Positions 1-64,000 of a DNA stretch of 64,000 nt are shown piece after piece. Under the pieces are notes generated by a model. That model had not been told where the DNA came from. It ran no database searches and saw only the letters and a program-made list of their open reading frames with translations. How positions within the stretch are numbered: position 1 is the first letter of the stretch; every line of letters starts with the position of its first letter. Origin of the DNA: a bacterium (lineage in GTDB: Bacteria > Zhuqueibacterota > Zhuqueibacteria > Residuimicrobiales > Krinioviventaceae); NCBI GenBank assembly GCA_963693055.1, contig OY843751.1, positions 2,912,001 to 2,976,000 of the forward strand, written 5' to 3'. The position numbers were made by a program, and so were the translations under genes.

Positions 1-795
1 GATAAATACATGATCATGATATACCTGGGAATTTCCTTGCTCATCAATTATAATCGGATTCTCATCAACACGAATTATCAAAGTTATATTTTTCCGCTGC
101 AAACCCAGCTTGCGGGTAGCATCAAAGTCAAAATCTCTTACATAGACATCACCATCAATTGCCGGAATGATCCGTATTGTACCGTAACGGTTTCTAAAGA
201 AACGGTAAACGCTTTCAAAGGACTTTTGGGTTGATAACACAAATACATTTGCATCAGAACCCAACTCTTCCATTTCCATTAACGCAACTTCTTCTTCCAA
301 TTTCCCTTCATATGTAAGATTTCCTGCCAGCTTTCTCAAGTCTTCAATAGACCTATCTAAATTCTGAGGCAAATCTACTGTTACCGGATAGCTGATAAGA
401 AAAATATCAATCCGTGTTGGCCAAAAACTGCTGGCAACACGTGGAATTTTAACAGGATAAATCTCTATTCTGTTTGCTGATTGTCGGTTAATTTCAGAAA
501 AATTATATACCAACCTGTCACCTACCTTGTAAAACCGCTGACCACATAATCTCGTATAATGAGCAACAACGGTACGTGGATCATCACGGGTTAAAAAACT
601 CATAATGCGCATTGTACGAGCTTTGGGAAATTTGACCTGCTCTCGTTTTTCAAGATATTCTACAAAATCATTGTCACTAAAAGAATCCGGATATTCAAAC
701 TCTTCAAATGTACTTTCCCGAAATAGTATCTGGGAAAACAAAGAAGTTGAGAATAAAAGCAAAAACAAAACGAAAATTAGTCTGGTATATTTCAT
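1..795 (-). CDS. Hypothetical exported protein, 3' end truncated by the window edge (not in ORF track)
   Basis: Read manually: ATG at 795 (MKYTRLIFVLFLLLFSTSLFSQ, signal-peptide-like), frame open to position 1, 11 nt downstream of hisI. Confidence 0.8.
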   Translation of the reverse strand, partial: MKYTRLIFVLFLLLFSTSLFSQILFRESTFEEFEYPDSFSDNDFVEYLEKREQVKFPKARTMRIMSFLTRDDPRTVVAHYTRLCGQRFYKVGDRLVYNFSEINRQSANRIEIYPVKIPRVASSFWPTRIDIFLISYPVTVDLPQNLDRSIEDLRKLAGNLTYEGKLEEEVALMEMEELGSDANVFVLSTQKSFESVYRFFRNRYGTIRIIPAIDGDVYVRDFDFDATRKLGLQRKNITLIIRVDENPIIIDEQGNSQVYHDHVFI

Positions 796-806
796 AATAA
801 CCACAT

Positions 807-1160
807 TTATTTGGATTCAAGTTTCCATGAAAAACAACTGCGCTTGTTTGTATGACAAGTGGGACCTTTTGCTATTGCTTTAACCAGAATTGTATCATTA
901 TCACAATCTGTATACAATTCCACCAACTGCAAAAAGTTTCCTGAAGTTTCTCCCTTTGTCCAGTATTCCTGGCGTGAACGGCTCCAAAACGTAACCAATT
1001 GTTTTTCCAGTGTCATCTTTACACTGTCTTTATTCATATAGCCCAACATCAATACTGCGCCATCTGCGTTATCCTGAACAATTGCAGGGATTAATCCCTT
1101 GTCATCAAACTTTAATCTATTGATAAAATCTTCTGTTGTTACATTTTCAATTTCTGACAT
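807..1160 (-). CDS. hisI: Phosphoribosyl-AMP cyclohydrolase (monofunctional)
   Basis: [31 protein letters not shown] motifs; his operon context. Confidence 0.95.
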
Positions 1161-1905
1161 GAATGTTCCTCTCTTTTAAATAATCTTTAACTTCTCGAAT
1201 TGAATTTTCACGGTAATGAAAAATTGAAGCTGCTAGTGCAGCATCTGCAGCACCATCACGAAATACATCTTTAAAATGTTTTAATTCACCACAACCACCG
1301 GATGCAATAACGGGTATACTGACTGCCTGGGAAATGGTACGTGTTAATTCTATATCAAAACCAATCTTGGTACCATCACGGTCCATTGATGTCAAAAGAA
1401 TTTCTCCTGCTCCCATTTCTTCGGCTTCCTGGGCCCATTCAAGCGCATCTCTTTCAACAGGCTCTCTACCACCATATATATAAACCTGCCAGGATTTGTC
1501 ATCTTTTCTTTTGGCATCAATTGCTAAGACTGTCGCCTGACTGCCATACCTCTCGGCACATTCCCTTAACAAATCAGGATTATGGACTGCTGCAGTATTC
1601 ATTGTTACCTTGTCTGCACCGTTTTTCAACAAAACCTGTGCATCTTGCGCAGTTCTAACACCTCCGCCAACAGTCAGTGGCATAAAAACCTGTTCAGCCG
1701 TCCGTCTCACTACATCCAGCATTATCTCCCGCTTATCAGATGATGCGGTAATATCCAGAAAAACAAGCTCATCTGCACCATGTTCATCGTAATATTTTGC
1801 CTGTTCAACGGGATCACCCGCATCTACAAGGTTTAAGAAATTGATTCCTTTTACCACGCGTCCTTCTGTTACATCAAGACAAGGTATTATCCGTTTTGCT
1901 AACAT
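1147..1905 (-). CDS. hisF: Imidazole glycerol phosphate synthase cyclase subunit
   Basis: [32 protein letters not shown]. Confidence 0.97.
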
Positions 1906-1916
1906 ATTTCAATCTT

Positions 1917-2642
1917 TCAATTAAACATTTCATTCAACTTTTGTAAATCAACTTTATTTTCATAAATGGCAGTACCTACTATTGCGCCATCAATATTGGG
2001 TTCATTTCTATCAGCAAGGGCCTGAAACTGTTCATAATTTGCAAAACCACCCGAAGCAATGACCTTTAATCCGCTTTTTGCAGCCAGGTTTAGAGTATTT
2101 TCAATATTGGGACCTGTTAATGCGCCGTCACGATCAACATCGGTGTATACAATACGTATTACACCTTTTGATTTCATATCAGCGGCTAAATCATATACAT
2201 CTTTGTCAGTTTGGGTTTCCCAGCCATCAACAGCAACTTTGTTATTTCTTGCGTCTATTCCAACTACAATCCGTTCGGGACCGAACTCATCTACAACTTG
2301 CTTAATCATATCAGGATTATTGATGGCTGTTGTGCCAATAATTACCCGGTCTACACCAAGTTCAAGCCAGTTTTTGACATCATCTATGGTACGGATACCA
2401 CCACCCAGCTCTACTGGTATATCTATTGATTTTACAATATCTTTGATTACTTGCATATTTTTTTGGGCCCTACCAAAAGCACCATCCAGATTTATTAAAT
2501 GAAGATATTTTGAACCCAGTTCCTGCCAATGTTTAGCCATTTGTGGAGGATTATCACTGTATTGCTTTGCAGTATTCTCTACACCTTTTTTTAAGCGAAC
2601 ACATTGTCCGCCTAACAAATCGATTGCCGGTAAAATTATCAC
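1917..2642 (-). CDS. hisA: ProFAR isomerase
   Basis: PAIDLLGGQCVRL, LDGA, GGGIR, TDVDRDG. Confidence 0.96.
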   Translation of the reverse strand: MIILPAIDLLGGQCVRLKKGVENTAKQYSDNPPQMAKHWQELGSKYLHLINLDGAFGRAQKNMQVIKDIVKSIDIPVELGGGIRTIDDVKNWLELGVDRVIIGTTAINNPDMIKQVVDEFGPERIVVGIDARNNKVAVDGWETQTDKDVYDLAADMKSKGVIRIVYTDVDRDGALTGPNIENTLNLAAKSGLKVIASGGFANYEQFQALADRNEPNIDGAIVGTAIYENKVDLQKLNEMFN

Positions 2643-2653
2643 GTATCAGCCTC

Positions 2654-3253
2654 TTAGATATTTACAAAATTTTCAAGTACTTGTAGTCCCATTTTCTGTG
2701 ATTTTTCCGGATGAAACTGCAATCCGAATACATTTTCTTTATTTACGGCAACTGGAACTCTCATACCGTAATCGGTTTCACCAATAATGATTCCACTATT
2801 CTCAGGTGAAATATAATATGAATGAGCAAAATAAAAGAAACTCTGATCAGCAATATTGTTCCACAAGGGTGATTCAGTTATGGGAATAAGCACATTCCAA
2901 CCCAAATGCGGAACCTTTAGATCTTTGGAAAAACGCTTTACAGGTCCTTTAAAAACAGACAATCCCTTAACGCCGGGACTTTCTTCGCTTGATTCAAACA
3001 ACAATTGCATACCCAGGCATATCCCTAAAAAGGGCTTACCTTTATCAATACTCTCTAATAAGGTATCACGCAAACCAAGCTGATCAATCTTTTCAACAGC
3101 TTTGCCAAAAGCGCCTACACCGGGAAAGATTACCTTATCTGCTTCAAGTATTTCTTTAGGACTAGAAGTAACTTTTGCTTCCGTACCCGTATGCTCGACT
3201 GCTTTTTGAACACTTCTCAGGTTACCAGCTTCATAATCCACTATACATATCAT
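2654..3253 (-). CDS. hisH: Imidazole glycerol phosphate synthase glutaminase subunit
   Basis: PGVGAF, GICLGMQ, QFHPEKS (Cys-His-Glu triad). Confidence 0.96.
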   Translation of the reverse strand: MICIVDYEAGNLRSVQKAVEHTGTEAKVTSSPKEILEADKVIFPGVGAFGKAVEKIDQLGLRDTLLESIDKGKPFLGICLGMQLLFESSEESPGVKGLSVFKGPVKRFSKDLKVPHLGWNVLIPITESPLWNNIADQSFFYFAHSYYISPENSGIIIGETDYGMRVPVAVNKENVFGLQFHPEKSQKMGLQVLENFVNI

Positions 3254-3840
3254 AAAAGAACTCCTTTTGTCGAAGGTATATCAGTTAACCGGTTATCTGC
3301 TTCCAGTGCCATACGCAAAGCCCGTGCGGTTGCCTTAATCATAGATTCAAATGCATGGTGTTGATTGGTACCATATAACAGGGATACATGCAAAGTGATT
3401 TTGGCATTTATTGCAAAAGCGCGCAAAAATTCGGAAAACAATTCTCCATCAAAATCGCCAACCATTTTAGGCTCCAGGCTGCAATCATAGTGAAAAAAAC
3501 CTCTTCCACTAATATCAACTACTGTTCTGGCCAGTGCTTCATCTAATGGACAAAAGGCATTTCCATAGCGGGTTATACCTTTGGCAGTACCCAGGGCTTT
3601 TTCAAAAACCTGCCCCAATACAATACCGGTATCTTCAACAGTATGGTGACCATCAATGTGCAAATCACCTTTGACTTTTACTTGCAAATCAATTGCACAA
3701 TGCTTTGTAAAAGCATCTAAAAGATGATCAAAAAAGCCAATACCTGTGCTAATTTGGCCTTTACCGGTACCATCCAGATCCAGTTTAATCTGGATATCTG
3801 TTTCACGGGTTTTACGACTCAATTCTGCTGTTCTACTCAT
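3250..3840 (-). CDS. hisB: Imidazoleglycerol-phosphate dehydratase (monofunctional)
   Basis: RKTRETDI, TGIGFFDH, DGHHTVED, NQHHAFE, PSTKG. Confidence 0.96.
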   Translation of the reverse strand: MSRTAELSRKTRETDIQIKLDLDGTGKGQISTGIGFFDHLLDAFTKHCAIDLQVKVKGDLHIDGHHTVEDTGIVLGQVFEKALGTAKGITRYGNAFCPLDEALARTVVDISGRGFFHYDCSLEPKMVGDFDGELFSEFLRAFAINAKITLHVSLLYGTNQHHAFESMIKATARALRMALEADNRLTDIPSTKGVLL

Positions 3841-3843
3841 AAT

Positions 3844-4908
3844 TTATTCCTGAACAGTTTCAGTTAGTTTTTCAATAAACAGATCATTTTCATAACGGTT
3901 CCCAATCGTTAAACGCTGGAATCCTTTTAGTAATGGATAGCCACTTAGATTTCTGACCAATATACCACGATTTTTCAACTCGTTAAACAAATCTATGTCT
4001 TTGCTGCTATTAAACATAACAAAATTAGCAGATGACCTATAAACATTAATCGATGGGATATCCTGCATTTGCTGCATTAATCTTGCTCTCTCTTCAGTCA
4101 AATAAGCAACCTGCTTTTTCATGATTGAAAGATCATCCAATAATCTGTTAGCAACAAGTTCTGTAAAAATATTAACATTATAAGGAATGTTGATCTTTTC
4201 GAGCTGCTCAATTATAGGTCGTTTTGCCAAAAAATAGCCAAACCGCAATCCTGCAAGACTAAAAGCTTTAGAAAAAGTTCGTGAAACAATCAGGTTCTCA
4301 TATTTATTTAACAACGAGATCGCTGAAAGTTCCGTAAATTCTCCGTATGCCTCATCAAAAAAGACAAGCCCCTTTGCAATAGAACATATTTTTTCAACAT
4401 CATCCATTTCCATTTCATAGCCAGTAGGATTACCAGGAGAACATAAAACGATCAACTTGGGTTGCTCTTTTTTAATTACATCCACTACCTGATCAATAGG
4501 ATATTCTTTGCCAGGCTCATGCATAACTTTAAGACTTTTGGCGTTCAATAGATCAGCAAACATTTCATACAAAGAAAATACAGGGGGATTATATAATACG
4601 TTATCTCCCACTTCAAGTACTGCTGTAAATAAAGTCTGCAAAATCTGATTAGAGCCACTGCCAAGCAAGATTTGATCAGCATCAACATGATGCCAACTAG
4701 CAAGTTTTGCCCTTAATTCAGGAGAAGAGTTTACGGGATACCGGTTCCAACTCAATGATTCTGCCTTTTTGCACAAATCAGCTTTTATATTCTCTGGCAC
4801 ATCAAATGGATTTTCATTCTGGTTCAATTTAGCCAAAAAGTCTTTTTGAGGTGGTGAGGTGTAACCATTCATCTGTACTACTGATTTTTTAAACCACGCT
4901 TCTTTCAT
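3844..4908 (-). CDS. hisC: Histidinol-phosphate aminotransferase
   Basis: NENP, NRYP, DEAY, RTFSKAFSLAGLR PLP-lysine motif. Confidence 0.95.
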   Translation of the reverse strand: MKEAWFKKSVVQMNGYTSPPQKDFLAKLNQNENPFDVPENIKADLCKKAESLSWNRYPVNSSPELRAKLASWHHVDADQILLGSGSNQILQTLFTAVLEVGDNVLYNPPVFSLYEMFADLLNAKSLKVMHEPGKEYPIDQVVDVIKKEQPKLIVLCSPGNPTGYEMEMDDVEKICSIAKGLVFFDEAYGEFTELSAISLLNKYENLIVSRTFSKAFSLAGLRFGYFLAKRPIIEQLEKINIPYNVNIFTELVANRLLDDLSIMKKQVAYLTEERARLMQQMQDIPSINVYRSSANFVMFNSSKDIDLFNELKNRGILVRNLSGYPLLKGFQRLTIGNRYENDLFIEKLTETVQE

Positions 4909-6191
4909 TTATCCATCCGCCTGTATATAGATTGTGCATGTGCAGTTAATGCTTCACTGTTTGCAAATTTAATAATCTTGTTACCATGCTTTTGAATAGC
5001 TTTTTGAGAATAATGGATAATACTGCTGGTTTTCAAAAAATCTTCGGTACGTAACGGACTAAAAAATCGTGCAGATCCATTTGTTGGTAATACATGGTTT
5101 GGTCCTGCCCAATAATCTCCTACAGCTTCGGGTGAATAGGAACCTAAAAAGATGGCGCCCGCATTTGTGATATTTTCAACAGCTTCCCATGCGTTTTCTA
5201 CATGTAAACCCAAATGTTCAGGTGCAAGTCGATTAGATATCTCTATACATTCCTGCATGGAATCAGCAAGTATGACAGCACCATAATCATTCAGCGATGA
5301 ATCAATAATCTCTGAACGTTCAAGTAAATTAGTTTGTTTTTCTACCTGCTCTATTACATTGTTGGCAAGGGTTTCTGAATCCGTTATCACAATAGAGGAT
5401 GCTAGCGGATCATGCTCTGCCTGGGCCAGCAAATCTGCTGCTACATATTCAGCGTTTGCAGTCGAATCTGCCAATACCACAACTTCACTTGGACCGGCAA
5501 CCATGTCAATACCAATTTGTCCGTACAGCATTTTTTTTGCTGTGGCTACATAGATATTGCCGGGGCCAACAATCTTGTCAACTCGTGGTATGGTAGCTGT
5601 ACCAAATGCCATTGCTGCAATTGCCTGAGCGCCACCCACACGAAAAACACGGGTTATACCCAGTTCATATGCTGCGGCAAGAATTGTTGGATTGACATTT
5701 CCATCCTTATCCGCAGGAGTGGTAACAATAATCTCCTTAACTCCGGCAACCTGGGCCGGTACAACACCCATCAGCATGGATGATGGATACGCGGCACGGC
5801 CTCCGGGTACATATATGCCAACCCGTTCAAGGGGCATAACTCGTTGCCCCAGTACAACGCCGTCTTCTTCCCAACTCATCCAGGATTGTGGCAATCCTTT
5901 ACTGTGAAAACGCTTGATATTATCGCGTGACTCCCGGATCACCTCTAACAATTGCGGATCAAGATTGGCATGTGCTTTTTTCAATACGTCAAGAGGTACT
6001 TTGATACCCATTGCGGAAAGATCTACATTGTCAAATTTTTCCGTGTATTCTAAAAGGGCCGCATCTTTACGTGTACGGATATTTTTTAGGATAACCGTAA
6101 CGGCGTTGTCGATTTCATCGGAAACCTGTGTACGTCTGGATTCAAATTTGTCCAGAAAGGTCTTAATTTCTTCTTTTTGATAAAGATTCAT
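4905..6191 (-). CDS. hisD: Histidinol dehydrogenase
   Basis: GIYVPGG, GGAQAIAA, GPGNIYV, AGPSE, QAEHD, APEHL, GPNHVLPT. Confidence 0.97.
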   Translation of the reverse strand: MNLYQKEEIKTFLDKFESRRTQVSDEIDNAVTVILKNIRTRKDAALLEYTEKFDNVDLSAMGIKVPLDVLKKAHANLDPQLLEVIRESRDNIKRFHSKGLPQSWMSWEEDGVVLGQRVMPLERVGIYVPGGRAAYPSSMLMGVVPAQVAGVKEIIVTTPADKDGNVNPTILAAAYELGITRVFRVGGAQAIAAMAFGTATIPRVDKIVGPGNIYVATAKKMLYGQIGIDMVAGPSEVVVLADSTANAEYVAADLLAQAEHDPLASSIVITDSETLANNVIEQVEKQTNLLERSEIIDSSLNDYGAVILADSMQECIEISNRLAPEHLGLHVENAWEAVENITNAGAIFLGSYSPEAVGDYWAGPNHVLPTNGSARFFSPLRTEDFLKTSSIIHYSQKAIQKHGNKIIKFANSEALTAHAQSIYRRMDK

Positions 6192-6205
6192 TTTTCTATC
6201 CGTTT

Positions 6206-7102
6206 TTAAAAAATGACTTTATTTAAAGGATACTCTATTATATCCTGTGCCCCTGCACGTTTTAGTGTAGGAATTAAATCTTTGATCATTTTTTCTTCTA
6301 CAATGATTTCTACAGCAACCCAGTCTTCACCATAAAGCGATGAAATAGTTGGCTTTTTCATGGCAGGTAAAACATTGATCAATTCATCAATTTTATTTTT
6401 AGGAAGATTCATTTTCAAACCCACCTTACCTTCCGCCTGAATTGCACTTTGCAATAACATGTTTAAATCTTCAATTTTTTGACGCTTTTCGGGAATCTCC
6501 CAGCTGGCTTTATTGGCAACAATCAAAGTACGGGATTCTAAAAGTGTATCAACAATCCGTAAATTATTTGCACGTAAAGAGCTGCCGGTTTCGGTCACTT
6601 CTACAATTGCATCTACAAGTGTGGGGGCTTTAACTTCTGTTGCTCCCCATGAAAACTCTACCTCTGCATTAACACCGTTTTTTTCGAGATAATCCTGGGT
6701 CAATTGTACAATTTCTGTGGCTATGCGTTTTCCTTCAAGATCTTTAACGCTTTTAATATCAGAATCATTCGGTACAGCCAATACCCAGCGAACAGGACGC
6801 ATGGTAGCTTTGGCGTATGTCAATTCACCCACTTCAACCACATCCGCGCGGTTTTCCATAACCCAGTCTCGACCGGTCAGACCGACATCGAATACACCGT
6901 CTTCAACATATTTTGCAATTTCCTGGGCACGAATTAAAATCGCCTGGATGTTTTCATCATCAATAGATGGAAAATAGGAACGTGAACTGACAGAAAAATA
7001 ATATCCTGCTTTTTCAAGCAATCTAAAAGTGGATTCCTGCAAACTGCCCTTAGGTAAACCTACCTTTAAAACTGTATCATTTAATGTACTGAGACTGGCC
7101 AT
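6206..7102 (-). CDS. hisG: ATP phosphoribosyltransferase, long form
   Basis: [25 protein letters not shown]-terminal regulatory domain. Confidence 0.96.
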
Positions 7103-7132
7103 AATTCAATTCTCCTGATTTAATTCATAAAC

Positions 7133-7164
7133 AAAAAAAAAGCCCACCGAAATTTCGGTGGGCT
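7133..7164 (-). terminator. His attenuator terminator hairpin
   Basis: Perfect palindrome AGCCCACCGAAATTTCGGTGGGCT followed by a long U run on the minus strand, 30 nt upstream of hisG. Confidence 0.92.
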
Positions 7165-7210
7165 GTAATAAAAAAATATTTATAATGATATACTGGTCAT
7201 CCCACCTATT

Positions 7211-7258
7211 TTAGGTAATATGTAAATGATGGTGATGATGTACAGTATAATTTGGCAT
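7211..7258 (-). CDS. hisL: His operon leader peptide MPNYTVHHHHHLHIT (not in ORF track)
   Basis: Manual translation: 6 His codons in 15 aa; AAGGAAG RBS upstream; followed by antiterminator and terminator. Confidence 0.92.
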   Translation of the reverse strand: MPNYTVHHHHHLHIT

Positions 7259-7282
7259 GTATCTTCCTTAATTAATTATAGG

Positions 7283-7311
7283 AATATAACATTGATTTTT
7301 CATAAATGCAA
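7283..7311 (-). promoter_or_regulatory. Sigma70-type promoter of the his leader
   Basis: TTGCAT-N17-TATATT with TG extension on the minus strand. Confidence 0.6.
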
Positions 7312-7395
7312 GGGATTTTTTGGTAAAAGCTGCCAGCTATATGCTGTTAGCTGTTAGTTTTAAGTCATCAATAATCGGTTATCAGGTCTCAAATG

Positions 7396-7527
7396 AGATC
7401 TGATCGCCTGGTACTTGGGTACCGGGTGGTATATTACTTGAGAACATTTGTCCCTGCATACATTATTCAGGACTAAAGTCCTGCTCTACATTTGAGCCGG
7501 GCTCAAATGTACCCGGCGATCAAATTT
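7396..7527. repeat. Nested inverted repeats / REP-like element
   Basis: GATCGCCTGGTAC (7402-7414) pairs with GTACCCGGCGATC (7509-7521); inner palindromes CAGGACTAAAGTCCTG (7468-7483) and ACATTTGAGCCGGGCTCAAATGT (7488-7510). Confidence 0.55.
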
Positions 7528-7644
7528 ACACTCGTCATGTACAAGCCCTAAGCTATGAGCTGACAGCCAATAGCTTGTAACTATTATAATCTGGATTCAG
7601 GCTTTGGTTCATATCTTTATATGTAACATGAATTTGAGCCTCAA

Positions 7645-8829
7645 TTATTTTACCACCTTGTACACTTCACGAGCAACAACCAATTCCTCATTGGTCTCTA
7701 CAACCACAATTTTAACTTTGGATGAGGATTTAGAGATGACCGCCTCTCCATTTACGCTATTGTTCAACTCTTCGTCCAGTTCAATACCCAGGCATTCGAG
7801 TCCGGTACAGATTTCTTTACGGAACGGCGCACTCTTTTCACCAATGCCGCCGGTAAAGGACACCACATCACAGCCGCTCAAAACCGCATAATAGGCACCT
7901 ATGTAGGTTTTCACGCGATAACAATAGGTCTGCATGGCAAGTTTGGCGCGATTGTCACCGGCAAGGGCGTCTAATTCAATCTGGAGTACATCCTTGTTAC
8001 CGCCGGCAATGCCTGAAAGTCCACCCTGGGATTGTAAGAGCTCAGCTACCTCGTCAACACTCAGGTTTTCTTCTTTTTGCAGAAACAATGGTATGAACGG
8101 ATCGAGATCACCACATCGGTTAGCATTTAACAGTCCGCTTTGTGGTGAAAAGGACATGCTGGTATCCATAGACTCGCCGTTTTTAATGGCACACATGGAT
8201 GAGCTACCACCCAAATGGCAGGATATTACTTTAGCGTCATTGGGATCGATTTCGGCAAATGTAGGAGCATATTGTGAAATAAACCGGTGTGACGCCCCAT
8301 GGAATCCATATTTACGTATGCTGTGCTTTTGTTCCAGTTCGTAAGGAATGCCGGTCGTATAAGCATAATCGGGTATGGTTTTGTGAAACGCCGGTTCAAA
8401 TAATCCCACACACGGGATTTCAGGCACCAATGATTGAAAACTCTTGATGGCATTGATATATGGCGGATTATGGGCCGGGGCAAGAAATACATAATCTTCC
8501 ATGGCCTGCAAAACCTCATCATCCAGAACGCGGCATTCAATCATGCCTTTTCCATGGACGGTCTTGAAACCGATTGCACCTAATTCGCTCAATGATTTCA
8601 GTACCTTGTCATCACCCACCAGGCAATCGATACAGTATTGTAAAGCGTCGGTATAGCCGTTAAAAGACACAGTTTTCTTTTGCTCGGAATTCAATGCCTG
8701 AATAGCTATTTTAGATTCAGAATAACCGATATTCTCAATCTTGCCGCTGGCAAGTATCTCTTCGGTTTCCATATCAAACAATTTGAATTTAAATGAAGTG
8801 CTGCCTACATTGGCTACAAGAATTTTCAT
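7645..8829 (-). CDS. ackA: Acetate/propionate-family acyl kinase with atypical GFKTVH motif
   Basis: ANVGSTSFK, APAHN, YGFHGASH, CHLGGSSS, FTGGIGE, TNEE; start moved to the ATG at 8829. Confidence 0.88.
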   Translation of the reverse strand: MKILVANVGSTSFKFKLFDMETEEILASGKIENIGYSESKIAIQALNSEQKKTVSFNGYTDALQYCIDCLVGDDKVLKSLSELGAIGFKTVHGKGMIECRVLDDEVLQAMEDYVFLAPAHNPPYINAIKSFQSLVPEIPCVGLFEPAFHKTIPDYAYTTGIPYELEQKHSIRKYGFHGASHRFISQYAPTFAEIDPNDAKVISCHLGGSSSMCAIKNGESMDTSMSFSPQSGLLNANRCGDLDPFIPLFLQKEENLSVDEVAELLQSQGGLSGIAGGNKDVLQIELDALAGDNRAKLAMQTYCYRVKTYIGAYYAVLSGCDVVSFTGGIGEKSAPFRKEICTGLECLGIELDEELNNSVNGEAVISKSSSKVKIVVVETNEELVVAREVYKVVK

Positions 8830-8836
8830 TTTTCCC

Positions 8837-9793
8837 TCAATTTTTTTGCTGCTTTTCATACATTTCAGCGGCCAGGCACATTGCACCTACCATGCCTGCT
8901 TCATTACCCAATTGTGCACGTTTCAGTTTCAAACCAATCAGGTTGGGGCCCAGTGCATGCTTGCTCAATACTTTCCAAACTTCATCAACCAGTTCATCGC
9001 CCGCATCTGAAACACCACCACCAATCACAATTACTTTAGGATTAAAAACATTTGCAAGACTTGCAAGAGCAAAACCCAGGTAATTAGCAGTAATTTTCAA
9101 GGTTTCTAATGCTTCTTTTTCACCTTCTTTGATCCTGGCAAAGATATATTCGGTATTTATACCATCAATGGGAATGCTTTTCAATTCGCAGTAGGTCTCT
9201 ACAATACCTGTTGCCGAAGCATATCTTTCAATACATCCTACATTGTTACAGGGACACGGTTTACCATTTAGATCAACAGACATGTGCCCTATTTCAGCTC
9301 CGGCATAATTATAACCTCGATAGATTTCATTATTTAAAAGTATGCCACCGCCAATTCCTGTTCCCAGTGTCAAAGCAATCATGTATGCAGCACCTTTGGC
9401 GGCACCCTGACGTGCTTCAGCAAATGCCATTACATTTGCATCATTATCTGCCCATGTAGGTATATTAAAACGCCCCTCAATTTGTCCGCGAATATCTGCA
9501 TCAACCCATTTGGGTAAATTGGGTGTAGTGCCAACTTGTTTACCCGTTTCAAAGTTGATCGCACCGGGACTACCAAGACCAATCGCAATGACTTTAGCAT
9601 CCATTTTATCAGCTTCATCGATCAATTCCTGAATTGAATCCAGAATAACTTTGAATATCATTTCCATGCTTTCATGAGCCCTGCTTGGCGTTTTGCGTGA
9701 TATAATCAACTCGCCATCTTTGGTGCCCAAAGCATATTTTAAAAATGTTCCTCCCAAATCCAGACCAATTGCTAATTCCTTTTCCCTGGTCAT
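8837..9793 (-). CDS. ROK family sugar kinase (glucokinase-like)
   Basis: DLGGT, NDAN, LGTGIGGG, EIGH, CPCNNVGCIE zinc motif. Confidence 0.92.
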   Translation of the reverse strand: MTREKELAIGLDLGGTFLKYALGTKDGELIISRKTPSRAHESMEMIFKVILDSIQELIDEADKMDAKVIAIGLGSPGAINFETGKQVGTTPNLPKWVDADIRGQIEGRFNIPTWADNDANVMAFAEARQGAAKGAAYMIALTLGTGIGGGILLNNEIYRGYNYAGAEIGHMSVDLNGKPCPCNNVGCIERYASATGIVETYCELKSIPIDGINTEYIFARIKEGEKEALETLKITANYLGFALASLANVFNPKVIVIGGGVSDAGDELVDEVWKVLSKHALGPNLIGLKLKRAQLGNEAGMVGAMCLAAEMYEKQQKN

Positions 9794-9834
9794 TCAACCT
9801 CCGTAGTTCTTGTTAACCCAATCTCCTCGATATC

Positions 9835-10581
9835 TTATTTGAAAAGCTTTTGCACATTTTCATACGCTTCCAGCGTACCAATATCATAATATGCTTCCTT
9901 CATAATATGTGCAAAAACCGATTTTTGTTGATACAGCCAGCCGGTAAAATTTCCGGGCGCATCAGGATTATTGCCATCATCCAGGTATTTTTTAATTAAA
10001 GGCAGTGTTTCTTTTCTATACATATAAAATGCAGGTGCTACATAATTCGATTTTGGCTGCTGTGGTTTTTCTTCAAATCCAATAATTTGCTGGTTGGCAT
10101 CCAATTCCATGATACCGGAACGTTGCAGCTTTTCAAGATTATCAACAGGATGTGCCAACACTACATCAGCCTGTTTTTCTCTATACATGGCAAGCATATC
10201 AACAAACGATGATTTGTACACATTATCACCAGCAGTAACCAAAAGTTCACTATCGATCTTGTGCTTATCCAACACAAATTGAATATCTGCAATTGCACCC
10301 AAACGTGTTTCGTTGCTGGTTGTACCATCGTTTACAATGACAATATCAAACTGGGGAAAAATCTTTTTCTTATTAACTTCACTGGCCCAGTTTTCAAAAC
10401 TGGATGAAAATTTATCATTGGTTACTATATATACTTTATCAATACAATTCAGCTCTATAAAATCATCAAGAATATACTCAACAAGTGTTTTAGTACCCAA
10501 TTGCAACAAGGGTTTGGGACGATCTTTTGTGAGCGGATACAAACGGGTAGCGTAACCCGCAGCTAGTATAATTGCCTGCAT
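9835..10581 (-). CDS. Sugar-phosphate nucleotidyltransferase
   Basis: ILAAGYATRLYPLT..PKPLL, EEKP, DIGT. Confidence 0.9.
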   Translation of the reverse strand: MQAIILAAGYATRLYPLTKDRPKPLLQLGTKTLVEYILDDFIELNCIDKVYIVTNDKFSSSFENWASEVNKKKIFPQFDIVIVNDGTTSNETRLGAIADIQFVLDKHKIDSELLVTAGDNVYKSSFVDMLAMYREKQADVVLAHPVDNLEKLQRSGIMELDANQQIIGFEEKPQQPKSNYVAPAFYMYRKETLPLIKKYLDDGNNPDAPGNFTGWLYQQKSVFAHIMKEAYYDIGTLEAYENVQKLFK

Positions 10582-10631
10582 AGATTCAATACTCCATAAG
10601 CTTTGGAAATTTTATTAATTGTGTAGGAAAA

Positions 10632-10934
10632 TCAGGATAATTTATAAACGGAATCCTTTACGAGCTCAAAGGTTACCGTTTGTCCAAAATGTGGACGAAA
10701 TGTTTTAATAAATGGTGTTAGGTCAATTCTGTAATGAACATGTGGTTTTTGTGGACCTCTGCACCAGCAATTTACAATTGAAATTTTTGAATCAAACGTT
10801 TCATCTTTAACCTCAACCTGAAATATAACATCAGGTTTTGGAAAGAGTTTCAAGCTATCTAGCAAAACCATAACATACCTTCCATTTGCTTCTTCGCTCG
10901 AAAGTTTTCTTTTATATATAATTTTTCTTTCCAT
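10632..10934 (-). CDS. Hypothetical protein, possible B3/pseudobarrel fold with CxC-HxH motif
   Basis: Fits between def and the nucleotidyltransferase; fold guess is from sequence pattern only. Confidence 0.7.
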   Translation of the reverse strand: MERKIIYKRKLSSEEANGRYVMVLLDSLKLFPKPDVIFQVEVKDETFDSKISIVNCWCRGPQKPHVHYRIDLTPFIKTFRPHFGQTVTFELVKDSVYKLS

Positions 10935-10942
10935 CTTGAACC

Positions 10943-11527
10943 TCAGGATTTGTTTTGTGGGTTGAAATACAATTTTTCATCTTCTTCAAACAGATTTTCA
11001 GCATAAAATCGATCCACTTCATCGAGTGTTACGGGCTTATTTGAAGGAAAACCTTCAAGGTCATCATTATCAATCCACTCTAGTGTGGAAAGATCTGCTC
11101 TGTCAATATACAGAGTGCCATTTAAATGGTCTATTTCATGCTGCATGACAATTGCCAACAATCCTTTGGCAGTAATTTCAACAGGTTCGCCTTTTTCGTT
11201 CAATGCTTTAACAACAACTTTGGTATACCTGGGTACATTGGCTTGCAAGCCCGGTAAACTCAAACAGCCCTCACCACCCTCTTCCATGGATTCGCTGTGC
11301 GCAATAATCTCAGGATTAATGAGAACATAGGTGTTATCAAAATCATGAGCAACAATAACTCGTTTCAGTACGTTAACCTGATTGGCCGCCAGTCCCACAC
11401 CATCTCTTTCGTGCATGGTTTCAACCATATCGTTTAAAAATTGCTCATCCAGCTCTTCGGGTTTTACAGGCTCTGCAACGGTTCGTAATGTAGGGTGCCC
11501 GTAATAGATTACATCAAGAATTGCCAT
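10943..11527 (-). CDS. def: Peptide deformylase
   Basis: GVGLAANQ, EGCLS, QHEIDHLNG. Confidence 0.97.
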   Translation of the reverse strand: MAILDVIYYGHPTLRTVAEPVKPEELDEQFLNDMVETMHERDGVGLAANQVNVLKRVIVAHDFDNTYVLINPEIIAHSESMEEGGEGCLSLPGLQANVPRYTKVVVKALNEKGEPVEITAKGLLAIVMQHEIDHLNGTLYIDRADLSTLEWIDNDDLEGFPSNKPVTLDEVDRFYAENLFEEDEKLYFNPQNKS

Positions 11528-11536
11528 GATTTTTCC

Positions 11537-12001
11537 TTAATTATTTTCTCGTCTCTCTTTGCGCGCTTTACGTCTTGTACCTGCTTGCTCCCATCTTTTG
11601 AGTTCTTCAGGTGTTTCAGCGTGCAGTTCTGGTAGCTTGCAAGGTTTATGATCTTTGGTCATTCCAACAATAATAAAAAATCCATTGGCAGCTAAAAATT
11701 TATCTCCATTGTAAGTATTGCTGGCCCATACTTCAACTTCTACATCCATTGAGGTTGTAAATGTTCTGCAAAGGACGGCCGTAACAGTTATAACATGACC
11801 AACCTGTATGGGTTTGAAAAATGTAACGGATTCTACGGAAACAGTTGTAACCCTGGCTTCTGAATGTCGTCTGGCACATATTGCAGAAGTTTCATCCATC
11901 AGATTTAACAAATATCCACCAAATATGGTACCAATAGTATTTGCATGTGCAGGCATTGCCAGTGTGCTGGATTCGGTATATGAGTCTAGAGATTTTTTCA
12001 T
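11537..12001 (-). CDS. Acyl-CoA thioesterase (hotdog fold)
   Basis: PAHANTIGTIFGG.LLNLMDE; ATG at 12001 overlaps the lipA stop (ATGA). Confidence 0.9.
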   Translation of the reverse strand: MKKSLDSYTESSTLAMPAHANTIGTIFGGYLLNLMDETSAICARRHSEARVTTVSVESVTFFKPIQVGHVITVTAVLCRTFTTSMDVEVEVWASNTYNGDKFLAANGFFIIVGMTKDHKPCKLPELHAETPEELKRWEQAGTRRKARKERRENN

Positions 12002-12864
12002 GCTGCGGCCCCACAACCAGAATACTGCTCATCCGCATGATATGAACTGCGAACTAATGGGCCGGATTCAATATGCTCAAATCCCAGTCCCAAACCAATT
12101 TGTTTATACTGTTCAAATTCTTCCGGAGTAACAAACCTTTCAATAGCCAAATGGTCTTTTGTTGGCTGCAAGTACTGACCAATGGTCAAAATCTTGCAAT
12201 TAACAGCCAGCAAATCTTTCATTAAATTTACTATCTCGTCAAGTGTTTCACCCACACCAACCATAATACCAGATTTTGTAACAGCTCCCATCTTGAAAGC
12301 ATTTTCTAAAACAGTCAGAGATTGTTTGTAATTGGCTTGCGGCCTTACTTTGCTATACAAAGAAGGTACTGTTTCAACATTGTGGTTCAAAATGTCAGGT
12401 TTGGCATCGAGTACGGCTTTTAAGGCTTCAACATTCCCTTTGAAATCAGGGATCAATACCTCTACTTTACAATCGGGTTGCTTTTCCTGAATCAGTCGAA
12501 TGGTTTCTGCAAAATGGGCTGATCCTCCATCAGCAAGATCATCTCGGGTAACCGAAGTTACAACTGCATATCGTAAATCCAGTGCTTTAACAGCATTTGC
12601 AACGCGTCTGGGTTCATCAGCATCCAGTTCACCGGGTTTTCCGGTTGTCACTGCACAAAAACGGCAGTTACGCGTACAGATATCTCCCAAAATCATGAAT
12701 GTTGCAGTACGTCGACTCCAACACTCACCCTGATTAGGACATCTGGCACTTTGACAAACGGTAAACAGGTTTTCATCCTGTATGATCTCATTTACCTTGG
12801 AATAATCGTTGCCACCCGGCAATTTAATTTTTAACCAATGGGGTCTTCTTTTATATATTTTCAT
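11998..12864 (-). CDS. lipA: Lipoyl synthase
   Basis: CQSARCPNQGEC plus CTRNCRFC and RSSY. Confidence 0.97.
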   Translation of the reverse strand: MKIYKRRPHWLKIKLPGGNDYSKVNEIIQDENLFTVCQSARCPNQGECWSRRTATFMILGDICTRNCRFCAVTTGKPGELDADEPRRVANAVKALDLRYAVVTSVTRDDLADGGSAHFAETIRLIQEKQPDCKVEVLIPDFKGNVEALKAVLDAKPDILNHNVETVPSLYSKVRPQANYKQSLTVLENAFKMGAVTKSGIMVGVGETLDEIVNLMKDLLAVNCKILTIGQYLQPTKDHLAIERFVTPEEFEQYKQIGLGLGFEHIESGPLVRSSYHADEQYSGCGAAA

Positions 12865-12886
12865 AATACCATGTATATTTTATTGA

Positions 12887-13576
12887 TCAATCCTGGTCCC
12901 AGGTTTCTTTATTAACAATATATTTACCAAAAGCTTCCTGAGTCCAGGGCATATATTCACCAAACATTTCATTTATAGCATTTGCAAACTCGCGAATTTC
13001 ATATTGAGCATGATCATCCATTCGAAGATTCAAAAAATTCATAAGCGAGCGGGCATTAATCGTCCAGTAAAATTGTGTATACAAAGACAATGGCAGTACT
13101 ATACGCGCATGTTCTTTAGCTACACCCTTTTCAAGCAGTTCATGATAGAGTTCATAAGAATCCTGAAAATGCTTTTCAATTTTAGCCAGCAATTCAGCAT
13201 TTAATTCAGATTCAACCTCTGTATATTTGTAATTACGGGCTTTTTGTGAACGCAATACATCCGGAACACAAAATTCTTCTTTCATTTCTGCATAACGACC
13301 GGATATTTCATTATAACTGGATATTCTATGTCTGAACCACTGTCTTGCCACAAAAATAGGACATTTGATGTGAAATTTAAATACAGAATGTTCAAATGGA
13401 GTTTCATGATGATTTGCCATGAGAAAAAATAACAGCTTTTTATCACGTTCGTCGTTGGTAACTCCTTTGCCAAAAGACACGCGTGCAGCTTGAACCACGG
13501 CATTATCTCCACCCATAAAATCGACAAGCTTTACAAATCCTTTATCCAGAACATTTTTTTCCTTTAAAAACTCCAC
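12887..13576 (-). CDS. thyX: FAD-dependent thymidylate synthase
   Basis: HETPFEH, RQWFRHR-x7-SGRY, HAQYEIR. Confidence 0.96.
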   Translation of the reverse strand: MEFLKEKNVLDKGFVKLVDFMGGDNAVVQAARVSFGKGVTNDERDKKLLFFLMANHHETPFEHSVFKFHIKCPIFVARQWFRHRISSYNEISGRYAEMKEEFCVPDVLRSQKARNYKYTEVESELNAELLAKIEKHFQDSYELYHELLEKGVAKEHARIVLPLSLYTQFYWTINARSLMNFLNLRMDDHAQYEIREFANAINEMFGEYMPWTQEAFGKYIVNKETWDQD

Positions 13577-13591
13577 TCTAACCTCACTGTA

Positions 13592-14779
13592 TTATTTCAA
13601 AAGTTCACCGGCGATTTGTTCACCGAATGTATAACAGTTTTGCAATTCCTCGTCACTGGGAACCAATACAGCTGTCACCCCTTCATAAGGGACCTTGAAT
13701 TTCATGGTTTTCAACCGCTCGTCAAGCTGCGGAACAGCTTCTCCACTCCATCCGTATGATCCAAAGCTACCGGCAATCTTGCCTTTTACATCCAGTGTAA
13801 CCAGACTATTCAACACATCCCAGACGGGTTTAACAACATTATTATTAATTGTTGTAGAACCAAATAATAACGCATCTGCATTTTCAATTTGGTCAAGATG
13901 TGTCAGGGGCTCTAAATCTGTTGTATCATAAACAGCAACATCAGCGCCTTTATTTCTTGCACCATCTGCAATTTTATTGGCCATAATTTCTGTATTGCCA
14001 TGTGCTGAAGCATAATACATTAATATTTTGGGTGGATTGTTTTCGAGGGCGGGTTCGGACCATTTCGCATATGCATTTATAAAGATATCCAGATCCTGGC
14101 GCAATATTGGGCCATGTGAAGGTGCAATGGTTTCAATTTGTAAATCACTTATTTTCTCAAGCATGTTACGTACGTTCTTTTTAAAAGGACGCATTATACA
14201 ATCAAAATAGTATTTATAATCCGGAGAAAAATTATATTTGATCAAATCATTAAACAAATGCGGATCACAATAATGCGAAGCAAACACATCGCATGGGAAG
14301 AGAATTTTATCTTCATCCAGGTATGTCATCATTGTATCGGGCCAATGTAAAAAAGGTGCCGGGATAAATGTGAGTGTTCGGGAGCCAAGTTCCAATGTTT
14401 CACCTTGCTTAACTTTTCTGATATCGACGTTACGGTTAATAATATTGTTTACATATTTTACTGCTGGACCGGCACAAATAATTTGAGCATCGGGAGCAGC
14501 TTCAAGCAGCCTTAACAAACTGCCTGAATGGTCAGGTTCATTATGCTGAACAATGATATAATCAATATCTTTGGGATCAACAAGTTGAGACAAATTTTGC
14601 ATATATGCATCTGCAAATTTTTCTTTTACGGTATCAATAACAACTGTTTTTTCATCTTTGATCAAATAACTGTTATATGTGGTACCGTTTTTGGTTTCCA
14701 TAATAATATCAAACACCCTCAAATCCGGGTGCAGCGCGCCTATCCAGTAAATATTTTCTTTAATTTCAACAGGTTTCAT
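13592..14779 (-). CDS. fprA: Class A flavodiiron protein (O2/NO reductase)
   Basis: GTTYNSY, HNEPDH, HWPD, PSHG, flavodoxin domain with GSYGWSG. Confidence 0.93.
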   Translation of the reverse strand: MKPVEIKENIYWIGALHPDLRVFDIIMETKNGTTYNSYLIKDEKTVVIDTVKEKFADAYMQNLSQLVDPKDIDYIIVQHNEPDHSGSLLRLLEAAPDAQIICAGPAVKYVNNIINRNVDIRKVKQGETLELGSRTLTFIPAPFLHWPDTMMTYLDEDKILFPCDVFASHYCDPHLFNDLIKYNFSPDYKYYFDCIMRPFKKNVRNMLEKISDLQIETIAPSHGPILRQDLDIFINAYAKWSEPALENNPPKILMYYASAHGNTEIMANKIADGARNKGADVAVYDTTDLEPLTHLDQIENADALLFGSTTINNNVVKPVWDVLNSLVTLDVKGKIAGSFGSYGWSGEAVPQLDERLKTMKFKVPYEGVTAVLVPSDEELQNCYTFGEQIAGELLK

Positions 14780-14799
14780 AATGTGTCTCCGGCGATCAA

Positions 14800-15003
14800 T
14801 TATAACTTTTCAACAGTAATCTTGTAACCATTGATTTTTACTTCTTCTGCTTTGCAGTTACTCATCTCTGCATCTTCCGGTTTGGGTTTGTTAGAGTGAT
14901 CCAAACAACCGGTCATAGCTTCCTCTGCTGATGCAGCAACACGGATATTACAACATGATTTACTACCAAGATTATAAACCATATATAATTTTAACTCACT
15001 CAT
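14800..15003 (-). CDS. Small 67-aa Cys-containing hypothetical protein
   Basis: ATG at 15003 with GGAG RBS, overlapping the iscU stop; 4 Cys. Confidence 0.75.
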   Translation of the reverse strand: MSELKLYMVYNLGSKSCCNIRVAASAEEAMTGCLDHSNKPKPEDAEMSNCKAEEVKINGYKITVEKL

Positions 15004-15412
15004 TTTTATCTCCCTCTGCGTCCTTATCAGACGATAAATTTTTACGATAATCATCAATAGCTGCCTTTAAGGCATCTTCAGCCAGTACAGAGCAATGCAT
15101 TTTAACCTTTGGCAAACCACCGAGAGCTTCTGTAACTGCCTTGTTTGAAATTTTCAAGGCTTCATCAAGATTTTTACCTTTTACCATTTCAGTAACCATT
15201 GAACTGGTCGCTATTGCAGCACCACAACCAAAAGTTTTAAATTTTACATCAGTAATGATATCATTCTCAACATGAATGGACAATTTCATAACATCCCCAC
15301 AGGCAGGATTACCAACAACTCCTACCCCATTGGCTTCATCAACAACGCCAACATTACGGGGATTTTCGTAATGATCCATTACTTTTTCTGTATATTCATT
15401 CCATGCATCCAT
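14996..15412 (-). CDS. iscU: Fe-S cluster scaffold IscU/NifU-N
   Basis: NPRNVG, NPACGD, TFGCG, KMHCS. Confidence 0.95.
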   Translation of the reverse strand: MDAWNEYTEKVMDHYENPRNVGVVDEANGVGVVGNPACGDVMKLSIHVENDIITDVKFKTFGCGAAIATSSMVTEMVKGKNLDEALKISNKAVTEALGGLPKVKMHCSVLAEDALKAAIDDYRKNLSSDKDAEGDKNE

Positions 15413-15425
15413 AACAATACCTATT

Positions 15426-16637
15426 TTAATGTGAATGATCTGACCAGGTCATTTTATCAATATCAACGCCTTCTTTGGCCAAATCGTACAAGGGTGACAT
15501 TTCACGAAGTTTTTTAACATTTCTAGTCAACAATTCTATCAAATAATCTACATGCTCAATTGTATTCATTTTTCCTAAACCAAATCGTATTGAACAATGC
15601 GCCAGAGAATCAGGGACATTGATTGCGTGCAATACATATGACGATTGTAATGAAGCTGATGTACATGCCGAACCTGATGATAATGCCACATCCCGGCATG
15701 CAAGGATCAAAGATTCACCTTCTACATATGCAAAACTGTAATTCAGGTTGTTAGGTAAACGTTTTTCAGGATGTCCGTTCAGTTTTATGTGATCTAAATT
15801 TGCTTCGATGCCTTTAGCCAACCTGGCACGTAATGTAAGTAAATGTTCAACATTCTGCTTCATATCTCTTTTTGCAATTTCTGCAGCTTTGCCCAATCCC
15901 ACAATACCGGGAACATTCAATGTACCGGAGCGCATACCCCGTTCATGACCACCACCATATATTTGAGCAACCAGTTTAATACCTTTTTTAACATACAATG
16001 CACCAACACCTTTGGGGCCATACATCTTGTGACCAGAGATTGACAACATGTCAATATTATCGCGTACCACATCAATCTCGATCTTGCCCAAAGCCTGAAC
16101 AGCGTCTGTGTGAAACAATATATTCTTTTCATGAGCAATTGCGCCGATTTCCTGCAAGGGTTGCACAGAACCAATTTCACTGTTTGCTGCCTGTATTGAT
16201 ATTAACAGGGTTTTATCATTGATCAATGATTTTAAATGTTCAAGATCAACTAATCCATATTCATCAAGATTTGCATATTGAATATCATATCCCTGTTTGG
16301 CTAGACGCTTAACCGTATCAAGTATTGCTTTATGTTCAGTAGCTATGGTAATGATACGGCCTTTGGTATCGGCATATTTCTCAGCAACACCTTTAATGGC
16401 AAGATTGTCAGATTCGGTAGCACCGCTTGTAAAGATAATTTCATCTGCACTTTTGGCACCAATTAATTTCGCAGTCTGAAGCCTGGCATTTTCAACAGCA
16501 GAACGTGCTATATGTCCATATTCATGAGTATTACTTGATGCATTGCCAAAATCATGTGTAAAGAAAGGCAGTATTGCATCCAGGACCTCTTTATCAACAG
16601 GGGTCGTTGCATGATGGTCCAAATATATTGTATTCAT
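15426..16637 (-). CDS. iscS: Cysteine desulfurase
   Basis: YLDHHATTP, TSGATE, SGHKMYGPKG, SSGSACTS. Confidence 0.96.
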   Translation of the reverse strand: MNTIYLDHHATTPVDKEVLDAILPFFTHDFGNASSNTHEYGHIARSAVENARLQTAKLIGAKSADEIIFTSGATESDNLAIKGVAEKYADTKGRIITIATEHKAILDTVKRLAKQGYDIQYANLDEYGLVDLEHLKSLINDKTLLISIQAANSEIGSVQPLQEIGAIAHEKNILFHTDAVQALGKIEIDVVRDNIDMLSISGHKMYGPKGVGALYVKKGIKLVAQIYGGGHERGMRSGTLNVPGIVGLGKAAEIAKRDMKQNVEHLLTLRARLAKGIEANLDHIKLNGHPEKRLPNNLNYSFAYVEGESLILACRDVALSSGSACTSASLQSSYVLHAINVPDSLAHCSIRFGLGKMNTIEHVDYLIELLTRNVKKLREMSPLYDLAKEGVDIDKMTWSDHSH

Positions 16638-16733
16638 ATAAATTTACCTTTAATTTAGTTAAATCCAAGTATATAAAGTAATTTTTTTTAATGATAAAAT
16701 CAAGGATTTCAATATTCAAAAAAGCAGGTATTC

Positions 16734-16772
16734 AAAAAAAAAAGCCCCTGTATAATAAATACAGGGGCTTTT
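16734..16772 (-). terminator. Rho-independent terminator
   Basis: AAAAGCCCCTGTAT/ATACAGGGGCTTTT stem with a long U tract on the minus strand. Confidence 0.9.
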
Positions 16773-16790
16773 CATGGAAAAGGTAAATTT

Positions 16791-17309
16791 TCAGGCATCT
16801 TGTTCAGATGATACCTTGTTATCAATATATTCATCAGACTCTTCCAAATCTGCAGGGTCAATATCCAAATTCAGGGGTTCTGCAAATAAAGATTCCAAAA
16901 GCGCTAAATGTTGCTCACGCTCCATTGCCAAATCACGAAACAGTTGACGCAATTCAGATTCAACAAGGCGACGTGATACCAACTGGTAAAAATCTTTGAG
17001 CTCTTTTTCATTCTTTTTAACTGTTCTTACTGCATCATTTGGATCATCACCACACTTTAGTAAAGAACTCAATTTATGTTTCTTTCCGAGATTCAAGTAT
17101 AATATTTTTTTACCACTGGTTTTACTATATGTCTTGATCAATCTCTGTCTGTTCTTTTCCTCTTTTTCCGAAAGACCATGTAGTATTGCTTCAGCATCAT
17201 CACTTTTAACCAGCGAAGCAGCTTTGGTATAATATAATTGCATGTCTGCTTCACATTGTATTGATACTTTAAGGGCGTCGAGAGTGTTTATAGAATTCAA
17301 ATTTGTCAT
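16791..17309 (-). CDS. Ferritin/rubrerythrin-like four-helix protein with degenerate diiron motifs
   Basis: Duplicated E-x6-Y...EExxH-like pattern (EADMQLYY/EEKN; EKELKDFY/EREQH). Confidence 0.8.
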   Translation of the reverse strand: MTNLNSINTLDALKVSIQCEADMQLYYTKAASLVKSDDAEAILHGLSEKEEKNRQRLIKTYSKTSGKKILYLNLGKKHKLSSLLKCGDDPNDAVRTVKKNEKELKDFYQLVSRRLVESELRQLFRDLAMEREQHLALLESLFAEPLNLDIDPADLEESDEYIDNKVSSEQDA

Positions 17310-17472
17310 CTAACTCTACCTCCTTATCCGAAATACAGATCATTTAATATATATTGAAACATCAAAAACATATTAGATTGTTTATTTACATTACAATGTA
17401 TTAAATAATGCTTTAAAGCACAATTCAACAATTGTAAACAATTGTAATAACCTATTGTTTTTATATGTATAT

Positions 17473-17500
17473 ATAACGTTTTTTTGAAGCGATTTGTTCC
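17473..17500 (-). promoter_or_regulatory. Putative ECF-type promoter
   Basis: GGAAC-N17-CGTTAT; motif recurs at 23131-23157 and 54136-54163. Confidence 0.5.
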
Positions 17501-17524
17501 GGAGAAAAGTAGAAAAATGAATTA

Positions 17525-18799
17525 TTATTCAATATCGGCAAGTATATAAGGACCCTTGGGTATAACCACTATTTTTGAATTTTCGCCATATTTTTTAATA
17601 GATTCTTCAATAGCTTGCTCTACTGTTTCTGCCCAATTGACATGTATACTGTCCTTTTGTTGGTCAGACAAGCCATTAGAAACCAGAATGACATTGGCTT
17701 TTCTGGTTACTTTGACGTATTCCTGAAATTGCCATTGATCAATAACAAAAAAGTCCGGTGTAAACAGCTTTTGGGAAAAATCATCCAAATCTTTAAATTC
17801 CTGGACCAACTCGGTAAAATGATCACTTCCCACTCCCTGGCTGCATTCAGAAGCAATTATTATCGTGCCCCCCTCTTTTACCAATGGCAGTGCAGCTGTC
17901 ATTCCTTTAATGGTTTGATAATATGTTGCATCCAGAGGATAACCGGCAGATGTTGTTATTACAATATCAGCAGGCTCCGGTATTGTATCCCGTACATGTG
18001 ATTTAACAAAATCAATACCTGCTTTATGAGCTGCGTCCAGTTCACCTGAAAAAATACCACTTATTTTTTTTTGCTCATTCAATGCAACATTTACAATAAA
18101 ATCAACACCAGCCATTTTTGCTATTTCTAATGCTTCTTCATGAAAAGGATTTCCCTCAATTACGCCTTCACGGGCATTTTCGTGGGACAATATCTCTGGT
18201 CCATGCATTACTTTGACAGTTTCAATGCTGGCTATGCCCGGTACTACCAGTTTACGACCTCCTGAAAATCCAGCCATGAGATGAGGTTCAATAAAACCCG
18301 TGGCAATTTTAAAATCTGCATTTACAAAACGTTTATCAATCCAAACATCGGTATTTTTACTGGTTTTACCCAAAAACTCGTGTGATTTAAGATTGGTTGC
18401 TTCATGGTTCTCTATATGATACTTGGAAGCAATTTCTTCCCCTACAAGTTCAATCAACTCATCACCCAAATTGGGACGATGAATTCCAGTCGCAATGAGA
18501 ATCAATATATCATCATGAGATAAACCAGCAGCATGCAAAGTTTTCAACAAGGGGGGTAAAATCAAACGATTGGGAACCGGTCTTGTAATATCACAAATAA
18601 GAATACAAGCGGATTGTTTCCCGCGTGCCATATCAAAAAAAGACCGATCGTATCCAATGGGTCTCAATAAAGATTTGGTAATTTCTATATAGGTGTCTGA
18701 TATGGGTTCTGAATCGGACATGGAAAGAATTTTTAACAGGTTTTTATCAGGTACGTCAACTTTTAATCCGGTTTTTCCATAATCCAATTGAATTTGCAT
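17525..18799 (-). CDS. larA: Nickel-pincer-dependent lactate racemase family protein (LarA/DUF2088)
   Basis: DITRP, ATGIHR, EPHLMAGFSGGRK..PG, downstream His, YQTIKG. Confidence 0.88.
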   Translation of the reverse strand: MQIQLDYGKTGLKVDVPDKNLLKILSMSDSEPISDTYIEITKSLLRPIGYDRSFFDMARGKQSACILICDITRPVPNRLILPPLLKTLHAAGLSHDDILILIATGIHRPNLGDELIELVGEEIASKYHIENHEATNLKSHEFLGKTSKNTDVWIDKRFVNADFKIATGFIEPHLMAGFSGGRKLVVPGIASIETVKVMHGPEILSHENAREGVIEGNPFHEEALEIAKMAGVDFIVNVALNEQKKISGIFSGELDAAHKAGIDFVKSHVRDTIPEPADIVITTSAGYPLDATYYQTIKGMTAALPLVKEGGTIIIASECSQGVGSDHFTELVQEFKDLDDFSQKLFTPDFFVIDQWQFQEYVKVTRKANVILVSNGLSDQQKDSIHVNWAETVEQAIEESIKKYGENSKIVVIPKGPYILADIE

Positions 18800-18818
18800 G
18801 CGGGAATCTCTCCTATTT

Positions 18819-19442
18819 TTATTTGTTTTTATACAATGCAGGATTAAATCTGGGATCGTTGTACATTTTATATTGACGATAAATTTTGTGGCGCTTACGT
18901 GCCTGGCGTAAATCTAACATTAATTTATCCAAAGCTCTGCCAAGATCATCGCGCTGTTCAATTAATACATGAAGGCGCTTTTTAGACAATTCCTGGTGCT
19001 CTTTATCTGCATCTTTGCGTTCAACTTCTTCTTCCATATGGAAAATCTTTAAACAAATAATTGACAGACGGTCAATAATACTGCCGGGTGTTTCAGAATT
19101 GGATTCAATATTATTATCCGGTTCAATACCGGCATTTTGTAAAACAGTATCGATCCATATGTCAATACGTTCAATTGAATCATTACGGGTTTGATTATAT
19201 TTATCAATATGACGCTTACAATCAACAATAACAGCATCTTCTACATCTGTTCTACGGGCATCATCTTCATAATGCCAGATTGTAAAATTATTATAATGGA
19301 TCCATTGGGTCATACCTTTGGGAGAATGATGGTCTTCCGGTTCAAGCGGACCCGTATTGTGCCATAATTCTACAAGATCGGTATACCATTCAATTAATCG
19401 ATCACTTTTAAATGGGGTCAATATTTCAGATAATGAACTCAA
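18819..19442 (-). CDS. DUF4254 family protein
   Basis: WHYEDDAR, ID..NQ.RND, NSETPG..IDRLSI..LK.FHM, YRQYKMYND; TTG start with GGAGG RBS. Confidence 0.85.
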   Translation of the reverse strand: MSSLSEILTPFKSDRLIEWYTDLVELWHNTGPLEPEDHHSPKGMTQWIHYNNFTIWHYEDDARRTDVEDAVIVDCKRHIDKYNQTRNDSIERIDIWIDTVLQNAGIEPDNNIESNSETPGSIIDRLSIICLKIFHMEEEVERKDADKEHQELSKKRLHVLIEQRDDLGRALDKLMLDLRQARKRHKIYRQYKMYNDPRFNPALYKNK

Positions 19443-19561
19443 GGCTCCTCCTAAATTTTCAATTATCTAATTTATGAATATTGGACTTGAAATGCAAGTC
19501 TATAGAATGTATTTTTATTTTTTCATTTGCGTTTTGAAAATTATTTTGTACCTTTGCATAT

Positions 19562-19637
19562 CCGTTAGGGGTGGTCCCTAAGACCTGAGATTACACCCTA
19601 AGAACCTGACCTGGTTAATACTAGCGTAGGGAAACGG
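19562..19637 (+). ncRNA. TPP riboswitch aptamer
   Basis: GGGGTG...CTGAGA..ACCC..GAACCTGA.CTGGTTAATACTAGCGTAGGGA hallmark motifs; P1 CCGTT/AACGG. Confidence 0.95.
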
Positions 19638-19666
19638 TAAAACATTTTATCTTTTTAAAATGCTGG

Positions 19667-19697
19667 ACCGTTTTCCTAAAAAGAAATCGGTTTTTTC
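19667..19697 (+). terminator. Riboswitch expression-platform terminator
   Basis: ACCGTTTTCCT..AGAAATCGGT then U run; 5' arm alternatively pairs with AGGGAAACGGT (19628-19638). Confidence 0.75.
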
Positions 19698-19712
19698 ATT
19701 TTAGGAGGACAA

Positions 19713-22130
19713 ATGTTAAGAAAAACTTTAATCCATTTGATCTTGTTTTCTGTTCTACTCTGCTTCACTTCTATTCATGCTGCAATAATCCGTGGTACCA
19801 TAATCCATGCAACAGACAAAACACCCATTACAGGTGCAAATATTGTTATTGCATCCACCAATATGGGCTCTAGCACAAACAATGATGGAGAGTTTGCTAT
19901 AAACAACATTCCTCCCGGTAACTATGAATTAATAGTAAACCATATTGGTTTCAAGGTTGCCAAGCAAAACGTCAATATCTCTACTCATGATGTACAAGTA
20001 TCATTTACACTCTATCCACGTATTATTGAAGGACAGCAAATTACGGTTTCCGCATTACGGGCGGAAAACCGCAAAAGCCCTGTTGCATTTACCGATTTAA
20101 CAGAAAAAGAAATTGATGATAAATACTGGGCACAGGAAATCCCCCTGCTTCTTAATGATGTTCCGGGTGTTTATGCATATTCATATACAGGCAGCGGATT
20201 AGGGTACTCGGAAGTTAAAATGCGTGGTTTTGATGCTACACGTGTTGGCGTTACACTTAACGATGTACCTTTAAATGATCCGCTTGACCATATAACATAT
20301 TTCTACGATCTACCGGATATAAGCGCAAACGTGCAGGATATACAGGTTCAGCGTGGCGTAGCTAACTCGTTATATGGAACCGGAGCATTGGCAGGATCGG
20401 TCAATATTCGCACAGAATCAGCAGGTAATGAAAGATATCTCCGGTATACTGCCGGTACAGGCAGCTACAATACCCGCAAGCACACCATTGCTTTTGGTTC
20501 CGGATTGGTTGATAATACCTATTCATTTTACGGCCGCTTTTCTAAAGTCAAAACAGATGGATATCGGGATAATTCATGGGTCGATTCTTGGTCCTATTTT
20601 TTTAGCGCTTCCAGATATGATGAGAATTTCACAACGACTGTCAATCTGTTTGGCGGACCCATGAAAGCACATTTTGCCTGGGAAGGTATCACTAAAGAAG
20701 AACTTGAAAGCAACCGCCGATTAAACTATGATACATACAAAGGTGCTGCAGATAGCTTTAATCAACCCCAATACCAGTTGATTAATGAATGGACACCCAC
20801 AGATAATTTTAAATTGACTTCTACCTTGTTTCATGTTAAAGGTGATGGCTATTACGAACAACTTAAATCCGGTGAGAACTTGACTGAATACAACATGTCT
20901 GAATTTTCTATGGGAAATACGACAATCAGTGAAACCGATCTGGTAAGACAAAAATGGGTAGATAAATCACAATACGGTTGGATTCCTCGTATCGAATACA
21001 TTGCAGGCAGAAACAATATTTCTATGGGCGGTGAGTTCAGCATTTTCAAATCACACCACTGGGGTGAAGTCATTTGGGCAAACCAGATGTCGCCGGAAAT
21101 TCAGCCTGGTCACATCTACTACAAACATAACATAGACAAAAACTCGGTAGCAGTTTATATAAACGATCTGTTTGAAATAACACCAGATTTATTCTTGAAA
21201 GCCGATTTGCAATTTCAACATATAGCATTTGAATTTGATCAGGAGAAAATTGGTTCCTTTTATGGACACAATTATGAACTAAATTACAATTTCCTCACTC
21301 CAAGGCTGGGTTTGAATTACAATATCAATAAACAGATGAACATCTTTGGAAACTTTTCTGTAGCCAAACGTGAACCCAAAGATGGTGACATTTATGATGC
21401 AGATGATACCGGAGCTATTCCCCTGTTCAGAACAATTAATCTGGCACAAGGGATTTATGAGGATCCTTATATTGATGCAGAAACCTTGTATGATTTTGAA
21501 TCCGGATTCGGTTATGAATTCGAACAAACCCGGTTTAAATTGAATGCGTACTGGATGGATTTTCGTAATGAAATTGTAGCTACCGGTGGCATAACTGACG
21601 ATGGATACCCCATTTATGGTAATGCGGAAAAATCAGTTCACCGGGGCATTGAGGTTGAAATGAAACATTTATTACCTGCTCAATTCCTGTTTTCCTTAAA
21701 TGGATCATACAATGACAGCTATTTTGTAGATTATATAGAGTATCTCTGGAATAAAGATTACAGCGGTAACATTCAAAAAGACAGAAGCGGAAATACCATT
21801 GCCAGCTTTCCCAAAGTGATGATGAATGCAGGTATTTCAAAATCATTGGGCCCCATATCTGCCTCATTATCACTGCAACATGTAGGAAAAATCTTTTTGG
21901 ATAATTCACAGAACAATGAACTTGCAATTGATCCCCATAATGTTGTTAATTTTACTGCTCATGCAAAATTACCTCATTACTTTGGACCGCTGCACTTGTC
22001 TTTGTCTGTACATGTTAACAATTTACTTGATGAAAAATATGAACTTTCAGGTTATACATGGGATGGTTTAGGTTATTATATACCCGCTGCAGAACGAAAT
22101 TTCTTTGTTTCTTTGCAATCACAGTTATAA
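19713..22130 (+). CDS. TonB-dependent receptor, probable thiamine transporter
   Basis: Signal peptide, carboxypeptidase-regulatory-like N-domain, plug (MRGFD, VPLND, QVQRG), beta-barrel; downstream of a TPP riboswitch. Confidence 0.9.
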   Translation: MLRKTLIHLILFSVLLCFTSIHAAIIRGTIIHATDKTPITGANIVIASTNMGSSTNNDGEFAINNIPPGNYELIVNHIGFKVAKQNVNISTHDVQVSFTLYPRIIEGQQITVSALRAENRKSPVAFTDLTEKEIDDKYWAQEIPLLLNDVPGVYAYSYTGSGLGYSEVKMRGFDATRVGVTLNDVPLNDPLDHITYFYDLPDISANVQDIQVQRGVANSLYGTGALAGSVNIRTESAGNERYLRYTAGTGSYNTRKHTIAFGSGLVDNTYSFYGRFSKVKTDGYRDNSWVDSWSYFFSASRYDENFTTTVNLFGGPMKAHFAWEGITKEELESNRRLNYDTYKGAADSFNQPQYQLINEWTPTDNFKLTSTLFHVKGDGYYEQLKSGENLTEYNMSEFSMGNTTISETDLVRQKWVDKSQYGWIPRIEYIAGRNNISMGGEFSIFKSHHWGEVIWANQMSPEIQPGHIYYKHNIDKNSVAVYINDLFEITPDLFLKADLQFQHIAFEFDQEKIGSFYGHNYELNYNFLTPRLGLNYNINKQMNIFGNFSVAKREPKDGDIYDADDTGAIPLFRTINLAQGIYEDPYIDAETLYDFESGFGYEFEQTRFKLNAYWMDFRNEIVATGGITDDGYPIYGNAEKSVHRGIEVEMKHLLPAQFLFSLNGSYNDSYFVDYIEYLWNKDYSGNIQKDRSGNTIASFPKVMMNAGISKSLGPISASLSLQHVGKIFLDNSQNNELAIDPHNVVNFTAHAKLPHYFGPLHLSLSVHVNNLLDEKYELSGYTWDGLGYYIPAAERNFFVSLQSQL

Positions 22131-22136
22131 TATAAA

Positions 22137-22163
22137 GCCCTTTCTCTTTAATAGAGAAAGGGC
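22137..22163. terminator. Hairpin between convergent genes
   Basis: GCCCTTTCTCT/AGAGAAAGGGC 11-bp stem. Confidence 0.75.
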
Positions 22164-22168
22164 AACAT

Positions 22169-22705
22169 TTACATAGGTGGTGGATTGTCCCAATCAATAG
22201 GACCATTTACAAAACGGTATTGCAAACGAGCAAGTACCACCTGACCCCAGACAGCATTAAAGTACTCGTAAGCTTTTTGCCACTCTTTACCTTCTTTCCA
22301 ACCAGTATGTTCAAGCGTTACCCGGGTTTCATTTTTGGAGACAGGTTCAAAATGCACAGTTACACGGGTGTGCTCTTTACGTACATTTGATAAATGTGGT
22401 GGAGCATTCCAGGTAAATACCAAAAGCATTAGAGGTTCTATTTGTTCTATTGTACATCCTTCGCTTCCTCGGGAACCATTTTCTGCTTCTGTATCAAAAT
22501 ACAATTCATATGCTCCCCCTACCCTGGCTTCAATTTTACAATCAGACGCAAAAAAGGTTTTAGCTCCCTCATTAGTTATCCAGGCGTTCCACACTGAATC
22601 AACAGGTGCGTTAACAATAGCTGTTTTTTTAATAACTTTATCCATAGCAAAAGTATTTGATATAATGAACAGTAGAAAAATAAACACAAATCGATTTAAC
22701 TTCAT
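22169..22705 (-). CDS. SRPBCC/Aha1-like protein with signal peptide
   Basis: VNAPVDSVWNAW, RVGG.Y, TWNAPP, TRVTLEHTGW. Confidence 0.85.
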   Translation of the reverse strand: MKLNRFVFIFLLFIISNTFAMDKVIKKTAIVNAPVDSVWNAWITNEGAKTFFASDCKIEARVGGAYELYFDTEAENGSRGSEGCTIEQIEPLMLLVFTWNAPPHLSNVRKEHTRVTVHFEPVSKNETRVTLEHTGWKEGKEWQKAYEYFNAVWGQVVLARLQYRFVNGPIDWDNPPPM

Positions 22706-23088
22706 TTCATTTCCGGTAAATGTTTAAATTTATATTTAAAGGGTAATTGTTCGAGTTGTTCAGGTAAAGGTTTTACCAGTCCTGTTCCAACGTGAGGATA
22801 AACGCGTTGAATTTTAGTATCAACAAGCGGATCAAGGGGCATTTTGGGCATATTTTTATCAACTTGAGGATCAACAGGTAATGAAGGGATTATAATATGG
22901 TCATTATTCTTATATCGATAATATTTGTAGAAATCGGGAACTAGTGTTTTGGGATGTTGTTTTAAACTATCGACATTGAAATAATTGTTCAAGGATTCAG
23001 GAACCGGCACATTCTGCTTGGCATCATCTTCTGCAATGGCAATACCTGATAAAATTAAAGTACAAAAAACCAACAAAAATTTTGGCAT
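22702..23088 (-). CDS. Exported Pro-rich hypothetical protein
   Basis: Signal peptide (AIA|EDD), GGAG RBS, ATGA coupling to the SRPBCC gene. Confidence 0.75.
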   Translation of the reverse strand: MPKFLLVFCTLILSGIAIAEDDAKQNVPVPESLNNYFNVDSLKQHPKTLVPDFYKYYRYKNNDHIIIPSLPVDPQVDKNMPKMPLDPLVDTKIQRVYPHVGTGLVKPLPEQLEQLPFKYKFKHLPEMK

Positions 23089-23130
23089 ATTGAACTCCAG
23101 GTAGAATGAAATTTAAAAAATCTTAAAAAT

Positions 23131-23157
23131 TATACGTTTTTAAATTTTACCGGTTCC
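23131..23157 (-). promoter_or_regulatory. Putative ECF-type promoter
   Basis: GGAAC-N16-CGTATA about 40 nt upstream of the ATG at 23088. Confidence 0.55.
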
Positions 23158-23170
23158 TTGCATTACTCTA

Positions 23171-24643
23171 TTATTTAAACAAATGATTATATTTTTGATA
23201 TGCCTCATCCCACATGGCTGTTTCCTGGGGTTCAAATGTTTTCATGTCAAAGGAATTTTTAACAATTTGTCGTCCTTCTTCTATCGAACCAATCTCTCCG
23301 GCAGTAATTGCCTGAACCATAATATTGCCAATGGCAGTCGCTTCAATAGGACCGGCAACAACAGGTATTCCACAAGCATTTGCTGCGTACTGGTTTAGTA
23401 ATTCGTTTTGAGAACCACCACCTACAATATGCAATGTAGTAATTTTACTGTCACTGATCTGATTGATAATCTCAATCACATAACGATATTTTAACGCCAA
23501 ACTTTCCAAAATGGTACGGGTAAACTCACCGGGTGTTTCCGGTAGCGGTTGGTTTGTATTTGAGCAATACTCACATATTGCCTTGATCATATTTGGTGGA
23601 TTTAAAAATATGGGATCATCAGGATGAATGATTGCTTTAAACGGATTTGCTGATTTTGCACTCTCTAGTAATACTCTAAAATCAGCAGAAATACCGTTTT
23701 CAATCCACTCTTTGCGGCATCCATTCAACAACCACATTCCCATTATATTTTTCAAGAAACGAATTGTGTCATTGATGCCACCTTCATTGGTAAAATTACT
23801 GCTCAATGTAAGATCATTTATCAATGGAGACGCTGTTTCAATTCCCATCAAAGACCAGGTTCCACTACTTAAATAAGCCCAATTCTCACCTTTTGCAGGT
23901 ACAGCAGCAACCGCACTCGCAGTATCATGACTTGCAGGTGCTACAACATCTATATTAGACGCACCGGTTTCTGTAGCTATATCATCTAGTATAGGACCAA
24001 TACGAGTTCCGGTTTTAACAATTTCTGGCATAATATCAATTGGCAATGAGAGTTTTGCAAAAATCTCTGGTTCCCATTGTCTGGTTTTTGCATTTAATAA
24101 CTGAGAGGTTGAAGCAATTGAATATTCTGAAACCATCTCTCCGGTGAACATGTAATTCAACAAATCAGGAGTAAATAAAAGTTTTTCTGAAACAGGCAGT
24201 AAGGGATGACTTGTTTTAACCATGCTATACAATTGAAAAACAGAATTAAACTGCATAAATTGGATACCAGTGTATTTGTACATATCGTTCGCCGGCATCA
24301 TATTGAAAGCTTCTTCCATGATATTATTAGTACGGGAATCTCGATAAGAATAAGGATTTCCCAACAAAACATTATCGCGACCAATTAAACCAAAATCCAC
24401 ACCCCACGTATCAACACCCAGGCTGGTTATGTTTTTATATCCTTTTTTTATAGAGTTCGATAAAGCTTCTTTTAACTCTTCGAATAATTTTAAAATATCC
24501 CAATAATAATGACCCCACAGTAGTACCTGAACATTAGGGAATCGATGCACTTCTGTTAATTCAATCTTTCCATTCTCCAGACTTCCAACAATTCCACGCC
24601 CACTACTGGCACCAATATCAAAAGCTAGATATTCCCTTTTCAT
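23171..24643 (-). CDS. rhaB: Rhamnulokinase/fuculokinase (FGGY family)
   Basis: DIGASSGR, VDTWGVDFG, YRDSRT, SHDTASA, SSGTWSL, FTNEGG. Confidence 0.92.
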   Translation of the reverse strand: MKREYLAFDIGASSGRGIVGSLENGKIELTEVHRFPNVQVLLWGHYYWDILKLFEELKEALSNSIKKGYKNITSLGVDTWGVDFGLIGRDNVLLGNPYSYRDSRTNNIMEEAFNMMPANDMYKYTGIQFMQFNSVFQLYSMVKTSHPLLPVSEKLLFTPDLLNYMFTGEMVSEYSIASTSQLLNAKTRQWEPEIFAKLSLPIDIMPEIVKTGTRIGPILDDIATETGASNIDVVAPASHDTASAVAAVPAKGENWAYLSSGTWSLMGIETASPLINDLTLSSNFTNEGGINDTIRFLKNIMGMWLLNGCRKEWIENGISADFRVLLESAKSANPFKAIIHPDDPIFLNPPNMIKAICEYCSNTNQPLPETPGEFTRTILESLALKYRYVIEIINQISDSKITTLHIVGGGSQNELLNQYAANACGIPVVAGPIEATAIGNIMVQAITAGEIGSIEEGRQIVKNSFDMKTFEPQETAMWDEAYQKYNHLFK

Positions 24644-24667
24644 CCTAATCCCTTTCTATTACAACAG

Positions 24668-25858
24668 TTACAGCGTTTCTTTCAATAACTCTATTACACC
24701 ATTTTCTAATTTTTCTTCAGAAGATTTTCCTGAACCTATTGTATATAACCGCACATTACCTTTTTTGTCAATCAAAACCATATGAGGTATTCCATAAACA
24801 CCAAAGGCTCTGGCGTTAGCAGCGCCATCAGACGAGTTTGAAATTGCAGTTGGAATGGAAATATTCATATTTTCTTTGAATTTTTTTACCCATTCTTCTT
24901 CCCGTTCAGGTGAAATATTTTTTAAATTTTTTCCAAGCTGATTAAAATATCCATAATATTGGGTCACACCTATTGCCTGAAATCCTTGATCTCCATATTC
25001 CTCATAAAGAGATTGCAAAAATGGCAGTATATCTCTGCAAGGCGGACACCAGGGTGCCCAAAAATCCAACAAAACCACTTTTCCCTTTAATGATTTTAAA
25101 GGTAAAGGAGCAGAACCTAACCAGTTATCAACTTGTAGTTCAGTTGCAGGCTTGCCGACCATTTCAATCAATTGTCGTTTTGCGGCAATTTTTTTAAGAT
25201 TATTGGGTGTCAGGTTAGCTATTGATTCAGCCTGGTTAATAATATCCAGAGCTTTTTTTGAGTCATTCATAGTTATGAATAACTCGGCTTTATCCAGTAA
25301 TAAAGATACAGTCAAGGTTGAATCTACATTTTCAATTGCATTATCTACAACACGTAAGGCATTTTCAAACTCACCCTCTTCAATATATCCATATTGCATA
25401 TATGAATAATAATTTTCAATTTTGGGTGGTTGCTTTTCTAAAATATGCGATTGAAACAGATCTTCGGATTTTGCAATTTCACCCTCATAAACATATAATT
25501 GAAACAACAGATCCAGAAAATCAATATCTGCATCGTCTATGGGTTTACGTTCCATTACCTGAACTGCTTTATCAAATTGCTCGGAAAAATAATACAATTG
25601 AGCTGCGGCAAATAGATCAGATTCCGGAACCTGATCAGGAATCATTTTGGCAGTATATTTTTCAGCAAGCAATTTTTGTTCATTACGAAGACTGTCATGA
25701 TCAGATAAACCGGCTTGCACGCCTTTAATCAAGATACTGTCTACCTCTGCGATCTTTTGCTGTAAATTATCATATGTATGCGTGCCGCAGGAGGTTAAAA
25801 CAAGAATAGAGATAATGCTAAAAATCAATAAAAGTCCTAAAAATGCGCGAAAATTCAT
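24668..25858 (-). CDS. Lipoprotein with TPR-like region and TlpA/ResA thioredoxin domain
   Basis: Lipobox LTSC; LDFWAPWCPPC; cis-Pro GIP. Confidence 0.85.
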   Translation of the reverse strand: MNFRAFLGLLLIFSIISILVLTSCGTHTYDNLQQKIAEVDSILIKGVQAGLSDHDSLRNEQKLLAEKYTAKMIPDQVPESDLFAAAQLYYFSEQFDKAVQVMERKPIDDADIDFLDLLFQLYVYEGEIAKSEDLFQSHILEKQPPKIENYYSYMQYGYIEEGEFENALRVVDNAIENVDSTLTVSLLLDKAELFITMNDSKKALDIINQAESIANLTPNNLKKIAAKRQLIEMVGKPATELQVDNWLGSAPLPLKSLKGKVVLLDFWAPWCPPCRDILPFLQSLYEEYGDQGFQAIGVTQYYGYFNQLGKNLKNISPEREEEWVKKFKENMNISIPTAISNSSDGAANARAFGVYGIPHMVLIDKKGNVRLYTIGSGKSSEEKLENGVIELLKETL

Positions 25859-25934
25859 AAACACACCTTTACATAAAATACTATTATTATTGACTTACAA
25901 TATACAAATTCTTGTGTGTCTATCAAATAAAAAT

Positions 25935-25974
25935 AAAAAAAAATCCTGCACCACAATTACAGTACAGGATTTTT
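25935..25974 (-). terminator. Rho-independent terminator of the PadR-Mrp operon
   Basis: AAAATCCTGTAC/GTGCAGGATTTT stem plus U tract on the minus strand. Confidence 0.8.
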
Positions 25975-25996
25975 AATAATTATTTCAGTTTATAAT

Positions 25997-27223
25997 CTAG
26001 TGATCACAAACATTATCACCGGTTTCAAGTGTATCATTTACATGACTAATTACCAGATTTTCAGGAGTATCAACAGAAGCTCCGGTAATAACATGCACCT
26101 TTTTCTCTTCAAACAGACTTTGTGCACGTTGTCCCATTCCACCAGCAATAATTGTATGAACCTGATTTTCATGGCACCATTCCGGCAATACACCGGGTTC
26201 ATGTGGTGGAGGATTCAAAACTTTACTTTTAACAATTTTATTCTCATTCTTGTCATAATCAATAAACGCAAATTTATCACTATGACCAAAATGCATACAC
26301 AGCTTGCCATCGCTTATAGGAATTGCGTACCGTACAATGTTTTCCGGCAAGGATTCACTTGACTTTTTAACTTCTTTTGGAGTTGTACTTACCGGCAATT
26401 CATCGCCTAAAGCGTTTACCATCTTTTCAATAATTGCCTGGATCTTTTTTGCAGTTTCGGATTTATTATAGAAATAAATATAGGGTCTGCCTTCATCGCT
26501 TGCAGTCACAATGTCCGGTTCTAAGGGAATCTGACCCAAAAAGTTCACACCCATATCTTTGGCCATTTCTTCACCACCACCAGATTTGAAAATATCAATT
26601 TTATCATGGCAATGCGGGCAAACAAAACCACTCATATTTTCAATTACTCCCAAAACCGGCAAATTTACTTGTTCGCAAAAATTAATAGATCGTCTCACAT
26701 CAGACACGGCAATGTCCTGAGGAGTAGTCACAACAACAGCACCTGAAGCATTTTTAATTATTTGAACGACTGATAAAGGTTCATCACCTGTTCCCGGGGG
26801 ACAGTCAATAATCAAATAATCCAGATCTCCCCAACTCACATCTTTGATCAATTGCTGTATTGCACCCATCTTCATGGGGCCGCGCCATATTACCGCATCG
26901 TCATTATTTTTTAACAGCATACCCAATGAGACGACTTTTAAATTGTTACCATATTGCATGGGAATCAATCCGTTTTCATCGGATTGCATTTTATCTTTGT
27001 CTAAACCTAAAAGTTTTGGAATACTGGGACCATGAAAATCAACATCAAGCAAGCCTGTCTTATATCCATCCAGACCCAATGAAATAGCAAGATTCGCAGC
27101 AACAGTGCTTTTGCCTACCCCACCTTTACCAGATAAAACCAGTATTTTGTGTTTAAATCGTTCCAGTGTTTTTTCAATTTCAATTTGTTCTAATACTCTG
27201 TCAGGATTTTGTTCATGATTCAT
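25997..27223 (-). CDS. apbC: Mrp/ApbC Fe-S carrier ATPase fused to a C-terminal NifB/NifX domain
   Basis: SGKGGVGKST, DCPPGTGDE, ENMSGFVCPHC; C-terminal HFGH...PPHEPG...GGMG...NVCDH. Confidence 0.92.
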   Translation of the reverse strand: MNHEQNPDRVLEQIEIEKTLERFKHKILVLSGKGGVGKSTVAANLAISLGLDGYKTGLLDVDFHGPSIPKLLGLDKDKMQSDENGLIPMQYGNNLKVVSLGMLLKNNDDAVIWRGPMKMGAIQQLIKDVSWGDLDYLIIDCPPGTGDEPLSVVQIIKNASGAVVVTTPQDIAVSDVRRSINFCEQVNLPVLGVIENMSGFVCPHCHDKIDIFKSGGGEEMAKDMGVNFLGQIPLEPDIVTASDEGRPYIYFYNKSETAKKIQAIIEKMVNALGDELPVSTTPKEVKKSSESLPENIVRYAIPISDGKLCMHFGHSDKFAFIDYDKNENKIVKSKVLNPPPHEPGVLPEWCHENQVHTIIAGGMGQRAQSLFEEKKVHVITGASVDTPENLVISHVNDTLETGDNVCDH

Positions 27224-27240
27224 AATATTTTATCCCTGCT

Positions 27241-28113
27241 TCAATTTGAATAGTTGAGTGATTTTAATACAGAATCCCAAATGGATTTATATATATCAAT
27301 TAATTGTTTATTGCCGTATTCAATAATACTTTTTCCTTCTTTTTGTGCAGAAAGAATATCAGTGTGATATGGAATTTTTCCAGCAATTTTTATTCCGTTT
27401 TCTTGACAAAAATTAAAAATTTTGCCAGAAAGGTCATAATTCAAATCATATTTATTAATGACTACCAATGGGTATACACCAAAATGCTTAACAAGTTCCA
27501 AAACTCTTTTCATATCATGTATTGCAGATAATGTAGGTTCAGTTACTACAAGAGCAATATCAGCTCCACCAAGAGACGCGATAACCGGGCAACCGGTTCC
27601 TGGAGGACCATCGGTCAGGATCAATGAAAAATCTTTATCTTCACATACTTTTTTTGCTTCATTTCTCACCAAGGAAACAAGTTTACCAGAATTTTCTTCA
27701 CCCGGTTCAAGCTGTGCATGAATAAATGGGAGCCCTTGTTTCGAGCTTGACTGGTACCACTCTCCATTTATTCTGTCATTGAAATTTATTGCATCCGATG
27801 GACAATTCCAAACACAAACACCGCAGCCCTCACAGGCCAATGGATTTACTGATAAATCAGAGGTTATTGCATTAAATCTACACACCTCCTTGCATTTACC
27901 ACATTCACTACATAATGATTTATCAATTTCTGCAGCTTTACCACCGGAAAAAGAATGCACTTTTTGATTCGATGGATTCAACAATAAAAATAAATCCGGA
28001 GCATCTACATCAGCATCCGCGAGTACAGCATTGCTAATCAATGAAGAAAATGCACCAGTCACAGATGTCTTGCCCGTTCCACCCTTACCGCTTATTATTA
28101 TAATTTCTTTCAT
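27241..28113 (-). CDS. MinD/CobQ-like P-loop ATPase with 2x[4Fe-4S] ferredoxin insert
   Basis: SGKGGTGKT; CSECGKC..VC and CEGCGVC...CP; DGPPGTGCP. Confidence 0.9.
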   Translation of the reverse strand: MKEIIIISGKGGTGKTSVTGAFSSLISNAVLADADVDAPDLFLLLNPSNQKVHSFSGGKAAEIDKSLCSECGKCKEVCRFNAITSDLSVNPLACEGCGVCVWNCPSDAINFNDRINGEWYQSSSKQGLPFIHAQLEPGEENSGKLVSLVRNEAKKVCEDKDFSLILTDGPPGTGCPVIASLGGADIALVVTEPTLSAIHDMKRVLELVKHFGVYPLVVINKYDLNYDLSGKIFNFCQENGIKIAGKIPYHTDILSAQKEGKSIIEYGNKQLIDIYKSIWDSVLKSLNYSN

Positions 28114-28955
28114 GATTTCAATCTATTTTCTATTTGTTCAAATAATTTAAGGAACGAAAGTTTAAATGCTGGAATCGAATTAATCAACAACTCCCCTTTC
28201 GAATACAATTCGGCAATGGTCCTGTCAAGAGGTATCTTTATATGTATTGGTATATCATTTTCATATGCATAGTTCTTGACATCAGGATAATTGGTGTCGC
28301 TTTTATTTAACACAATTCCAAAAGGAGTGTTTAATTTTTTAACAACTTTGACAGCCAGCTTGAGATCATTAAATCCAAAAGGAGAATCTTCAGCAACAAG
28401 AATAATATAATCCGAATCACGCATTGCTTCCACAGCAGGACAAGCAGTTCCGGGTGGAGAATCAATTATATTGATTACTGTGTCATCAATATATTCCTTG
28501 ACTGCATTTATAACCGGTGGTGATTTTGCTTCTCCTATTGTCAATAATCCTGAATATACCTTGATTGATCCACTTGAACCTGATTTTACAAGTCCAGTAG
28601 AATGTTCACGTTCTGAAATTGCATTTTCCGGACAGGCTATTGTACACCCTCCACAGGCATGACACAATTCAGGAAAAACCAAAACCTGCTTGCCAAAAAC
28701 AGAAATTGCGTTAAATTCACATACTTGCCCACATTGGTTGCACAAATTACATTTTTGATGATCAATTTCAGGCACCAATATATTTACAGGATTCTCTGTT
28801 TCAACAAGAGAATTCATAAAAATATCAACATTGGGGGCTTCAACATCACAATCCAAAAGCTGTACATGCTGTTTTTCACTCAATACTGCCGCCAAATTGG
28901 TTGAAACAAGTGTTTTACCTGTTCCCCCCTTGCCGCTTGCAATAACAATATTCAT
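28110..28955 (-). CDS. MinD/CobQ-like P-loop ATPase with 2x[4Fe-4S] ferredoxin insert
   Basis: SGKGGTGKT; CNLCNQC...C and CHACGGC...CP; DSPPGTACP. Confidence 0.9.
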   Translation of the reverse strand: MNIVIASGKGGTGKTLVSTNLAAVLSEKQHVQLLDCDVEAPNVDIFMNSLVETENPVNILVPEIDHQKCNLCNQCGQVCEFNAISVFGKQVLVFPELCHACGGCTIACPENAISEREHSTGLVKSGSSGSIKVYSGLLTIGEAKSPPVINAVKEYIDDTVINIIDSPPGTACPAVEAMRDSDYIILVAEDSPFGFNDLKLAVKVVKKLNTPFGIVLNKSDTNYPDVKNYAYENDIPIHIKIPLDRTIAELYSKGELLINSIPAFKLSFLKLFEQIENRLKS

Positions 28956-28964
28956 AAAATATAT

Positions 28965-29174
28965 TTACCTTTGTTTCGTCATTTTAACACCACAATCAGG
29001 ACACTCGGTTTGCGAACAAGGCACACCACGTTGATGGGTAACAATTTTACCACAGGATGAGCAAAAACAGTTACCACCTGAACCTATATTACCACCTTTA
29101 CCGCCTCTAGAGTTTCCCAAATTTTTTCCACGTCCTGGCCCAGATGTAGGGCCTGTTCCATCGCCGCCTGGCAT
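28965..29174 (-). CDS. Small Gly-rich, Cys-rich protein (DUF5320-like N-terminus, metal ribbon)
   Basis: MPGGDGTGP; CFCSSCG...GVPC...CPDCG. Confidence 0.85.
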   Translation of the reverse strand: MPGGDGTGPTSGPGRGKNLGNSRGGKGGNIGSGGNCFCSSCGKIVTHQRGVPCSQTECPDCGVKMTKQR

Positions 29175-29191
29175 ACTAAACTCCTTTGGTT

Positions 29192-29560
29192 TTATGCCCA
29201 GTGCCCCTCTACATCTGCACCGGAAGCCAATTCCAATTGATTGTTATTAAACGCATCCAAAGCATCTTGAACTGTGCCTTTTATACCAATAAAAATCTTG
29301 ACCTCGGCTGCATTCAAAGCACGGAATGCTTTAGGTCCGCAATGACCGGTTAACAATATATCTGCATTTAAATCTGTAACATGCTTGGCCGCCTGAATTC
29401 CCGCACCAGAAGGTGTATTTAATACCTGGTTATTATCCGCAAATTCAAATGTATTGCTTTCAGTATCAAAAATTACAAAGCCCTTTGCCCGTCCAAAACG
29501 TTCATCAACCGGGCTTGACAGGTCTGAACCTGTACTTGAAATTACTATTTTCATATCCAT
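29192..29560 (-). CDS. NifB/NifX family FeMo-cofactor-binding-domain protein
   Basis: RFGRA, GAGIQAA, TGHCGPKAF, VEGHW. Confidence 0.9.
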   Translation of the reverse strand: MDMKIVISSTGSDLSSPVDERFGRAKGFVIFDTESNTFEFADNNQVLNTPSGAGIQAAKHVTDLNADILLTGHCGPKAFRALNAAEVKIFIGIKGTVQDALDAFNNNQLELASGADVEGHWA

Positions 29561-29564
29561 TGCC

Positions 29565-29939
29565 CTATTTTAATTCATTAATTTTGTTAATAAAATCATT
29601 TAATGCTGCCTGATGGCTTTTCAAAGTTTCAAACCATAGCATCAAATTATCTCTTCCCATTTGAGTTATTGTATAGAGTCGTTTTGCAGGGCCAGACCCC
29701 GAAGTGTCCCATTGTGATTCTACCATTTGATTATCTTCCAAATGGCGAAGCATTCGATAGATCGCCCCGGGATCTGCAGATTCATCAAAAAAACCAACGG
29801 TTGGAAGATCATTCATCAACTCATATCCATGACGAGAATGCTTCCATAATAAATACAAAATTGAAGGTTCTATCCAACGAGTTCTTCTTCCACGATAACA
29901 TCCACATCCGGTAGTATCTCTGTTTGCAAAACTATTCAT
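29565..29939 (-). CDS. PadR family transcriptional regulator
   Basis: HGYEL, GAIYRMLRHLE, W....GPAKRLYTIT..G; N-terminal CGC. Confidence 0.9.
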   Translation of the reverse strand: MNSFANRDTTGCGCYRGRRTRWIEPSILYLLWKHSRHGYELMNDLPTVGFFDESADPGAIYRMLRHLEDNQMVESQWDTSGSGPAKRLYTITQMGRDNLMLWFETLKSHQAALNDFINKINELK

Positions 29940-29946
29940 TTACACC

Positions 29947-29997
29947 TCTATATGTAATTTACATATAGAAGTTAATACAATATATATTACATGTCAA
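29947..29997 (-). promoter_or_regulatory. PadR operon promoter with palindromic operator
   Basis: TTGACA at 29997-29992; perfect inverted repeat TCTATATGTAA-T-TTACATATAGA (29947-29969) abutting the GAGG RBS. Confidence 0.7.
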
Positions 29998-30029
29998 GTT
30001 TTTTTTATTTCCCGGAAACTAATTAAAAC

Positions 30030-30058
30030 TTGACTGTTTGAGGTCTATTTAGTATACT
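30030..30058 (+). promoter_or_regulatory. Sigma70-type promoter of rfaE1-gmhB
   Basis: TTGACT-N17-TATACT. Confidence 0.7.
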
Positions 30059-30079
30059 AGATAAAAATTTGGAAAAGAT

Positions 30080-31075
30080 ATGAAAAAATACAACGCTCGA
30101 CAGGTTGCAAAATTTATAAAAAAGATGCAGCAACAGCATATCCTGGTTATTGGTGATATAATGCTGGATCAATTTATATGGGGCAAAGTCACTCGCATTT
30201 CTCCAGAAGCCCCAGTTCCTGTTGTGCAGGTAACAAATGAATCAGCTTATCCGGGGGGTGCGGCAAACGTTGCAAGAAATCTTGTTCAGTTTGGAATAAA
30301 ATCTACCATGTGTGGTATTATAGGTCAGGATATAAATGGCAAAAAACTGCTGGGAAATTTAAAATCTTCCGGAATTGCAACAGATGGAATTGCAGCGGTT
30401 CAGGATTATGAAACCATTGTCAAGACACGCATAATAGCAAAGCATCAGCAGGTTGTAAGAGTTGATCGCGAATCCAATTATCAAATCCCTCAGGACCAAT
30501 TGAACAACTTGATTAAAAAGCTGGAGAAAATAATACCTACCGTTTCTGCAATTATCATTGAAGATTATGGTAAAGGATTTATAACACAGGATTTTGTTAA
30601 TTCCATTATCCAAATTGCAGTTGAAAATAAAAAAATTTTAACTATTGATCCCAATCCTCAAAATCCATTGATTTGGGATGGCGTTACTCTTGTTAAACCT
30701 AATCGCTCAGAAGCATATGCTGCTGCTGGCATCCCTTTGGATGAATCAAGAGATACCTTGTTAAAAGTTGGTGATATATTACTGGAGAAATGGAAAACCA
30801 ACCTGCTATTAGTTACGCTTGGTGAAGAGGGCTTAATACTTTTCCAGGCAGGCTATCCCCCTTTTCATACTCCGACTAAAGCAATTGAAGTTTATGATGT
30901 CTCTGGTGCGGGTGATACGGTTATTGCATTTTTCACGTCTGCGCTTGCAGCCGGACTGAACAGTTATGAAGCAGCACAACTTGCAAACCATGCTGCCGGT
31001 GTTGTTGTAGGTAAAGTGGGAACAGCAACACTTACAATCGAAGAACTCTTGTCAAGTTTCGAGCGTGATGCATAA
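30080..31075 (+). CDS. rfaE1: D-glycero-beta-D-manno-heptose-7-phosphate kinase
   Basis: GDIMLD, RISPEAPVPVV, GGAANVA, DYGKG, DVSGAGDT. Confidence 0.93.
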   Translation: MKKYNARQVAKFIKKMQQQHILVIGDIMLDQFIWGKVTRISPEAPVPVVQVTNESAYPGGAANVARNLVQFGIKSTMCGIIGQDINGKKLLGNLKSSGIATDGIAAVQDYETIVKTRIIAKHQQVVRVDRESNYQIPQDQLNNLIKKLEKIIPTVSAIIIEDYGKGFITQDFVNSIIQIAVENKKILTIDPNPQNPLIWDGVTLVKPNRSEAYAAAGIPLDESRDTLLKVGDILLEKWKTNLLLVTLGEEGLILFQAGYPPFHTPTKAIEVYDVSGAGDTVIAFFTSALAAGLNSYEAAQLANHAAGVVVGKVGTATLTIEELLSSFERDA

Positions 31076-31610
31076 AGCAATATTCTGGGACAGAGACGAC
31101 ACGCTCGTATACGATGTACCCTATAATGGGAACCCATCCAAAGTAAAACTTTTACCCAACACTGTTAAAGCATTAACACTATTACATACATTTAATTTTA
31201 AACAATTCATCATAACCAATCAATCGGGCGTTGGCAGGGGCATTATATCAAAAAGCCAGGTAATTGCTGTTAACAATCGATTGCTAGAATTATTGGGTAC
31301 CAGTTTAATACAAGGTATTTATTGTTGTTATGATGATCCCGCAAATCCACGAGAAAATTGTCGCAAACCTTCCCCCCAAATGATCTACAAAGCAAGAGAT
31401 GAGCATAACCTCCTGCTGGCTGCCTCTTATTTTATTGGTGATAAAATTGCTGACATTCAGGCCGGGCACAATGCCGGCTGTAAAAGCATTTTAAAACTCA
31501 TTGATTACAAAAATGCAGATCAAGCAAAAGAGAAACAAGAAGCAGATTATGCATCTACAAATTTGTTGAAAATTGCTGAATGGATCATCAATTTTGAAAC
31601 AAGTAACTAA
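31068..31610 (+). CDS. gmhB: D,D-heptose 1,7-bisphosphate phosphatase (HAD IIIA)
   Basis: DRDDTL, TNQSGVGRG, CRKP, GDK..D; coupled to rfaE1. Confidence 0.85.
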   Translation: MHKAIFWDRDDTLVYDVPYNGNPSKVKLLPNTVKALTLLHTFNFKQFIITNQSGVGRGIISKSQVIAVNNRLLELLGTSLIQGIYCCYDDPANPRENCRKPSPQMIYKARDEHNLLLAASYFIGDKIADIQAGHNAGCKSILKLIDYKNADQAKEKQEADYASTNLLKIAEWIINFETSN

Positions 31611-31731
31611 TTTCTCTTGCTTTTTATTTTGTAATTTCTTAATCTATATTGTTCATTAGGGAAAAATATTTATGCTAACCAGACGTTTATTCTATTCTTA
31701 ATCATGAAGTAAACCATTAGAGAGGTGCGAC

Positions 31732-33075
31732 ATGAAATTACAATTAATGCGTATTGTATTTTTATTGTTAATTTCTGTATCGTTAACTCTGGGCCAAACT
31801 GCTGGCGAAGAGGCTCTGGGATCACGTTCTTACGACGATTATGAAAATCCCAAAGCTTGCTACAGCTGCCATGTAGACATTTATATGCAGTGGACCCAGG
31901 CAATGATGTCCCAGGCGTACACACATCACTGGGATGAAATTGAGTATTTTGACCTCGCAGTTGCACATGCAGAGGTTGATCCAAGTTTCAAAGGTCCGGT
32001 AGATGGCTGTAATGGCTGCCATACACCAATGGCATACCTGGCCGGCGATGTAACTCCTCCCCGACCGTCTGAAAATACCCGAGCGAACGAAAGTGTGAAT
32101 TGCGATATTTGCCACACAATCACAGGATTTAAAGACGAACCCAATTTTAATTTCAACTTTTATTCAGATCCTGGTAGAACCAAATATGGAACAAAACCTG
32201 GTCTAGTTTCACCTCACCATGTAACAAAAGCAAAAGACATTTATGGAGAAGCTAAATTCTGTGGAGCTTGCCATAACGAGAAAAACCCGGTTGGAATATG
32301 GGTTAAATCTACTCAACTTGAATGGGAAGAAGGTCCCTATTCTAAAGAAGGTGTACCTTGTCATCAATGCCATATGCCAAAAGCTTTGGGCAAAAATGCA
32401 AAAATGTCTGAAGAAAGTATGGTTGCTCAACACTTGTTTCATGGCGCGCATGATCCCGGCAAAGTTGGTGGTGCAATTGAATTGCGTATTCATCCCGAAC
32501 AACGCGAATATGAGTACGATGAAAAAATAGTTGTTAAAGTACAGTTATTTAACGGAAAAGCGGGGCACAAAGTACCCACCGGTTCAGTTGAAGACCGTAT
32601 CATGTGGCTGCATGTTACAGCTACAGATGAAAATGGCAAAGTCTATCATCTGCCAGTAGACCAAAAGGGATTTGATGGTGAAGAATACACAATTGCATCT
32701 GATGAACTTGCATATGTGGATTTGGGAATACCTAAAAAAGATCCCAATTTTAAGGGTGTTCAAAGAGATGGCGTGCCCATTGGTGATAGAATATTTAGAA
32801 TGCCCTATTTTGATAAAAATGGCATTATGACAATCATGCAATGGAACACAGCCTCTTTGGGTGTAGATTATCGCATTGGTCCAAGAGAAACCAAAATTGA
32901 GACCTTTACCTGGCAAATGCCTGATGATATCCCACTTGGTAAAATCACATTCAAGGCTGAATTGAATTATCAAAAACTGGTAAAACCTGTTGCGGATTAT
33001 TTAGGTGTGCCGGAAGAAGAAAGCGAAATTATACCGGTTAACCAGGCACTTACCTGGATTGAAATTTACGACTAG
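31732..33075 (+). CDS. Exported pentaheme c-type cytochrome (c554/c552-like)
   Basis: Signal peptide; five CxxCH motifs: CYSCH, CNGCH, CDICH, CGACH, CHQCH. Confidence 0.9.
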   Translation: MKLQLMRIVFLLLISVSLTLGQTAGEEALGSRSYDDYENPKACYSCHVDIYMQWTQAMMSQAYTHHWDEIEYFDLAVAHAEVDPSFKGPVDGCNGCHTPMAYLAGDVTPPRPSENTRANESVNCDICHTITGFKDEPNFNFNFYSDPGRTKYGTKPGLVSPHHVTKAKDIYGEAKFCGACHNEKNPVGIWVKSTQLEWEEGPYSKEGVPCHQCHMPKALGKNAKMSEESMVAQHLFHGAHDPGKVGGAIELRIHPEQREYEYDEKIVVKVQLFNGKAGHKVPTGSVEDRIMWLHVTATDENGKVYHLPVDQKGFDGEEYTIASDELAYVDLGIPKKDPNFKGVQRDGVPIGDRIFRMPYFDKNGIMTIMQWNTASLGVDYRIGPRETKIETFTWQMPDDIPLGKITFKAELNYQKLVKPVADYLGVPEEESEIIPVNQALTWIEIYD

Positions 33076-33085
33076 GGAGAAAAAT

Positions 33086-34261
33086 ATGAAAAAATTTGCA
33101 GGAGTAATAATTGCAGTAATTCTTTTGGCATTCTTTATTCAAGATGCCAGCGCAATACCAGCATTTGCCAGACGTTACAAACTTTCTTGTAACACCTGTC
33201 ACAGTCCAATTCCCAGATTAAAACCGTACGGCGATGAATTTGCAGGAAATGGTTTTATTCTCAAAGAAGAAGAAAAGGAACGCGACTATATTACTGCCGG
33301 TGATGATATGTTGTGGCTAAACAAAGACTTTCCGGTTGGCGTACGCTTTGATGCATATGCACAATATGATCAGGACCAAGATGTTGATAAAGATCTGCAA
33401 TCTCCCTGGGGAATAAAATTATTGTCCGGTGGTACAGTCTATAAAAATATAGGTTACTATTTTTATTTTTACATGTCTGAACGCGGAGAGGTTGCAGGTA
33501 TTGAAGATGCTTATTTACATTTTGACAATGTAGGTGGCTCTCAATTAGATATTTTGGTTGGTCAGTTTCAAACATCGGATCCATTAATGAAACGCGAACT
33601 CCGACTCACATTTGAAGATTATGCCATTTACAAAACAAGTATTGGTAGTTCAAGTACAAACCTGGCGTATGATCGTGGAGTTATGTTTATGTATGGTCTT
33701 GAGCAAACAGGTACAGATATTATAGCCATGGTTGTTAACGGTAATGGTAAAGATGAAGCCGGTGACGACAAAAAATTTGATAATGACGCCAATAAAAATT
33801 TAGGGTTCAGAGTAGCTCAAGGTATTGGAGAACTCGTGTCCATTGGTGGATACTATTATCTGGGTAAAGAAACCATGCTGAATTATCTGGATGATAAATT
33901 TGAAAACGAGATCACATACATTGGTGTTGATGGGCATATGACTGCTGGCCCCCTGGCATTTACAGGGCAATGGCTCAGACGTAAAGATACCAATCCATAT
34001 TTTGCATATACGGGTATGGAATACGAAGGCGAAGGCATAGTAGCTGAACTTGTTATTTCACCACAGCTTGATCGTTCTCGTTTTTATCTTACAGCACTAT
34101 ATAATCGCATTGATCATGATATAGACGCATATGATTATCAGACAGCAACTTTGAGCGGCACCTATCTTGTTGCGCGCAACCTGCGTCTTATTGCTGAATA
34201 TACCCGGGATCTGGAATTAGATAAAAACAGAGTTACAATTGGCTTGGTAAGTGGATTTTAG
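33086..34261 (+). CDS. Cyc2-like fused monoheme cytochrome-porin
   Basis: Signal peptide ASA|IPAFARRY-x3-CNTCH-x4-RL..YG..F..NGF; amphipathic beta-strand body; C-terminal Phe; start moved to the ATG at 33086 (GGAG RBS). Confidence 0.8.
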   Translation: MKKFAGVIIAVILLAFFIQDASAIPAFARRYKLSCNTCHSPIPRLKPYGDEFAGNGFILKEEEKERDYITAGDDMLWLNKDFPVGVRFDAYAQYDQDQDVDKDLQSPWGIKLLSGGTVYKNIGYYFYFYMSERGEVAGIEDAYLHFDNVGGSQLDILVGQFQTSDPLMKRELRLTFEDYAIYKTSIGSSSTNLAYDRGVMFMYGLEQTGTDIIAMVVNGNGKDEAGDDKKFDNDANKNLGFRVAQGIGELVSIGGYYYLGKETMLNYLDDKFENEITYIGVDGHMTAGPLAFTGQWLRRKDTNPYFAYTGMEYEGEGIVAELVISPQLDRSRFYLTALYNRIDHDIDAYDYQTATLSGTYLVARNLRLIAEYTRDLELDKNRVTIGLVSGF

Positions 34262-34286
34262 ATTCTAGTGTTAAAATACAAGAAGC

Positions 34287-34319
34287 AAAAAAAAGCGGGA
34301 TACTCTCCCGCTTTTTTTT
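34287..34319. terminator. Bidirectional terminator
   Basis: A8-GCGGGA-TACTC-TCCCGC-T8 between convergent genes. Confidence 0.92.
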
Positions 34320-34320
34320 A

Positions 34321-35457
34321 TTAATACAGTGGTCTTAAAATTACATTTTGAATTCTAAGAATTCCATCTTGTTTTGAATGAAAAATCGCAATTTTTCCGG
34401 GTCTTACCATTTGCGTATAGGTTTGTTTATAAACACTCATCCCCACAACTTTGGCTTCAAGATAACGGCTTGAAGAAATAATTTGATAAAACGTCCAGGG
34501 GTATGGCCAATACGGACCCACATCCCATGCTTTATCTTTAGGAACTGAATTTACCAGCGCCATCGTTCCAGGATGGTCATAGAAATCAATCCGATAACCA
34601 GGATCATAGCTTTCATTCCAACGGACATAAAAGGCACCTTTGCGTGGATTTTCAAGATCATTTTCAACGTATGCCTGAAAATAAAAATCTTCATAGTCCT
34701 TGTCAGTTACAAGCCAGCCATCACCACCTGAACCAACAATCATATTGTCTACTACATCCCATTCTGCATAACCATATTGTACCCAATTGGACAAATCTTT
34801 ACCATTGAAAAGTTGAATTTCAGTGACTGGTGGTGCAGGTAATCGCTTCACCCAAATATTTTTAAATTCTACAGGATCACCATGATTTTGTAAGCCAATA
34901 GGGCCCGTACGCAATCTAAATTTTGTATACATGTCAGATTCAAAATTATATTCCTGAACCATAACATCATTAAGCCATACTGTACACATGGGCCATTCAA
35001 AACGGATATGATAGCGGTTCCACTCTCCTGCCGGCTTTTCCGCAATAGCCATTGCTGGCGAAACATCATAAATGGAACCGGTAGTATGCAAGAGGTCAGG
35101 ATTGCTATTATGAATCTGGATTTCAAATCCCAAACGTGACTCTCTACCAGACATGGGAACATGAAACAAAATGCCACTATTATGTCCCTTTGCAATTTTA
35201 AAATCCGCATAAAAATCAAAATTGCTATAGGATTCAAGTGTTTTAATTACATAAGGTACACTGGGTTTACCTAGACATTTGATAATACCATCCTGAATGA
35301 TCCACCGTCCACTGTCAGGTTCAATATTCCATCCGGTAAAATCTTTACCATTAAATAAAGATTTATATCCGGGACCGGGTGCTCCATCCGACCAATCAGA
35401 TGCAAACAAAAAATTCGACAATATTATCATTAATACCACAAGTAGCGTCTTTTTCAT
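34321..35457 (-). CDS. Exported DUF1080 (3-keto-disaccharide hydrolase-like) protein, two domains
   Basis: LFNGKD twice, NSG, FEIQI, GEWN, GPIGLQNHG, FKNI. Confidence 0.88.
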   Translation of the reverse strand: MKKTLLVVLMIILSNFLFASDWSDGAPGPGYKSLFNGKDFTGWNIEPDSGRWIIQDGIIKCLGKPSVPYVIKTLESYSNFDFYADFKIAKGHNSGILFHVPMSGRESRLGFEIQIHNSNPDLLHTTGSIYDVSPAMAIAEKPAGEWNRYHIRFEWPMCTVWLNDVMVQEYNFESDMYTKFRLRTGPIGLQNHGDPVEFKNIWVKRLPAPPVTEIQLFNGKDLSNWVQYGYAEWDVVDNMIVGSGGDGWLVTDKDYEDFYFQAYVENDLENPRKGAFYVRWNESYDPGYRIDFYDHPGTMALVNSVPKDKAWDVGPYWPYPWTFYQIISSSRYLEAKVVGMSVYKQTYTQMVRPGKIAIFHSKQDGILRIQNVILRPLY

Positions 35458-35470
35458 AGTTTAGTCCTTT

Positions 35471-36205
35471 TCAAAAAGTATAGTCAACATCTTTATCCAG
35501 CATAGACAAGGTACGGAATCCATGATTTATTTTCTGAAATACAGATTTATAATTATCATAACGATCTTGATTTGTTCTATTCAAAACAATATAAGTAACA
35601 TTACGTCTTGGCATTACACTCAACACCCAAACATTTTTTTCGACACGTTTTTCAGGTAAAACAACTGCCCAGTAATAACCTACAAGCACATGATGCGCAG
35701 GTAAAGTAGTCGGTACCAACAAATTTGCGCGTTCTTTGCTTGTTTCATATTTTTCAAAAATCTCTGCCAACAAAGAAATTGCCAAATCTTTACTATCCGG
35801 TTGTTCATCTTGCCATTTTAAAATACCTGTAAGAGATGTTGCCAAAGTGTCACTATTCACAACATGGTCCATTTCAAACACCCAGTTGATTTGATCAAAC
35901 AAAGAACGATCAGTATCAACAAATTGCAAAACAGAATCCATAGTGAGTACCTGCATATCCCAATCATCAACAACCCGCTTTAATGTAAAATAGTAGGGAC
36001 GGTTAAAATAGACAGAATCTGCAATACCAATTCTTTCCGAACCTGCAATATCCTTAATATCTTTGTCTGGTTTGGGAATACGACGATTCATCTCAAACAC
36101 AAGCAATGTAATTGCAACCAGCACAAAAGCTAGCATTAATATTGTGCTTGCACCCAATAGATTTTTCTTTTTTCTAAATTGCTTTATATCCAGATCTTTA
36201 TTCAT
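35471..36205 (-). CDS. Hypothetical membrane-anchored protein
   Basis: Single N-terminal TM helix; overlaps the pfkB stop. Confidence 0.7.
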   Translation of the reverse strand: MNKDLDIKQFRKKKNLLGASTILMLAFVLVAITLLVFEMNRRIPKPDKDIKDIAGSERIGIADSVYFNRPYYFTLKRVVDDWDMQVLTMDSVLQFVDTDRSLFDQINWVFEMDHVVNSDTLATSLTGILKWQDEQPDSKDLAISLLAEIFEKYETSKERANLLVPTTLPAHHVLVGYYWAVVLPEKRVEKNVWVLSVMPRRNVTYIVLNRTNQDRYDNYKSVFQKINHGFRTLSMLDKDVDYTF

Positions 36206-37097
36206 TTGGAAAAAGCTCCATTATATCATCAGGTGTCCATTTGGGTGTTGCTCCTTGCTGTGTGGCAACCCAGGCACCCAAGCGGTTACCATATTCAGCA
36301 ATTTCAGCCAATTCAGCACCTTGAATGAATTTAATTGTCATGCCTGCTGCAAAAGCATCACCCGAACCTGTTGTATCAACTGCAGTGACGTTAAAACCAG
36401 GGTGAACTACATATTCAATGTCGTTTACCAAAAAACATCCCTTGTCACCCAGAGTAACAGCTGCAAGTTCAATTTCATATTTTTGTAATAATTGACGGAG
36501 AAAAACAACATCATTCGACTTTTTGTTCATGGATGATTTTAATTGAGCCAACTCATCTTCATTTAGCTTTATCACATCTGCAAGTTTTAAAGATTCATCA
36601 ATCGTTTTTTTGATTGTACTGTCCCAGCCTCTTATGTTAATATCGAAAACTTTGCAACAATCATCTGCTGATTTTAAAGCTTGCTGGATAGATTGACGGG
36701 ATTCTTCGTTACGTTGTGCAAGAGTTCCCCACAAAACAGCATCCAAATCACCAAGAATTTCAGACCATTTGGAATCATCCTGCATATGATCAAATGCAAC
36801 ATCTTTGGTGCAATCAAAAGAAGGTATCCCTTTATCATCAAGTGTTACATTAACAGTACCCGTTGGAAATTTTTTATCAGTTTGAATTCCGGACGTGTTT
36901 ATTTTCATTTTTTTCAAAGTTGATTTAATTTTTTTACCCAAATCATCGTTTCCTACTCGGCTCAATACATAAGCATTATAACCTGCATAGTTTACATGAG
37001 CAGCAAAATTAGCGGGTGCACCTCCGAGATATTTTTTTTCGCCATAAACATCCCACAGTACTTCACCCATTCCTGCAATATTTAAAGAATCTCTCAT
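36198..37097 (-). CDS. PfkB family carbohydrate kinase (fructokinase-like)
   Basis: GEVLWD, GGAPANFA, DTTGSGDAF. Confidence 0.92.
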   Translation of the reverse strand: MRDSLNIAGMGEVLWDVYGEKKYLGGAPANFAAHVNYAGYNAYVLSRVGNDDLGKKIKSTLKKMKINTSGIQTDKKFPTGTVNVTLDDKGIPSFDCTKDVAFDHMQDDSKWSEILGDLDAVLWGTLAQRNEESRQSIQQALKSADDCCKVFDINIRGWDSTIKKTIDESLKLADVIKLNEDELAQLKSSMNKKSNDVVFLRQLLQKYEIELAAVTLGDKGCFLVNDIEYVVHPGFNVTAVDTTGSGDAFAAGMTIKFIQGAELAEIAEYGNRLGAWVATQQGATPKWTPDDIMELFPNE

Positions 37098-39067
37098 TCA
37101 TTAACTCCATCTTTATATCCGCTCCGCAGAGCAACTGTTATTTTGGGTTGACCCGGCATGGGTCCTGACGCAGTAAAAGGATCAATTTCCTCAAAAACTA
37201 TTCCCGGTGGTTGAGAAAATTGGCTGTACGGTTGATTCTCTAAAGCATTTTGCATAAAATTCAACCAAATGGGTAATGCTGCCATTCCCCCTGTTACACC
37301 TGTTCTACTAGATAAACGCATGGATCGATTATCATCAAAACCAACCCATACTGCACAAACAAGATCAGGAGTAAAACCTATAAACCATGCATCACGATAA
37401 TCATTAGTTGTACCTGTCTTGCCTGCACAAGGCCTGGTAAATCCGGCCTGTTTAATGCTTTTTCCTGTACCATAATCAATTACACCTTGGAGTGTATTTA
37501 AAAGAATGTAATTTGTTTGGGGATCAATAACACGTTTTCCATTCAAATCGTGATCTTTTCTTATGGTATTGTCAGAAATCTGCAATTTAGTTATTGAATA
37601 TGGATCATGAAAAACACCGCCATTTGCAATTGTTGAATATGCTGTTGCCATCTCTACAGGAGATACGCTGGTGGCGCCAAGTGCTAATGATAAATTAGGC
37701 TCAAGCTCACTGGTAATTCCCATTTTTTTTGCATATTCAATAACCATTTCAGGCTTTACTCTTTCAATCAATTTTGCTGCAATTACATTTCGAGAATGCG
37801 ATAAAGCCCATTTAACAGTCATGGGTCCTAAAAAATTATTTTCAAAATTTTTAGGTTCCCAAACCTGGTTGTAAATTTCAAAAGAAACAGGCTCATCTAC
37901 AAGTACCGTTTTGGGTGTTACCAGACCCTTGTCAAGAGCAGCCAGGTATGTAAAAATTTTGAATGAAGAACCTGGCATCCGGTTATTAGACACCGCTCGG
38001 TTAAAGGGTGCTCTTTGATAATCTCTTCCACCCATTAAAGCTTTAATTGCACCGGTCTTGGGATCCATTACAACCATTGCTGCTTGTGGATATTGCAGCT
38101 TGTCCTGCCAGGGTGCCAGCTCATAAGGTGGTAAATCCAGCAATTTATCAAGCTTTGCTAATCCTTCTTCAATGGCAATCTTGGCATAATATTGATATTT
38201 TAAATTCATAGTAGTAAAAATATCAACACCGCCATAAACGATTGCGTCACGCCCATACTCTTTGCCCAATTCTCGAATTATATAATCCACATAATAATCA
38301 GCATGGCTTTCATAGGGATTCATGCGTTGGAAAACCAGATCTTTATCAAGAGCAAATTGTAATTGGTCACTATCGATAAAATGTTCTTCAAACATGCGCT
38401 TTAATACAAAACGCAAACGCTGTAAAGCAAATTCATCTTTTTTATAAGGATTATAACGATTTGGTGATCTGGGTATTCCTGCAAGTAATGCACATTCTGG
38501 TAATGTGAGTTCATCTGCATGTTTAGAAAAATAAATTTGAGCAGCCATCTCTAGCCCAAAAATACCGGAACCAAAGTCAATTTGATTAATATATGCTTCA
38601 AGAATTTCTGTTTTACTGAATTGCTGTTCTATCTGCAGAGTAATTAAAATTTCTTTGACCTTGCGTGTCCAAGTTCTATCAAATGTAAAAAACAGATTTT
38701 TTGCAAGCTGCTGTGTGATTGAGCTGCCACCTTCCGAGATTTTACCTCGTTTTACATTAACAAATAAAGCACGTAACAAGCCGGCTTTGTTTAATCCATT
38801 ATGTTTAAAAAAATGAACATCTTCAAGTGCTAGCATTGCATGAATGAAATCCTGTGGAATTTCTTCATAACTGATAACCTGACGATTTGTTAAAGTTTTT
38901 ACAATCTGGCCATTATCAGCATAAATGACTGTGGGATTTTTAGTGGCAATTAAATTTAAATCATCGGGTATTTGTGGTAAATGCCTGACTAAAAAAAATA
39001 AACCAATGCTTATCATGAAAAAAGCAACTATCAGAAATACCGCTATCCATTTTAAAACTTTTTTCAT
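37094..39067 (-). CDS. Class A penicillin-binding protein (PBP1A family)
   Basis: GT motifs ED..F..H, GGSSITQQLAKN; TP motifs SSFK, SRN, KTGT. Confidence 0.94.
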   Translation of the reverse strand: MKKVLKWIAVFLIVAFFMISIGLFFLVRHLPQIPDDLNLIATKNPTVIYADNGQIVKTLTNRQVISYEEIPQDFIHAMLALEDVHFFKHNGLNKAGLLRALFVNVKRGKISEGGSSITQQLAKNLFFTFDRTWTRKVKEILITLQIEQQFSKTEILEAYINQIDFGSGIFGLEMAAQIYFSKHADELTLPECALLAGIPRSPNRYNPYKKDEFALQRLRFVLKRMFEEHFIDSDQLQFALDKDLVFQRMNPYESHADYYVDYIIRELGKEYGRDAIVYGGVDIFTTMNLKYQYYAKIAIEEGLAKLDKLLDLPPYELAPWQDKLQYPQAAMVVMDPKTGAIKALMGGRDYQRAPFNRAVSNNRMPGSSFKIFTYLAALDKGLVTPKTVLVDEPVSFEIYNQVWEPKNFENNFLGPMTVKWALSHSRNVIAAKLIERVKPEMVIEYAKKMGITSELEPNLSLALGATSVSPVEMATAYSTIANGGVFHDPYSITKLQISDNTIRKDHDLNGKRVIDPQTNYILLNTLQGVIDYGTGKSIKQAGFTRPCAGKTGTTNDYRDAWFIGFTPDLVCAVWVGFDDNRSMRLSSRTGVTGGMAALPIWLNFMQNALENQPYSQFSQPPGIVFEEIDPFTASGPMPGQPKITVALRSGYKDGVNE

Positions 39068-39068
39068 T

Positions 39069-39923
39069 CTAACGACCTCCCGACTGTGGTTTGGAAATCA
39101 TTGTTCCTTGAGCCTGGTTGTTAATTGCATTGATCAGGTACTCTACTGCTATTTCTGAGGCACTGGAAGTATAAATCCGCGATTGAGATTCCGATATTAT
39201 TTCGAATGCAAGATCTACGGCTCCCATATTTACTGTTGATGAAATACCAACATAAACCAGATTGTCACCCCAGGAAACTAAGCGATAGGGATCATTCATA
39301 ATTTGTAGTCGATAAGACAATGGCAAACTTAGAAAAGCTTTATAAAATTCTTCAGCAGAGATTATACGATTTTGAAATTCCTTTTTATCTGCAAGACGAG
39401 TATTATAATTGCTTTGACCATTTTTCAACAAAGATTCCAGGTCAACGTACCTCTCATTCAGAGGTTGCCCAAAGCCATCCAGAAAATATATACTTAGTTG
39501 TTGATCATTCAAGATAATTTTAACAGATTCCCATTGTGGGTTATGATACAGTTCTAAAAATTTCATAGGATCTTGCAACTGCTTTGCAGATTGAACGGGT
39601 ATTATTCTGTAAAAATCAATAAAATCTTTGTGACTCATTACAACTTTTTTACGAAGCAATAACTCTGAATGCAAATCATATACATTTGTGAAATGTACCA
39701 GCGTTAGCGTATCTGCAACAATATTTTGAGCAAGTGAATCAATCACTGCATCTCCATTTAATTCCTTGTTCTCCTCTTCCCACAACCTTCCTGTCTGAGG
39801 ACGAGTTGAATTTGTTAAAAGTATCATTTTACCTGTTATAACTTCAAATATATCGAACCAAATTTCAAATACTAACAGACAAAGCAATACGCCTAAAACA
39901 ATCCATATTATTGATCTTTTCAC
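39069..39923 (-). CDS. Hypothetical membrane-anchored protein
   Basis: N-terminal TM helix; 1 nt upstream of the PBP1A gene. Confidence 0.72.
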   Translation of the reverse strand: MKRSIIWIVLGVLLCLLVFEIWFDIFEVITGKMILLTNSTRPQTGRLWEEENKELNGDAVIDSLAQNIVADTLTLVHFTNVYDLHSELLLRKKVVMSHKDFIDFYRIIPVQSAKQLQDPMKFLELYHNPQWESVKIILNDQQLSIYFLDGFGQPLNERYVDLESLLKNGQSNYNTRLADKKEFQNRIISAEEFYKAFLSLPLSYRLQIMNDPYRLVSWGDNLVYVGISSTVNMGAVDLAFEIISESQSRIYTSSASEIAVEYLINAINNQAQGTMISKPQSGGR

Positions 39924-39952
39924 ATTAATCCTGTTATTTAAATAATGAACAG

Positions 39953-40798
39953 TTAGAATTTAAAAGGCATGGGTGTAAAAGATATTATAAAAATAATAAA
40001 AATAATGTAACCAAGCAAGCGACGATTTTGATCTAATGATGTATAATTATCTACTGGCGGAGGATGAATTCTGCCGAAAACAAGTAACAATATAAAGAAA
40101 AAAATCCAAACAGGATATATTATTGTCATAATTCCAAAACCTGCTAAAAAAACTAAATTAGATTTCTTGTTAAAATGACCAAATAAACTGTAAAATATGT
40201 GCCCACCATCCAATTGGCCAATGGGTATTAAATTAAGAGCCGTAACAAATAACCCAACCCATCCTGCATATGCAAGCGGGTGTAAAGCGATATCATAACC
40301 TTCCGGCACTATACCAATTGCCAGATATGACAAACCTTTGAACAACAAGGGCTCTCCTAAAAGAAATACCATGTCATCCATTTCAAGAGTTGGAACAATA
40401 GTAGAAAATTTCAAGCCCAAATATATCAAGGGCAAAGTTATAACAAAACCTGCAAGAGGTCCAGATGCACCAATATCAAACAGAGCTTTTTTATTTGGAA
40501 TGGGCTCTTTAATTTTAATAAAAGCACCAAACGTTCCAAATGGGTTCAAAACAGGAACCGGAAAAGGAATAAAATAAGGTAATGTTGTATTTATATTATA
40601 TCTCTTGCAAGTAAAATAATGAGCAAATTCATGTGTTGATAAAAAAACCATAATCCCAATACTGTACCACGGGCCCCAAAGCAACCAGGTTGAAGCAAAA
40701 GTGAACAAGAATAATATTATCGGTATTCGTAATTTATTCCAATGCTTTAGTTTTGGTTTAACATACATTAAGGTACTATTATCAACGCTATTTTCCAT
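39953..40798 (-). CDS. Site-2 protease (M50) family intramembrane metalloprotease
   Basis: HEFAH, GPLAG, NLIPIGQLDGGH. Confidence 0.92.
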   Translation of the reverse strand: MENSVDNSTLMYVKPKLKHWNKLRIPIILFLFTFASTWLLWGPWYSIGIMVFLSTHEFAHYFTCKRYNINTTLPYFIPFPVPVLNPFGTFGAFIKIKEPIPNKKALFDIGASGPLAGFVITLPLIYLGLKFSTIVPTLEMDDMVFLLGEPLLFKGLSYLAIGIVPEGYDIALHPLAYAGWVGLFVTALNLIPIGQLDGGHIFYSLFGHFNKKSNLVFLAGFGIMTIIYPVWIFFFILLLVFGRIHPPPVDNYTSLDQNRRLLGYIIFIIFIISFTPMPFKF

Positions 40799-40802
40799 AG
40801 AT

Positions 40803-41582
40803 TTATTCTTGAAACTGCACAATCACTCTGGCTTTATTATTAATATTTAAACATTCTGCCGCATTTCCATTTCGAACAGCAATTTCCAACATTCCATGAC
40901 TGCCAATCAATGCTACCGGAAATCCATCAAGCACGTCACTGTAACTATTTGCAAGTTTTACAATCTTGTGAGCTGCTAAATGTATTGAATGCAACTTTTT
41001 ATTAATAAACACATGCTGTGGAATATTTGTAATTAAATTTCCGAAATGATCTATATGAGCGACTTCGCCACTTGAAATATTTCCCAATTCTTTACAGATC
41101 GGAATATTTCCTTTATTAAAATCAAAACATATTGATCCCAATTCTTCCAATGCAACACCTTTTGATATATGGGCTGCTACAGGTGCAAAAATATCTCGTC
41201 CATGAAACGTATTACTTATATTGGGAAGAAAATATTCCTTTTTGTTCAATTCAACAACACCTGCATCCGGATAAGCGGCAAATATCCATTGCAGTACACC
41301 ATTATCAGGCGCTACAAAGGTATGCTTTTGAATCTGCACAGCCAAAATTTTTCTTTCACTTCCCACACCCGGATCCACCACAACAACATGAATTGTATTA
41401 TCAGGAAAATAATGAAAAGCTGAATTTAGAATAAACGATGCTGCCGTTATATCACCCTGAGATACCTGATGTGATATATCGATAAACTCAAGTTGGGGAT
41501 TTATTGACAACATTACCCCCTTCATTATGGCTGCAAAACCATCCTGTTCACCAAAATCTGTCAACAGAGTTATAAGCGGCAT
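40803..41582 (-). CDS. SAM hydroxide adenosyltransferase (DUF62) family
   Basis: LLTDFG, VVDPGVGS.R, APDNG, TFHGRDIFAP, IDHFGN. Confidence 0.9.
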   Translation of the reverse strand: MPLITLLTDFGEQDGFAAIMKGVMLSINPQLEFIDISHQVSQGDITAASFILNSAFHYFPDNTIHVVVVDPGVGSERKILAVQIQKHTFVAPDNGVLQWIFAAYPDAGVVELNKKEYFLPNISNTFHGRDIFAPVAAHISKGVALEELGSICFDFNKGNIPICKELGNISSGEVAHIDHFGNLITNIPQHVFINKKLHSIHLAAHKIVKLANSYSDVLDGFPVALIGSHGMLEIAVRNGNAAECLNINNKARVIVQFQE

Positions 41583-41587
41583 CTGGT

Positions 41588-42256
41588 TTATACTCCGGCA
41601 TTGTATTGCTGAATTATTTTATCAATATCCTGATATACATTTTCAATTAAATGGGGTCGCTTATCCAGATCCAATTCATCAGCATCTACAATTAAAACGT
41701 TGTAACTATCTTTAATACTATTTATCCAACGCTCGTACGCTTCATTTAATTCAAAAAGATAGTCTTTTGAAATTTTTTGTTCATAGTCTCTTCCCCGTTT
41801 TCGTATTCGCGATATCAATGTCCAGGTGGATGCCCGCAAATACACAATCAGATCCGGTTTACGAAGATACTGGGTCATTATTGCAAAAAGATCACGATAG
41901 TTCTCATAATCCCGATCTGTCATAAAACCTTGTTTATGTAGTATGTATGCAAAAATCTCGGCATCTTCATAAATAGATCGATCTTGGATACAAGGTGCAG
42001 GACTATTGGAAATAATTCGTTGATCATTAAAACGATTTGACAGAAAAAAGATTTGTAAATTAAAACTCCAACGATTCATGTCTTTGTAAAAATCGTCAAG
42101 GTACGGGTTATCAATAACACGTTCAAAAAAAGGCTCGAGTTTTAATCGCTCACTCAACTTGTTGGTAATGGTTGTCTTACCTACTCCAATATTACCGGCT
42201 ATAGCCATAAAAAAAGGAGGTTTTTGCCCGGTTCCGTTTTTACTAGAATTCATCAT
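41588..42256 (-). CDS. Deoxynucleoside kinase
   Basis: GNIGVGKTT, DRSIYED, RGRDYE. Confidence 0.93.
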   Translation of the reverse strand: MMNSSKNGTGQKPPFFMAIAGNIGVGKTTITNKLSERLKLEPFFERVIDNPYLDDFYKDMNRWSFNLQIFFLSNRFNDQRIISNSPAPCIQDRSIYEDAEIFAYILHKQGFMTDRDYENYRDLFAIMTQYLRKPDLIVYLRASTWTLISRIRKRGRDYEQKISKDYLFELNEAYERWINSIKDSYNVLIVDADELDLDKRPHLIENVYQDIDKIIQQYNAGV

Positions 42257-42263
42257 ACTCTTT

Positions 42264-44798
42264 TCAATTGTTGGAAATAGCTACAGTTTCATTTTTCTCA
42301 GCAAATTCAATATCGTCAAATCCATACCCGGATTCATCCGTTATTCTAAAGTATAGCCCCATTTCTCCTATGCGATTTGAAGCTTTAACCATAATGTAAT
42401 TTTGTCCCGCATTTAAATTGATTTTAGTTCTTAAACGGTCCAAAATGGGTTGTTGATAGTCATTCTGTGTAACAACTTTGCGGTTATTCAACCATACTTT
42501 TATTGGACTCGTTGGCCCCAATCGTAATTCAGCAGTTCGAGATGAAGGCACCCAAACTGGCAATACTGCATAAACTGCACTATTATAATGAACATCACAA
42601 ATCTTTTTAAAATCAATAAATCCATCATATAATGCATCATTATCCGAAATTAAAAAACCTTCATTATCATTATGATAAAGTTCATTCAACTCATTCTCTT
42701 CAGGATAAAATTGTTGATTAAAACCCTTTTCAATATCATATGGTCCAAAATATTTCCATTTACTTTCTGGTGGCGCACCGGTGCGTTTGACAATTTCTTT
42801 ATAATCATCAAACTCTTGTTTGTAATAATGAATACTAGCCAATGCCATCAGCATCGAAATTTCAAAATGACGGTTTTCAATTGATTCTGAAAACGCTAAC
42901 AATTTTTCTATATTCTCTTGGTTTAGACGACCATTATAAAATCCCTGTCTGATTCCATCAAAATAATATCTCCAATAATTATCCCATGTTATATTGGTCA
43001 TTTGATTCAATGCAGTGGTAATAATTTCATCAAAATCGACTACATAACTGGTATACTCGTCAATATAACCATCGTTGTATAATATTTCCTTGAATGCCAT
43101 GGCAGATATATTTATCATAGGATCTTTGTTGTTTTCAAGAAGCATGGTCAATAATTGGTCCGTCTTTTTATAATAATTATCGATGGTAAATGCAAACCGA
43201 ACCATTATAAAAACCATATTCGGAGTTATATTTTCAAGAGATTCTGATTCAATAAATTTATCATAAATAGCTTCTATACGTTTTCTATTTTCAACATTTT
43301 CAGGATCAACAATTAACAATGCCAAAAGAGCATTAAAATGTTCAGGTTGTTGTTCAAGTATTTCTTCCAAAACCTCAACAACCTTGTTGTATTTGTTTTC
43401 AACAATATATGTATTTGCTAACAGCAAATAAGGATTAACAGTGAGCTCAACAGGACCTTGTTTTTCAATCAACTCTTTGACAATTTTATGTGCCTTGCGA
43501 GTATCACCTTTATCAAGATAGGCTGTGACTAAATGATTAGCCGCAGGATAAAAATCTTTATCAATGTCGAGTGATTTCTCAAACATCTTGATGGCTCTGT
43601 CAAGCTCTCCCTGTTCAAGCAATAACTCACCATAACTATCCAAAGGATTCGGTTCATCTTTTGCAATATCAATATATTTTTGTAATGCAGCATAAGCCAG
43701 ATCAATCTTGCCAATATCTGCATAAGCGTAACCCAAATGATTATAAGCCAGTTTTAAATCAGGATCCAATGCAATGGTAGTTTCGTATTGCTCTATAGCT
43801 TTTTCAGACCGACCGATCTGAAACTGATAAAAATTAGCCAATTGAAAATGTGCGTCTGCATCTTCGGGGAATTGATCAACCAGTTGTTCAAAATATTTTA
43901 TTGCTTCAAAAATATCACCGTCAGTAATAGCCTTTGCACCCAGTATTCTCAATTTTTCTTTTGGAGGTGCGTTGGCAGCGTACCGCGCAGCTTTTTCAAG
44001 CATTGCTTTACGTTTTTCAACATCCATACGCAATCCGTAATATTCAGCAAGTCGAATATATGCTGAAGCAAAAGTACTATCAATTTCAACCGCTTTTTGA
44101 AATTGTTCAAAAGCTTTTTCATAATAGAGCTGATTTTGCAACTTCATGCCTTGCGAATAAAACTTGAATGCTTCTAACGACTGAAAAGTAAGATCACCCT
44201 TGTTGACATCAATTTCATTTAACGCATTTAAATTGATTTGAAGATTCTCTCTTAACAAATTTGAAATGCGATTGATCATAGAAAAAACATTTTCAAGGCC
44301 GCCACCCGCCTCAATTACTTTTTGCAGCAATCTTCCGGTAGTACCTTCACGCAATTCAAGGTCTATATAAAGTGAATCTGCAGCATAACGAAATTGTCCA
44401 TTGATAAAAACCTGGGCATTGATTTGCTTTGCCAGATTGGATCCTGTAACCGAATCTTGAATCGCAAAAGAATTTATATCAAAATTTTGGATTGCTTCAT
44501 TTATTTGCAAACCGGGAATTATAATTAATTGACGGGATTGGGCAAGCTCCGAAGTCAACATCTCTACAATTCCTGATTCAAGCCAGTTTAAATTCGCATC
44601 ACCGGTTCGGTTCAGGAAATGATAAATGGCAATACTCTTTTTCTGAGATGCTTCAAATTGGATTGTAGATATGCGGTCTTGCATCAATGCGCTGTTTGGC
44701 TTTGATGCAAGCTTTATTCTGCGATCCATATTTGAATCACAAGAAAAAAGGAAAAAGATTAATGCGAATAGAATAATATGCTTAAAAAACCTTGTCAT
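42264..44798 (-). CDS. Lipoprotein with FlgO/TolB-N-like domain, TPR array and C-terminal PA14-like beta domain
   Basis: Lipobox LFSC; SIAI..F.N.TGD.NL.WL..G..EML..EL; many TPRs; W..GP...YA...IKVWLN C-terminus. Confidence 0.78.
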   Translation of the reverse strand: MTRFFKHIILFALIFFLFSCDSNMDRRIKLASKPNSALMQDRISTIQFEASQKKSIAIYHFLNRTGDANLNWLESGIVEMLTSELAQSRQLIIIPGLQINEAIQNFDINSFAIQDSVTGSNLAKQINAQVFINGQFRYAADSLYIDLELREGTTGRLLQKVIEAGGGLENVFSMINRISNLLRENLQINLNALNEIDVNKGDLTFQSLEAFKFYSQGMKLQNQLYYEKAFEQFQKAVEIDSTFASAYIRLAEYYGLRMDVEKRKAMLEKAARYAANAPPKEKLRILGAKAITDGDIFEAIKYFEQLVDQFPEDADAHFQLANFYQFQIGRSEKAIEQYETTIALDPDLKLAYNHLGYAYADIGKIDLAYAALQKYIDIAKDEPNPLDSYGELLLEQGELDRAIKMFEKSLDIDKDFYPAANHLVTAYLDKGDTRKAHKIVKELIEKQGPVELTVNPYLLLANTYIVENKYNKVVEVLEEILEQQPEHFNALLALLIVDPENVENRKRIEAIYDKFIESESLENITPNMVFIMVRFAFTIDNYYKKTDQLLTMLLENNKDPMINISAMAFKEILYNDGYIDEYTSYVVDFDEIITTALNQMTNITWDNYWRYYFDGIRQGFYNGRLNQENIEKLLAFSESIENRHFEISMLMALASIHYYKQEFDDYKEIVKRTGAPPESKWKYFGPYDIEKGFNQQFYPEENELNELYHNDNEGFLISDNDALYDGFIDFKKICDVHYNSAVYAVLPVWVPSSRTAELRLGPTSPIKVWLNNRKVVTQNDYQQPILDRLRTKINLNAGQNYIMVKASNRIGEMGLYFRITDESGYGFDDIEFAEKNETVAISNN

Positions 44799-46786
44799 AT
44801 ACTCTCTGTTATTTTTGCAACAATAAGGGTTATATCGTCAAATTGGTCCATATCACCAGAAAACTGGTTTACATCATGCAATAAATTTTTTAAAAGAGTG
44901 TCTGATGCTTTATTATTTGAATTTTTTAGAAATTCAACCAATTGATCTTCACCATACTCCTGGTATGATTTATTCATTGCTTCAGTAATACCATCTGTAT
45001 AAAATAATAACGTATCCTGTTTGTTTAATATAACACTTTCTTCATTCAAATACATTTCAAAAGTTTTATTATCTGCCAAACCCAAGCCAATACCGGGTGG
45101 TATATGCATTTCAACCTGATTATTATTTTGCTTACGTGCAATTAGCAATGCATTATGTCCTGCTCTTACAAATTTAAAAGAATTATCTTTTAAATCAATA
45201 ATTCCATAGATCATGGTTGCAAATATTTTTCGGTCTATTGTTTCATACAAACGTTGATTTACATTCAACAACAACTCTTTGGGGCTTTTAACCGTATAAG
45301 CCAAAGCGCTCATCATCCCTTTTATTTCAGACATGTAAAATGCAGCAGAAGCACCCTTACCTGAAACATCTGCAATTGCCAGTCCTATCCTTTTTTCATC
45401 AAGAATAAAATAGTCGTAATAATCACCACCAATTTCAGCAGTAGATATACATACACCGCTTATGTCAAGTCCAGGAATTTTAGGGTCCTGCTGTGGAAGC
45501 AATCTTTGCTGTACAGCTTTAGCGATCTCAAGCTCTCGGCTGAGTCGTTCTTTTTCTGTAACCTCTTTTAAAAGATTTGCATTTTCAAGAGCCAGGGCAG
45601 CTTGCTTTCCCAATGTAGACAAAAACTCTAGCACATCCTGGCTATATTGCATTTGAGCGTTTTTGGTAACAAGAACCAGTCCCAATAAAATATTTTGATT
45701 AACAAGTGGTAAAAATATTTGATTTTTTAAAAAACCAAAGTGCTCAAACGTATCAGTAACAAGTTGTTGATGATTATGCTCAAGCTGTGAAACATCGAAC
45801 GCCGCTTGCTTTTCAAGAAACAGGGCTTTGCATTCTGGTGAAATGGGTATCACTTGATTTTTTGAATTTACATCGGGATATGCATACAGGGTACATGCAT
45901 TAACAACGTTCTCGTCAGAAGGAACAATAAGTAAAGTACCGCGTGATGCATTCATGGATTTAACAATATGTTCAGTAATTACTTTACCCAACTCTTCAAG
46001 AGTATAGGTAAAACCCAATTGCTTTGTAAATTGTTCAATACTATTTTTTTCACGTAATCTTGAAATCATATAATTATAAGATTCAGCCAGAGAACCGGTT
46101 TCATCATTACTTGTAACCGCTAATGTATTCTCAAGATTGCCATTAGAGACTTGCAACATGGCATCAGAAAGCTGATTAATTGGCCGGGTTATTCTAAGTC
46201 CAATTATTACAGAAGCAACAATACCAACAAGCAAAAACAATAATAATAAATAAAGGTTTACAAGAGCTCTTTGTCTAAACTTGTTGTTAAAATCAACCAA
46301 TGAAAAACCAACATCCACCTTGCCTAATAATTCACGTCCTAAACGTATATTAACAGAAAAATGATCAAAATCATTTTGACTTTCTTCAGCAACCAAACCA
46401 TTTGCAAGGTTTTCAACAACACGAATTTGTTCCTCACGAGTAAGATAGCTGTTATCGCCAAGATCCAGCCAGTTGTAATTGATTCCAAAAGCTGCCAGGC
46501 AGTTATTTTCATCAAAAATAGCGATATATACCAGATCCTTTCCAATATCTGAGGCAATGATATTATCGATCCATTCCTGGTAAACAAACCATCCGGCGGT
46601 TTCTGCTAACCGAATTGATGCAATTTGTTTGGCGACCTGTCCCATATTGTTTCTTATTTCCTGTCTTTCAACAGATAATTGTCGAACAGTAAAAAAATAG
46701 GATACAAGTCCCATAATTATCAAAATCAAAACTACAATAGCAATTGTAATTTTAATCCATATTTTATTGAGTAATTGTTTCTTCAT
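44795..46786 (-). CDS. PP2C/SpoIIE phosphatase with TM sensor, HAMP and GAF domains
   Basis: GGDYYD, ADVSGKG, RAGH, YTDGITEA, DDIT. Confidence 0.92.
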   Translation of the reverse strand: MKKQLLNKIWIKITIAIVVLILIIMGLVSYFFTVRQLSVERQEIRNNMGQVAKQIASIRLAETAGWFVYQEWIDNIIASDIGKDLVYIAIFDENNCLAAFGINYNWLDLGDNSYLTREEQIRVVENLANGLVAEESQNDFDHFSVNIRLGRELLGKVDVGFSLVDFNNKFRQRALVNLYLLLLFLLVGIVASVIIGLRITRPINQLSDAMLQVSNGNLENTLAVTSNDETGSLAESYNYMISRLREKNSIEQFTKQLGFTYTLEELGKVITEHIVKSMNASRGTLLIVPSDENVVNACTLYAYPDVNSKNQVIPISPECKALFLEKQAAFDVSQLEHNHQQLVTDTFEHFGFLKNQIFLPLVNQNILLGLVLVTKNAQMQYSQDVLEFLSTLGKQAALALENANLLKEVTEKERLSRELEIAKAVQQRLLPQQDPKIPGLDISGVCISTAEIGGDYYDYFILDEKRIGLAIADVSGKGASAAFYMSEIKGMMSALAYTVKSPKELLLNVNQRLYETIDRKIFATMIYGIIDLKDNSFKFVRAGHNALLIARKQNNNQVEMHIPPGIGLGLADNKTFEMYLNEESVILNKQDTLLFYTDGITEAMNKSYQEYGEDQLVEFLKNSNNKASDTLLKNLLHDVNQFSGDMDQFDDITLIVAKITESI

Positions 46787-48164
46787 AGATATTTGTACTC
46801 AAAGTGTCATTTCTGTTTGAGATATAATCTTGCTTTAATTGTCTCATGAATTCTTCAACAGCTTGGTAACCATATTTATTTGACCAAAGTGGAAAAATAG
46901 ATGTATTTGATAATAATAAATCAGTATCATTAGACCATAAATTATTTTCAACAGCTCTTTTCCAATCTATTGTACCCGGAATGGGCGAAAAGGATGCAAT
47001 ATTTATTTTTACACCTAATGATTTAACAAAATTCACACTTGCCAGTACTTCATTCAAGGTTTGATCTGGTAATCCCATTAACACATATACACCAATATCA
47101 TCAGGATTTACACCTGCTTTTACAAGATTGGAAATAGCCTGCTCCAGATCACGGTTATTTACTTTAGACATTTTATTCTGCCTGTCAGGATCAACAGATT
47201 CAAAACTGAGTCTAACGGTTTGCCCACCTGCCTCTGCAAACAAGGATGCAAAATTGCTGTTCACAAATCTTGGTGGTATTCCATTAGGAGTATGCAGCCG
47301 GATACGAATATTTGCTTGAACGAGTTGGAGCAATAAAGGTTCAATATATGATGTTGACTTGTATAACAAGGCATCATCATAAAAGGCAACATGAGAAATT
47401 TGTTTTACATTAACCCAATATTGAATTTCCCTAAATACCTCCTCAGGCTTTCTTTTATCAAATTTAGGATTTAATAAATGAGACGCACAAAAACTGCATC
47501 GATATGGACAACCGGTTGATGTTAATATTGCTATTGCTTCCAATTGAGGGTACAATCCATAAACAGGATACGGTAAATCAGAAAGGCAATTTAAAGTATG
47601 CTTAACATCAGTTCCCAATATATGATTCAACAACTTTATAAATAATGAAATATCTGATCCGGTGAAAAGAAAATCCGGGGCAATATGTTCACGTGCATGT
47701 TCAGGAGCCAGTGTGGCATATATTCCACCAAGAATTATTGGGGTATCCGGGAAATAACTTTTTAATAATGCATATATATCTTTAACAGCAGGATACCAAT
47801 AAGTCATAATTGAAGTCAGACAGATTAAATCCGGTTTTTCAATGTGATTTTGCAATTCATGCTTGACCAATTCAATGGGTAATCCATATCTGCAATATTT
47901 ACGATCAATGTGTGAAAGAACATCTGGTTTATCAATTGAATCTCGATAAAATTTGCCGGTACCATTACTTTTGCCATGGGGAATTTTGAAATTTGAATCA
48001 CTAAAGGCAGGATGATTTCGGTCAAGACAGTCTAATAACTGCAGATCAAAACCGGCATCCTGCAGTACACCTCCTATTTGCAATAAGCCAAGGGGTTTTG
48101 ACCAAAAATCATAAGCGGCAAAATCATATATCCATGGATTTACAAGTAAAATCTTTTTATTCAT
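46764..48164 (-). CDS. B12-binding-domain radical SAM protein
   Basis: LLVNPW...PLGL, GGIYAT, GCPYRCSFC. Confidence 0.9.
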   Translation of the reverse strand: MNKKILLVNPWIYDFAAYDFWSKPLGLLQIGGVLQDAGFDLQLLDCLDRNHPAFSDSNFKIPHGKSNGTGKFYRDSIDKPDVLSHIDRKYCRYGLPIELVKHELQNHIEKPDLICLTSIMTYWYPAVKDIYALLKSYFPDTPIILGGIYATLAPEHAREHIAPDFLFTGSDISLFIKLLNHILGTDVKHTLNCLSDLPYPVYGLYPQLEAIAILTSTGCPYRCSFCASHLLNPKFDKRKPEEVFREIQYWVNVKQISHVAFYDDALLYKSTSYIEPLLLQLVQANIRIRLHTPNGIPPRFVNSNFASLFAEAGGQTVRLSFESVDPDRQNKMSKVNNRDLEQAISNLVKAGVNPDDIGVYVLMGLPDQTLNEVLASVNFVKSLGVKINIASFSPIPGTIDWKRAVENNLWSNDTDLLLSNTSIFPLWSNKYGYQAVEEFMRQLKQDYISNRNDTLSTNIYEETITQ

Positions 48165-48166
48165 AA

Positions 48167-49333
48167 TCAAGAAAACTGGGCAATCATTATCAATATATCA
48201 TCCCGAAGATCACCATGACTATACTCTCTAACATCTTTAACAATCGATTCGGCTGCTTTATCAACAGGTTGATCTTTATAATCCTGAAATGTTTTCAGTA
48301 ATGCGTCTAGCCCAAATTGCTCCTGAAATTCATTTTCAGTCTCAATTATCCCATCTGTATAAAGCGCAATTCTATCACCCGAGGAGTATTCAAAAACATC
48401 CTGTTCAAAAATATTGTCCTCTACATCAGAAAAGCCAATAATAGGATTTTGTGAAGACAATTTAATCACAGCTTTCTCGCCGACATGAAACAATAATGCA
48501 GAAGGATGTGCGCTACCGGCATGATAAAGCTTTTTATTTTGATAATCAACCTTTATGGATTGTATAGTCAAAAATAATCCGGTTTGTGAGAACGAGTCAA
48601 AGAAAAAAGCATTGAGTTGGTGTAGCAATTCTTTAGGGTCAAGCCCCTCACGTACCAATTTGTTTATTTCACTGCAAACACGATTCACTAAAAGTGCTGC
48701 GGCAATTCCATGCCCGGTAACATCAATAATAGTCATATAGAAATGACCATTATTGTCATCATATACATCCGCAAAATCTCCACCAATACCTATCATTGGT
48801 AAATATTCTACACCAAATGATATATTGTCATTTTCAAATTCTATGGGCACTAGACTATTTTGTACACGCTTTGCAAGATTAAGATCTTTTTCAATCATTG
48901 TATGGAATTCTTCAATCTCACGTTTTTGATGCTCTACAAGCATTTCCATACGGCGTTGTTCCAATGCTTTTTCAATACGAACCAGAAACGTTTCGTTATT
49001 AAAGGGTTTTGTTAAATAATCATACGCACCCTCTTGCATTGCTTGAACTGCTGTTGAGATACTTCCATAACCGGTTAAAATTATAACCTGCACATATTTA
49101 TCAGCTTTTTTTGCCGCTTCTAAAACATCAAGGCCACTGACCTGATACATTTGTAAATCAGTAACTATAACGTCGTACTGTGTTTCAGATATTTTCTCAA
49201 GTGCTTTTTCACCGGATTCTGCTTCTTCAACATGAAAAGCTTTGAGTTTTAAAATTTGAATGAACAGTCGTCTATTATAACTGTCATCATCCACTACCAA
49301 AATTTGGGGTAAATCTACATTGTTTAAACTCAT
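48167..49333 (-). CDS. Response regulator-PP2C phosphatase fusion
   Basis: REC: VDDD, TDLQM, LTG, TKP; PP2C: GGDFAD, IDVTGHG, YTDG, DDI. Confidence 0.92.
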   Translation of the reverse strand: MSLNNVDLPQILVVDDDSYNRRLFIQILKLKAFHVEEAESGEKALEKISETQYDVIVTDLQMYQVSGLDVLEAAKKADKYVQVIILTGYGSISTAVQAMQEGAYDYLTKPFNNETFLVRIEKALEQRRMEMLVEHQKREIEEFHTMIEKDLNLAKRVQNSLVPIEFENDNISFGVEYLPMIGIGGDFADVYDDNNGHFYMTIIDVTGHGIAAALLVNRVCSEINKLVREGLDPKELLHQLNAFFFDSFSQTGLFLTIQSIKVDYQNKKLYHAGSAHPSALLFHVGEKAVIKLSSQNPIIGFSDVEDNIFEQDVFEYSSGDRIALYTDGIIETENEFQEQFGLDALLKTFQDYKDQPVDKAAESIVKDVREYSHGDLRDDILIMIAQFS

Positions 49334-49339
49334 AAAAAA

Positions 49340-51103
49340 CTAACCGATCACTTTAAATCCCAACAAGGTTATATCATCACTTTGTGCTTCACCTTTGGTA
49401 AATTCACCCACTTTATCCATAATCAAATTGAGGGTATCCTGAATTTCCAGATTTTCATTCTGTGCCTGATGTAAAAGTTCTAATAAACGCCATTCCTCAA
49501 ACTCCTGCTCCATTCGATTCATAGCTTCTGTCACTCCATCAGTAAACATTAACACCAAATCACCTGAATTTAGTTCAACAGATTGGGTGGCATATTTTAC
49601 ATTCGGCATCATTCCTAACAACAGCCCCCCTTCATCAAGCTCAATACAAGTTCCATCTGTTCGCAGTAAATAAGGGGGATTATGTCCTGCGTTACAATAA
49701 ACCATTGTATTATTTTCTAAATCAATTTCCGCATAGAAAAAAGTGATAAACTTGTCTAAATTGGTATTAGCATAAATTAAATCATTTAATTTAGAAACCA
49801 AAGAGTTAATATCAGTATTTGTCATTAACAGACTGTGCAAACCCGCATGTAAATTAGACATCAATAATGATGCAGGTGCACCTTTACCAGAGACATCACC
49901 AATTGCAAGCGCAATTTTATTTTCATCGATTTTAATGCAATCAAAATAATCTCCACCCACTTCTCTGGAAGGGATATTTAATCCATTGATATGCAAATGA
50001 GAAGATTCAGGAAAAGATTCCGGGAGTAATCTCTGCTGAATCTCTCTGGCAATATTTAACTCTTCTTCCATTCTTTGTTTTTCAAGGGTTACATCGAACA
50101 GGTTTGCATTTTCAATTGATATCATTGCCTGGTTACAAAGTGTTGACAGGAAACCTATATCATCATCATCATATATAGCTTTATTTATTTTTTCACCCAA
50201 AAGCAGCACTCCTTTGGTTTGGTCCTGAATGCGCATGGGTATTACAACTTTGATATTATAATCACGTAATGCATGAATTTCTCGAGTTAAAACGGTTTCA
50301 TCAATTTTCATGGCTGACTTGACAGTTGAAAGAATCTTTAAGAATTCAGGATCCGCAAAACTAGTAACATCTTGAAGGGATTTTTCAGCCCCCTTGTATT
50401 CAAACAGTTCCAATGCATTTGTATTATCTAAAAAAACATAACAACGTGTGGCAAACATTTCTCCCATTATTGCATATATTAATAAATTGACAATTTTTTT
50501 CTTATCAAGAGTAGAGTTGAGTTCTTTGCCAATATCAAACAATGTATTCAACTCTTGAATTTTTTTATCTAATTTTTTATTTACTGTTAATAATTTTTGA
50601 ACAATTAATGCATTCTCTATAGCTGTTGATGCTATATTGGTAAGTAAATTTAAAAAATCGAGCTCATTTTTTGCATATGGGTTACCGGTTATCTTTTTAC
50701 CGAGTGCAAGAATACCTATTAACCGATCTTTAGTTTTTATGGGTAACAAAATCTCAATTTCAAGGGATTGAAACAATTCTTTCAATTTACATTGAGCAAT
50801 ATTGAGTTCATTCAATAATATAGGCTGATCGAAATGATATTCAATGGAATATGCTTTCCCAACCAGATCTTTATCCAAACCTTTTACAACCTGTATACTG
50901 AATGTTTTTTTATCATCGACAATTAATACCAATCCACGTGAAATCATCATTCTGCCCATAGGAGTGAGCAACAGATTATTTAATATGGTAGGCAGATCAA
51001 GAGAAGAATTGAGAATTTTACCTGTTTCAAACAAGGATCTCAATTCAACATGTTGCTGATCAATTTCCAAATGCAAAGATTTACTGGATCCAGAATCTAT
51101 CAT
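49340..51103 (-). CDS. GAF-GAF-PP2C phosphatase (RsbU-like)
   Basis: Two GAF repeats; GGDYFD, GDVSGKG, NAGHNPP, FTDGVTEA, DDIT. Confidence 0.92.
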   Translation of the reverse strand: MIDSGSSKSLHLEIDQQHVELRSLFETGKILNSSLDLPTILNNLLLTPMGRMMISRGLVLIVDDKKTFSIQVVKGLDKDLVGKAYSIEYHFDQPILLNELNIAQCKLKELFQSLEIEILLPIKTKDRLIGILALGKKITGNPYAKNELDFLNLLTNIASTAIENALIVQKLLTVNKKLDKKIQELNTLFDIGKELNSTLDKKKIVNLLIYAIMGEMFATRCYVFLDNTNALELFEYKGAEKSLQDVTSFADPEFLKILSTVKSAMKIDETVLTREIHALRDYNIKVVIPMRIQDQTKGVLLLGEKINKAIYDDDDIGFLSTLCNQAMISIENANLFDVTLEKQRMEEELNIAREIQQRLLPESFPESSHLHINGLNIPSREVGGDYFDCIKIDENKIALAIGDVSGKGAPASLLMSNLHAGLHSLLMTNTDINSLVSKLNDLIYANTNLDKFITFFYAEIDLENNTMVYCNAGHNPPYLLRTDGTCIELDEGGLLLGMMPNVKYATQSVELNSGDLVLMFTDGVTEAMNRMEQEFEEWRLLELLHQAQNENLEIQDTLNLIMDKVGEFTKGEAQSDDITLLGFKVIG

Positions 51104-51615
51104 TACTGTTCCTTGTTCTTGTCAAGTAATTCCGAATCCTGAGCATTTATAAAATATTTCACCATGGTCACCTGGTTGTTTTTTCCAGGATTAATATCAT
51201 AGACCACATCATCCATGAGTGTTTTCATTAAATAAATACCCAATCCACCTACTTTGAGCTCTGCAAGATATTGCTTCAAATCCGGAATTTTGATGGATTT
51301 CGGATCAAATCCTTTGCCATGGTCAGTAACGACAAGTGTGAACTTTTGATAATCCACTTTGATAACAATATCCAATGTACTGTCTTTGTTATCTTTGGAA
51401 TATGCATGCTTGATTACATTCGTACAGGCTTCGTCGCATGCAAGTTCAATTTTGTTCACTTCTTCTGCATCGAAACCAACCTTGTCGGCTACTTTGCCAA
51501 CGAATCCTCTTATTAACTCCAAATTGTCTGTCTGACTGGGAATACGAAGGGTATACACTCCCTCCAGCTTTGGAGCAATTGGCTGTTGTTTTTTCTTTTC
51601 AGCAGTATTTGTCAT
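51103..51615 (-). CDS. rsbW: Anti-sigma factor / Ser kinase (RsbW/SpoIIAB family)
   Basis: N-box DEACTNVIKHAY, G1 DHGKGFDP, G2 GGLGIYLM. Confidence 0.9.
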   Translation of the reverse strand: MTNTAEKKKQQPIAPKLEGVYTLRIPSQTDNLELIRGFVGKVADKVGFDAEEVNKIELACDEACTNVIKHAYSKDNKDSTLDIVIKVDYQKFTLVVTDHGKGFDPKSIKIPDLKQYLAELKVGGLGIYLMKTLMDDVVYDINPGKNNQVTMVKYFINAQDSELLDKNKEQ

Positions 51616-51633
51616 AACATTTCAACCTGTTAT

Positions 51634-51981
51634 TTAACTGTTAAATTTTTCAATAGCTTCTTCTTCAGTATCAACTATATCATATAATGTAGGAAAACCG
51701 AGAAGATCGAATACTCTGAATATTTTGGGAGTCATGTTGGACATTTTAATATCACCTTCATGATTTCTGATATTTTCAATAAAGCCCATAAACACGCCCA
51801 ATCCCGCGCTACTGATATATGACAATTCTTTAAAATTGACTAGAATTTTAAATTGCTCTGTATCGATAATCTTTTGGATTGCACTTTCCAATTCAGGGGC
51901 AGTATGCGCGTCCAAAAAGCCACCGATATATAAAACAGCAATTCCTCCTATTTCTTCTCGGTTAATTGTAAAATTTTCCAT
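51634..51981 (-). CDS. rsbV: STAS anti-anti-sigma factor (RsbV/SpoIIAA family)
   Basis: GFLDAHTAP, YISSAGLG phospho-Ser motif; start at ATG 51981 after GAGG. Confidence 0.92.
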   Translation of the reverse strand: MENFTINREEIGGIAVLYIGGFLDAHTAPELESAIQKIIDTEQFKILVNFKELSYISSAGLGVFMGFIENIRNHEGDIKMSNMTPKIFRVFDLLGFPTLYDIVDTEEEAIEKFNS

Positions 51982-52020
51982 TAATTCCTCCTGAATCAAT
52001 TAATATTTAAACGCTTGTTC

Positions 52021-54111
52021 TTATAAAACCTTAATCACAACAAATGTTAAATCATCTGTTGTGTTCGCACCATCGAAAAAAGTATAAATTTCGTGAATAA
52101 TCTTTTTCTTAATTTCTGCTGCGGATAAATGATGTAGTTGCGCAAAGGCTTTACCCAAACGTTCTTCACCAAATTCTTCACCACTTCGGTTTCTGGCTTC
52201 GGTAACACCATCCGTGTATAGTAAAAATGTATGTCCGGTTTTTAAGGGCATTTTTATCTGCTTTAATGTTTTCTCAAAAAGATTACCTGAATCCAATCCC
52301 ACACCCAATCCTGCAGGCTCTAGCAATTCATAATCAAATATACCGGTAGAAGCAAATAATATCGGACAATGGCCTGCTCTGCAAAAAGTAAATGTCTTTT
52401 TCTTGACATCAATAATACCATAAACTAGGCTAATAAATGTATTTCTATCAAAATTTTTGTACAGAATATTATTGGTGGGTATTAAAAGATTTTTTGGGGT
52501 TTCATTTGCCCTGGCAAGGGCTTCCATGATCCCCTTCACTTCTGCCATATAAAAAGCAGCTGACGGACCTTTACCGGAAACATCACCTATGACTACACCC
52601 AGGCGGTCATCATCAATCTTGAAAAAATCATAATAATCTCCACCCACTTCATTTGCCGTAATACAAACAGCATCTAACTCTATTCCCTCCAACTGCGGCA
52701 TATCTTTGGGCAATAATTTCATTTGAGCTTCATGAGCAATGCGGAGTTCCTGCTCAAGTCGCTCTTTAACGATAGATTCCTCAACCAGTCTGGCATTTTC
52801 AATAGCTACAACAGCCTGTTCACAAAATGCACGAAGCATATCTACATCATCAACTTCAAAGCCAAATTCAATTCGCTTTCCGGCATATAAGAATCCAATA
52901 ACCTTTTCATTGTGGATTAATGGTAAAACCAAAAGTGAGTGACAATCATGTTTCCACTTGCATAATTTCTTTGCAATAGGACTTTTTAAAGATTGATTGT
53001 TTAAAAAAGGCTCTTTATTTGTCTTTAACCATTCAGAAAGAGGATCGTGAAATGAAGGCTGCCTTCGTTTTAATTCAGAAGGTGAAAGATGTTTGGATGA
53101 AACAAGCTGCAATTCACTAGTTTTTGTGTCCAGTAATTCCAGCCACGAGAAATCAGCTTCTGTTACTTCAGTGGCAAGATTTACAATGGTAACTACAAGT
53201 TTGTTAATGTCGAACTCGGAACTCACTGCCCTGCTTAAATGATGAAAAGAAGAAATTTGTCTTATTTTTCTATCATACAATTGCGCGGTTGGCAAATGGC
53301 CCAGTAAAGCAAAAAAAGCAATGATAATATATATAGTTAAAAAGATAATACTTGAATCAACAAATTTACCCAATACAGGACTAAAAGAATACACCGGATT
53401 CAGCTTGTGAAACAAATAACCAAAATAAAACTGAATGGGTATTAAAATAAATCCACCCCAAAAACAGGCCAATTTCTGTTTTCGATTCAGATAATTGATC
53501 CAGGAAACTCGAAACGAGTTGAAAACCATCAAATTGATGAGAATAAATAATATTACATATTCCAGATTGTTAAAAAAGCCCTTGTCAAGCCACGAGAACT
53601 GTCTCAACGTTTCCGGTAAACTAAATAACGGGTATAATAACAAAAAAATCATCAACCAGGTAAAATTACGGGCTGTAGATTTTTTACGCTTGATATAAAT
53701 CAAATTACGCAAAGTGCCCAGGCTGATAAGCACAAATATAGTAACAAAAAATGTCCAGGATAACACGAAAATATAATTTCCAGCACTGGAATAGATCGCT
53801 TTATTGCCCTCATCAAAATCAAACAAAAAATCCAAACGATCATTGGAAATAATTAACAATAAACAGGTAAATAAAATTAAAAAGAAAAGCGATCGTAAAC
53901 CACGCAAAACATTTCTATCTGATGCCCATTTTTGTTTATATACGAGGGGTAAAGAAAGGATTAATGCAAAAATAATAAAATATTCACGGATATAGATAGC
54001 CGTTACCGGTGGTCCATCGCTCATGGCCATCATGTTCATGTCTTGCACTACGGCTGCAATAAGCAAGGCAAGAGGTAATAATAATGATAATTTACTGATT
54101 TCTTTCATCAT
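52021..54111 (-). CDS. Multi-TM-GAF-PP2C phosphatase
   Basis: About 8 TM helices, GAF, GGDYYD, GDVSGKG, RAGH, YTDGVTEA, DDLT. Confidence 0.92.
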   Translation of the reverse strand: MMKEISKLSLLLPLALLIAAVVQDMNMMAMSDGPPVTAIYIREYFIIFALILSLPLVYKQKWASDRNVLRGLRSLFFLILFTCLLLIISNDRLDFLFDFDEGNKAIYSSAGNYIFVLSWTFFVTIFVLISLGTLRNLIYIKRKKSTARNFTWLMIFLLLYPLFSLPETLRQFSWLDKGFFNNLEYVILFILINLMVFNSFRVSWINYLNRKQKLACFWGGFILIPIQFYFGYLFHKLNPVYSFSPVLGKFVDSSIIFLTIYIIIAFFALLGHLPTAQLYDRKIRQISSFHHLSRAVSSEFDINKLVVTIVNLATEVTEADFSWLELLDTKTSELQLVSSKHLSPSELKRRQPSFHDPLSEWLKTNKEPFLNNQSLKSPIAKKLCKWKHDCHSLLVLPLIHNEKVIGFLYAGKRIEFGFEVDDVDMLRAFCEQAVVAIENARLVEESIVKERLEQELRIAHEAQMKLLPKDMPQLEGIELDAVCITANEVGGDYYDFFKIDDDRLGVVIGDVSGKGPSAAFYMAEVKGIMEALARANETPKNLLIPTNNILYKNFDRNTFISLVYGIIDVKKKTFTFCRAGHCPILFASTGIFDYELLEPAGLGVGLDSGNLFEKTLKQIKMPLKTGHTFLLYTDGVTEARNRSGEEFGEERLGKAFAQLHHLSAAEIKKKIIHEIYTFFDGANTTDDLTFVVIKVL

Positions 54112-54135
54112 ATCCGCTTTTTTGTTCTATACGTT

Positions 54136-54163
54136 GATACGAATAAGCTTTTAAATAGTTACA
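54136..54163 (-). promoter_or_regulatory. Putative ECF-type promoter of the PP2C-rsbV-rsbW operon
   Basis: TGTAAC-N16-CGTATC in a 62-nt intergenic gap. Confidence 0.55.
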
Positions 54164-54173
54164 ATTATGTATT

Positions 54174-56558
54174 TCAAGTGAGTTTGAATACCAGCATAGT
54201 CATATCATCATGCTGTGGTGTAGATTTTGTAAATGCCTTAACTTTAACATTAATAAAATCCAATAATTCTTTGGCTGTAGCATCATGATTAGTTTGAACA
54301 ATTTCTTCAAGCATGGATTCACTAAATTCATGGTGATCTTTATCCATAGCTTCTGAAAATCCATCAGTGTATAGCACCAGAACATCGCCTTTTGAGAGAG
54401 TTATTGTTTCTTCAGCAATAATTTTTTCAAAAACAGGTCCTTTATCCAATCCAAGAGCTAATCCGGGTGGACAAATTGTTCGTGTTTCGTAATTGCTTTT
54501 AAATATCAAAGGATTATGGCCAGCTCTAGCAAATGAAAAAGTATATTTGTCTAAATCAAAGACACCATAAATCATGCTTATAAAATGACTTCTTTCAACA
54601 TTTTCATAAAACAGACTGTTGATTTCAGTTAAAACTTTTTTAGGAGAATAAAGAGTTCGGGTCAAAGACCGAATAAATCCTTTGGTTAATGTCATATAAA
54701 ATGCAGCAGAAATACCTTTACCTGAAACATCGCCAATTACGATGCCGAGTTTATTATCATTATATTCAATAAAATCATAATAGTCACCACCTACCTCTTC
54801 AGCAGGATAGCAGATACTTGCAATCTCTAAATTCTTGATATGTGGATGAGAACGTGGTAAAAAGTTGAGTTGTACCCTTTTTGCAATTTCAAGTTCTCTT
54901 TTTAGACGTTCTCGATCAAGAATTCGCTTCACATGTTTGGGTGTATATTGCACCAAATCATCTTTGCTTAAATCATTGCGAATTCCAATTAATGAACTGG
55001 TTGCCATTATAAACAAGATCAACAGAAAAACACTTCCTGAAAGTACAAATGCCATGTGTTCAAAATGAAACATGCGAAGTGCTTCAAAAGTTAGTAAATA
55101 TACAAAAAAAGTAGTCAATGAAGTTAAAAAATCATATTTCATAAAAATAATTACAAAATATAATCCGGATATATAATAAAACAATGCTATAAACCAGGTA
55201 GGCGATGCTACAATATCATTAGGATTTGATCGTAATGCCCAAAATATCGCAACAATGAGAACAATCCATCTTTTTTTTGCCAGAAATCTTGCAAAAAAGG
55301 AAGATAAAAATAAAACAAAAACAAATTGGATCCATAGGGTTTCAGTAATAATCTTGCTAATTCTAAACAAAAAAGGTGAATGACTATTTAGATCTCGTAT
55401 ATCGCTGCTATATGGTACAAAATCAATAAATGTGAATGATCTTGTAATTTTGAACAACAATATTGAAAAACCGGCAAAGATAATTCCCAAAGCGATTCCA
55501 CGCAAGACAGATGAACCGGTAAAAGGATTAAAAAGTTTTCGATTCGCAGCAAGATCAAAGCTGAACATTTTTCCGTTCCAAGCATCACGTGTAATAGCAT
55601 CAGCACACGAGACAACAATTACACATATAAAACCTGAAAACAAGGGTCCCAATATTAAACCACCCACCATTCTGCCTGTATCAATAGTTTGGGGTTGAAG
55701 CAAGAATTCTGACAAAACGGAAACAAACATTAAAATACCAAGGGGCAGAGCAGATTTGAGAGAAAGCTCATCATCCCTTAGTTTTTTTATAAAAATATAA
55801 ATAAAAGCACCACTGATAGCCAGGAACAACAATAAAACTGAAAACATCCGGTTCATAAATGAACCGTCATCTGCTATATTTTCATAAACATATTCATAAC
55901 GCCCCACCTGATCACCAATGAGATCAATTTCTATATTGACTGGGAGTTTAGCAATCTCACCAATACTGTAAATGACTGAATAATCTGTACGGGTATCCCG
56001 GGTTTGCTGCTTGATTCGTAAAAATTCGGTATGACTACCATATTTAACTAAAATTAAAGAATCTGCTATTGATTTGGCAGTTTCCTGACTTGTGCTTGCA
56101 AGTATGCTGTCTTCATAAGCTTCAATCCAAAACGATATTTCTTCTCCGGATTGATTGAGATTCAATCCTACCCTTTTTACCCAACCAGGAAAACCAGTAT
56201 TTAGAATAGCATTTGAATCTACAGAAGCATTGTCATTGGCCGTCCACATGATAGACCAATAGTACGCAGGCAGATTGTGGGACATATAGTATTCAACACT
56301 GTCATAATCAGTAAAATATTTACTGATATACCGAAGTAATCCTTTTCTAACCCTTAACTCGGTTACAATTTCATTTTCACCGGGAGAGTATCCCCATTCA
56401 GCCAGACTTTGTTCAGCGAGTTGTTCAATTTGATCTCGATTCAATTTGAAAGATAAATGTGCTGAAGGAAATAGTAAAGGATACCATGAAACAAGCAATG
56501 ATACGGCAATTACAGTGAATAATAGATATGCTATGGTTTTTGAATTGATATTTTTCAT
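54174..56558 (-). CDS. Membrane PP2C phosphatase with extracytoplasmic and multi-TM sensor
   Basis: N-terminal TM, soluble domain, multiple TMs, GGDYYD, GDVSGKG, YTDG, DDMT. Confidence 0.92.
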   Translation of the reverse strand: MKNINSKTIAYLLFTVIAVSLLVSWYPLLFPSAHLSFKLNRDQIEQLAEQSLAEWGYSPGENEIVTELRVRKGLLRYISKYFTDYDSVEYYMSHNLPAYYWSIMWTANDNASVDSNAILNTGFPGWVKRVGLNLNQSGEEISFWIEAYEDSILASTSQETAKSIADSLILVKYGSHTEFLRIKQQTRDTRTDYSVIYSIGEIAKLPVNIEIDLIGDQVGRYEYVYENIADDGSFMNRMFSVLLLFLAISGAFIYIFIKKLRDDELSLKSALPLGILMFVSVLSEFLLQPQTIDTGRMVGGLILGPLFSGFICVIVVSCADAITRDAWNGKMFSFDLAANRKLFNPFTGSSVLRGIALGIIFAGFSILLFKITRSFTFIDFVPYSSDIRDLNSHSPFLFRISKIITETLWIQFVFVLFLSSFFARFLAKKRWIVLIVAIFWALRSNPNDIVASPTWFIALFYYISGLYFVIIFMKYDFLTSLTTFFVYLLTFEALRMFHFEHMAFVLSGSVFLLILFIMATSSLIGIRNDLSKDDLVQYTPKHVKRILDRERLKRELEIAKRVQLNFLPRSHPHIKNLEIASICYPAEEVGGDYYDFIEYNDNKLGIVIGDVSGKGISAAFYMTLTKGFIRSLTRTLYSPKKVLTEINSLFYENVERSHFISMIYGVFDLDKYTFSFARAGHNPLIFKSNYETRTICPPGLALGLDKGPVFEKIIAEETITLSKGDVLVLYTDGFSEAMDKDHHEFSESMLEEIVQTNHDATAKELLDFINVKVKAFTKSTPQHDDMTMLVFKLT

Positions 56559-56575
56559 CTGATCCAGAAAAAGAC

Positions 56576-56857
56576 TTAACCGGCGTTATAGACATCTGTA
56601 ACAATTCTGAAAATCTTGAGAACGTCTCCCTTAATTTCTGTTGCCCCAAATAATTTTGTTGCCTCGAGGGCAATTTTCCAATCCATTTCTGAAACAGATA
56701 ATAGATTGATTTTGTTGAATCTTCCTAAGACTTTTTTGTACAAGGTTAATTTGTCAGCAGGTATCTTGGCTTCATTTTTAATCAAATACTCTTTCATACG
56801 GCTGGTACATGAAGCTAACAATTTTTGACTTTCAATAATCTCTTTCTGACTGAGCAT
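56576..56857 (-). CDS. Hypothetical protein
   Basis: AAGGAAG RBS; fills the gap on the operon strand. Confidence 0.7.
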   Translation of the reverse strand: MLSQKEIIESQKLLASCTSRMKEYLIKNEAKIPADKLTLYKKVLGRFNKINLLSVSEMDWKIALEATKLFGATEIKGDVLKIFRIVTDVYNAG

Positions 56858-56950
56858 AAACTACTTCCTTGTTTTACTACTAATCAAAATATTTAATTTT
56901 TTGTTAAGTTACACAAATACATTATGTTAATCAAGTAAAATCAAACTTTT

Positions 56951-57523
56951 TTATTTTCCAGGTTCATTAAATATTTGAGCAGAAAAAATATATATGTCCG
57001 CATTTTGATCTTTCCAGGCACTCTTATTCAACCCTGCCTTTATACAGGTATGCTGCAAAAAAATTTCAACATTCCATTCATTTTCGCTAGCAACCTGTGG
57101 TAATAATAATCCTCGGCGATACCCCTTTTCAATATACAGCCCATGTTCACCAATGTGAATCTCGTCAATGTTGTTTAAACGCTGCATGGGAGTTAAAACA
57201 GATATTTCAATTTCCAAATCATCAACCTCATGATGTTCAACCGGATCAAAACGGGGATCACGTAATGCAGCAGCTTCTGACATCTCTATTATTGTTTCAA
57301 GCAATGGTTTAACTGCCTGCACATACCCTATACAACCACGGAGATGTTTATTTTTATGTAAAGTTACAAATGCACCAAATTTCTCCTTAAAAACCGGATG
57401 CTTCAAGTCGTCATTCAATATCGGACGCTGTTGATGGGTAACTGCAACAATAGCGTCTCTGGCAATTTGCAATAATATGTTTTGTTCTTCAAGACTTAGA
57501 ATATCTATAACCTGATTATTCAT
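56951..57523 (-). CDS. amrA: AmmeMemoRadiSam system protein A (AMMECR1)
   Basis: GAFVTL, LRGCIG, DPRF, GLLLPQVA, C.KAGL. Confidence 0.93.
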   Translation of the reverse strand: MNNQVIDILSLEEQNILLQIARDAIVAVTHQQRPILNDDLKHPVFKEKFGAFVTLHKNKHLRGCIGYVQAVKPLLETIIEMSEAAALRDPRFDPVEHHEVDDLEIEISVLTPMQRLNNIDEIHIGEHGLYIEKGYRRGLLLPQVASENEWNVEIFLQHTCIKAGLNKSAWKDQNADIYIFSAQIFNEPGK

Positions 57524-57547
57524 GATATTCTCCTCTTTATATAAATA

Positions 57548-59005
57548 TTATTCTTCAAAGACCTGAGTGTTATATACCCAGAATTCTGCTCCATCCTTCC
57601 ACGCATTTCGATCCAGACCGGCTTTTCTGCAAAGGCTTGACATCTCTTCATCAACGGTTTTCCACCCTGCTTCTATCGGAACTTCTGGTAAATACGTTGC
57701 TCGTTTTCCATCCTTTATTAATATAATACCTTGTTTACCCATTTTAAATTCCGAAATTGAATTGATTTTATAGACATTACTCAAATAAACAGATATTTTA
57801 ATATGGATTTTGTCAAATTCATCAGGGGTTAACGGTTCAAAACGAGGATCACCAAATGCTGCAGCAACGGCCATATGAGGAACCAATTCAATTAAAGGGC
57901 GATCAGATTCATGTTGTCCAATGCAACCTCGCAATATTCCATCAATGGTCAAAGTAACAAATACGCCTCTTTTCTCTTTCATCTCATCAGTTCCAGGCTT
58001 AAAAGAAGATAGTTTGCCAGTACGCATGTATTCCGAAATACTTTTACGGGCTATTTCAAGTAACTGATTTTGTGTATCACGATCAATCTCATTAAATTCA
58101 ACCTTTGCAGAAACCGCTTTTGAAAAAATTATAGCACCATAACCAACAACATACCCTTCTTTAACTCCCATAACATCATTAGAATTGGTTCTGCCTAGTA
58201 AACTTGCAGTATACTCACCCATCTGTTTCAATACAACCTGCATAATTACGACAGGTGCACCTCCACAGGCTTGAAAGGAATCATTTAACAAACCTTTACA
58301 CAAGCGCTCTGGTTTAAATTCCATGATCGCATCAAGTGTTTTTTTGTCTGTTTTCTTACATTCATTATAGGAATGTCCATGATATAGATCTGTGCTGGCT
58401 ACTATTAACACATTTTTATTTTGAATAGTATTAAAAATAGCGTCACCAATAGATTTACATTGCTCCCAATTAAATCCCCCCACAACAATAGGCACAATAG
58501 GAGTTTTTGGAAAAAGTTTCTGAATGAAAGGCAATTGCACTTCTATTGCATGCTCTTCCCTGTGCCCCAGGATAGATAATTGAATAAACTCACTTTTATC
58601 GGTTATATTTTTGGCAACAGACTTTTCTACCTTTATGCTACCCAATGGAGTTTCATATGCATCACCATTATATATAGTAGCCCCATAAAAAGGATCACGA
58701 TGACTGGGTGCCATTAGAATAATATAATCATAGGTATTCCCTTTCAGACTTTTGAATGCCTGCGCAGCGGTTTGAGCAGAAAACCGGTAACCTGCATGTG
58801 GAACCATAATGGCATTAATATCGCCAGCCGGCTTTTGATCGGGTTCTCCTGATAATAATTCATCCAATAATTCATTTAATTGTGATGGATCTTTAGGATA
58901 AAAACTACCGGCAACAGCAGATTTTCGGGATATTTCTGCAAAAATGGAATTTGAAAAAAATAAAAAGATTAGAATGAAAGAATAGACCTTTGTAAAGGTT
59001 TTCAT
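57548..59005 (-). CDS. amrB: AmmeMemoRadiSam protein B (Memo) fused to AMMECR1, with N-terminal signal peptide
   Basis: AVAGSFYP, PHAGY, EHAIEVQLPF, STDLYH, ACG, VGY; then GVFVTL, LRGCIG, DPRF. Confidence 0.92.
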   Translation of the reverse strand: MKTFTKVYSFILIFLFFSNSIFAEISRKSAVAGSFYPKDPSQLNELLDELLSGEPDQKPAGDINAIMVPHAGYRFSAQTAAQAFKSLKGNTYDYIILMAPSHRDPFYGATIYNGDAYETPLGSIKVEKSVAKNITDKSEFIQLSILGHREEHAIEVQLPFIQKLFPKTPIVPIVVGGFNWEQCKSIGDAIFNTIQNKNVLIVASTDLYHGHSYNECKKTDKKTLDAIMEFKPERLCKGLLNDSFQACGGAPVVIMQVVLKQMGEYTASLLGRTNSNDVMGVKEGYVVGYGAIIFSKAVSAKVEFNEIDRDTQNQLLEIARKSISEYMRTGKLSSFKPGTDEMKEKRGVFVTLTIDGILRGCIGQHESDRPLIELVPHMAVAAAFGDPRFEPLTPDEFDKIHIKISVYLSNVYKINSISEFKMGKQGIILIKDGKRATYLPEVPIEAGWKTVDEEMSSLCRKAGLDRNAWKDGAEFWVYNTQVFEE

Positions 59006-59069
59006 TTCAGACTCCCAACATATTTCATACTATAATATATTGAAATTAGGAAATATAACAAGAAAATTA

Positions 59070-60203
59070 TTATAGCCAAATACCAGCAATAGACTGTCTG
59101 CAATAAGAACAAGACCCATCAGCAATGTGGTTTTCAGTCACTTTGAAACCTTTACGTCCTACCAACAACTTGCCGCAGCCCGGGCAATAAGTATTTTCCC
59201 CTTTATCACCGGGGATATTACCAGTATATACAAATTGTAAACCGCTATCAATTCCAATCTGACGGGCTGTTTGTAAGGTTTTTACAGGTGTGGAAGGAAT
59301 ATTTTTCAAACGATATTGCGGGTGAAATCTGGAAAAATGTACAGGTGTCTCGGGCCCCAATTCAGCAGCAATCCACTTACACATCTCAGTTAGTTCGTTA
59401 GGGTCATCATTCTGTCCGGGTATAACAAGATACACAATTTCGGTCCACATATTGTTTTCTTTGAGTAAAACCAAAGTATCCAAAACCGGACGAAGTTCAC
59501 CAGATACCATCTCTTTATAAAAACGTTCAGTAAATGCTTTTAAATCAATCTTGACTGCATCCAACACTGTTAAAAGATCCCGCATAGGCTCTGGTTTGAT
59601 ATAACCATTAGAGATCATAACGCTTTTAATCCCCTTTTCCCGACCTTTAGTGGCTGAATCATACATGTATTCTGTAAATATGACCGGTTCTGTATACGTA
59701 TACGCAATGGATTTACATTGGTAAACCTCTGCAAGATCAGCGACTTTTTCCGGTGGCATATCATAATTCCGAATTTGTTCAGGACGAGATTGAGAAATTT
59801 CCCAGTTTTGACAAAATTTACAAAACACATTGCATCCGGCAGTTGCAATGGAAAATGCAAGGGTTCCAGGTAAAAAATGAGACAATGGCTTTTTCTCTAT
59901 AGGATCAACATTTGCTGAACAGGGTTTTCCATAAACCAGGGTATAATAAGTGCCATTTTGATTTTCACGTACCCCACAATACCCTCTCTCCAAATCATCA
60001 ATTACGCATTCACGTGGACACAATTGGCACTGTATTTTACGATTATCCAGTTTTTTGTAATATCTTGCTTCAACGAGCTTCAAGTCTTGCTTTATGTTGG
60101 TACCATAACTATTTGCAAATAAATCAAAAGCAGTCGAGCATGAACCAAAAGCACAAACTGAACAAGTGGCTTTAATGGAATCGCGTCTTGATATGTTTTT
60201 CAT
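59070..60203 (-). CDS. amrS: AmmeMemoRadiSam radical SAM enzyme with RR-containing N-terminal extension
   Basis: CQLCPREC, DPIEKKPL, GCNVFCKFCQNW, YTYTEP, HFSRFHP, CPGCG. Confidence 0.94.
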   Translation of the reverse strand: MKNISRRDSIKATCSVCAFGSCSTAFDLFANSYGTNIKQDLKLVEARYYKKLDNRKIQCQLCPRECVIDDLERGYCGVRENQNGTYYTLVYGKPCSANVDPIEKKPLSHFLPGTLAFSIATAGCNVFCKFCQNWEISQSRPEQIRNYDMPPEKVADLAEVYQCKSIAYTYTEPVIFTEYMYDSATKGREKGIKSVMISNGYIKPEPMRDLLTVLDAVKIDLKAFTERFYKEMVSGELRPVLDTLVLLKENNMWTEIVYLVIPGQNDDPNELTEMCKWIAAELGPETPVHFSRFHPQYRLKNIPSTPVKTLQTARQIGIDSGLQFVYTGNIPGDKGENTYCPGCGKLLVGRKGFKVTENHIADGSCSYCRQSIAGIWL

Positions 60204-61198
60204 AATTGAATCAATTCAATATTGTTCATATTATTGGTACCCAGTTTATGATCTCGATCTGCAGCTGTTTGAATATAAACTGGCTCACGACCAACCTCCT
60301 TTAATGGAGGAAAACCTTTTTCTCGTCTTTTTTTCTCAATAACGTTCCAGGCAAATGTATCCAATGCCACAGGATCTGTACCCAATACAAGACTGTTCAT
60401 ATTCCATGTCCATTGCGGCATAAATGGAGGTCCGCCCTCATATTGAGGAGTAATGGCATCACAAATAATGAGTCGGGTTTTATTTCGAATAATTGGCAGC
60501 ATATTTACATCCGCTACATAAGGATCACCAACATTATCATGATATTTATTGGGATTGTTGATGACACCAAAATTATTTTTCATGGCAGCACTGATACCTA
60601 CAATTCCGTGATCTTTCAGTATGGGGAGATTAATTATAGCTGAACATTGTTGTTCGAGTATAACAGAAATCAAGCTTGCTACGGCCCCATGTTCATACAA
60701 TTTACGTGAAAAACCGGTTTTATTTGATCCATAGCATTGGACTTTGCGTCTTCCCTGGTATAATTTGTAACCAGCCCTTTCCAGGTCACGATCATGGCGG
60801 TCCCAGATAATAATATGGTTTGCCGGAATGCCATTTTTTTTCAATTTCGTAGATATTGCTTCAACCAACTCTATATTTGTGGATAGACCGCGGCCGGCAA
60901 GGCAATTAACTTTTAATCCTACAATATCATCTTTTGAAAAGAGATGGCTCCACACATCATCAGCTGGCATATTATAAAGCTTGCTTATGCTGGAATCCAA
61001 TAACTGAGTAAGATTTTGAACAGAAATCCCCTGTTTTGACAATAAATCATCATGATTGGCGCAGACAATACGGGATTTAGTAGCACCTTTGGTAATACTG
61101 GGGTCGGCAATGGTGCTTGCAAAGAGTTGAGTGCCATGCAAAGCACCGGCTGCACCGGCAGTGAGTGTTGTATTGATAAATTCTCTACGATCAAGCAT
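60200..61198 (-). CDS. DUF362 domain protein with Tat signal
   Basis: DRREFI; VGLKVNC, NLPILKDH, AMKN, DPVALD. Confidence 0.88.
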   Translation of the reverse strand: MLDRREFINTTLTAGAAGALHGTQLFASTIADPSITKGATKSRIVCANHDDLLSKQGISVQNLTQLLDSSISKLYNMPADDVWSHLFSKDDIVGLKVNCLAGRGLSTNIELVEAISTKLKKNGIPANHIIIWDRHDRDLERAGYKLYQGRRKVQCYGSNKTGFSRKLYEHGAVASLISVILEQQCSAIINLPILKDHGIVGISAAMKNNFGVINNPNKYHDNVGDPYVADVNMLPIIRNKTRLIICDAITPQYEGGPPFMPQWTWNMNSLVLGTDPVALDTFAWNVIEKKRREKGFPPLKEVGREPVYIQTAADRDHKLGTNNMNNIELIQL

Positions 61199-61216
61199 AT
61201 TTTAATATCTCCAAAC

Positions 61217-61249
61217 AAAAAAACCGTGATCGGTTTGAACACGGTTTTT
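61217..61249 (-). terminator. Terminator-like hairpin
   Basis: AAAACCGTG/CACGGTTTT stem with U7 on the minus strand. Confidence 0.75.
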
Positions 61250-61273
61250 ATTTTAGATATTTTTAATATACAA

Positions 61274-63649
61274 TTATCTCAGAAAACGTTCAACCAATTT
61301 TTTAAATCCGGTTTTAGTAAAATCCGCATCTGCAAAATAATCAGAAGCAAGTTGACTGCTACCCTGAGATGAATCAACCTGGGGCTCGGGATCAATTTCA
61401 GGGGGGTCCGGAGGTTCTGGAATATTAGTATTGAATACGGTTGCATTTTCAGGAGCAGTGTTATACTCTACATTTGATAGATCAGTAAATGCAGAACCAT
61501 TGCCACCGTTTTCTACTACATCTTCATCCGCTTCATCCTGGCTATAATCTTGAATATTATCATTTACTTCTGTAGGATCATTAAAAACAGATTTTGCAAC
61601 GGGTGGCGCAATAGATTGTTGTACGGGTTCAGGATTGTGCAAATGTGTAGCACTAATTACTCTCCGAGGTTCCGGATTTTTTACCAGTTGAGGTGTTTGT
61701 ATCTGTTCTTTAGCTTGAACATACATTACCCGGTTATCAATAGCAATAGCTATCTGATTTGCAAGAATTTCCAGTGTATGTAGAGTATCTTTGTTAGGCA
61801 TTCTGCAATCATTCGGATCATCTGCCATTAAAAATCCAATAATTTTCTCTTCCTTGGACTTTATGGGTACAATAACAACAGCCCAATTTGGCCAGCCACC
61901 TTCATAATACTCACCTTCTTCTGAGCCATAATAGATGCGTTTTAAATGATCAAATACGGGTTCCTGATTTTGAACCAAATATGATTTGCCTTGTAAATAA
62001 TCTTTTCGTAATAATTGACTGTATTCTTTGAGATTATAGTTTAATTCTTTGATCTGTGCCAGTTTAATCTTGTCATCACATGCTACCGCTTTGGTCTCCA
62101 ACATTCCACTCTTTTTGCTGATTAAAACCAAAGATACAAGGTTGAAATCCAGAGAAAATTTAACAGACCAGACAACTTCTTTAAGCAATTCACTCAAACT
62201 GTAATACAATTTAAATACATTACTATTAACGAGTATCTGCTTCATACGACGGTTGCGACGTTCTAGTGTAGAAATACGATAATAATTTTCCACTGTGACT
62301 GAAACTAACCGGCTAAAGAGTTCTAAATTATAAAAAGTGGATTTTGTAGGTGTATTACCTTCACCCGGTTCATCTAATGATATATAACCAAAAGTATTGT
62401 TGTTTTTATCTGCCAGATTCAAAATGATCAGGTCACGTTTATGCCATTGAGCAATGGGTGATGTTTCCTGAGAATCATTTTTAACCAGTTCATTGTTCAA
62501 ATGACTAGCCAGCTGACGGCGTTCTTTGTTATGATAAATCACTTTGATGCGAGATTTATCTGCAAATACTTTGTCAATAACACGTTGAGGAACTTCAATA
62601 TTTTCTTTTGAAGAGTTTTCTCTGACAGAATATCCTACCATTGCCTGTTTTACATATGCATGTTTACGAGGATCCAAAAGCGCAACTGTAGAGCGTTTAA
62701 ATCCAAAAACCTGGCAAACCAATTCAGAAAGATTTTTTAACAAAACTTCAATAGATTCAGAATAACTGCGATGAATGATATCAATTACTTCAGATATCAT
62801 TTGTTTTTGATCAACTGTCTTTTGTGTTATAAATGTACCGGATGATTTGACTTGTACTTTAACCAGATTTCCACGAAATCCAATAACATGATTTTTATCA
62901 TTATCATCATAAATAAGGGAGATCTGTAATTTTGCAGGATTCTTTTCACCGGTCTTTGCAATTACATATACTTCAAACGACATTGCCGGTTTTTTAATTG
63001 CCACATTGAGGATTTTGTTGAAAAAATCTGTATCATCAACTGATGAGAGCACATCATCAATGGTTAATTCTAATAATTCTGCGTTGGTGTATCCTGCTAC
63101 ATCTTCAATATATTCATTTGCTGAAAGAAAACGACGTTTACGATCACAAACAAAATAACCTATTTCTCCACTTTGTACCTGGGGTATATCTGTTTCAGGA
63201 TAAGGTGTAGACTCTGATAAATCTGCAATTGGCTGTTCATCCTGTACTGGCATAGGCTCTGGCAAGGGTTCGTCTGGGTGGACTTTAAACTCGGCTGCTC
63301 GTTTCAAGCTTTCGGATAAAGCGGAAAGATAGCCTTTCTTTTTGACAACAAATTCAAAAACACCTAAATTTTGCACATCCTGAAATATCTGCTCGTCATC
63401 TTCATTTACAGTCAAGATGGTTGGATGAATACGACTGATCTTTTTAAGCGTTTCCGTAAATGAATCATGATGTCCATTTGCCAGTTCACTGTCAATTAAC
63501 AATATATCAAACTCTACATTCGTAAACTGTTCCTGCACCTCCTGCAAAGAAGTTGCACCAATTGGATTATATTCATCATTTTGTACGCTTATGACCTGTC
63601 GGGTTGCTTCTACATATGAGGCATTCGGATGCGCTATTGATATTTTCAT
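61274..63649 (-). CDS. REC-PAS-GAF-GAF signalling protein without a recognisable output domain
   Basis: REC-like (DILLIDSEL, FVVKK), PAS (D...RFL.AN....GY...EL), two GAFs, acidic Pro-rich tail; start moved to ATG 63649. Confidence 0.8.
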   Translation of the reverse strand: MKISIAHPNASYVEATRQVISVQNDEYNPIGATSLQEVQEQFTNVEFDILLIDSELANGHHDSFTETLKKISRIHPTILTVNEDDEQIFQDVQNLGVFEFVVKKKGYLSALSESLKRAAEFKVHPDEPLPEPMPVQDEQPIADLSESTPYPETDIPQVQSGEIGYFVCDRKRRFLSANEYIEDVAGYTNAELLELTIDDVLSSVDDTDFFNKILNVAIKKPAMSFEVYVIAKTGEKNPAKLQISLIYDDNDKNHVIGFRGNLVKVQVKSSGTFITQKTVDQKQMISEVIDIIHRSYSESIEVLLKNLSELVCQVFGFKRSTVALLDPRKHAYVKQAMVGYSVRENSSKENIEVPQRVIDKVFADKSRIKVIYHNKERRQLASHLNNELVKNDSQETSPIAQWHKRDLIILNLADKNNNTFGYISLDEPGEGNTPTKSTFYNLELFSRLVSVTVENYYRISTLERRNRRMKQILVNSNVFKLYYSLSELLKEVVWSVKFSLDFNLVSLVLISKKSGMLETKAVACDDKIKLAQIKELNYNLKEYSQLLRKDYLQGKSYLVQNQEPVFDHLKRIYYGSEEGEYYEGGWPNWAVVIVPIKSKEEKIIGFLMADDPNDCRMPNKDTLHTLEILANQIAIAIDNRVMYVQAKEQIQTPQLVKNPEPRRVISATHLHNPEPVQQSIAPPVAKSVFNDPTEVNDNIQDYSQDEADEDVVENGGNGSAFTDLSNVEYNTAPENATVFNTNIPEPPDPPEIDPEPQVDSSQGSSQLASDYFADADFTKTGFKKLVERFLR

Positions 63650-64000
63650 ATTACCTGCTACTCCAATATAATTCAGCAAAAAACTCTGAAATTCACGAAA
63701 CAATTAACAAAAATTTGTACACATAGTCAAGAAAATAGATAATAAATACTGCCCGAAAAATGCTGTGATTACTTTTTGCCACATTTAAAAGAAAAAATAT
63801 ACAATTTTGGGTAATCGCAAATTACATTTTTGAAAAACATTATTTTCATCCATTTACTCTTGTTGATTTTTATATACTTAGACATAAAAATGTCCGGTTA
63901 TATTTAAAACAAAATTAAATCCAACAAACATCCATTTTAAAGCAAAATCCAAGCCAAAAAGAGTATTGACCCAAAAAAAAGCCAGAGATTTCATAACCTC

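Follow-up and report, generated by a model that had tools for sequence, protein, structure and literature searches.

A gene pair in the window (the whole stretch of 64,000 nucleotides that was analysed) raises the question of what an exported pentahaem cytochrome and a Cyc2-like haem porin do together, and in which direction electrons might pass between them. An earlier note had taken the pair for a candidate extracellular electron transfer module of a sugar-using organism. The reading that we favour, tentatively and at somewhat less than even chances, is that the pair spends electrons from outside the cell on the removal of peroxide in the envelope and not on iron-based growth. The features of the locus are listed in Table 1.

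Table 1. Features of the gene pair, in positions of the window
Feature	Positions	Strand	Description and basis
Gene 1, exported pentahaem cytochrome c	31732..33075	+	447 aa, PHC family (T. tepidum c552 / ExtKL-MccSep fold)
Five CxxCH haem-binding motifs, C43 to H214	31858..32373	+	Invariant, 117/117 rows of alignment A2
Met59 for His of W-x-x-S-x-H motif	31906..31908	+	Alignment to 5ZE8; 117/117 homologues; predicted His/Met haem
Lys192 for Cys of C-x-T motif	32305..32307	+	Alignment to 5ZE8 and MccSep-family rows; 117/117; predicted labile ligand
Ser285 for MccSep catalytic selenocysteine	32584..32586	+	GHKVPTGS vs GHSIPDGU (PMC13510729); 117/117
Spacer with gene 2 ribosome-binding site	33076..33085	+	10 nt, read from sequence
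Gene 2, Cyc2-like fused monohaem cytochrome-porin	33086..34261	+	391 aa, predicted 16-strand barrel, C-terminal Phe
Cyc2 signature A-x-P-x-F-A-R, CxxCH (C35-H39), P-x-L four residues on	33152..33220	+	Published definition and alignment counts
Hairpin resembling an intrinsic terminator, T-runs on both strands	34287..34319	.	Fold energy and shuffles

The proposal that the two genes form one unit with a 10-nt gap and a common terminator was borne out. Gene 2 starts with an ATG that has GGAG ahead of it, and the hairpin behind it had a fold energy of -18.1 kcal/mol (z -5.0), which was equalled by none of 200 shuffles. A pattern scan listed this hairpin for the minus strand only; since a T-run is present on both strands, it can end the gene pair as well as the convergent gene at 34321-35457. 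A hydrophobic helix was found at the N-terminus of both predicted structures, and both helices were judged by eye to be predicted Sec signal peptides. The remaining description given by the earlier note, with a signal peptide and five CxxCH motifs in gene 1, and the N-terminal stretch, one CxxCH and a terminal Phe in gene 2, agreed with the translations.

The gene 2 subfamily was found in 84 of the 145 genomes of the host phylum, and in 81 of these 84 gene 1 was adjacent to it. At E<=0.001, 2837 homologues of gene 1 and 2620 of gene 2 were obtained; with thousands of homologues and a conserved gene order, the pair is more than chance. Fused forms were absent among 3867 candidates of 686-2000 aa, which is weak evidence, and no cultured carrier was among the 10 clusters checked. 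A promoter scan of the locus stayed at chance level. In the accessible literature, with most subscription papers outside the search, neither the gene pair nor a link of Cyc2 to antioxidant genes was described, and 'pentaheme' referred to other proteins.

Gene 2 was compared with the published Cyc2 motif, AXPXFAR[Q/K][T/Y] upstream of CxxCH, as given in the available part of 10.1101/228056. Its AXPXFAR and Tyr are present, but an Arg occupies the [Q/K] position, which is one correction to the earlier description of the motif. The strict motif was found in 6/84 rows of alignment A1 and 21/71 rows of A3, and a relaxed AXPXFAR-type motif in 82/84 and 65/71, respectively. From these alignments, the Arg appears to be a conservative change inside one family. 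C35-H39 is the sole CxxCH, and P43-R-L45 forms the PXL; both the single motif and the PXL were present in all 84 rows of A1. One haem would be attached at this site, with Met200 (92% in A1, 62% in A3) as a candidate distal ligand. The beta-barrel that had been anticipated was obtained in the predicted structure (pLDDT 90.7, pTM 0.87), with 16 strands from residue 84 on. The model aligned with OprP at Z 25.6 (rmsd 2.9, 302 aligned), and the anion-selective porins OprP and Omp32 were its closest barrels. No family match was found for gene 2 in Pfam or NCBIfam; a sequence search of solved structures gave nothing at E<=1, and a profile search gave unrelated weak matches only. At its N-terminus it is homologous to plasmid-borne homologues that adjoin HiPIP and c-type cytochrome genes.

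The view of gene 2 as a Cyc2-like fused cytochrome-porin was thus upheld by the AXPXFAR-type motif, the PXL, the length and the predicted barrel. It shares with A. ferrooxidans Cyc2, Mariprofundus Cyc2PV-1 and Leptospirillum Cyt572 a signal peptide (in gene 2 a predicted one), an AXPXFAR-type motif, one CxxCH, the PXL, a length above the 365-aa minimum and a predicted OprP/OprO-like 16-strand barrel. It differs from them in the Arg, in its partner, which is a pentahaem protein on an enzyme scaffold and not Cyc1, rusticyanin or HiPIP, and in its carriers, about half of which lack a haem-copper oxidase match; the host also shows no RuBisCO or CdhC match. In the part of PMC9769843 available to us, about 75% of the Cyc2 homologues, from phyla including KSB1, fall in cluster III, which for gene 2 is a lead only.

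The scaffold of gene 1 is that of an enzyme family. Its CxxCH motifs begin at C43, C93, C124, C177 and C210, each of which would attach a haem, and no Cys lies outside them in the 447 residues. The predicted fold has a haem domain and a C-terminal Ig-like domain (pLDDT 87.5). T. tepidum c552 (5ZE8) was matched with E 3.7e-17, and the gene 1 model shares its whole-chain fold (Z 26.6, rmsd 3.4, 338 aligned), whereas the identity is 24% and a Cys and a His of c552 align with Lys192 and Met59. The best NCBIfam match was ExtKL (NF040886). The MccSep structures 9WT8-9WTC were absent from the sequence, profile and structure search matches of gene 1. The protein belongs with the ExtKL/MccSep pentahaem family, yet it is not MccSep. 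With the polysulfide reductase MccSep of Geobacter sulfurreducens (ExtKL, GSU2937-2936) it has in common the five CxxCH, the periplasmic location (predicted for gene 1), the Ig-like C-terminal domain and the order of the active-site motifs. In MccSep, catalysis takes place at haem 2 and involves Cys239 and Sec325; mutation of these residues severely cuts activity (PMC13510729). In gene 1, Lys192 takes the position of Cys239, the distal ligand of this haem, Ser takes that of Sec, and Met replaces one His.

The His of the W-x-x-S-x-H motif is kept in 5ZE8, in MccSep and in three paralogues (L081, L085 and L086), and four unlinked paralogues have Ile, Glu, Glu or Gln at the Lys192 ligand position. 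A V-E-D-R loop after Ser285 was invariant in 117/117 rows of A2; more distant orthologues have S-A-E-E-R there. The swaps suggest that gene 1 has one haem with His/Met and one with His/Lys ligation. Lys haem ligands are labile, as in TsdA, and a His/Met haem raises the potential. The earlier description of gene 1 as a conduit cytochrome stood for the exported five-haem protein and not for a plain wire, since the MccSep-family scaffold has its own invariant ligand and active-site residues.

These residues bear directly on the reading that gene 1 is an MccSep-type polysulfide reductase and gene 2 a polysulfide porin. It could appeal to the common fold family and to ExtKL as the best match (E 2.4e-14), but the score of 52.8 bits did not reach the cut-off of 250, and Cys239 and Sec325 are Lys and Ser although the host genome (G000) has selA. 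It is already contradicted and highly improbable.

The pairing was set beside other pentahaem systems. Where gene 1 has a haem-bearing porin as its partner, the accessible part of PMC11976967 presents ExtI as a porin and mentions further cytochromes in the ext cluster; it places the cable-bacterium PHC in the same family as gene 1, but with no porin near the PHC genes. PtdAB of marine Alphaproteobacteria, compared by its description in the portion seen of 10.1101/2023.11.21.568154, likewise has a pentahaem protein whose C-terminal part is a beta-sandwich, followed by a porin, but within a seven-gene ptd cluster that also encodes inner-membrane components and more multihaem ones, and no haem is given for PtdB there. 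An MtrAB/MtoAB-type complex, in which a decahaem cytochrome passes through a large barrel that has no haem, was rejected: gene 1 has five haem motifs in a two-domain protein, and the 16-strand barrel has its own CxxCH and reached Z 11.9 with MtrB but 25.6 with OprP. A nanowire, suggested by the relation of PHC to AvECN (PMC11976967, in part), was not favoured, with no filament structure among the structure matches of gene 1.

We then considered where the electrons could go. In the textbook reading of Cyc2, Fe(II) would be oxidised at the porin, and the electrons would run along the pentahaem, as a periplasmic wire, to cytochrome c oxidase or ACIII, so that a heterotroph gains extra energy. The sections seen of 10.1101/228056 report a verified iron oxidase in each of three Cyc2 clusters, and those of PMC9769843 read the Cyc2 homologues of KSB1, Calditrichota and similar heterotrophs as iron oxidation. 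The host genome gave no RuBisCO or CdhC match, which is consistent with the heterotroph that had been presumed. It has an ACIII and caa3-type oxidase cluster and also bd, which could take the electrons, and this weakens the defence reading; the higher potential expected from Met59 would fit respiration as well. Across the phylum, however, a strong COX1 match was found in only 24/84 carriers versus 34/61 non-carriers. COX1-family matches were no more than weak in 19/84 carriers and absent in 41/84 (28 of these at least 90% complete), and 19/84 had neither COX1 nor bd (13 of these at least 90% complete). No inner-membrane redox partner or other respiratory gene recurred beside the pair in 80 loci, whereas c-type haem maturation genes did, in 6 of them. 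A wire would not be expected to keep an invariant active-site loop. The textbook reading is therefore rather unlikely. For the missing recurrent partner and the roughly half of carriers without a haem-copper oxidase match, a respiratory module is not the best explanation. What stands of the proposed outer-membrane-to-periplasm conduit is the fixed unit with its Cyc2-like porin, through which electrons may pass from one protein to the other.

Electrons might also move outward: drawn from the quinone pool by the pentahaem, they would reach soluble Fe(III) chelates or humic quinones by way of the haem in the porin. Cyc2 potentials spread widely, as low as -130 mV in the available text of PMC13692758, oxidases are absent in many carriers, and a reference title calls the T. 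tepidum relative low-potential. Against this, no quinol dehydrogenase gene is linked, the larger multihaem proteins of the host (49, 28, 20, 20 and 19 motifs) would be better suited, and the antioxidant neighbours and the peroxidase-family partner of a sister clade are left unexplained, which makes an outward conduit quite improbable.

This sister Cyc2 clade is homologous to gene 2 over the full length (hhalign 99.9%), with porins 22% identical. In all 64 of the 64 loci that extend 400 nt or more upstream, its porin gene follows a dihaem gene of the bCcP/MauG family. As in our pair, an exported haem enzyme gene is followed after about 10 nt by a Cyc2-like porin in a fixed pairing, whereas the fold of the partner is unrelated to gene 1. 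The scores of the partner stayed under the cut-offs for MauG and MbnH, and its peroxidase role is putative. Two genomes (G098 and G100) hold both pairs. CCP/MauG matches were absent from the host genome and occurred in 8/84 carriers versus 18/61 non-carriers, as counted by hand and with the contrast confounded by lineage.

The neighbourhoods of the pair were examined for oxidative-stress genes. Of the 57 carriers with a superoxide reductase (SOR) gene, 28 have it on the same strand at most 5 kb upstream of the pair, 20 of them within 160 nt; this linkage spans six families. In L113, L114 and L116 the pair is set among ferritin, thiol peroxidase, catalase, rubrerythrin and SOD genes. A twin-arginine motif is present in each of the five Fe/Mn-SODs that are encoded directly downstream, and in L006 this place is taken by a Ni-SOD with a signal-like N-terminus. 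An exported SOD yields periplasmic H2O2. These neighbourhoods, the sister clade and the CCP/MauG counts speak for envelope defence, as do the enzyme scaffold of gene 1, the missing inner-membrane partner and the oxidase counts. Several observations count against defence. In the window the pair has no oxidative-stress neighbour, and in the host genome the SOR is 2.36 Mb and the nearest SOD 106 kb away. Such genes were absent in 63/80 loci, many of them short, and in 27/36 near-full loci, and SOR, ferritin and rubrerythrin are cytoplasmic. In a quick tree, antioxidant neighbours marked 12/34 rows of a KSB1-rich branch and 3/43 elsewhere; as the starred branches force only 4 changes on the tree, much of the link is inheritance, and it comes mostly from one lineage. 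A Fur/PerR-like upstream motif was rejected: Gibbs sampling of 67 upstream regions outscored shuffles by about 1 bit, and its best non-palindromic motif was drawn from the end of the SOR coding sequence.

The pentahaem could instead act on another small substrate, such as a nitrogen oxide, hydroxylamine or a sulfur or selenium species, with the porin supplying electrons or admitting the substrate. Promiscuity towards N and S substrates is frequent among multihaem enzymes (PMC13510729), the barrel is nearest to anion-selective porins, and PtdAB and ExtI/ExtKL, as far as described in the sources above, also join this pentahaem family with a porin. YeeE-type sulfur transporters were near the pair in 2/80 loci. 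N- and S-cycle neighbours are nevertheless rare compared with oxidative-stress genes, and the host genome has no NrfA or molybdopterin-oxidoreductase match, so that we regard this reading as unlikely.

In the envelope defence that we prefer, a small reductant outside the cell, most likely Fe(II), would supply electrons to the predicted outer-membrane haem porin, whose haem would pass them inward to the predicted periplasmic pentahaem. Gene 1 would itself reduce H2O2, or O2 or NO, at the haem with the displaceable Lys ligand. The unit would need no inner-membrane partner, would conserve no energy and would protect oxygen-exposed anaerobes and facultative heterotrophs. No peroxidase activity was found for the PHC pentahaem family in the literature consulted. 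A bolder version, possible but doubtful, makes gene 1 a new peroxidase (or O2/NO reductase) that arose on the MccSep scaffold by the change of Cys and Sec to Lys and Ser and has environmental Fe(II) as its electron source, with a Cyc2 porin of its own as the entry. Combined with the pair of Cyc2 and a bCcP/MauG-family protein, it would define a class of circuits from outside electrons to periplasmic peroxide that evolved twice with unrelated enzymes.

The gene cyc2 serves as a marker of iron oxidation, and genomes that carry the gene 2 subfamily often show no oxygen reductase match at all. The marker's own authors, in the part seen of 10.1101/228056, call the function of Cluster 3 Cyc2 the most uncertain. 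The question is testable now, with a small unit and three invariant swaps for mutation, and both scaffolds have already been expressed and assayed (PMC13510729; PMC13692758, the latter seen in part). If the subfamily serves defence, iron-cycling inventories of sediments would be inflated. If the bolder version is true, self-contained circuits would remove both Fenton reagents at the envelope, and in anoxic-sediment metagenomes many cyc2 calls would stand for defence and not for growth on iron.

The earlier note had described a two-gene unit with a 10-nt gap and a terminator. The coordinates bear out this spacing between gene 1, which encodes a pentahaem cytochrome c, and gene 2, which encodes a Cyc2-like haem porin, and a strong hairpin lies 3' of gene 2. 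The G+C content of the region is like that of the flanking DNA, and the host genome (G000) is a single 6.5-Mb contig (C1), 100% complete. Close homologues with names come mostly from candidate division KSB1, to which the host therefore probably belongs. The neighbours of the pair in the window are heptose biosynthesis, PadR, NifX-like, P-loop and sugar genes, with no antioxidant gene among them.

Coordinates and gene order of the pair and of related features (L, fetched loci; other G numbers, genomes of the host's phylum)
Feature	Location	Strand	Description
Gene 1	window 31732-33075	+	447 aa, five CxxCH
Gene 2	window 33086-34261	+	391 aa, one CxxCH, C-terminal Phe
Probable metal-cluster assembly run	window 25997-29939	-	PadR regulator, NifX-like protein, two 4Fe-4S MinD-like ATPases, Mrp/NBP35-NifX fusion
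Second Cyc2-like clade	L120:4343-6682 (G100); L121:3813-6152 (G098); L126-L205
Distant Cyc2-like genes	L088:2462-4447; L089:587-6372; L091; L092		near cupredoxin-like and long two-component-regulator-like genes
Distant Cyc2-like gene	L087		precedes dihaem cytochrome
Same-family pentahaems, G000	L081:6693-7820; L083:6346-8283 (C1:2766692; C1:4628345)		His or another residue at Met59 position
Other pentahaem paralogues	G051:C161; G047:C571; G052:C68; G054:C56		within about 1 kb of CCP/MauG-family match
Alternative complex III (ACIII) genes, G000	L082:4864-16696 (C1:2128863-2140695)		joined to caa3-type oxidase operon
Large multihaem cytochromes, G000	C1:2005664-2009383		49 CxxCH
	C1:3833823-3838467		three in a row: 20, 28, 10 CxxCH
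	C1:2681458-2683263		20 CxxCH
	C1:5906965-5909766		19 CxxCH
Antioxidant cluster	L113; L116		ferritin-SOR-thiol peroxidase-pentahaem-porin-SOD
Antioxidant cluster	L114		rubrerythrins, ferritin, SOR, catalase before pair

Gene 2 was not matched by any Pfam or NCBIfam family. Cyc2 has been defined by the motif AXPXFAR[Q/K][T/Y] before CxxCH, PXL after it and a length of at least 365 aa (Keffer et al., 10.1101/228056, in the part available). Gene 2 has all of these but for an Arg at the [Q/K] position; within its own family, 6 of 84 close homologues and 21 of 71 wider ones carry the strict motif. The barrel expected in the earlier note was predicted by AlphaFold2 from an 80-row alignment, with 16 strands and a pLDDT of 90.7. 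The top structural matches of the model were 16-strand porins, led by OprP (Z 25.6, rmsd 2.9, 302 aligned), the type of fold proposed for Cyc2 in the available part of PMC13741234. The profile of gene 2 also matched a Methylocystis plasmid protein over its N-terminal 110 columns (98%), and the gene of this protein precedes three c-type cytochrome genes. The motif (apart from this Arg), PXL, length and predicted barrel agree with the claim of a Cyc2-like cytochrome-porin, and on sequence and model gene 2 was classed as Cyc2-like at the family level.

For gene 1, the best family match was NCBIfam ExtKL, at 52.8 bits against a cut-off of 250. The best structure match by sequence was PDB 5ZE8, the pentahaem c552 of Thermochromatium tepidum, which the model (pLDDT 87.5) matched over the whole chain. 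ExtKL is MccSep, the periplasmic polysulfide reductase of Geobacter sulfurreducens, where haem 2 is ligated by His and Cys239 next to Sec325 and the other four haems are bis-His (PMC13510729, available part). Gene 1 has Ser285 where MccSep has Sec, Lys192 in place of the Cys in the family's C-x-T motif, and Met59 at the position of the His in the W-x-x-S-x-H motif of 5ZE8 and the MccSep family. The His was present in the MccSep-family rows examined, whereas Met59, Lys192 and Ser285 were each invariant in 117/117 close homologues of gene 1. When the fetched loci were searched by pattern, 68 of the 76 pentahaems had Met/Lys/Ser; of the other eight, four are Lys/Ser proteins with the same A/S-M-M stretch, which the pattern misread, and four are unlinked paralogues. 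With these residues in place of His, Cys and Sec, gene 1 is not MccSep but belongs to a clade of its own within a known fold. Met59 is a predicted haem ligand, and the invariant His65 could be the alternative. Three orthologues from one family (L094, L096, L107) have only four canonical CxxCH motifs, the first seemingly being altered. The host has two more pentahaems of this family, and the 645-aa one ends in a weak match to a T9SS-type sorting domain, which suggests secretion.

A pentahaem gene lay directly upstream of the gene 2 homologue in 77 of 80 loci (those kept of 110 found), and the remaining three have less than 20 nt of upstream DNA. Counting strong matches (at least 43% identity for gene 2 and 53% for gene 1, weaker paralogue-like matches being dropped), gene 2 was present in 84, gene 1 in 85 and both in 83 of the 145 genomes of the phylum, adjacent in the same order in 81. 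Three exceptions lie at contig ends (G110, G112, G082). The two real ones are G009, where the genes are separated, and G052, where an ankyrin gene follows the pentahaem gene. By record and tree labels, the pair also occurs in Calditrichota, Krumholzibacteriota, Eisenbacteria, Gemmatimonadota and Marinimicrobia.

Two genomes (G098, G100) carry a second Cyc2-like gene, 22% identical, 12 nt behind a dihaem gene of the bCcP/MauG family. Among 80 metagenome loci of this clade, kept of 144 and including near-copies, 64 had at least 400 nt upstream; a bCcP/MauG-family gene preceded the porin in all 64 and a pentahaem in none. Other distant Cyc2-like genes of the phylum have dihaem, cupredoxin-like and two-component neighbours, and the peroxidase pairing is therefore not general. 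The host has no second Cyc2-like gene in the six-frame CxxCH list, and its genome match count is one.

The host genome matched ACIII with a caa3-type oxidase, cytochrome bd, haem c maturation genes and selA, and searches there for RuBisCO, CdhC, NrfA, molybdopterin oxidoreductases and CCP/MauG gave no match. Its very large multihaem cytochromes are possible separate systems of extracellular electron transfer. Among the 84 carriers of gene 2, COX1-family matches were strong in 24, weak in 19 (which we take to be probably NO-reductase-like) and absent in 41, of which 28 have a completeness of at least 90%. A strong match was present in 34 of the 61 non-carriers, kin not being independent in these counts. 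COX1 and bd were both absent in 19 carriers, of which 13 are at least 90% complete, including genomes of 100% and 99%. Because carriers without a match to a terminal oxidase retain the pair, aerobic iron respiration is hard to read into the module. The same frequent lack of an oxidase speaks against respiratory uptake through the pair, which we consider improbable; outward electron transfer through it appears quite improbable.

ORFs of the 80 loci were clustered, and 15 cluster representatives were scanned together with 150 other ORFs drawn from a list of 259. Antioxidant and iron-storage genes, counted with queries drawn from the same loci, lay near the pair in 17/80 loci and 9/36 near-full loci. 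Superoxide reductase (SOR) was encoded on the same strand at most 5 kb upstream in 28 of 57 SOR-bearing carriers, from six families. Ten regions were then fetched, nine chosen for the SOR link and one being the host's own SOR region, and three contained large antioxidant clusters. A twin-arginine motif was present in all five Fe/Mn superoxide dismutases (SODs) directly downstream of the pair and absent from a sixth, which lies 3.5 kb off on the opposite strand; in L006 a Ni-SOD occupies the downstream place. Against an antioxidant role, a quick tree of 77 rows, three others being excluded as short or broken, placed the link mostly in one branch (8 changes, 4 of them forced), and the pair's neighbours in the window include no antioxidant gene. 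In 6/80 loci (L010, L011, L016, L018, L020, L023), a gene for a ResB-CcsA fusion, which serves haem c maturation, lay near the pair.

Neither the two folds nor the Cyc2 family is new. In their available parts, published sources report Cyc2 homologues in these phyla (PMC9769843, PMC10732223, PMC8478452) and pentahaem-plus-porin clusters (ext, ptd). The two-gene observation is real, and no description of the pair or of the Met/Lys/Ser clade was found in the literature searched, which included the available parts of PMC5566968, PMC6344600, 10.1101/2022.05.06.490989, PMC10654088 and PMC13692758.

We tentatively propose, at somewhat under even confidence, that the pair is a self-contained circuit that would reduce envelope H2O2 with electrons from outside. 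At each conjectured step, electrons would pass from an outside reductant to the porin haem of gene 2, then to the pentahaem chain of gene 1, to its putative Lys-ligated haem 2 and to H2O2. That gene 1 instead acts on another small-molecule substrate is unlikely. The self-contained circuit is the simplest account because the pair is fixed, the partner has an enzyme scaffold, no inner-membrane gene is included, oxidases are often missing, exported SODs adjoin and a peroxidase-family analogue exists. In oxidase-bearing carriers, the unit could be used in more than one way.

Follow-up and report, generated by a model that had tools for sequence, protein, structure and literature searches.

A conserved RsbV/RsbW-like partner-switch module with up to five PP2C phosphatases and no linked sigma factor in candidate division KSB1

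The stretch of DNA analysed here, referred to as the window, comprises 64,000 nucleotides of contig OY843751.1 and belongs to a complete bacterial genome of 6.5 Mb. The best-matching named loci are those of candidate division KSB1, with STAS identity of up to 75%, and the host is accordingly treated as a member of KSB1. The minus strand of the window carries a tightly packed run of genes (intergenic gaps of -23 to +62 bp) in the order P1, P2, V, W, P3, P4, a B12 radical SAM gene, P5 and a TPR gene. P1 (54174..56558, 794 aa) joins a TM segment, a tandem-PepSY-like periplasmic domain and a CAAX/Rce1-like membrane domain to a PP2C phosphatase domain. P2 (52021..54111, 696 aa) consists of a membrane domain with eight helices that belongs to no recognised family, a GAF domain and PP2C. 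V (51634..51981) is a STAS protein of the anti-anti-sigma type with the motif YISSAG, and W (51103..51615, 170 aa) is a GHKL serine kinase resembling RsbW and SpoIIAB (PF13581, HATPase_c_2, E 3e-30). P3 (49340..51103, 587 aa) is a cytoplasmic GAF-GAF-PP2C protein and, with P2, a core component of the module; P4 (48167..49333, 388 aa) is a REC-PP2C protein. P5 (44795..46786, 663 aa) has the order TM, periplasmic region, TM, HAMP, GAF, PP2C. Domain searches identified the two remaining products as a B12-binding radical SAM protein lying within the run (46764..48170) and a TPR lipoprotein-like protein of 844 aa (42264..44798). The open frame of V begins at TTG 51999, and its start codon is most likely ATG 51981, which follows an AGGAGG site and gives a protein of 115 aa. 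The start of P3 overlaps the stop codon of W. A scan for promoters and terminators returned 121 promoter-like sites (93 ± 10 in shuffled sequence) and 14 terminators (11.6 ± 3.2), and no individual site stood out.

An initial annotation of this DNA had described five PP2C phosphatases with intact metal-binding motifs and five different sensor inputs, set around one STAS protein (YISSAG) and one anti-sigma-type kinase. Pfam searches agreed with this description: five SpoIIE matches (E 3e-39 to 4e-51), one STAS and one HATPase_c_2 were found, and the domain assignments of P1-P5 bore out the five inputs, with refinements for P1 and P5. The statement that the window holds neither a sigma factor nor a histidine kinase gene also stood, as no sigma-70 region-2 match was found inside it (the nearest lies 33 kb off) and no histidine kinase was detected among the 58 window ORFs scanned (one scan at E<=1e-8). 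Since five of the genome's 12 SpoIIE matches fall in 12 kb of 6.5 Mb and the gene order is kept in relatives, the clustering is not due to chance.

The metal-ligand motifs GGD, D-V-S/T-G, TDG and DD are intact in all five phosphatases. In orthologues, with the last motif sought solely within the final 25 residues, the four motifs were present in 28-29 of 29 P1, 78-89 of 89 P2, 83-87 of 87 P3, 41-42 of 42 P4 and 12-13 of 13 P5 sequences. The catalytic Asp was invariant in 66 P2 and 50 P3 orthologues, and the last metal-ligand motif was invariant across the 66 aligned P2 sequences. The sensor regions are diverse. The modelled periplasmic domain of P1 resembles the C-terminal domain of YpeB (Z 11.8, model pLDDT 87); the fold predicted for its membrane domain matches Rce1 (Z 7.5) and SpdC (Z 7.3), which we take as a lead only. 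Weak Rce1-like matches occurred in 4 of 28 P1 orthologues and DUF4901 matches in 3 of 28. Since a conserved glutamate pair was not seen in the P1 alignment summary, our guess is that the CAAX/Rce1-like domain would have a non-proteolytic role. The membrane domain of P2, with eight predicted helices ahead of the GAF domain, matched no Pfam family; its Atlas matches were unnamed and the Foldseek list was full of PP2C and GAF. The best PDB matches of the GAF domains were generic ones (PtsP, DevS and a cNMP-type GAF), none of them clearly ahead of the others, and no ligand could be assigned. The receiver of P4 has the phospho-acceptor Asp, the Thr and the Lys, and no partner histidine kinase is linked to the run. 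In P5, two TM helices flank a periplasmic region of about 145 residues.

W gave RsbW as its best PDB match (6m36, E 7e-31). Because its score fell under the curated NCBIfam RsbW cut-offs, we call it RsbW-like and do not file it as an orthologue. Residues R36, E62, N66, G123, G124 and G126 of W were invariant in 57 orthologues, and D98 and G100 nearly so; the ATP-binding boxes and the catalytic Glu of an RsbW/SpoIIAB-type kinase are thereby present. An alignment of 31 V sequences from several phyla contained 34 invariant columns; the second Ser of YISSAG (S64), which aligns with SpoIIAA Ser58, was invariant in 31 of 31, as was D30. R36 of W and D30 of V align with RsbW Arg23 and SpoIIAA/RsbV Asp23, the residues reported as the contact pair in an RsbV-RsbW crystal (PMC7340262). 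From these Bacillus structures we infer that W would dock to V through Arg36 and Asp30; on sequence grounds, W is the cognate kinase of V.

To see how widely the module occurs, we searched 113 genomes of the host phylum with a V profile, together with 221 genomes of a sister phylum, taken as the phylum of an Ignavibacteriaceae record. V was found in 112 of the 113 host-phylum genomes, in a single copy in 111, and in 114 of the 221 sister-phylum genomes; the 107 without it are, at a guess, Bacteroidia and Chlorobia. V and W were adjacent in 90 of 90 loci (30/30 in the order, 20/20 in the phylum, 20/20 and again 20/20 in the sister phylum), those beyond the 30 order relatives having been hand-picked from V-positive genomes. 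The order loci, several of which are clipped by contig ends, contained P2 in 27, P3 in 29, P4 in 26, P1 in 13 and P5 in 13 cases. P3 was present in all 20 phylum loci, P2 in 14, P1 in 12, P4 in 11 and P5 in none. The first 20 sister-phylum loci included P2 in 16 and P3 in 10, one locus having neither and none having P4, and the next 20 included P2 in 20 and P3 in 19. All five phosphatases were found together in 5 of the 30 order loci: one of the same genus, three of one other genus and one with a split P1. Conservation of the arrangement, a check suggested in the initial annotation, was thus observed for V-W with P3 and/or P2, which is the conserved unit, and not for the five-input form, which is a local maximum; P1, P4 and P5 are lineage add-ons. 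Since Ignavibacteria-type loci gained an extra PDZ-GAF-PP2C of their own, sensors have accreted more than once. Partner switches are usually accessory and vary in number. The retention of one V-W pair in single copy throughout a phylum and in much of its sister phylum, at an identity for V near that of RpoD and with no SigB, suggests that several lineages about which little is known rely on it as a core global regulator.

The genes flanking the module vary by lineage and include those for cytochrome c assembly, adenylate cyclase (adjoining the module in L064, L065, L143 and L144), tRNA synthetase and pyrimidine metabolism; no conserved effector gene was found beside the module in the loci compared. 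A 93-aa gene preceding P1 was considered as a target and set aside, as it occurs in the same genus only. The B12 radical SAM gene was present in 24 of 30 order loci and 5 of 20 phylum loci and is probably a passenger. P5 and the TPR gene were both present in 13 of the 30 order loci, both missing from 17 (some of these absences being contig ends), and never found singly, and we infer that the TPR protein is a candidate periplasmic partner of P5. We rejected a derivation of this pair from the HAMP-adenylate cyclase/TPR pair that follows P3 in another KSB1 lineage; the likeness is confined to HAMP and the TPR proteins could not be aligned.

A phylogeny of 156 PP2C domains from 55 hand-picked loci (FastTree, midpoint root) shows how the phosphatases are related. 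P1, P3, P4 and P5 each formed a single clade, as did P2 save for three divergent members. P1, P2 and P5 grouped together with a support of 0.93, P5 being sister to P2, so that the five phosphatases sort into three clades. The gene order and the tree together suggest that the phosphatase domains of P1 and P5 arose by duplication of that of P2 and were fitted with new periplasmic sensors, and that P1 and P5 probably share their substrate with P2.

The inventory of sigma factors and STAS proteins suggested in the initial annotation was run on the host genome, where it yielded no SigB-like sigma, 25 sigma-70 proteins and 10 STAS matches. The 25 comprise two RpoD-like proteins, one FliA and 22 of ECF size; a single copy of sigma54 is also encoded. 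No SigB/F/G protein (TIGR02980) scored over the cut-off in any of the 113 phylum or 221 sister-phylum genomes, among the top 23 or 12 candidates scored per genome, while the same model at the same E-value matched in the controls B. subtilis, Synechococcus and Thermotoga. The one sub-threshold match among the 113 was a FliA gene. FliA was found in 46 of the 113 genomes, and RpoD-like sigmas were present in 34 of 34 module-bearing genomes checked, in 1-4 copies. No sigma gene was found in 50 KSB1-phylum loci, and an RpoD-like gene was absent from all W loci fetched. The earlier proposal is thus borne out in part: a partner-switch module is present, it is conserved, and, with no SigB-like target found in the host or the 113 phylum genomes, its output is unlinked; the convergence of all five inputs on this V is a possibility.

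Our best reading of the module overall, reached by exclusion and from precedent and held tentatively, at somewhat less than even confidence, is a Chlamydia-like serine partner switch that would throttle an RpoD-type sigma. W would very probably phosphorylate V on its conserved serine, and it is likely, to nearly the same degree, that at least P2 or P3 would dephosphorylate it; that all five phosphatases act on V has about an even chance. Once dephosphorylated, V would bind W and thereby release the target of W, and P4 would add a two-component input. The target might be an RpoD-type sigma factor encoded elsewhere, a suggestion we would put a little below an even bet: with SigB/F/G absent, FliA in fewer than half of the genomes and the linked ECF (see below) having no orthologue in the phylum, the RpoD type is the remaining universal target among the sigma classes profiled. 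Because RpoD is, to our knowledge, common to all bacteria, finding it here is not positive evidence. Docking to V alone explains R36, which counts against the RpoD reading. A complex prediction for the W dimer with ADP and the 295-aa RpoD-like sigma scored 0.04, the mark being 0.32, and was counted neither way.

Precedents for this reading exist outside Bacillus. RsbW of Chlamydia is reported to bind the primary sigma66 (PMC4552016), and the YISSAGL phospho-site of V fits the motif given for chlamydial RsbV, Y[M/I/L]SSAG (PMC11619594). The RsbU-RsbV1/V2-RsbW-sigma66 system of Chlamydia trachomatis, as described in these two sources, likewise is phylum-wide, lacks a linked SigB-type sigma and possesses two STAS proteins and a membrane sensor phosphatase. 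The present module differs from it in that its genes are clustered, its inputs are of the GAF, multi-TM, HAMP and REC types, its two conserved kinases differ from each other in their docking residues, and its sigma binding is putative. In cyanobacteria, an RsbW-type kinase binds RpoD-like sigmas encoded elsewhere, as reported for Anabaena NfsS/NfsR, where NfsS binds the group 2 sigmas SigC and SigE, and for Slr1861-Ssr1600 of Synechocystis (PMC13712970). Many module carriers resemble them in holding extra RpoD-like paralogues; however, the cyanobacterial modules vary in number, whereas V is single-copy and near universal here, even where there is one RpoD-like sigma.

With the Bacillus subtilis systems RsbU/RsbP-RsbV-RsbW-sigmaB and SpoIIE-SpoIIAA-SpoIIAB-sigmaF the module shares a phospho-serine STAS protein, a GHKL kinase, PP2C inputs and the Arg-Asp docking pair. 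The Bacillus switch also has more than one phosphatase, RsbU and RsbP. In contrast to Bacillus, no SigB/F/G protein was found in the genomes searched, no target sigma is linked, up to five phosphatases stand in one run, no stressosome genes lie within that run and W scores under the RsbW cut-offs. We did not file the module in the Bacillus sigmaB family, because its SigB-family target is absent and no sigma lies beside V and W. The logic of the switch is already known from Chlamydia and cyanobacteria, and switches without a linked sigma have been described from Gram-negative bacteria. The present analysis adds that V is single-copy across the phylum, that SigB, FliA and a linked ECF are disfavoured as general targets, and that a second kinase-STAS pair is co-inherited.

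The host genome contains 12 SpoIIE, 10 STAS and 5 RsbW-like matches, of which 7, 9 and 4, respectively, lie outside the run; the STAS matches include three WMNS-motif proteins (see below) and two STAS-tail proteins. The second kinase, W2 (G000:C1:870264-870698 in the host genome), was found in 106 of the 113 phylum genomes, and a STAS family with the motif WMNS in 113 of 113; both are near universal, like V. In the sister phylum, the WMNS STAS was found only where V was found (both in 102 genomes, V only in 12, WMNS only in 0, neither in 107). W2 has Glu, Asp or Ala at the position of W R36 (20/20), and the WMNS STAS proteins lack D30; these differences in docking residues suggest that V/W and WMNS-STAS/W2 are two insulated pairs. 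W2 directly preceded a WMNS STAS in 2 of 20 loci and a GAF-PP2C gene in 1 of 20, the latter being its one phosphatase neighbour, so that none is fixed. A 640-aa gene before W2 was examined as a sensor and dropped; it had no Pfam match and appears to be exported and beta-rich. As a separate observation, an RpoD-like gene lies in the vicinity of W2, and not of W: the distance is 10-16 kb in several relatives from the order, and in G096 the gene is immediately upstream, which may be mere housekeeping synteny.

The five phosphatases may be shared between the two switches. On this alternative, which is compatible with any output and which we consider possible at about the level of the RpoD proposal itself, some would work with V/W and the remainder (P3 or P4) with W2 and the WMNS STAS. 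The near universality and the separate docking residues of the two pairs fit it, as do the occasional adjacency of W2 to its putative partners, the occurrence of the WMNS STAS within the fetched P2-V-W-P3 locus in 11 of 20 sister-phylum loci and the three phosphatase clades; Bacillus phosphatases are reported to discriminate between STAS paralogues through docking loops (PMC11418112). However, the 7 other SpoIIE proteins of the genome could serve the STAS protein of W2, P3 is translationally coupled to W, and P2 or P3 stands alone with V-W in 12 of 20 sister-phylum loci, as expected if the two were interchangeable on V. A broader version, in which KSB1, Ignavibacteria, Kapabacteria and Rhodothermia would share an ancestral, housekeeping-like two-channel serine phosphorelay, seems to us unlikely; its channels would be V/W and WMNS-STAS/W2, kept apart by their docking residues and supplied by one expandable bank of sensor phosphatases, and the relay would throttle the primary RpoD-type sigma where SigB is lacking.

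V itself could be the output, its phosphorylation state controlling a non-sigma partner, as with SypA, BtrV and HmpV, and W being merely its kinase. Cross-phylum identity was 56-57% for V, 62-65% for RpoD and 35-43% for W; V is thus about as conserved as RpoD and far above W, and because W is less conserved than either, V rather than W would fit as the node with extra partners. The 34 invariant columns and the lack of a sigma fixed beside the module in KSB1 agree with this, and precedents are described for Vibrio SypE/SypA, Bordetella BtrU/V/W, Nostoc HmpU/V/W and Rhodobacter RbaY/V/W, Gram-negative systems with no linked sigma whose target is reported as unsettled (PMC8256260, PMC13712970). 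Systems with a STAS output, however, either lie within or next to the pathway that they govern or are confined to certain lineages, whereas the module spans several phyla and has no conserved effector neighbour, an effector encoded elsewhere being possible; moreover, docking to one kinase and several phosphatases could explain the conservation of V. We regard an output through V as rather doubtful, though a better prospect than sequestration of an ECF sigma by W, which we find quite improbable. In 10 of 20 sister-phylum loci, and likewise in L088, P2-V-W-P3 is preceded on its own strand by an RpoE-like ECF gene, and in L226 it directly adjoins P2 with no gene between; the gene next to the ECF had no zf-HC2 match in 2 of 4 cases tested, and the host genome does encode 22 ECF-sized sigmas. 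The ECF test covered this one family, which had no orthologue in the 113 phylum genomes (best score 169 bits, against 330-365 for members), and the 50 KSB1-phylum loci contained no sigma. In L088 and L236 the neighbour carries an anti-sigma zf-HC2 domain, so the ECF may simply transcribe the operon, and the available part of PMC7826278 mentions partner switching for the ECF15 system only. Canonical control of FliA or of a SigB-like sigma is very improbable and disfavoured as a general output, for although the host encodes FliA, the 113 genomes contain SigB/F/G in 0 and FliA in 46 cases, as against V in 112.

Searches of open PMC papers and bioRxiv listed no paper on such a module for KSB1, Ignavibacteria or Rhodothermia. 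Among the named loci, the carriers include the culturable Aliifodinibius and Halalkalibaculum, in which the targets of sigma-unlinked RsbW kinases become testable, and the natural series of loci, in which the number of inputs ranges from one to five, offers together with the two classes of STAS protein a ready panel for phosphatase-substrate specificity.

The module of five PP2C phosphatases (P1–P5), the STAS protein V and the RsbW-like kinase W lies immediately downstream of genes for AMMECR1, a Memo-AMMECR1 fusion and a radical SAM protein (window 56951–60203, minus strand), which most order relatives retain next to the module. An 809-aa protein with receiver-like, PAS and GAF domains (window 61274–63703, minus strand), in which no output domain was detected, is a candidate accessory sensor; its gene was found near the module in at least 13 of the 30 order loci and at least 4 of the 20 phylum loci.

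Beside V and W, a near-universal second set consists of the RsbW-like kinase W2 (G000:C1:870264–870698, corresponding to L005:6265–6699, in the source genome G000) and a STAS family with the motif WMNS (G000:C1:33846, 408787 and 4747612), whose docking residues differ from those of V and W. One WMNS STAS gene of G000 follows secDF. In one other genome (L205; G096:C82:24672–26494) the main RpoD-like sigma gene is located directly downstream of W2. A third kinase–STAS pair in G000 (C1:1312387–1313149; L004:6388–7150) is followed directly by mlaE, ABC ATPase and mlaD genes, and a 297-aa protein (C1:4877428–4878321, minus strand) joins an RsbW-like domain to an N-terminus judged by eye to be degenerate STAS-like.

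Two V-like STAS proteins (C1:925103–925804, plus strand, and 5989016–5989693, minus strand) carry tails of about 110 residues whose final segment is basic and helical and has no Pfam match, and, judged by eye, they are possible candidates for a DNA-binding output. One of their genes is directly preceded by that of a 1665-aa fusion (C1:5989820–5994817, minus strand), in which an RsbW-like kinase and a membrane segment are combined with PP2C, an extended acidic stretch and TPR repeats. A segment similar to the basic one seems, by eye, to occur within this fusion as well.

G000 encodes two RpoD-like sigma factors. The 295-aa and 285-aa proteins (C1:6287976–6288863 and 882088–882945, respectively) showed, for the former, 81–92% identity throughout the class and, for the latter, substitutions at conserved positions and a region 2 similar to RpoD of the sister phylum. 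In Ignavibacteria-type loci (L226, L227, L229, L230, L232–L237 and L088) P2-V-W-P3 is preceded upstream by an RpoE-like ECF gene, and an extra PDZ-GAF-PP2C gene is present; the gene following the ECF encodes a zf-HC2 anti-sigma domain in some of these loci and lacks it in others.

Follow-up and report, generated by a model that had tools for sequence, protein, structure and literature searches.

The window analysed here is the whole stretch of 64,000 nucleotides, and its minus strand carries, at positions 56951-61198, four open reading frames encoding a DUF362 protein, the radical SAM enzyme AmrS, a fusion of Memo (AmrB) with AMMECR1 (AmrA), and a stand-alone AMMECR1. This layout and the N-termini quoted in an earlier note on the same DNA were recovered as given there, as was the translational coupling of DUF362 and AmrS through an ATGA overlap at 60200-60203. 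The features are as follows:

61221..61236, minus strand: terminator-like hairpin, by consensus match only, separating DUF362 from the GAF/PAS gene upstream of it
60200..61198, minus strand: DUF362 protein, 332 aa (PF04015), with twin-arginine leader; optional system member
approx. 61109..61198, minus strand: Tat-type leader of DUF362, residues 1-30, with RREFI (from sequence; approximate end)
59070..60203, minus strand: AmrS radical SAM enzyme, 377 aa, export-type paralogue (PF04055 / TIGR04337)
approx. 60114..60203, minus strand: Tat-type leader of AmrS, residues 1-30, with SRRDSIK (112/120 homologues; approximate end)
59811..59834, minus strand: radical SAM CxxxCxxC motif of AmrS (C124, C128, C131), invariant in alignments A1 and A5
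57548..59005, minus strand: AmrB (Memo)-AmrA (AMMECR1) fusion, 485 aa, with Sec-type signal (PF01875 and PF01871)
58937..59005, minus strand: Sec-type signal at residues 1-23 of the fusion, with IFA at its end (hydropathy 2.71; putative cleavage site)
57917..57931, minus strand: RGCIG motif (C361) of the fusion's AMMECR1 domain, (nearly) invariant in 113 rows
56951..57523, minus strand: stand-alone AmrA (AMMECR1), 190 aa, no signal (PF01871 / TIGR04335)

The genes for AmrS, AmrB, and AmrA are thus clustered, with AmrB and AmrA fused. AmrS scored 410.7 bits against TIGR04337 (cut-off 220), the fusion 253.8 against TIGR04336 (cut-off 26) and 158.2 against TIGR04335 (cut-off 99), and the stand-alone AMMECR1 192.2 against the latter model. 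Flanking SpoIIE/anti-sigma and GAF genes were rejected as members, being kept only in the window's order and near kin and absent from other phyla. Seven hairpin sites were found compared with 4.7 expected, so the hairpin at 61221-61236 is by itself not significant.

Leaders were scored by pattern and hydropathy. AmrS carries an S/T-R-R-x-F-L-K-like motif near its N-terminus, with Ser for Phe in the window copy, followed by an uncharged, moderately hydrophobic h-region (best 12-residue mean hydropathy 1.24, within the 0.66-2.30 of homologues). The RR and hydrophobic motif (RRx[F/Y]-type) was present in 112 of the 120 nearest homologues; two more read RRxF and then S or C, and the six without RR are shorter calls that start inside or after the leader. 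At the consensus Phe position the 112 leaders have F (102), Y (5), V (2), L (2), or S (1, the window gene); a same-genus relative reads SRRDYLK, and Phe occupies this position in 131 of 150 Tat-like ORFs of the window genome, which also encodes TatC (C1:1833766-1834386). Across phyla (41 aligned sequences), R6, R7, and F9 are conserved at 95%, 98%, and 83%, and all other leader columns fall below 50% except the start Met, L10 (59%), and C17 (54%). The earlier note considered this signal its weakest call, partly for its Cys-rich h-region; the orthologue survey that it proposed instead places the leader among the best conserved features. Cys within the hydrophobic part is a family trait (108/114 leaders) and was discounted as the mark of a false signal, with the peak lying 11 residues past the first Arg. 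A true start further downstream was also rejected, because the leader is kept in homologues and the ATGA coupling lies at its start. Sequencing error was likewise set aside, since three runs gave the same letter only, all from one sample that may be the window's own source. From its sequence, SRRDSIK is a leader of the family type with a lone Ser variant, which may weaken export in the window strain.

The Memo-AMMECR1 fusion opens with a basic n-region (MKTFTK), an h-region (FILIFLFF), and IFA, giving the small -1 residue of a Sec signal, and a hydrophobic leader was found in 102 of 109 scorable homologues (four weak, three short; 11 of 120 not scored). Memo H70, H102, D206, H209, and C247 are invariant in the fusion alignment, as are C361 and D386-R388-F389 of AMMECR1, the RGCIG motif of which is described in PMC2034487. 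The DUF362 protein also has a twin-arginine leader in 112 of 120 homologues (R4 92%, R5 91%, F7 91% of 90 rows). The window genome's other AmrS (C1:4897459-4898481) and other Memo (C1:830674-831567) have no leader, nor do AmrS paralogues of relatives (18/18 scored ORFs, from 20 loci), in which the first Cys motif follows 15-24 residues after the start. The stand-alone AmrA, described before as a separate cytoplasmic protein and indeed without a signal, is the genome's only other AMMECR1 and, by its sequence, completes a leaderless cytoplasmic set with AmrS2 and AmrB2. The locus itself, with leaders on AmrS, fusion, and DUF362, is on this reading an export-tagged second copy of the AmmeMemoRadiSam triad; to this extent the note's overall interpretation held, and the part that did not is the electron-donor role it gave to DUF362, discussed below.

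The enzyme core of AmrS is kept in export-type proteins, including CxxxCxxC, YxxP, and K222, and all 11 Cys and DPIEKKP are common to the window AmrS and the leaderless AmrS. The predicted AmrS model (pLDDT 89.9) has the open partial-barrel fold of glycyl-radical activases, and the solved structure nearest to it is peptide-bound PFL-activating enzyme (3cb8), with E 1.5e-13 compared with 4e-8 for the next family, an rmsd of 2.4, a TM of 0.83 on the target, and 17% identity, a fold match by which a protein substrate is not proven.

Other lineages show further export solutions on AmrS, namely Sec-type leaders, as in 11 Elusimicrobiota genomes in which no TatC was found, and a lipobox-like leader. 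There AmrS is also fused or linked to FMN-binding, NosR-like, and CcdA-like membrane proteins: P0394 combines a single helix, an FMN-binding domain, and AmrS; P0367, P0372, and P0382 combine FMN and NosR-like parts with an extra helix, the parity of which would return AmrS to the FMN side; and CcdA-like fusions occur as well. These arrangements make the radical SAM enzyme a likely client of such membrane routes. Among 47 long AmrS representatives, 20 also include both Memo and AMMECR1 in a single fused protein. On the AmrS tree, the export label requires 6 changes versus 25.6 when shuffled (0/500 as low), and FastTree grouped 80 rows in one clade (support 0.934), of which 47 were Tat forms, 16 Sec/membrane forms, and 17 unlabelled; however, a strict single origin of export was rejected, since four Sec/membrane forms branch with leaderless AmrS (deep support 88), against the FastTree result. 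Of the 82 genomes with export-type AmrS, 13 had heme-copper oxidase subunit I, versus 43 of the 51 lacking such an AmrS; the window genome has this oxidase, so its periplasm may see oxygen.

The partner best linked to AmrS across genomes is a 14-helix MFS protein encoded away from the window locus (G000:C1:4281939-4284188). In the window's phylum (133 genomes) both occur in 79, AmrS only in 3, the partner only in 6, and neither in 45 (79/82), and in an Acidobacteriota sample (101 genomes) the corresponding numbers are 34, 2, 3, and 62 (34/36), although these counts overstate independence because the genomes are related. In Elusimicrobiota the partner is found in 15/15 genomes with export-type AmrS and in 16/46 without, two of the 16 having an AmrS fragment. 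It adjoins export-type AmrS in many loci, and in four fetched loci it adjoins a signal-bearing beta-CASP hydrolase. Its model (pLDDT 88.7) has a two-domain MFS fold (VMAT2, Z 24.9, rmsd 3.7, 340 aligned; SotB, Z 24.7; about 340-350 aligned) and a predicted spermidine-synthase fold at residues 223-496, which a positive-inside count places on the outer side. GGGxGG, E316, and D348 are kept, and the aminopropyltransferase acids are lost: the catalytic Asp column of the DxxDP loop is N in 26 of 36 partners and the acidic column of the glycine motif is L in 19 of 36. Spermidine synthesis was therefore rejected, GGGLG replacing the GGGEG and NVGxP the DLTDP of spermidine synthases. The earlier note had remarked that an exported system would need exported SAM; this protein is a candidate carrier that, with its SAM-binding fold predicted to face outward, would likely supply SAM.

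Conserved, paralogue-specific signals, intact active-site motifs, the second leaderless set, and the co-occurring transporter together back a periplasmic reading. Because three of the four proteins, the radical SAM enzyme included, have conserved export-type signals, radical chemistry likely takes place beyond the inner membrane, and the system is probably a radical-SAM machine that bacteria, mostly anaerobes, use in the periplasm, with envelope proteins as putative substrate. AmrS, folded and with its clusters loaded, would very probably cross via Tat, and the fusion would leave via Sec. The MFS protein would, with somewhat better than even prospects, move SAM out and/or 5'-deoxyadenosine back, with presentation at the outer face, and electrons to reduce the AmrS cluster would come through the membrane by way of an FMN-binding/NosR-like or CcdA-like protein, with DUF362 as an accessory. 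The chemical step is tentative throughout: one SAM might be cleaved per AmrS turnover, with hydrogen abstracted from a polypeptide-borne group entering the open barrel, as in PFL-activating enzyme, after which the AMMECR1 cysteine would capture the activated group, to be released by the metal site of Memo. The leaderless set would do the same job in the cytoplasm. We give an even chance to the full proposal of a periplasmic triad with MFS-supplied SAM that repairs or modifies a side chain of envelope proteins. A wider extension is speculative and rather unlikely: that many anaerobes run periplasmic radical SAM catalysis, relying on an electron wire in the membrane and on a dedicated SAM exporter, an MFS channel under a SAM-binding lid, and that Tat-less lineages, exporting AmrS unfolded by Sec beside a CcdA-like reductant, therefore assemble [4Fe-4S] clusters outside the cytoplasm.

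The triad might instead be periplasmic and have as its substrate either a nucleoside, nucleotide, cofactor, or similar small molecule or an isoprenoid lipid of the outer leaflet, with the MFS protein importing a nucleoside-type product rather than exporting SAM; we regard this as unlikely, if still a serious candidate. Isoprenoid modification has reportedly also been proposed by Burroughs et al. 2019, and the transporter is paired with the beta-CASP hydrolase where AmrS is missing; the MtnA-like gene mentioned below fits as well. AMMECR1 has a nucleic-acid/nucleotide-binding fold with predicted base modification (PMC2034487), and Memo a fold from nucleoside phosphorylases/hydrolases (PMC7694686). 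AmrS is, however, nearest to protein-activating enzymes, and among the clustered loci no recurring substrate-binding protein, porin, or catabolic gene stood beside the operon. The published prediction for AMMECR1 systems (PMC2034487) is RNA base modification and assumes a cytoplasmic location; if the activity is required in the periplasm as well as in the cytoplasm, modification of cellular RNA would be an unlikely role for Memo/AMMECR1.

DUF362 was previously proposed as electron donor to exported AmrS, a role that is improbable. Its coupling to AmrS, its own Tat leader (suggesting a bound cofactor), and three Cys at 94% (90 rows) are consistent with it, as is a nitroreductase-family gene that sometimes adjoins AmrS where DUF362 is missing and could be a functional swap. 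The protein is, however, missing from 31 of the 82 genomes that carry export-type AmrS (51 have it), only 3-4 Cys are conserved, and a CxxCxxC ferredoxin motif was found in 0/90 aligned members, although other types of redox centre are possible; the label is therefore unsupported. Additionally, conserved K96, H197, K207, H220, and D247-like residues resemble an enzyme site, and the protein falls in the fold clan of lactate racemase LarA (PMC11770544). No relative of solved structure was found by sequence, and Atlas matches were to unnamed clusters only. We propose, from these sequence features, an optional accessory rather than a donor. An MtnA-like (IF-2B family) gene precedes DUF362 in three Zixibacteria loci.

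Radical SAM enzymes depend on SAM, on a low-potential reductant, and on shielding from oxygen, and are for these reasons taken as cytoplasmic. AmrS might accordingly act in the cytoplasm, for example maturing Memo-AMMECR1 before export, with the leader as tether or relic: SAM and low-potential electrons are cytoplasmic, the window leader motif is degenerate, and Sec-type AmrS of TatC-less genomes would be hard to load with clusters outside. This is quite improbable, however, given that RR-x-F is kept at 83-98% across phyla, that the leader is swapped for Sec, lipobox-like, or FMN-domain forms and not lost, that each genome already has a leaderless AmrS, and that the co-occurring SAM fold is predicted outside. 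Least probable of all is an exported AmrS devoid of radical chemistry that has a redox or sensing role, through Fe-S or zinc, as part of a complex in the periplasm, since the fusions to electron-transfer membrane domains and the differences from the leaderless group at barrel positions 197, 217, 218, and 257 are outweighed by the retained core, in Sec-type forms too, and by a SAM-binding partner that tracks AmrS across genomes.

If the system works outside, there would be a SAM pool in the envelope and probably a SAM exporter, and Tat-less lineages would possibly load Fe-S after export. The old question of the role of Memo and AMMECR1, both with human homologues, would be narrowed, the periplasmic version offering a small, separable compartment for a substrate hunt. 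The literature searched contained no description of an exported AmmeMemoRadiSam or a periplasmic or secreted radical SAM enzyme, nor a match for extracytosolic flavinylation with radical SAM; Burroughs et al. 2019, the main Memo-context comparison, lay outside its coverage.

Several known systems resemble parts of this one. NosR/RnfG-type and CcdA/DsbD membrane routes serve N2O reductase or thiol reduction; export-type AmrS of other lineages has such domains fused to it or encoded next to it, but they are absent at the window locus. DUF362 shares clan CL0471 with LarA/DUF2088 (PMC11770544) and, by eye, an H-x9-K spacing (H197, K207), but its profile was not matched by hhalign to the LarA-like protein of the window (one LarA sequence), and no LarC was found in the window genome, though three LarA-like genes are present. 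Fused MFS/spermidine synthase proteins (NF037959) likewise join an MFS fold to an inserted spermidine-synthase fold, and one partner member exceeded the cut-off (43.7 versus 40), whereas that of the window genome gave no match and the partner's 14 helices flank the SAM fold as two halves. PFL activating enzyme is both the best structural and the best other NCBIfam match of AmrS, but at 64.5 bits against a cut-off of 231.75 (other PFLA/GRE-activase models lower); unlike it, AmrS has extra N- and C-terminal Cys sites, the DPIEKKP loop, and an export leader, with no glycyl-radical enzyme in its operon. The closest system is AmmeMemoRadiSam itself (TIGR04337, TIGR04336, TIGR04335), for which the linkage of AMMECR1, radical SAM, and dioxygenase-like proteins is described in PMC2034487. 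The window proteins pass all three cut-offs, with intact motifs and clustered genes; the window locus differs in the export signals on AmrS and the B-A fusion, in having a leaderless set alongside it in one cell, and in its added partners, namely the MFS-SAM-fold protein, the optional DUF362, and membrane electron carriers.

The gene layout described in the earlier note, including the N-termini and the ATGA overlap, was borne out by the sequence and comprises four open reading frames:

56951-57523, minus strand: lone AMMECR1 (AmrA), no leader
57548-59005, minus strand: Memo-AMMECR1 (AmrB-AmrA) fusion with leader
59070-60203, minus strand: AmrS, radical SAM protein with leader
60200-61198, minus strand: DUF362 protein with twin-arginine leader

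Each product scored over the curated cut-off of its family, homologues carry the label candidate division KSB1, and by every testable feature the locus is a member of the AmmeMemoRadiSam family. Elsewhere in the genome, a single contig of 6.5 Mb, AmrS and Memo each recur in one further copy that lacks a leader and lies at a distance from the locus, and no third AMMECR1 was found there; the lone AMMECR1 therefore completes the leaderless set, and the AmrA previously described as separate and signal-free belongs with these copies, giving the cell two full triads. Three PP2C/SpoIIE-type phosphatase genes flank the locus (window 49340-56558 and 61274-63703) along with genes for anti-sigma and anti-anti-sigma factors and one for a receiver-PAS-GAF protein, in an order kept across the window's order and not in other phyla.

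The AmrS leader (SRRDSIK), formerly the weakest call, held up as an export-type signal by pattern scoring: RR-x-hydrophobic-hydrophobic matched in 112 of the 120 nearest homologues, 102 of them with Phe at the consensus position, two further homologues have RRxF, and the six without RR are all shorter gene calls. Across phyla, the two Arg are kept at 95% and 98% and the Phe at 83%, while most other leader positions drift. The Ser at the Phe position was unique among the AmrS homologues compared (a same-genus relative has Tyr) and was seen in three runs of one sample. The h-region Cys is usual in AmrS leaders (108/114), compared with 70/112 DUF362 leaders and 69/150 Tat-like ORFs of the window genome. 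The other two proposed signals likewise recurred, the DUF362 twin-arginine leader in 112/120 homologues and that of the fusion in 102/109 scored homologues (11 not scored), and leaderless AmrS paralogues in 18 relatives begin straight at the core (18/20 loci scored). The window genome encodes TatC. As a caveat, ∼150 of its 4974 ORFs bear Tat-like leaders, many of them enzyme types that are usually cytoplasmic, so predicted export of such enzymes is a habit of the lineage. By eye, many of the ∼150 resemble sulfatases and sugar oxidoreductases; tRNA-SeC is also present. In the Acidobacteriota sample, an additional segment separates the leader from the core in a Tat-type AmrS subgroup (loci L254-L256, L260-L263, L269), and in some members a CxxCH-like motif is present.

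Among 47 long AmrS representatives retrieved when 1.84 billion proteins were searched, P0394 places a single membrane helix and an FMN-binding domain ahead of AmrS, and P0401 resembles it without a Pfam match for that domain. In P0367, P0372, and P0382, an FMN domain, NosR-like helices, and one extra helix precede AmrS, the extra helix being predicted by parity to return the chain to the FMN side; P0368, P0372, and P0376 have a CcdA-like domain ahead of AmrS, and in P0363 and P0374 AmrS comes with a Sec-type signal and either a propeller or a carbohydrate-binding domain. The FMN-binding domains in question belong to an extracytoplasmic type. These alternative attachments give independent support for an outside location. 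The cytoplasmic equivalent is seen in leaderless P0484, where AmrS is joined to flavodoxin plus an FAD/NAD reductase, and 20 of the 47 carry Memo and AMMECR1 together as fusion partners. In leaderless P0444, P0451, P0469, and P0488, inteins sit immediately behind the region of the radical SAM motif. Export-type and leaderless AmrS share all 11 Cys and the DPIEKKP loop, and the exported fusion keeps the sites of Memo and of AMMECR1 without variation. On an IQ-TREE phylogeny (76 rows chosen from 195 plus 10 new), the export label was clustered (6 changes vs 25.6 when shuffled); a single origin of export was not borne out by this tree, though FastTree placed all labelled forms in one clade. The export-tagged locus is real, export itself is predicted, and a location of the AmrS system outside the cytoplasm is very likely. 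No description of the AmmeMemoRadiSam family in such a location, or with the partners given below, was found in the literature searched, which comprised main articles other than Burroughs et al. (2019).

In seven loci from other phyla, AmrS adjoins a 14-helix MFS protein, modeled (pLDDT 88.7) with an insert of spermidine-synthase fold that separates helices 7 and 8 and is predicted, from the alternation of basic residues, to face outside. This partner retains the residues that bind the adenosine moiety of SAM but not the aminopropyltransferase acids, and is a putative carrier of SAM or of the products of its cleavage, in a direction that we infer. In the window genome its gene (C1:4281939-4284188) lies 1.3 Mb from the locus, downstream of a same-strand gene for a signal-bearing thioredoxin-like protein. 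With export type assigned via score and leader coverage and related genomes not independent, the window's phylum (133 genomes) had both genes in 79, export-type AmrS only in 3 (85-87% complete), the partner only in 6 (AmrS fragments in 4), and neither in 45; the phylum of an Acidobacteriota MAG (101 genomes) had 34, 2, 3, and 62, respectively, the last including the unpublished genome G164, which enters into no other conclusion. Whole families of the window's phylum are without both genes, as are G010 and G034 inside positive families, and the sole positive genome of family f15 has them side by side. In Elusimicrobiota (61 genomes, all but the centre genome having passed a 92% completeness filter), the partner was present in 15/15 genomes with export-type AmrS and also in 16 others, and so appears to be needed by, but not exclusive to, export-type AmrS. 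Co-occurrence thus spans three phyla, and a link of the carrier to the exported system is somewhat favored. In four Elusimicrobiota loci (L328-L331), from genomes in which no AmrS was found, the partner adjoins a hydrolase of the beta-CASP metallo-beta-lactamase fold that bears a Sec-type signal, a candidate second exported client.

AmrS leaders were of Sec type in 13 of the 15 Elusimicrobiota genomes, and TatC was not found in 11 of these 13; the only twin-arginine AmrS leaders were in a TatC-positive genome, and one AmrS gene was truncated. Seven of nine fetched loci (L338-L344) carry AmrS with a Sec leader, a CcdA-like gene (domain-scanned for one locus), and the partner in a row. The Cys motifs of these Sec-type AmrS are largely intact; if the proteins are exported unfolded, the clusters must be loaded outside. 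Fe-S cluster loading outside the cytoplasm in Tat-less lineages would be our boldest reading, and rests on TatC absence in MAGs. Heme-copper oxidase subunit I occurred in 13/82 genomes with export-type AmrS, including the window genome, vs 43/51 without, a rarity fitting for an oxygen-sensitive periplasmic enzyme.

The suggestion that DUF362 donates electrons was unsupported and keeps only a low probability: it is optional (51/82 genomes with export-type AmrS, whole families being without it) and no ferredoxin motif was found in it. PMC11770544 places DUF362 in the LarA clan; DUF362 could not be matched to the LarA-like protein encoded in the window, and is probably a cofactor-bearing accessory enzyme. 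That LarA-like racemase gene (window 17525-18799), one of three in the genome despite no LarC nickel insertase gene being found there, lies upstream of genes labeled by eye as ferritin-like and IscS-like cysteine desulfurase. At ∼15 kb from the leaderless AmrS (G000:C1:4880215-4883805, L001), the genome encodes one more Tat-type DUF362, from a different subfamily, with a NapH-like membrane polyferredoxin (labeled by eye) after it; the pair is a possible membrane electron route. Nitroreductase/SagB-family genes, often signal-bearing, adjoin export-type AmrS in L276, L277, L281, L285, L289, and L345, mostly where the locus-type DUF362 is missing. A homocysteine S-methyltransferase gene lies near the operon in one family of relatives (L011, L014, L016, L017, and others) and an MtnA-like gene precedes DUF362 in Zixibacteria (L019, L021, L022); these SAM-cycle genes may be plain synteny.

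The exported triad would repeatedly repair or modify protein side chains, although protein as the substrate is a tentative choice, held at rather below even confidence, and its main rival is a nucleoside, cofactor, or lipid. A task that would have to be done on both sides of the membrane under a constant supply of SAM fits RNA base modification less well than side-chain repair or modification. PMC2034487 proposes the AMMECR1 cleft cysteine as an acceptor of an organic radical, and PMC7159879 ties a related radical SAM domain to peptide processing. Memo has a dioxygenase-like metal site and a hydrolase/phosphorylase lineage (PMC7694686); a dioxygenase role in anaerobes is unlikely. The structure nearest to the AmrS model (pLDDT 89.9) is PFL-activating enzyme bound to peptide, whose open barrel a polypeptide can enter.
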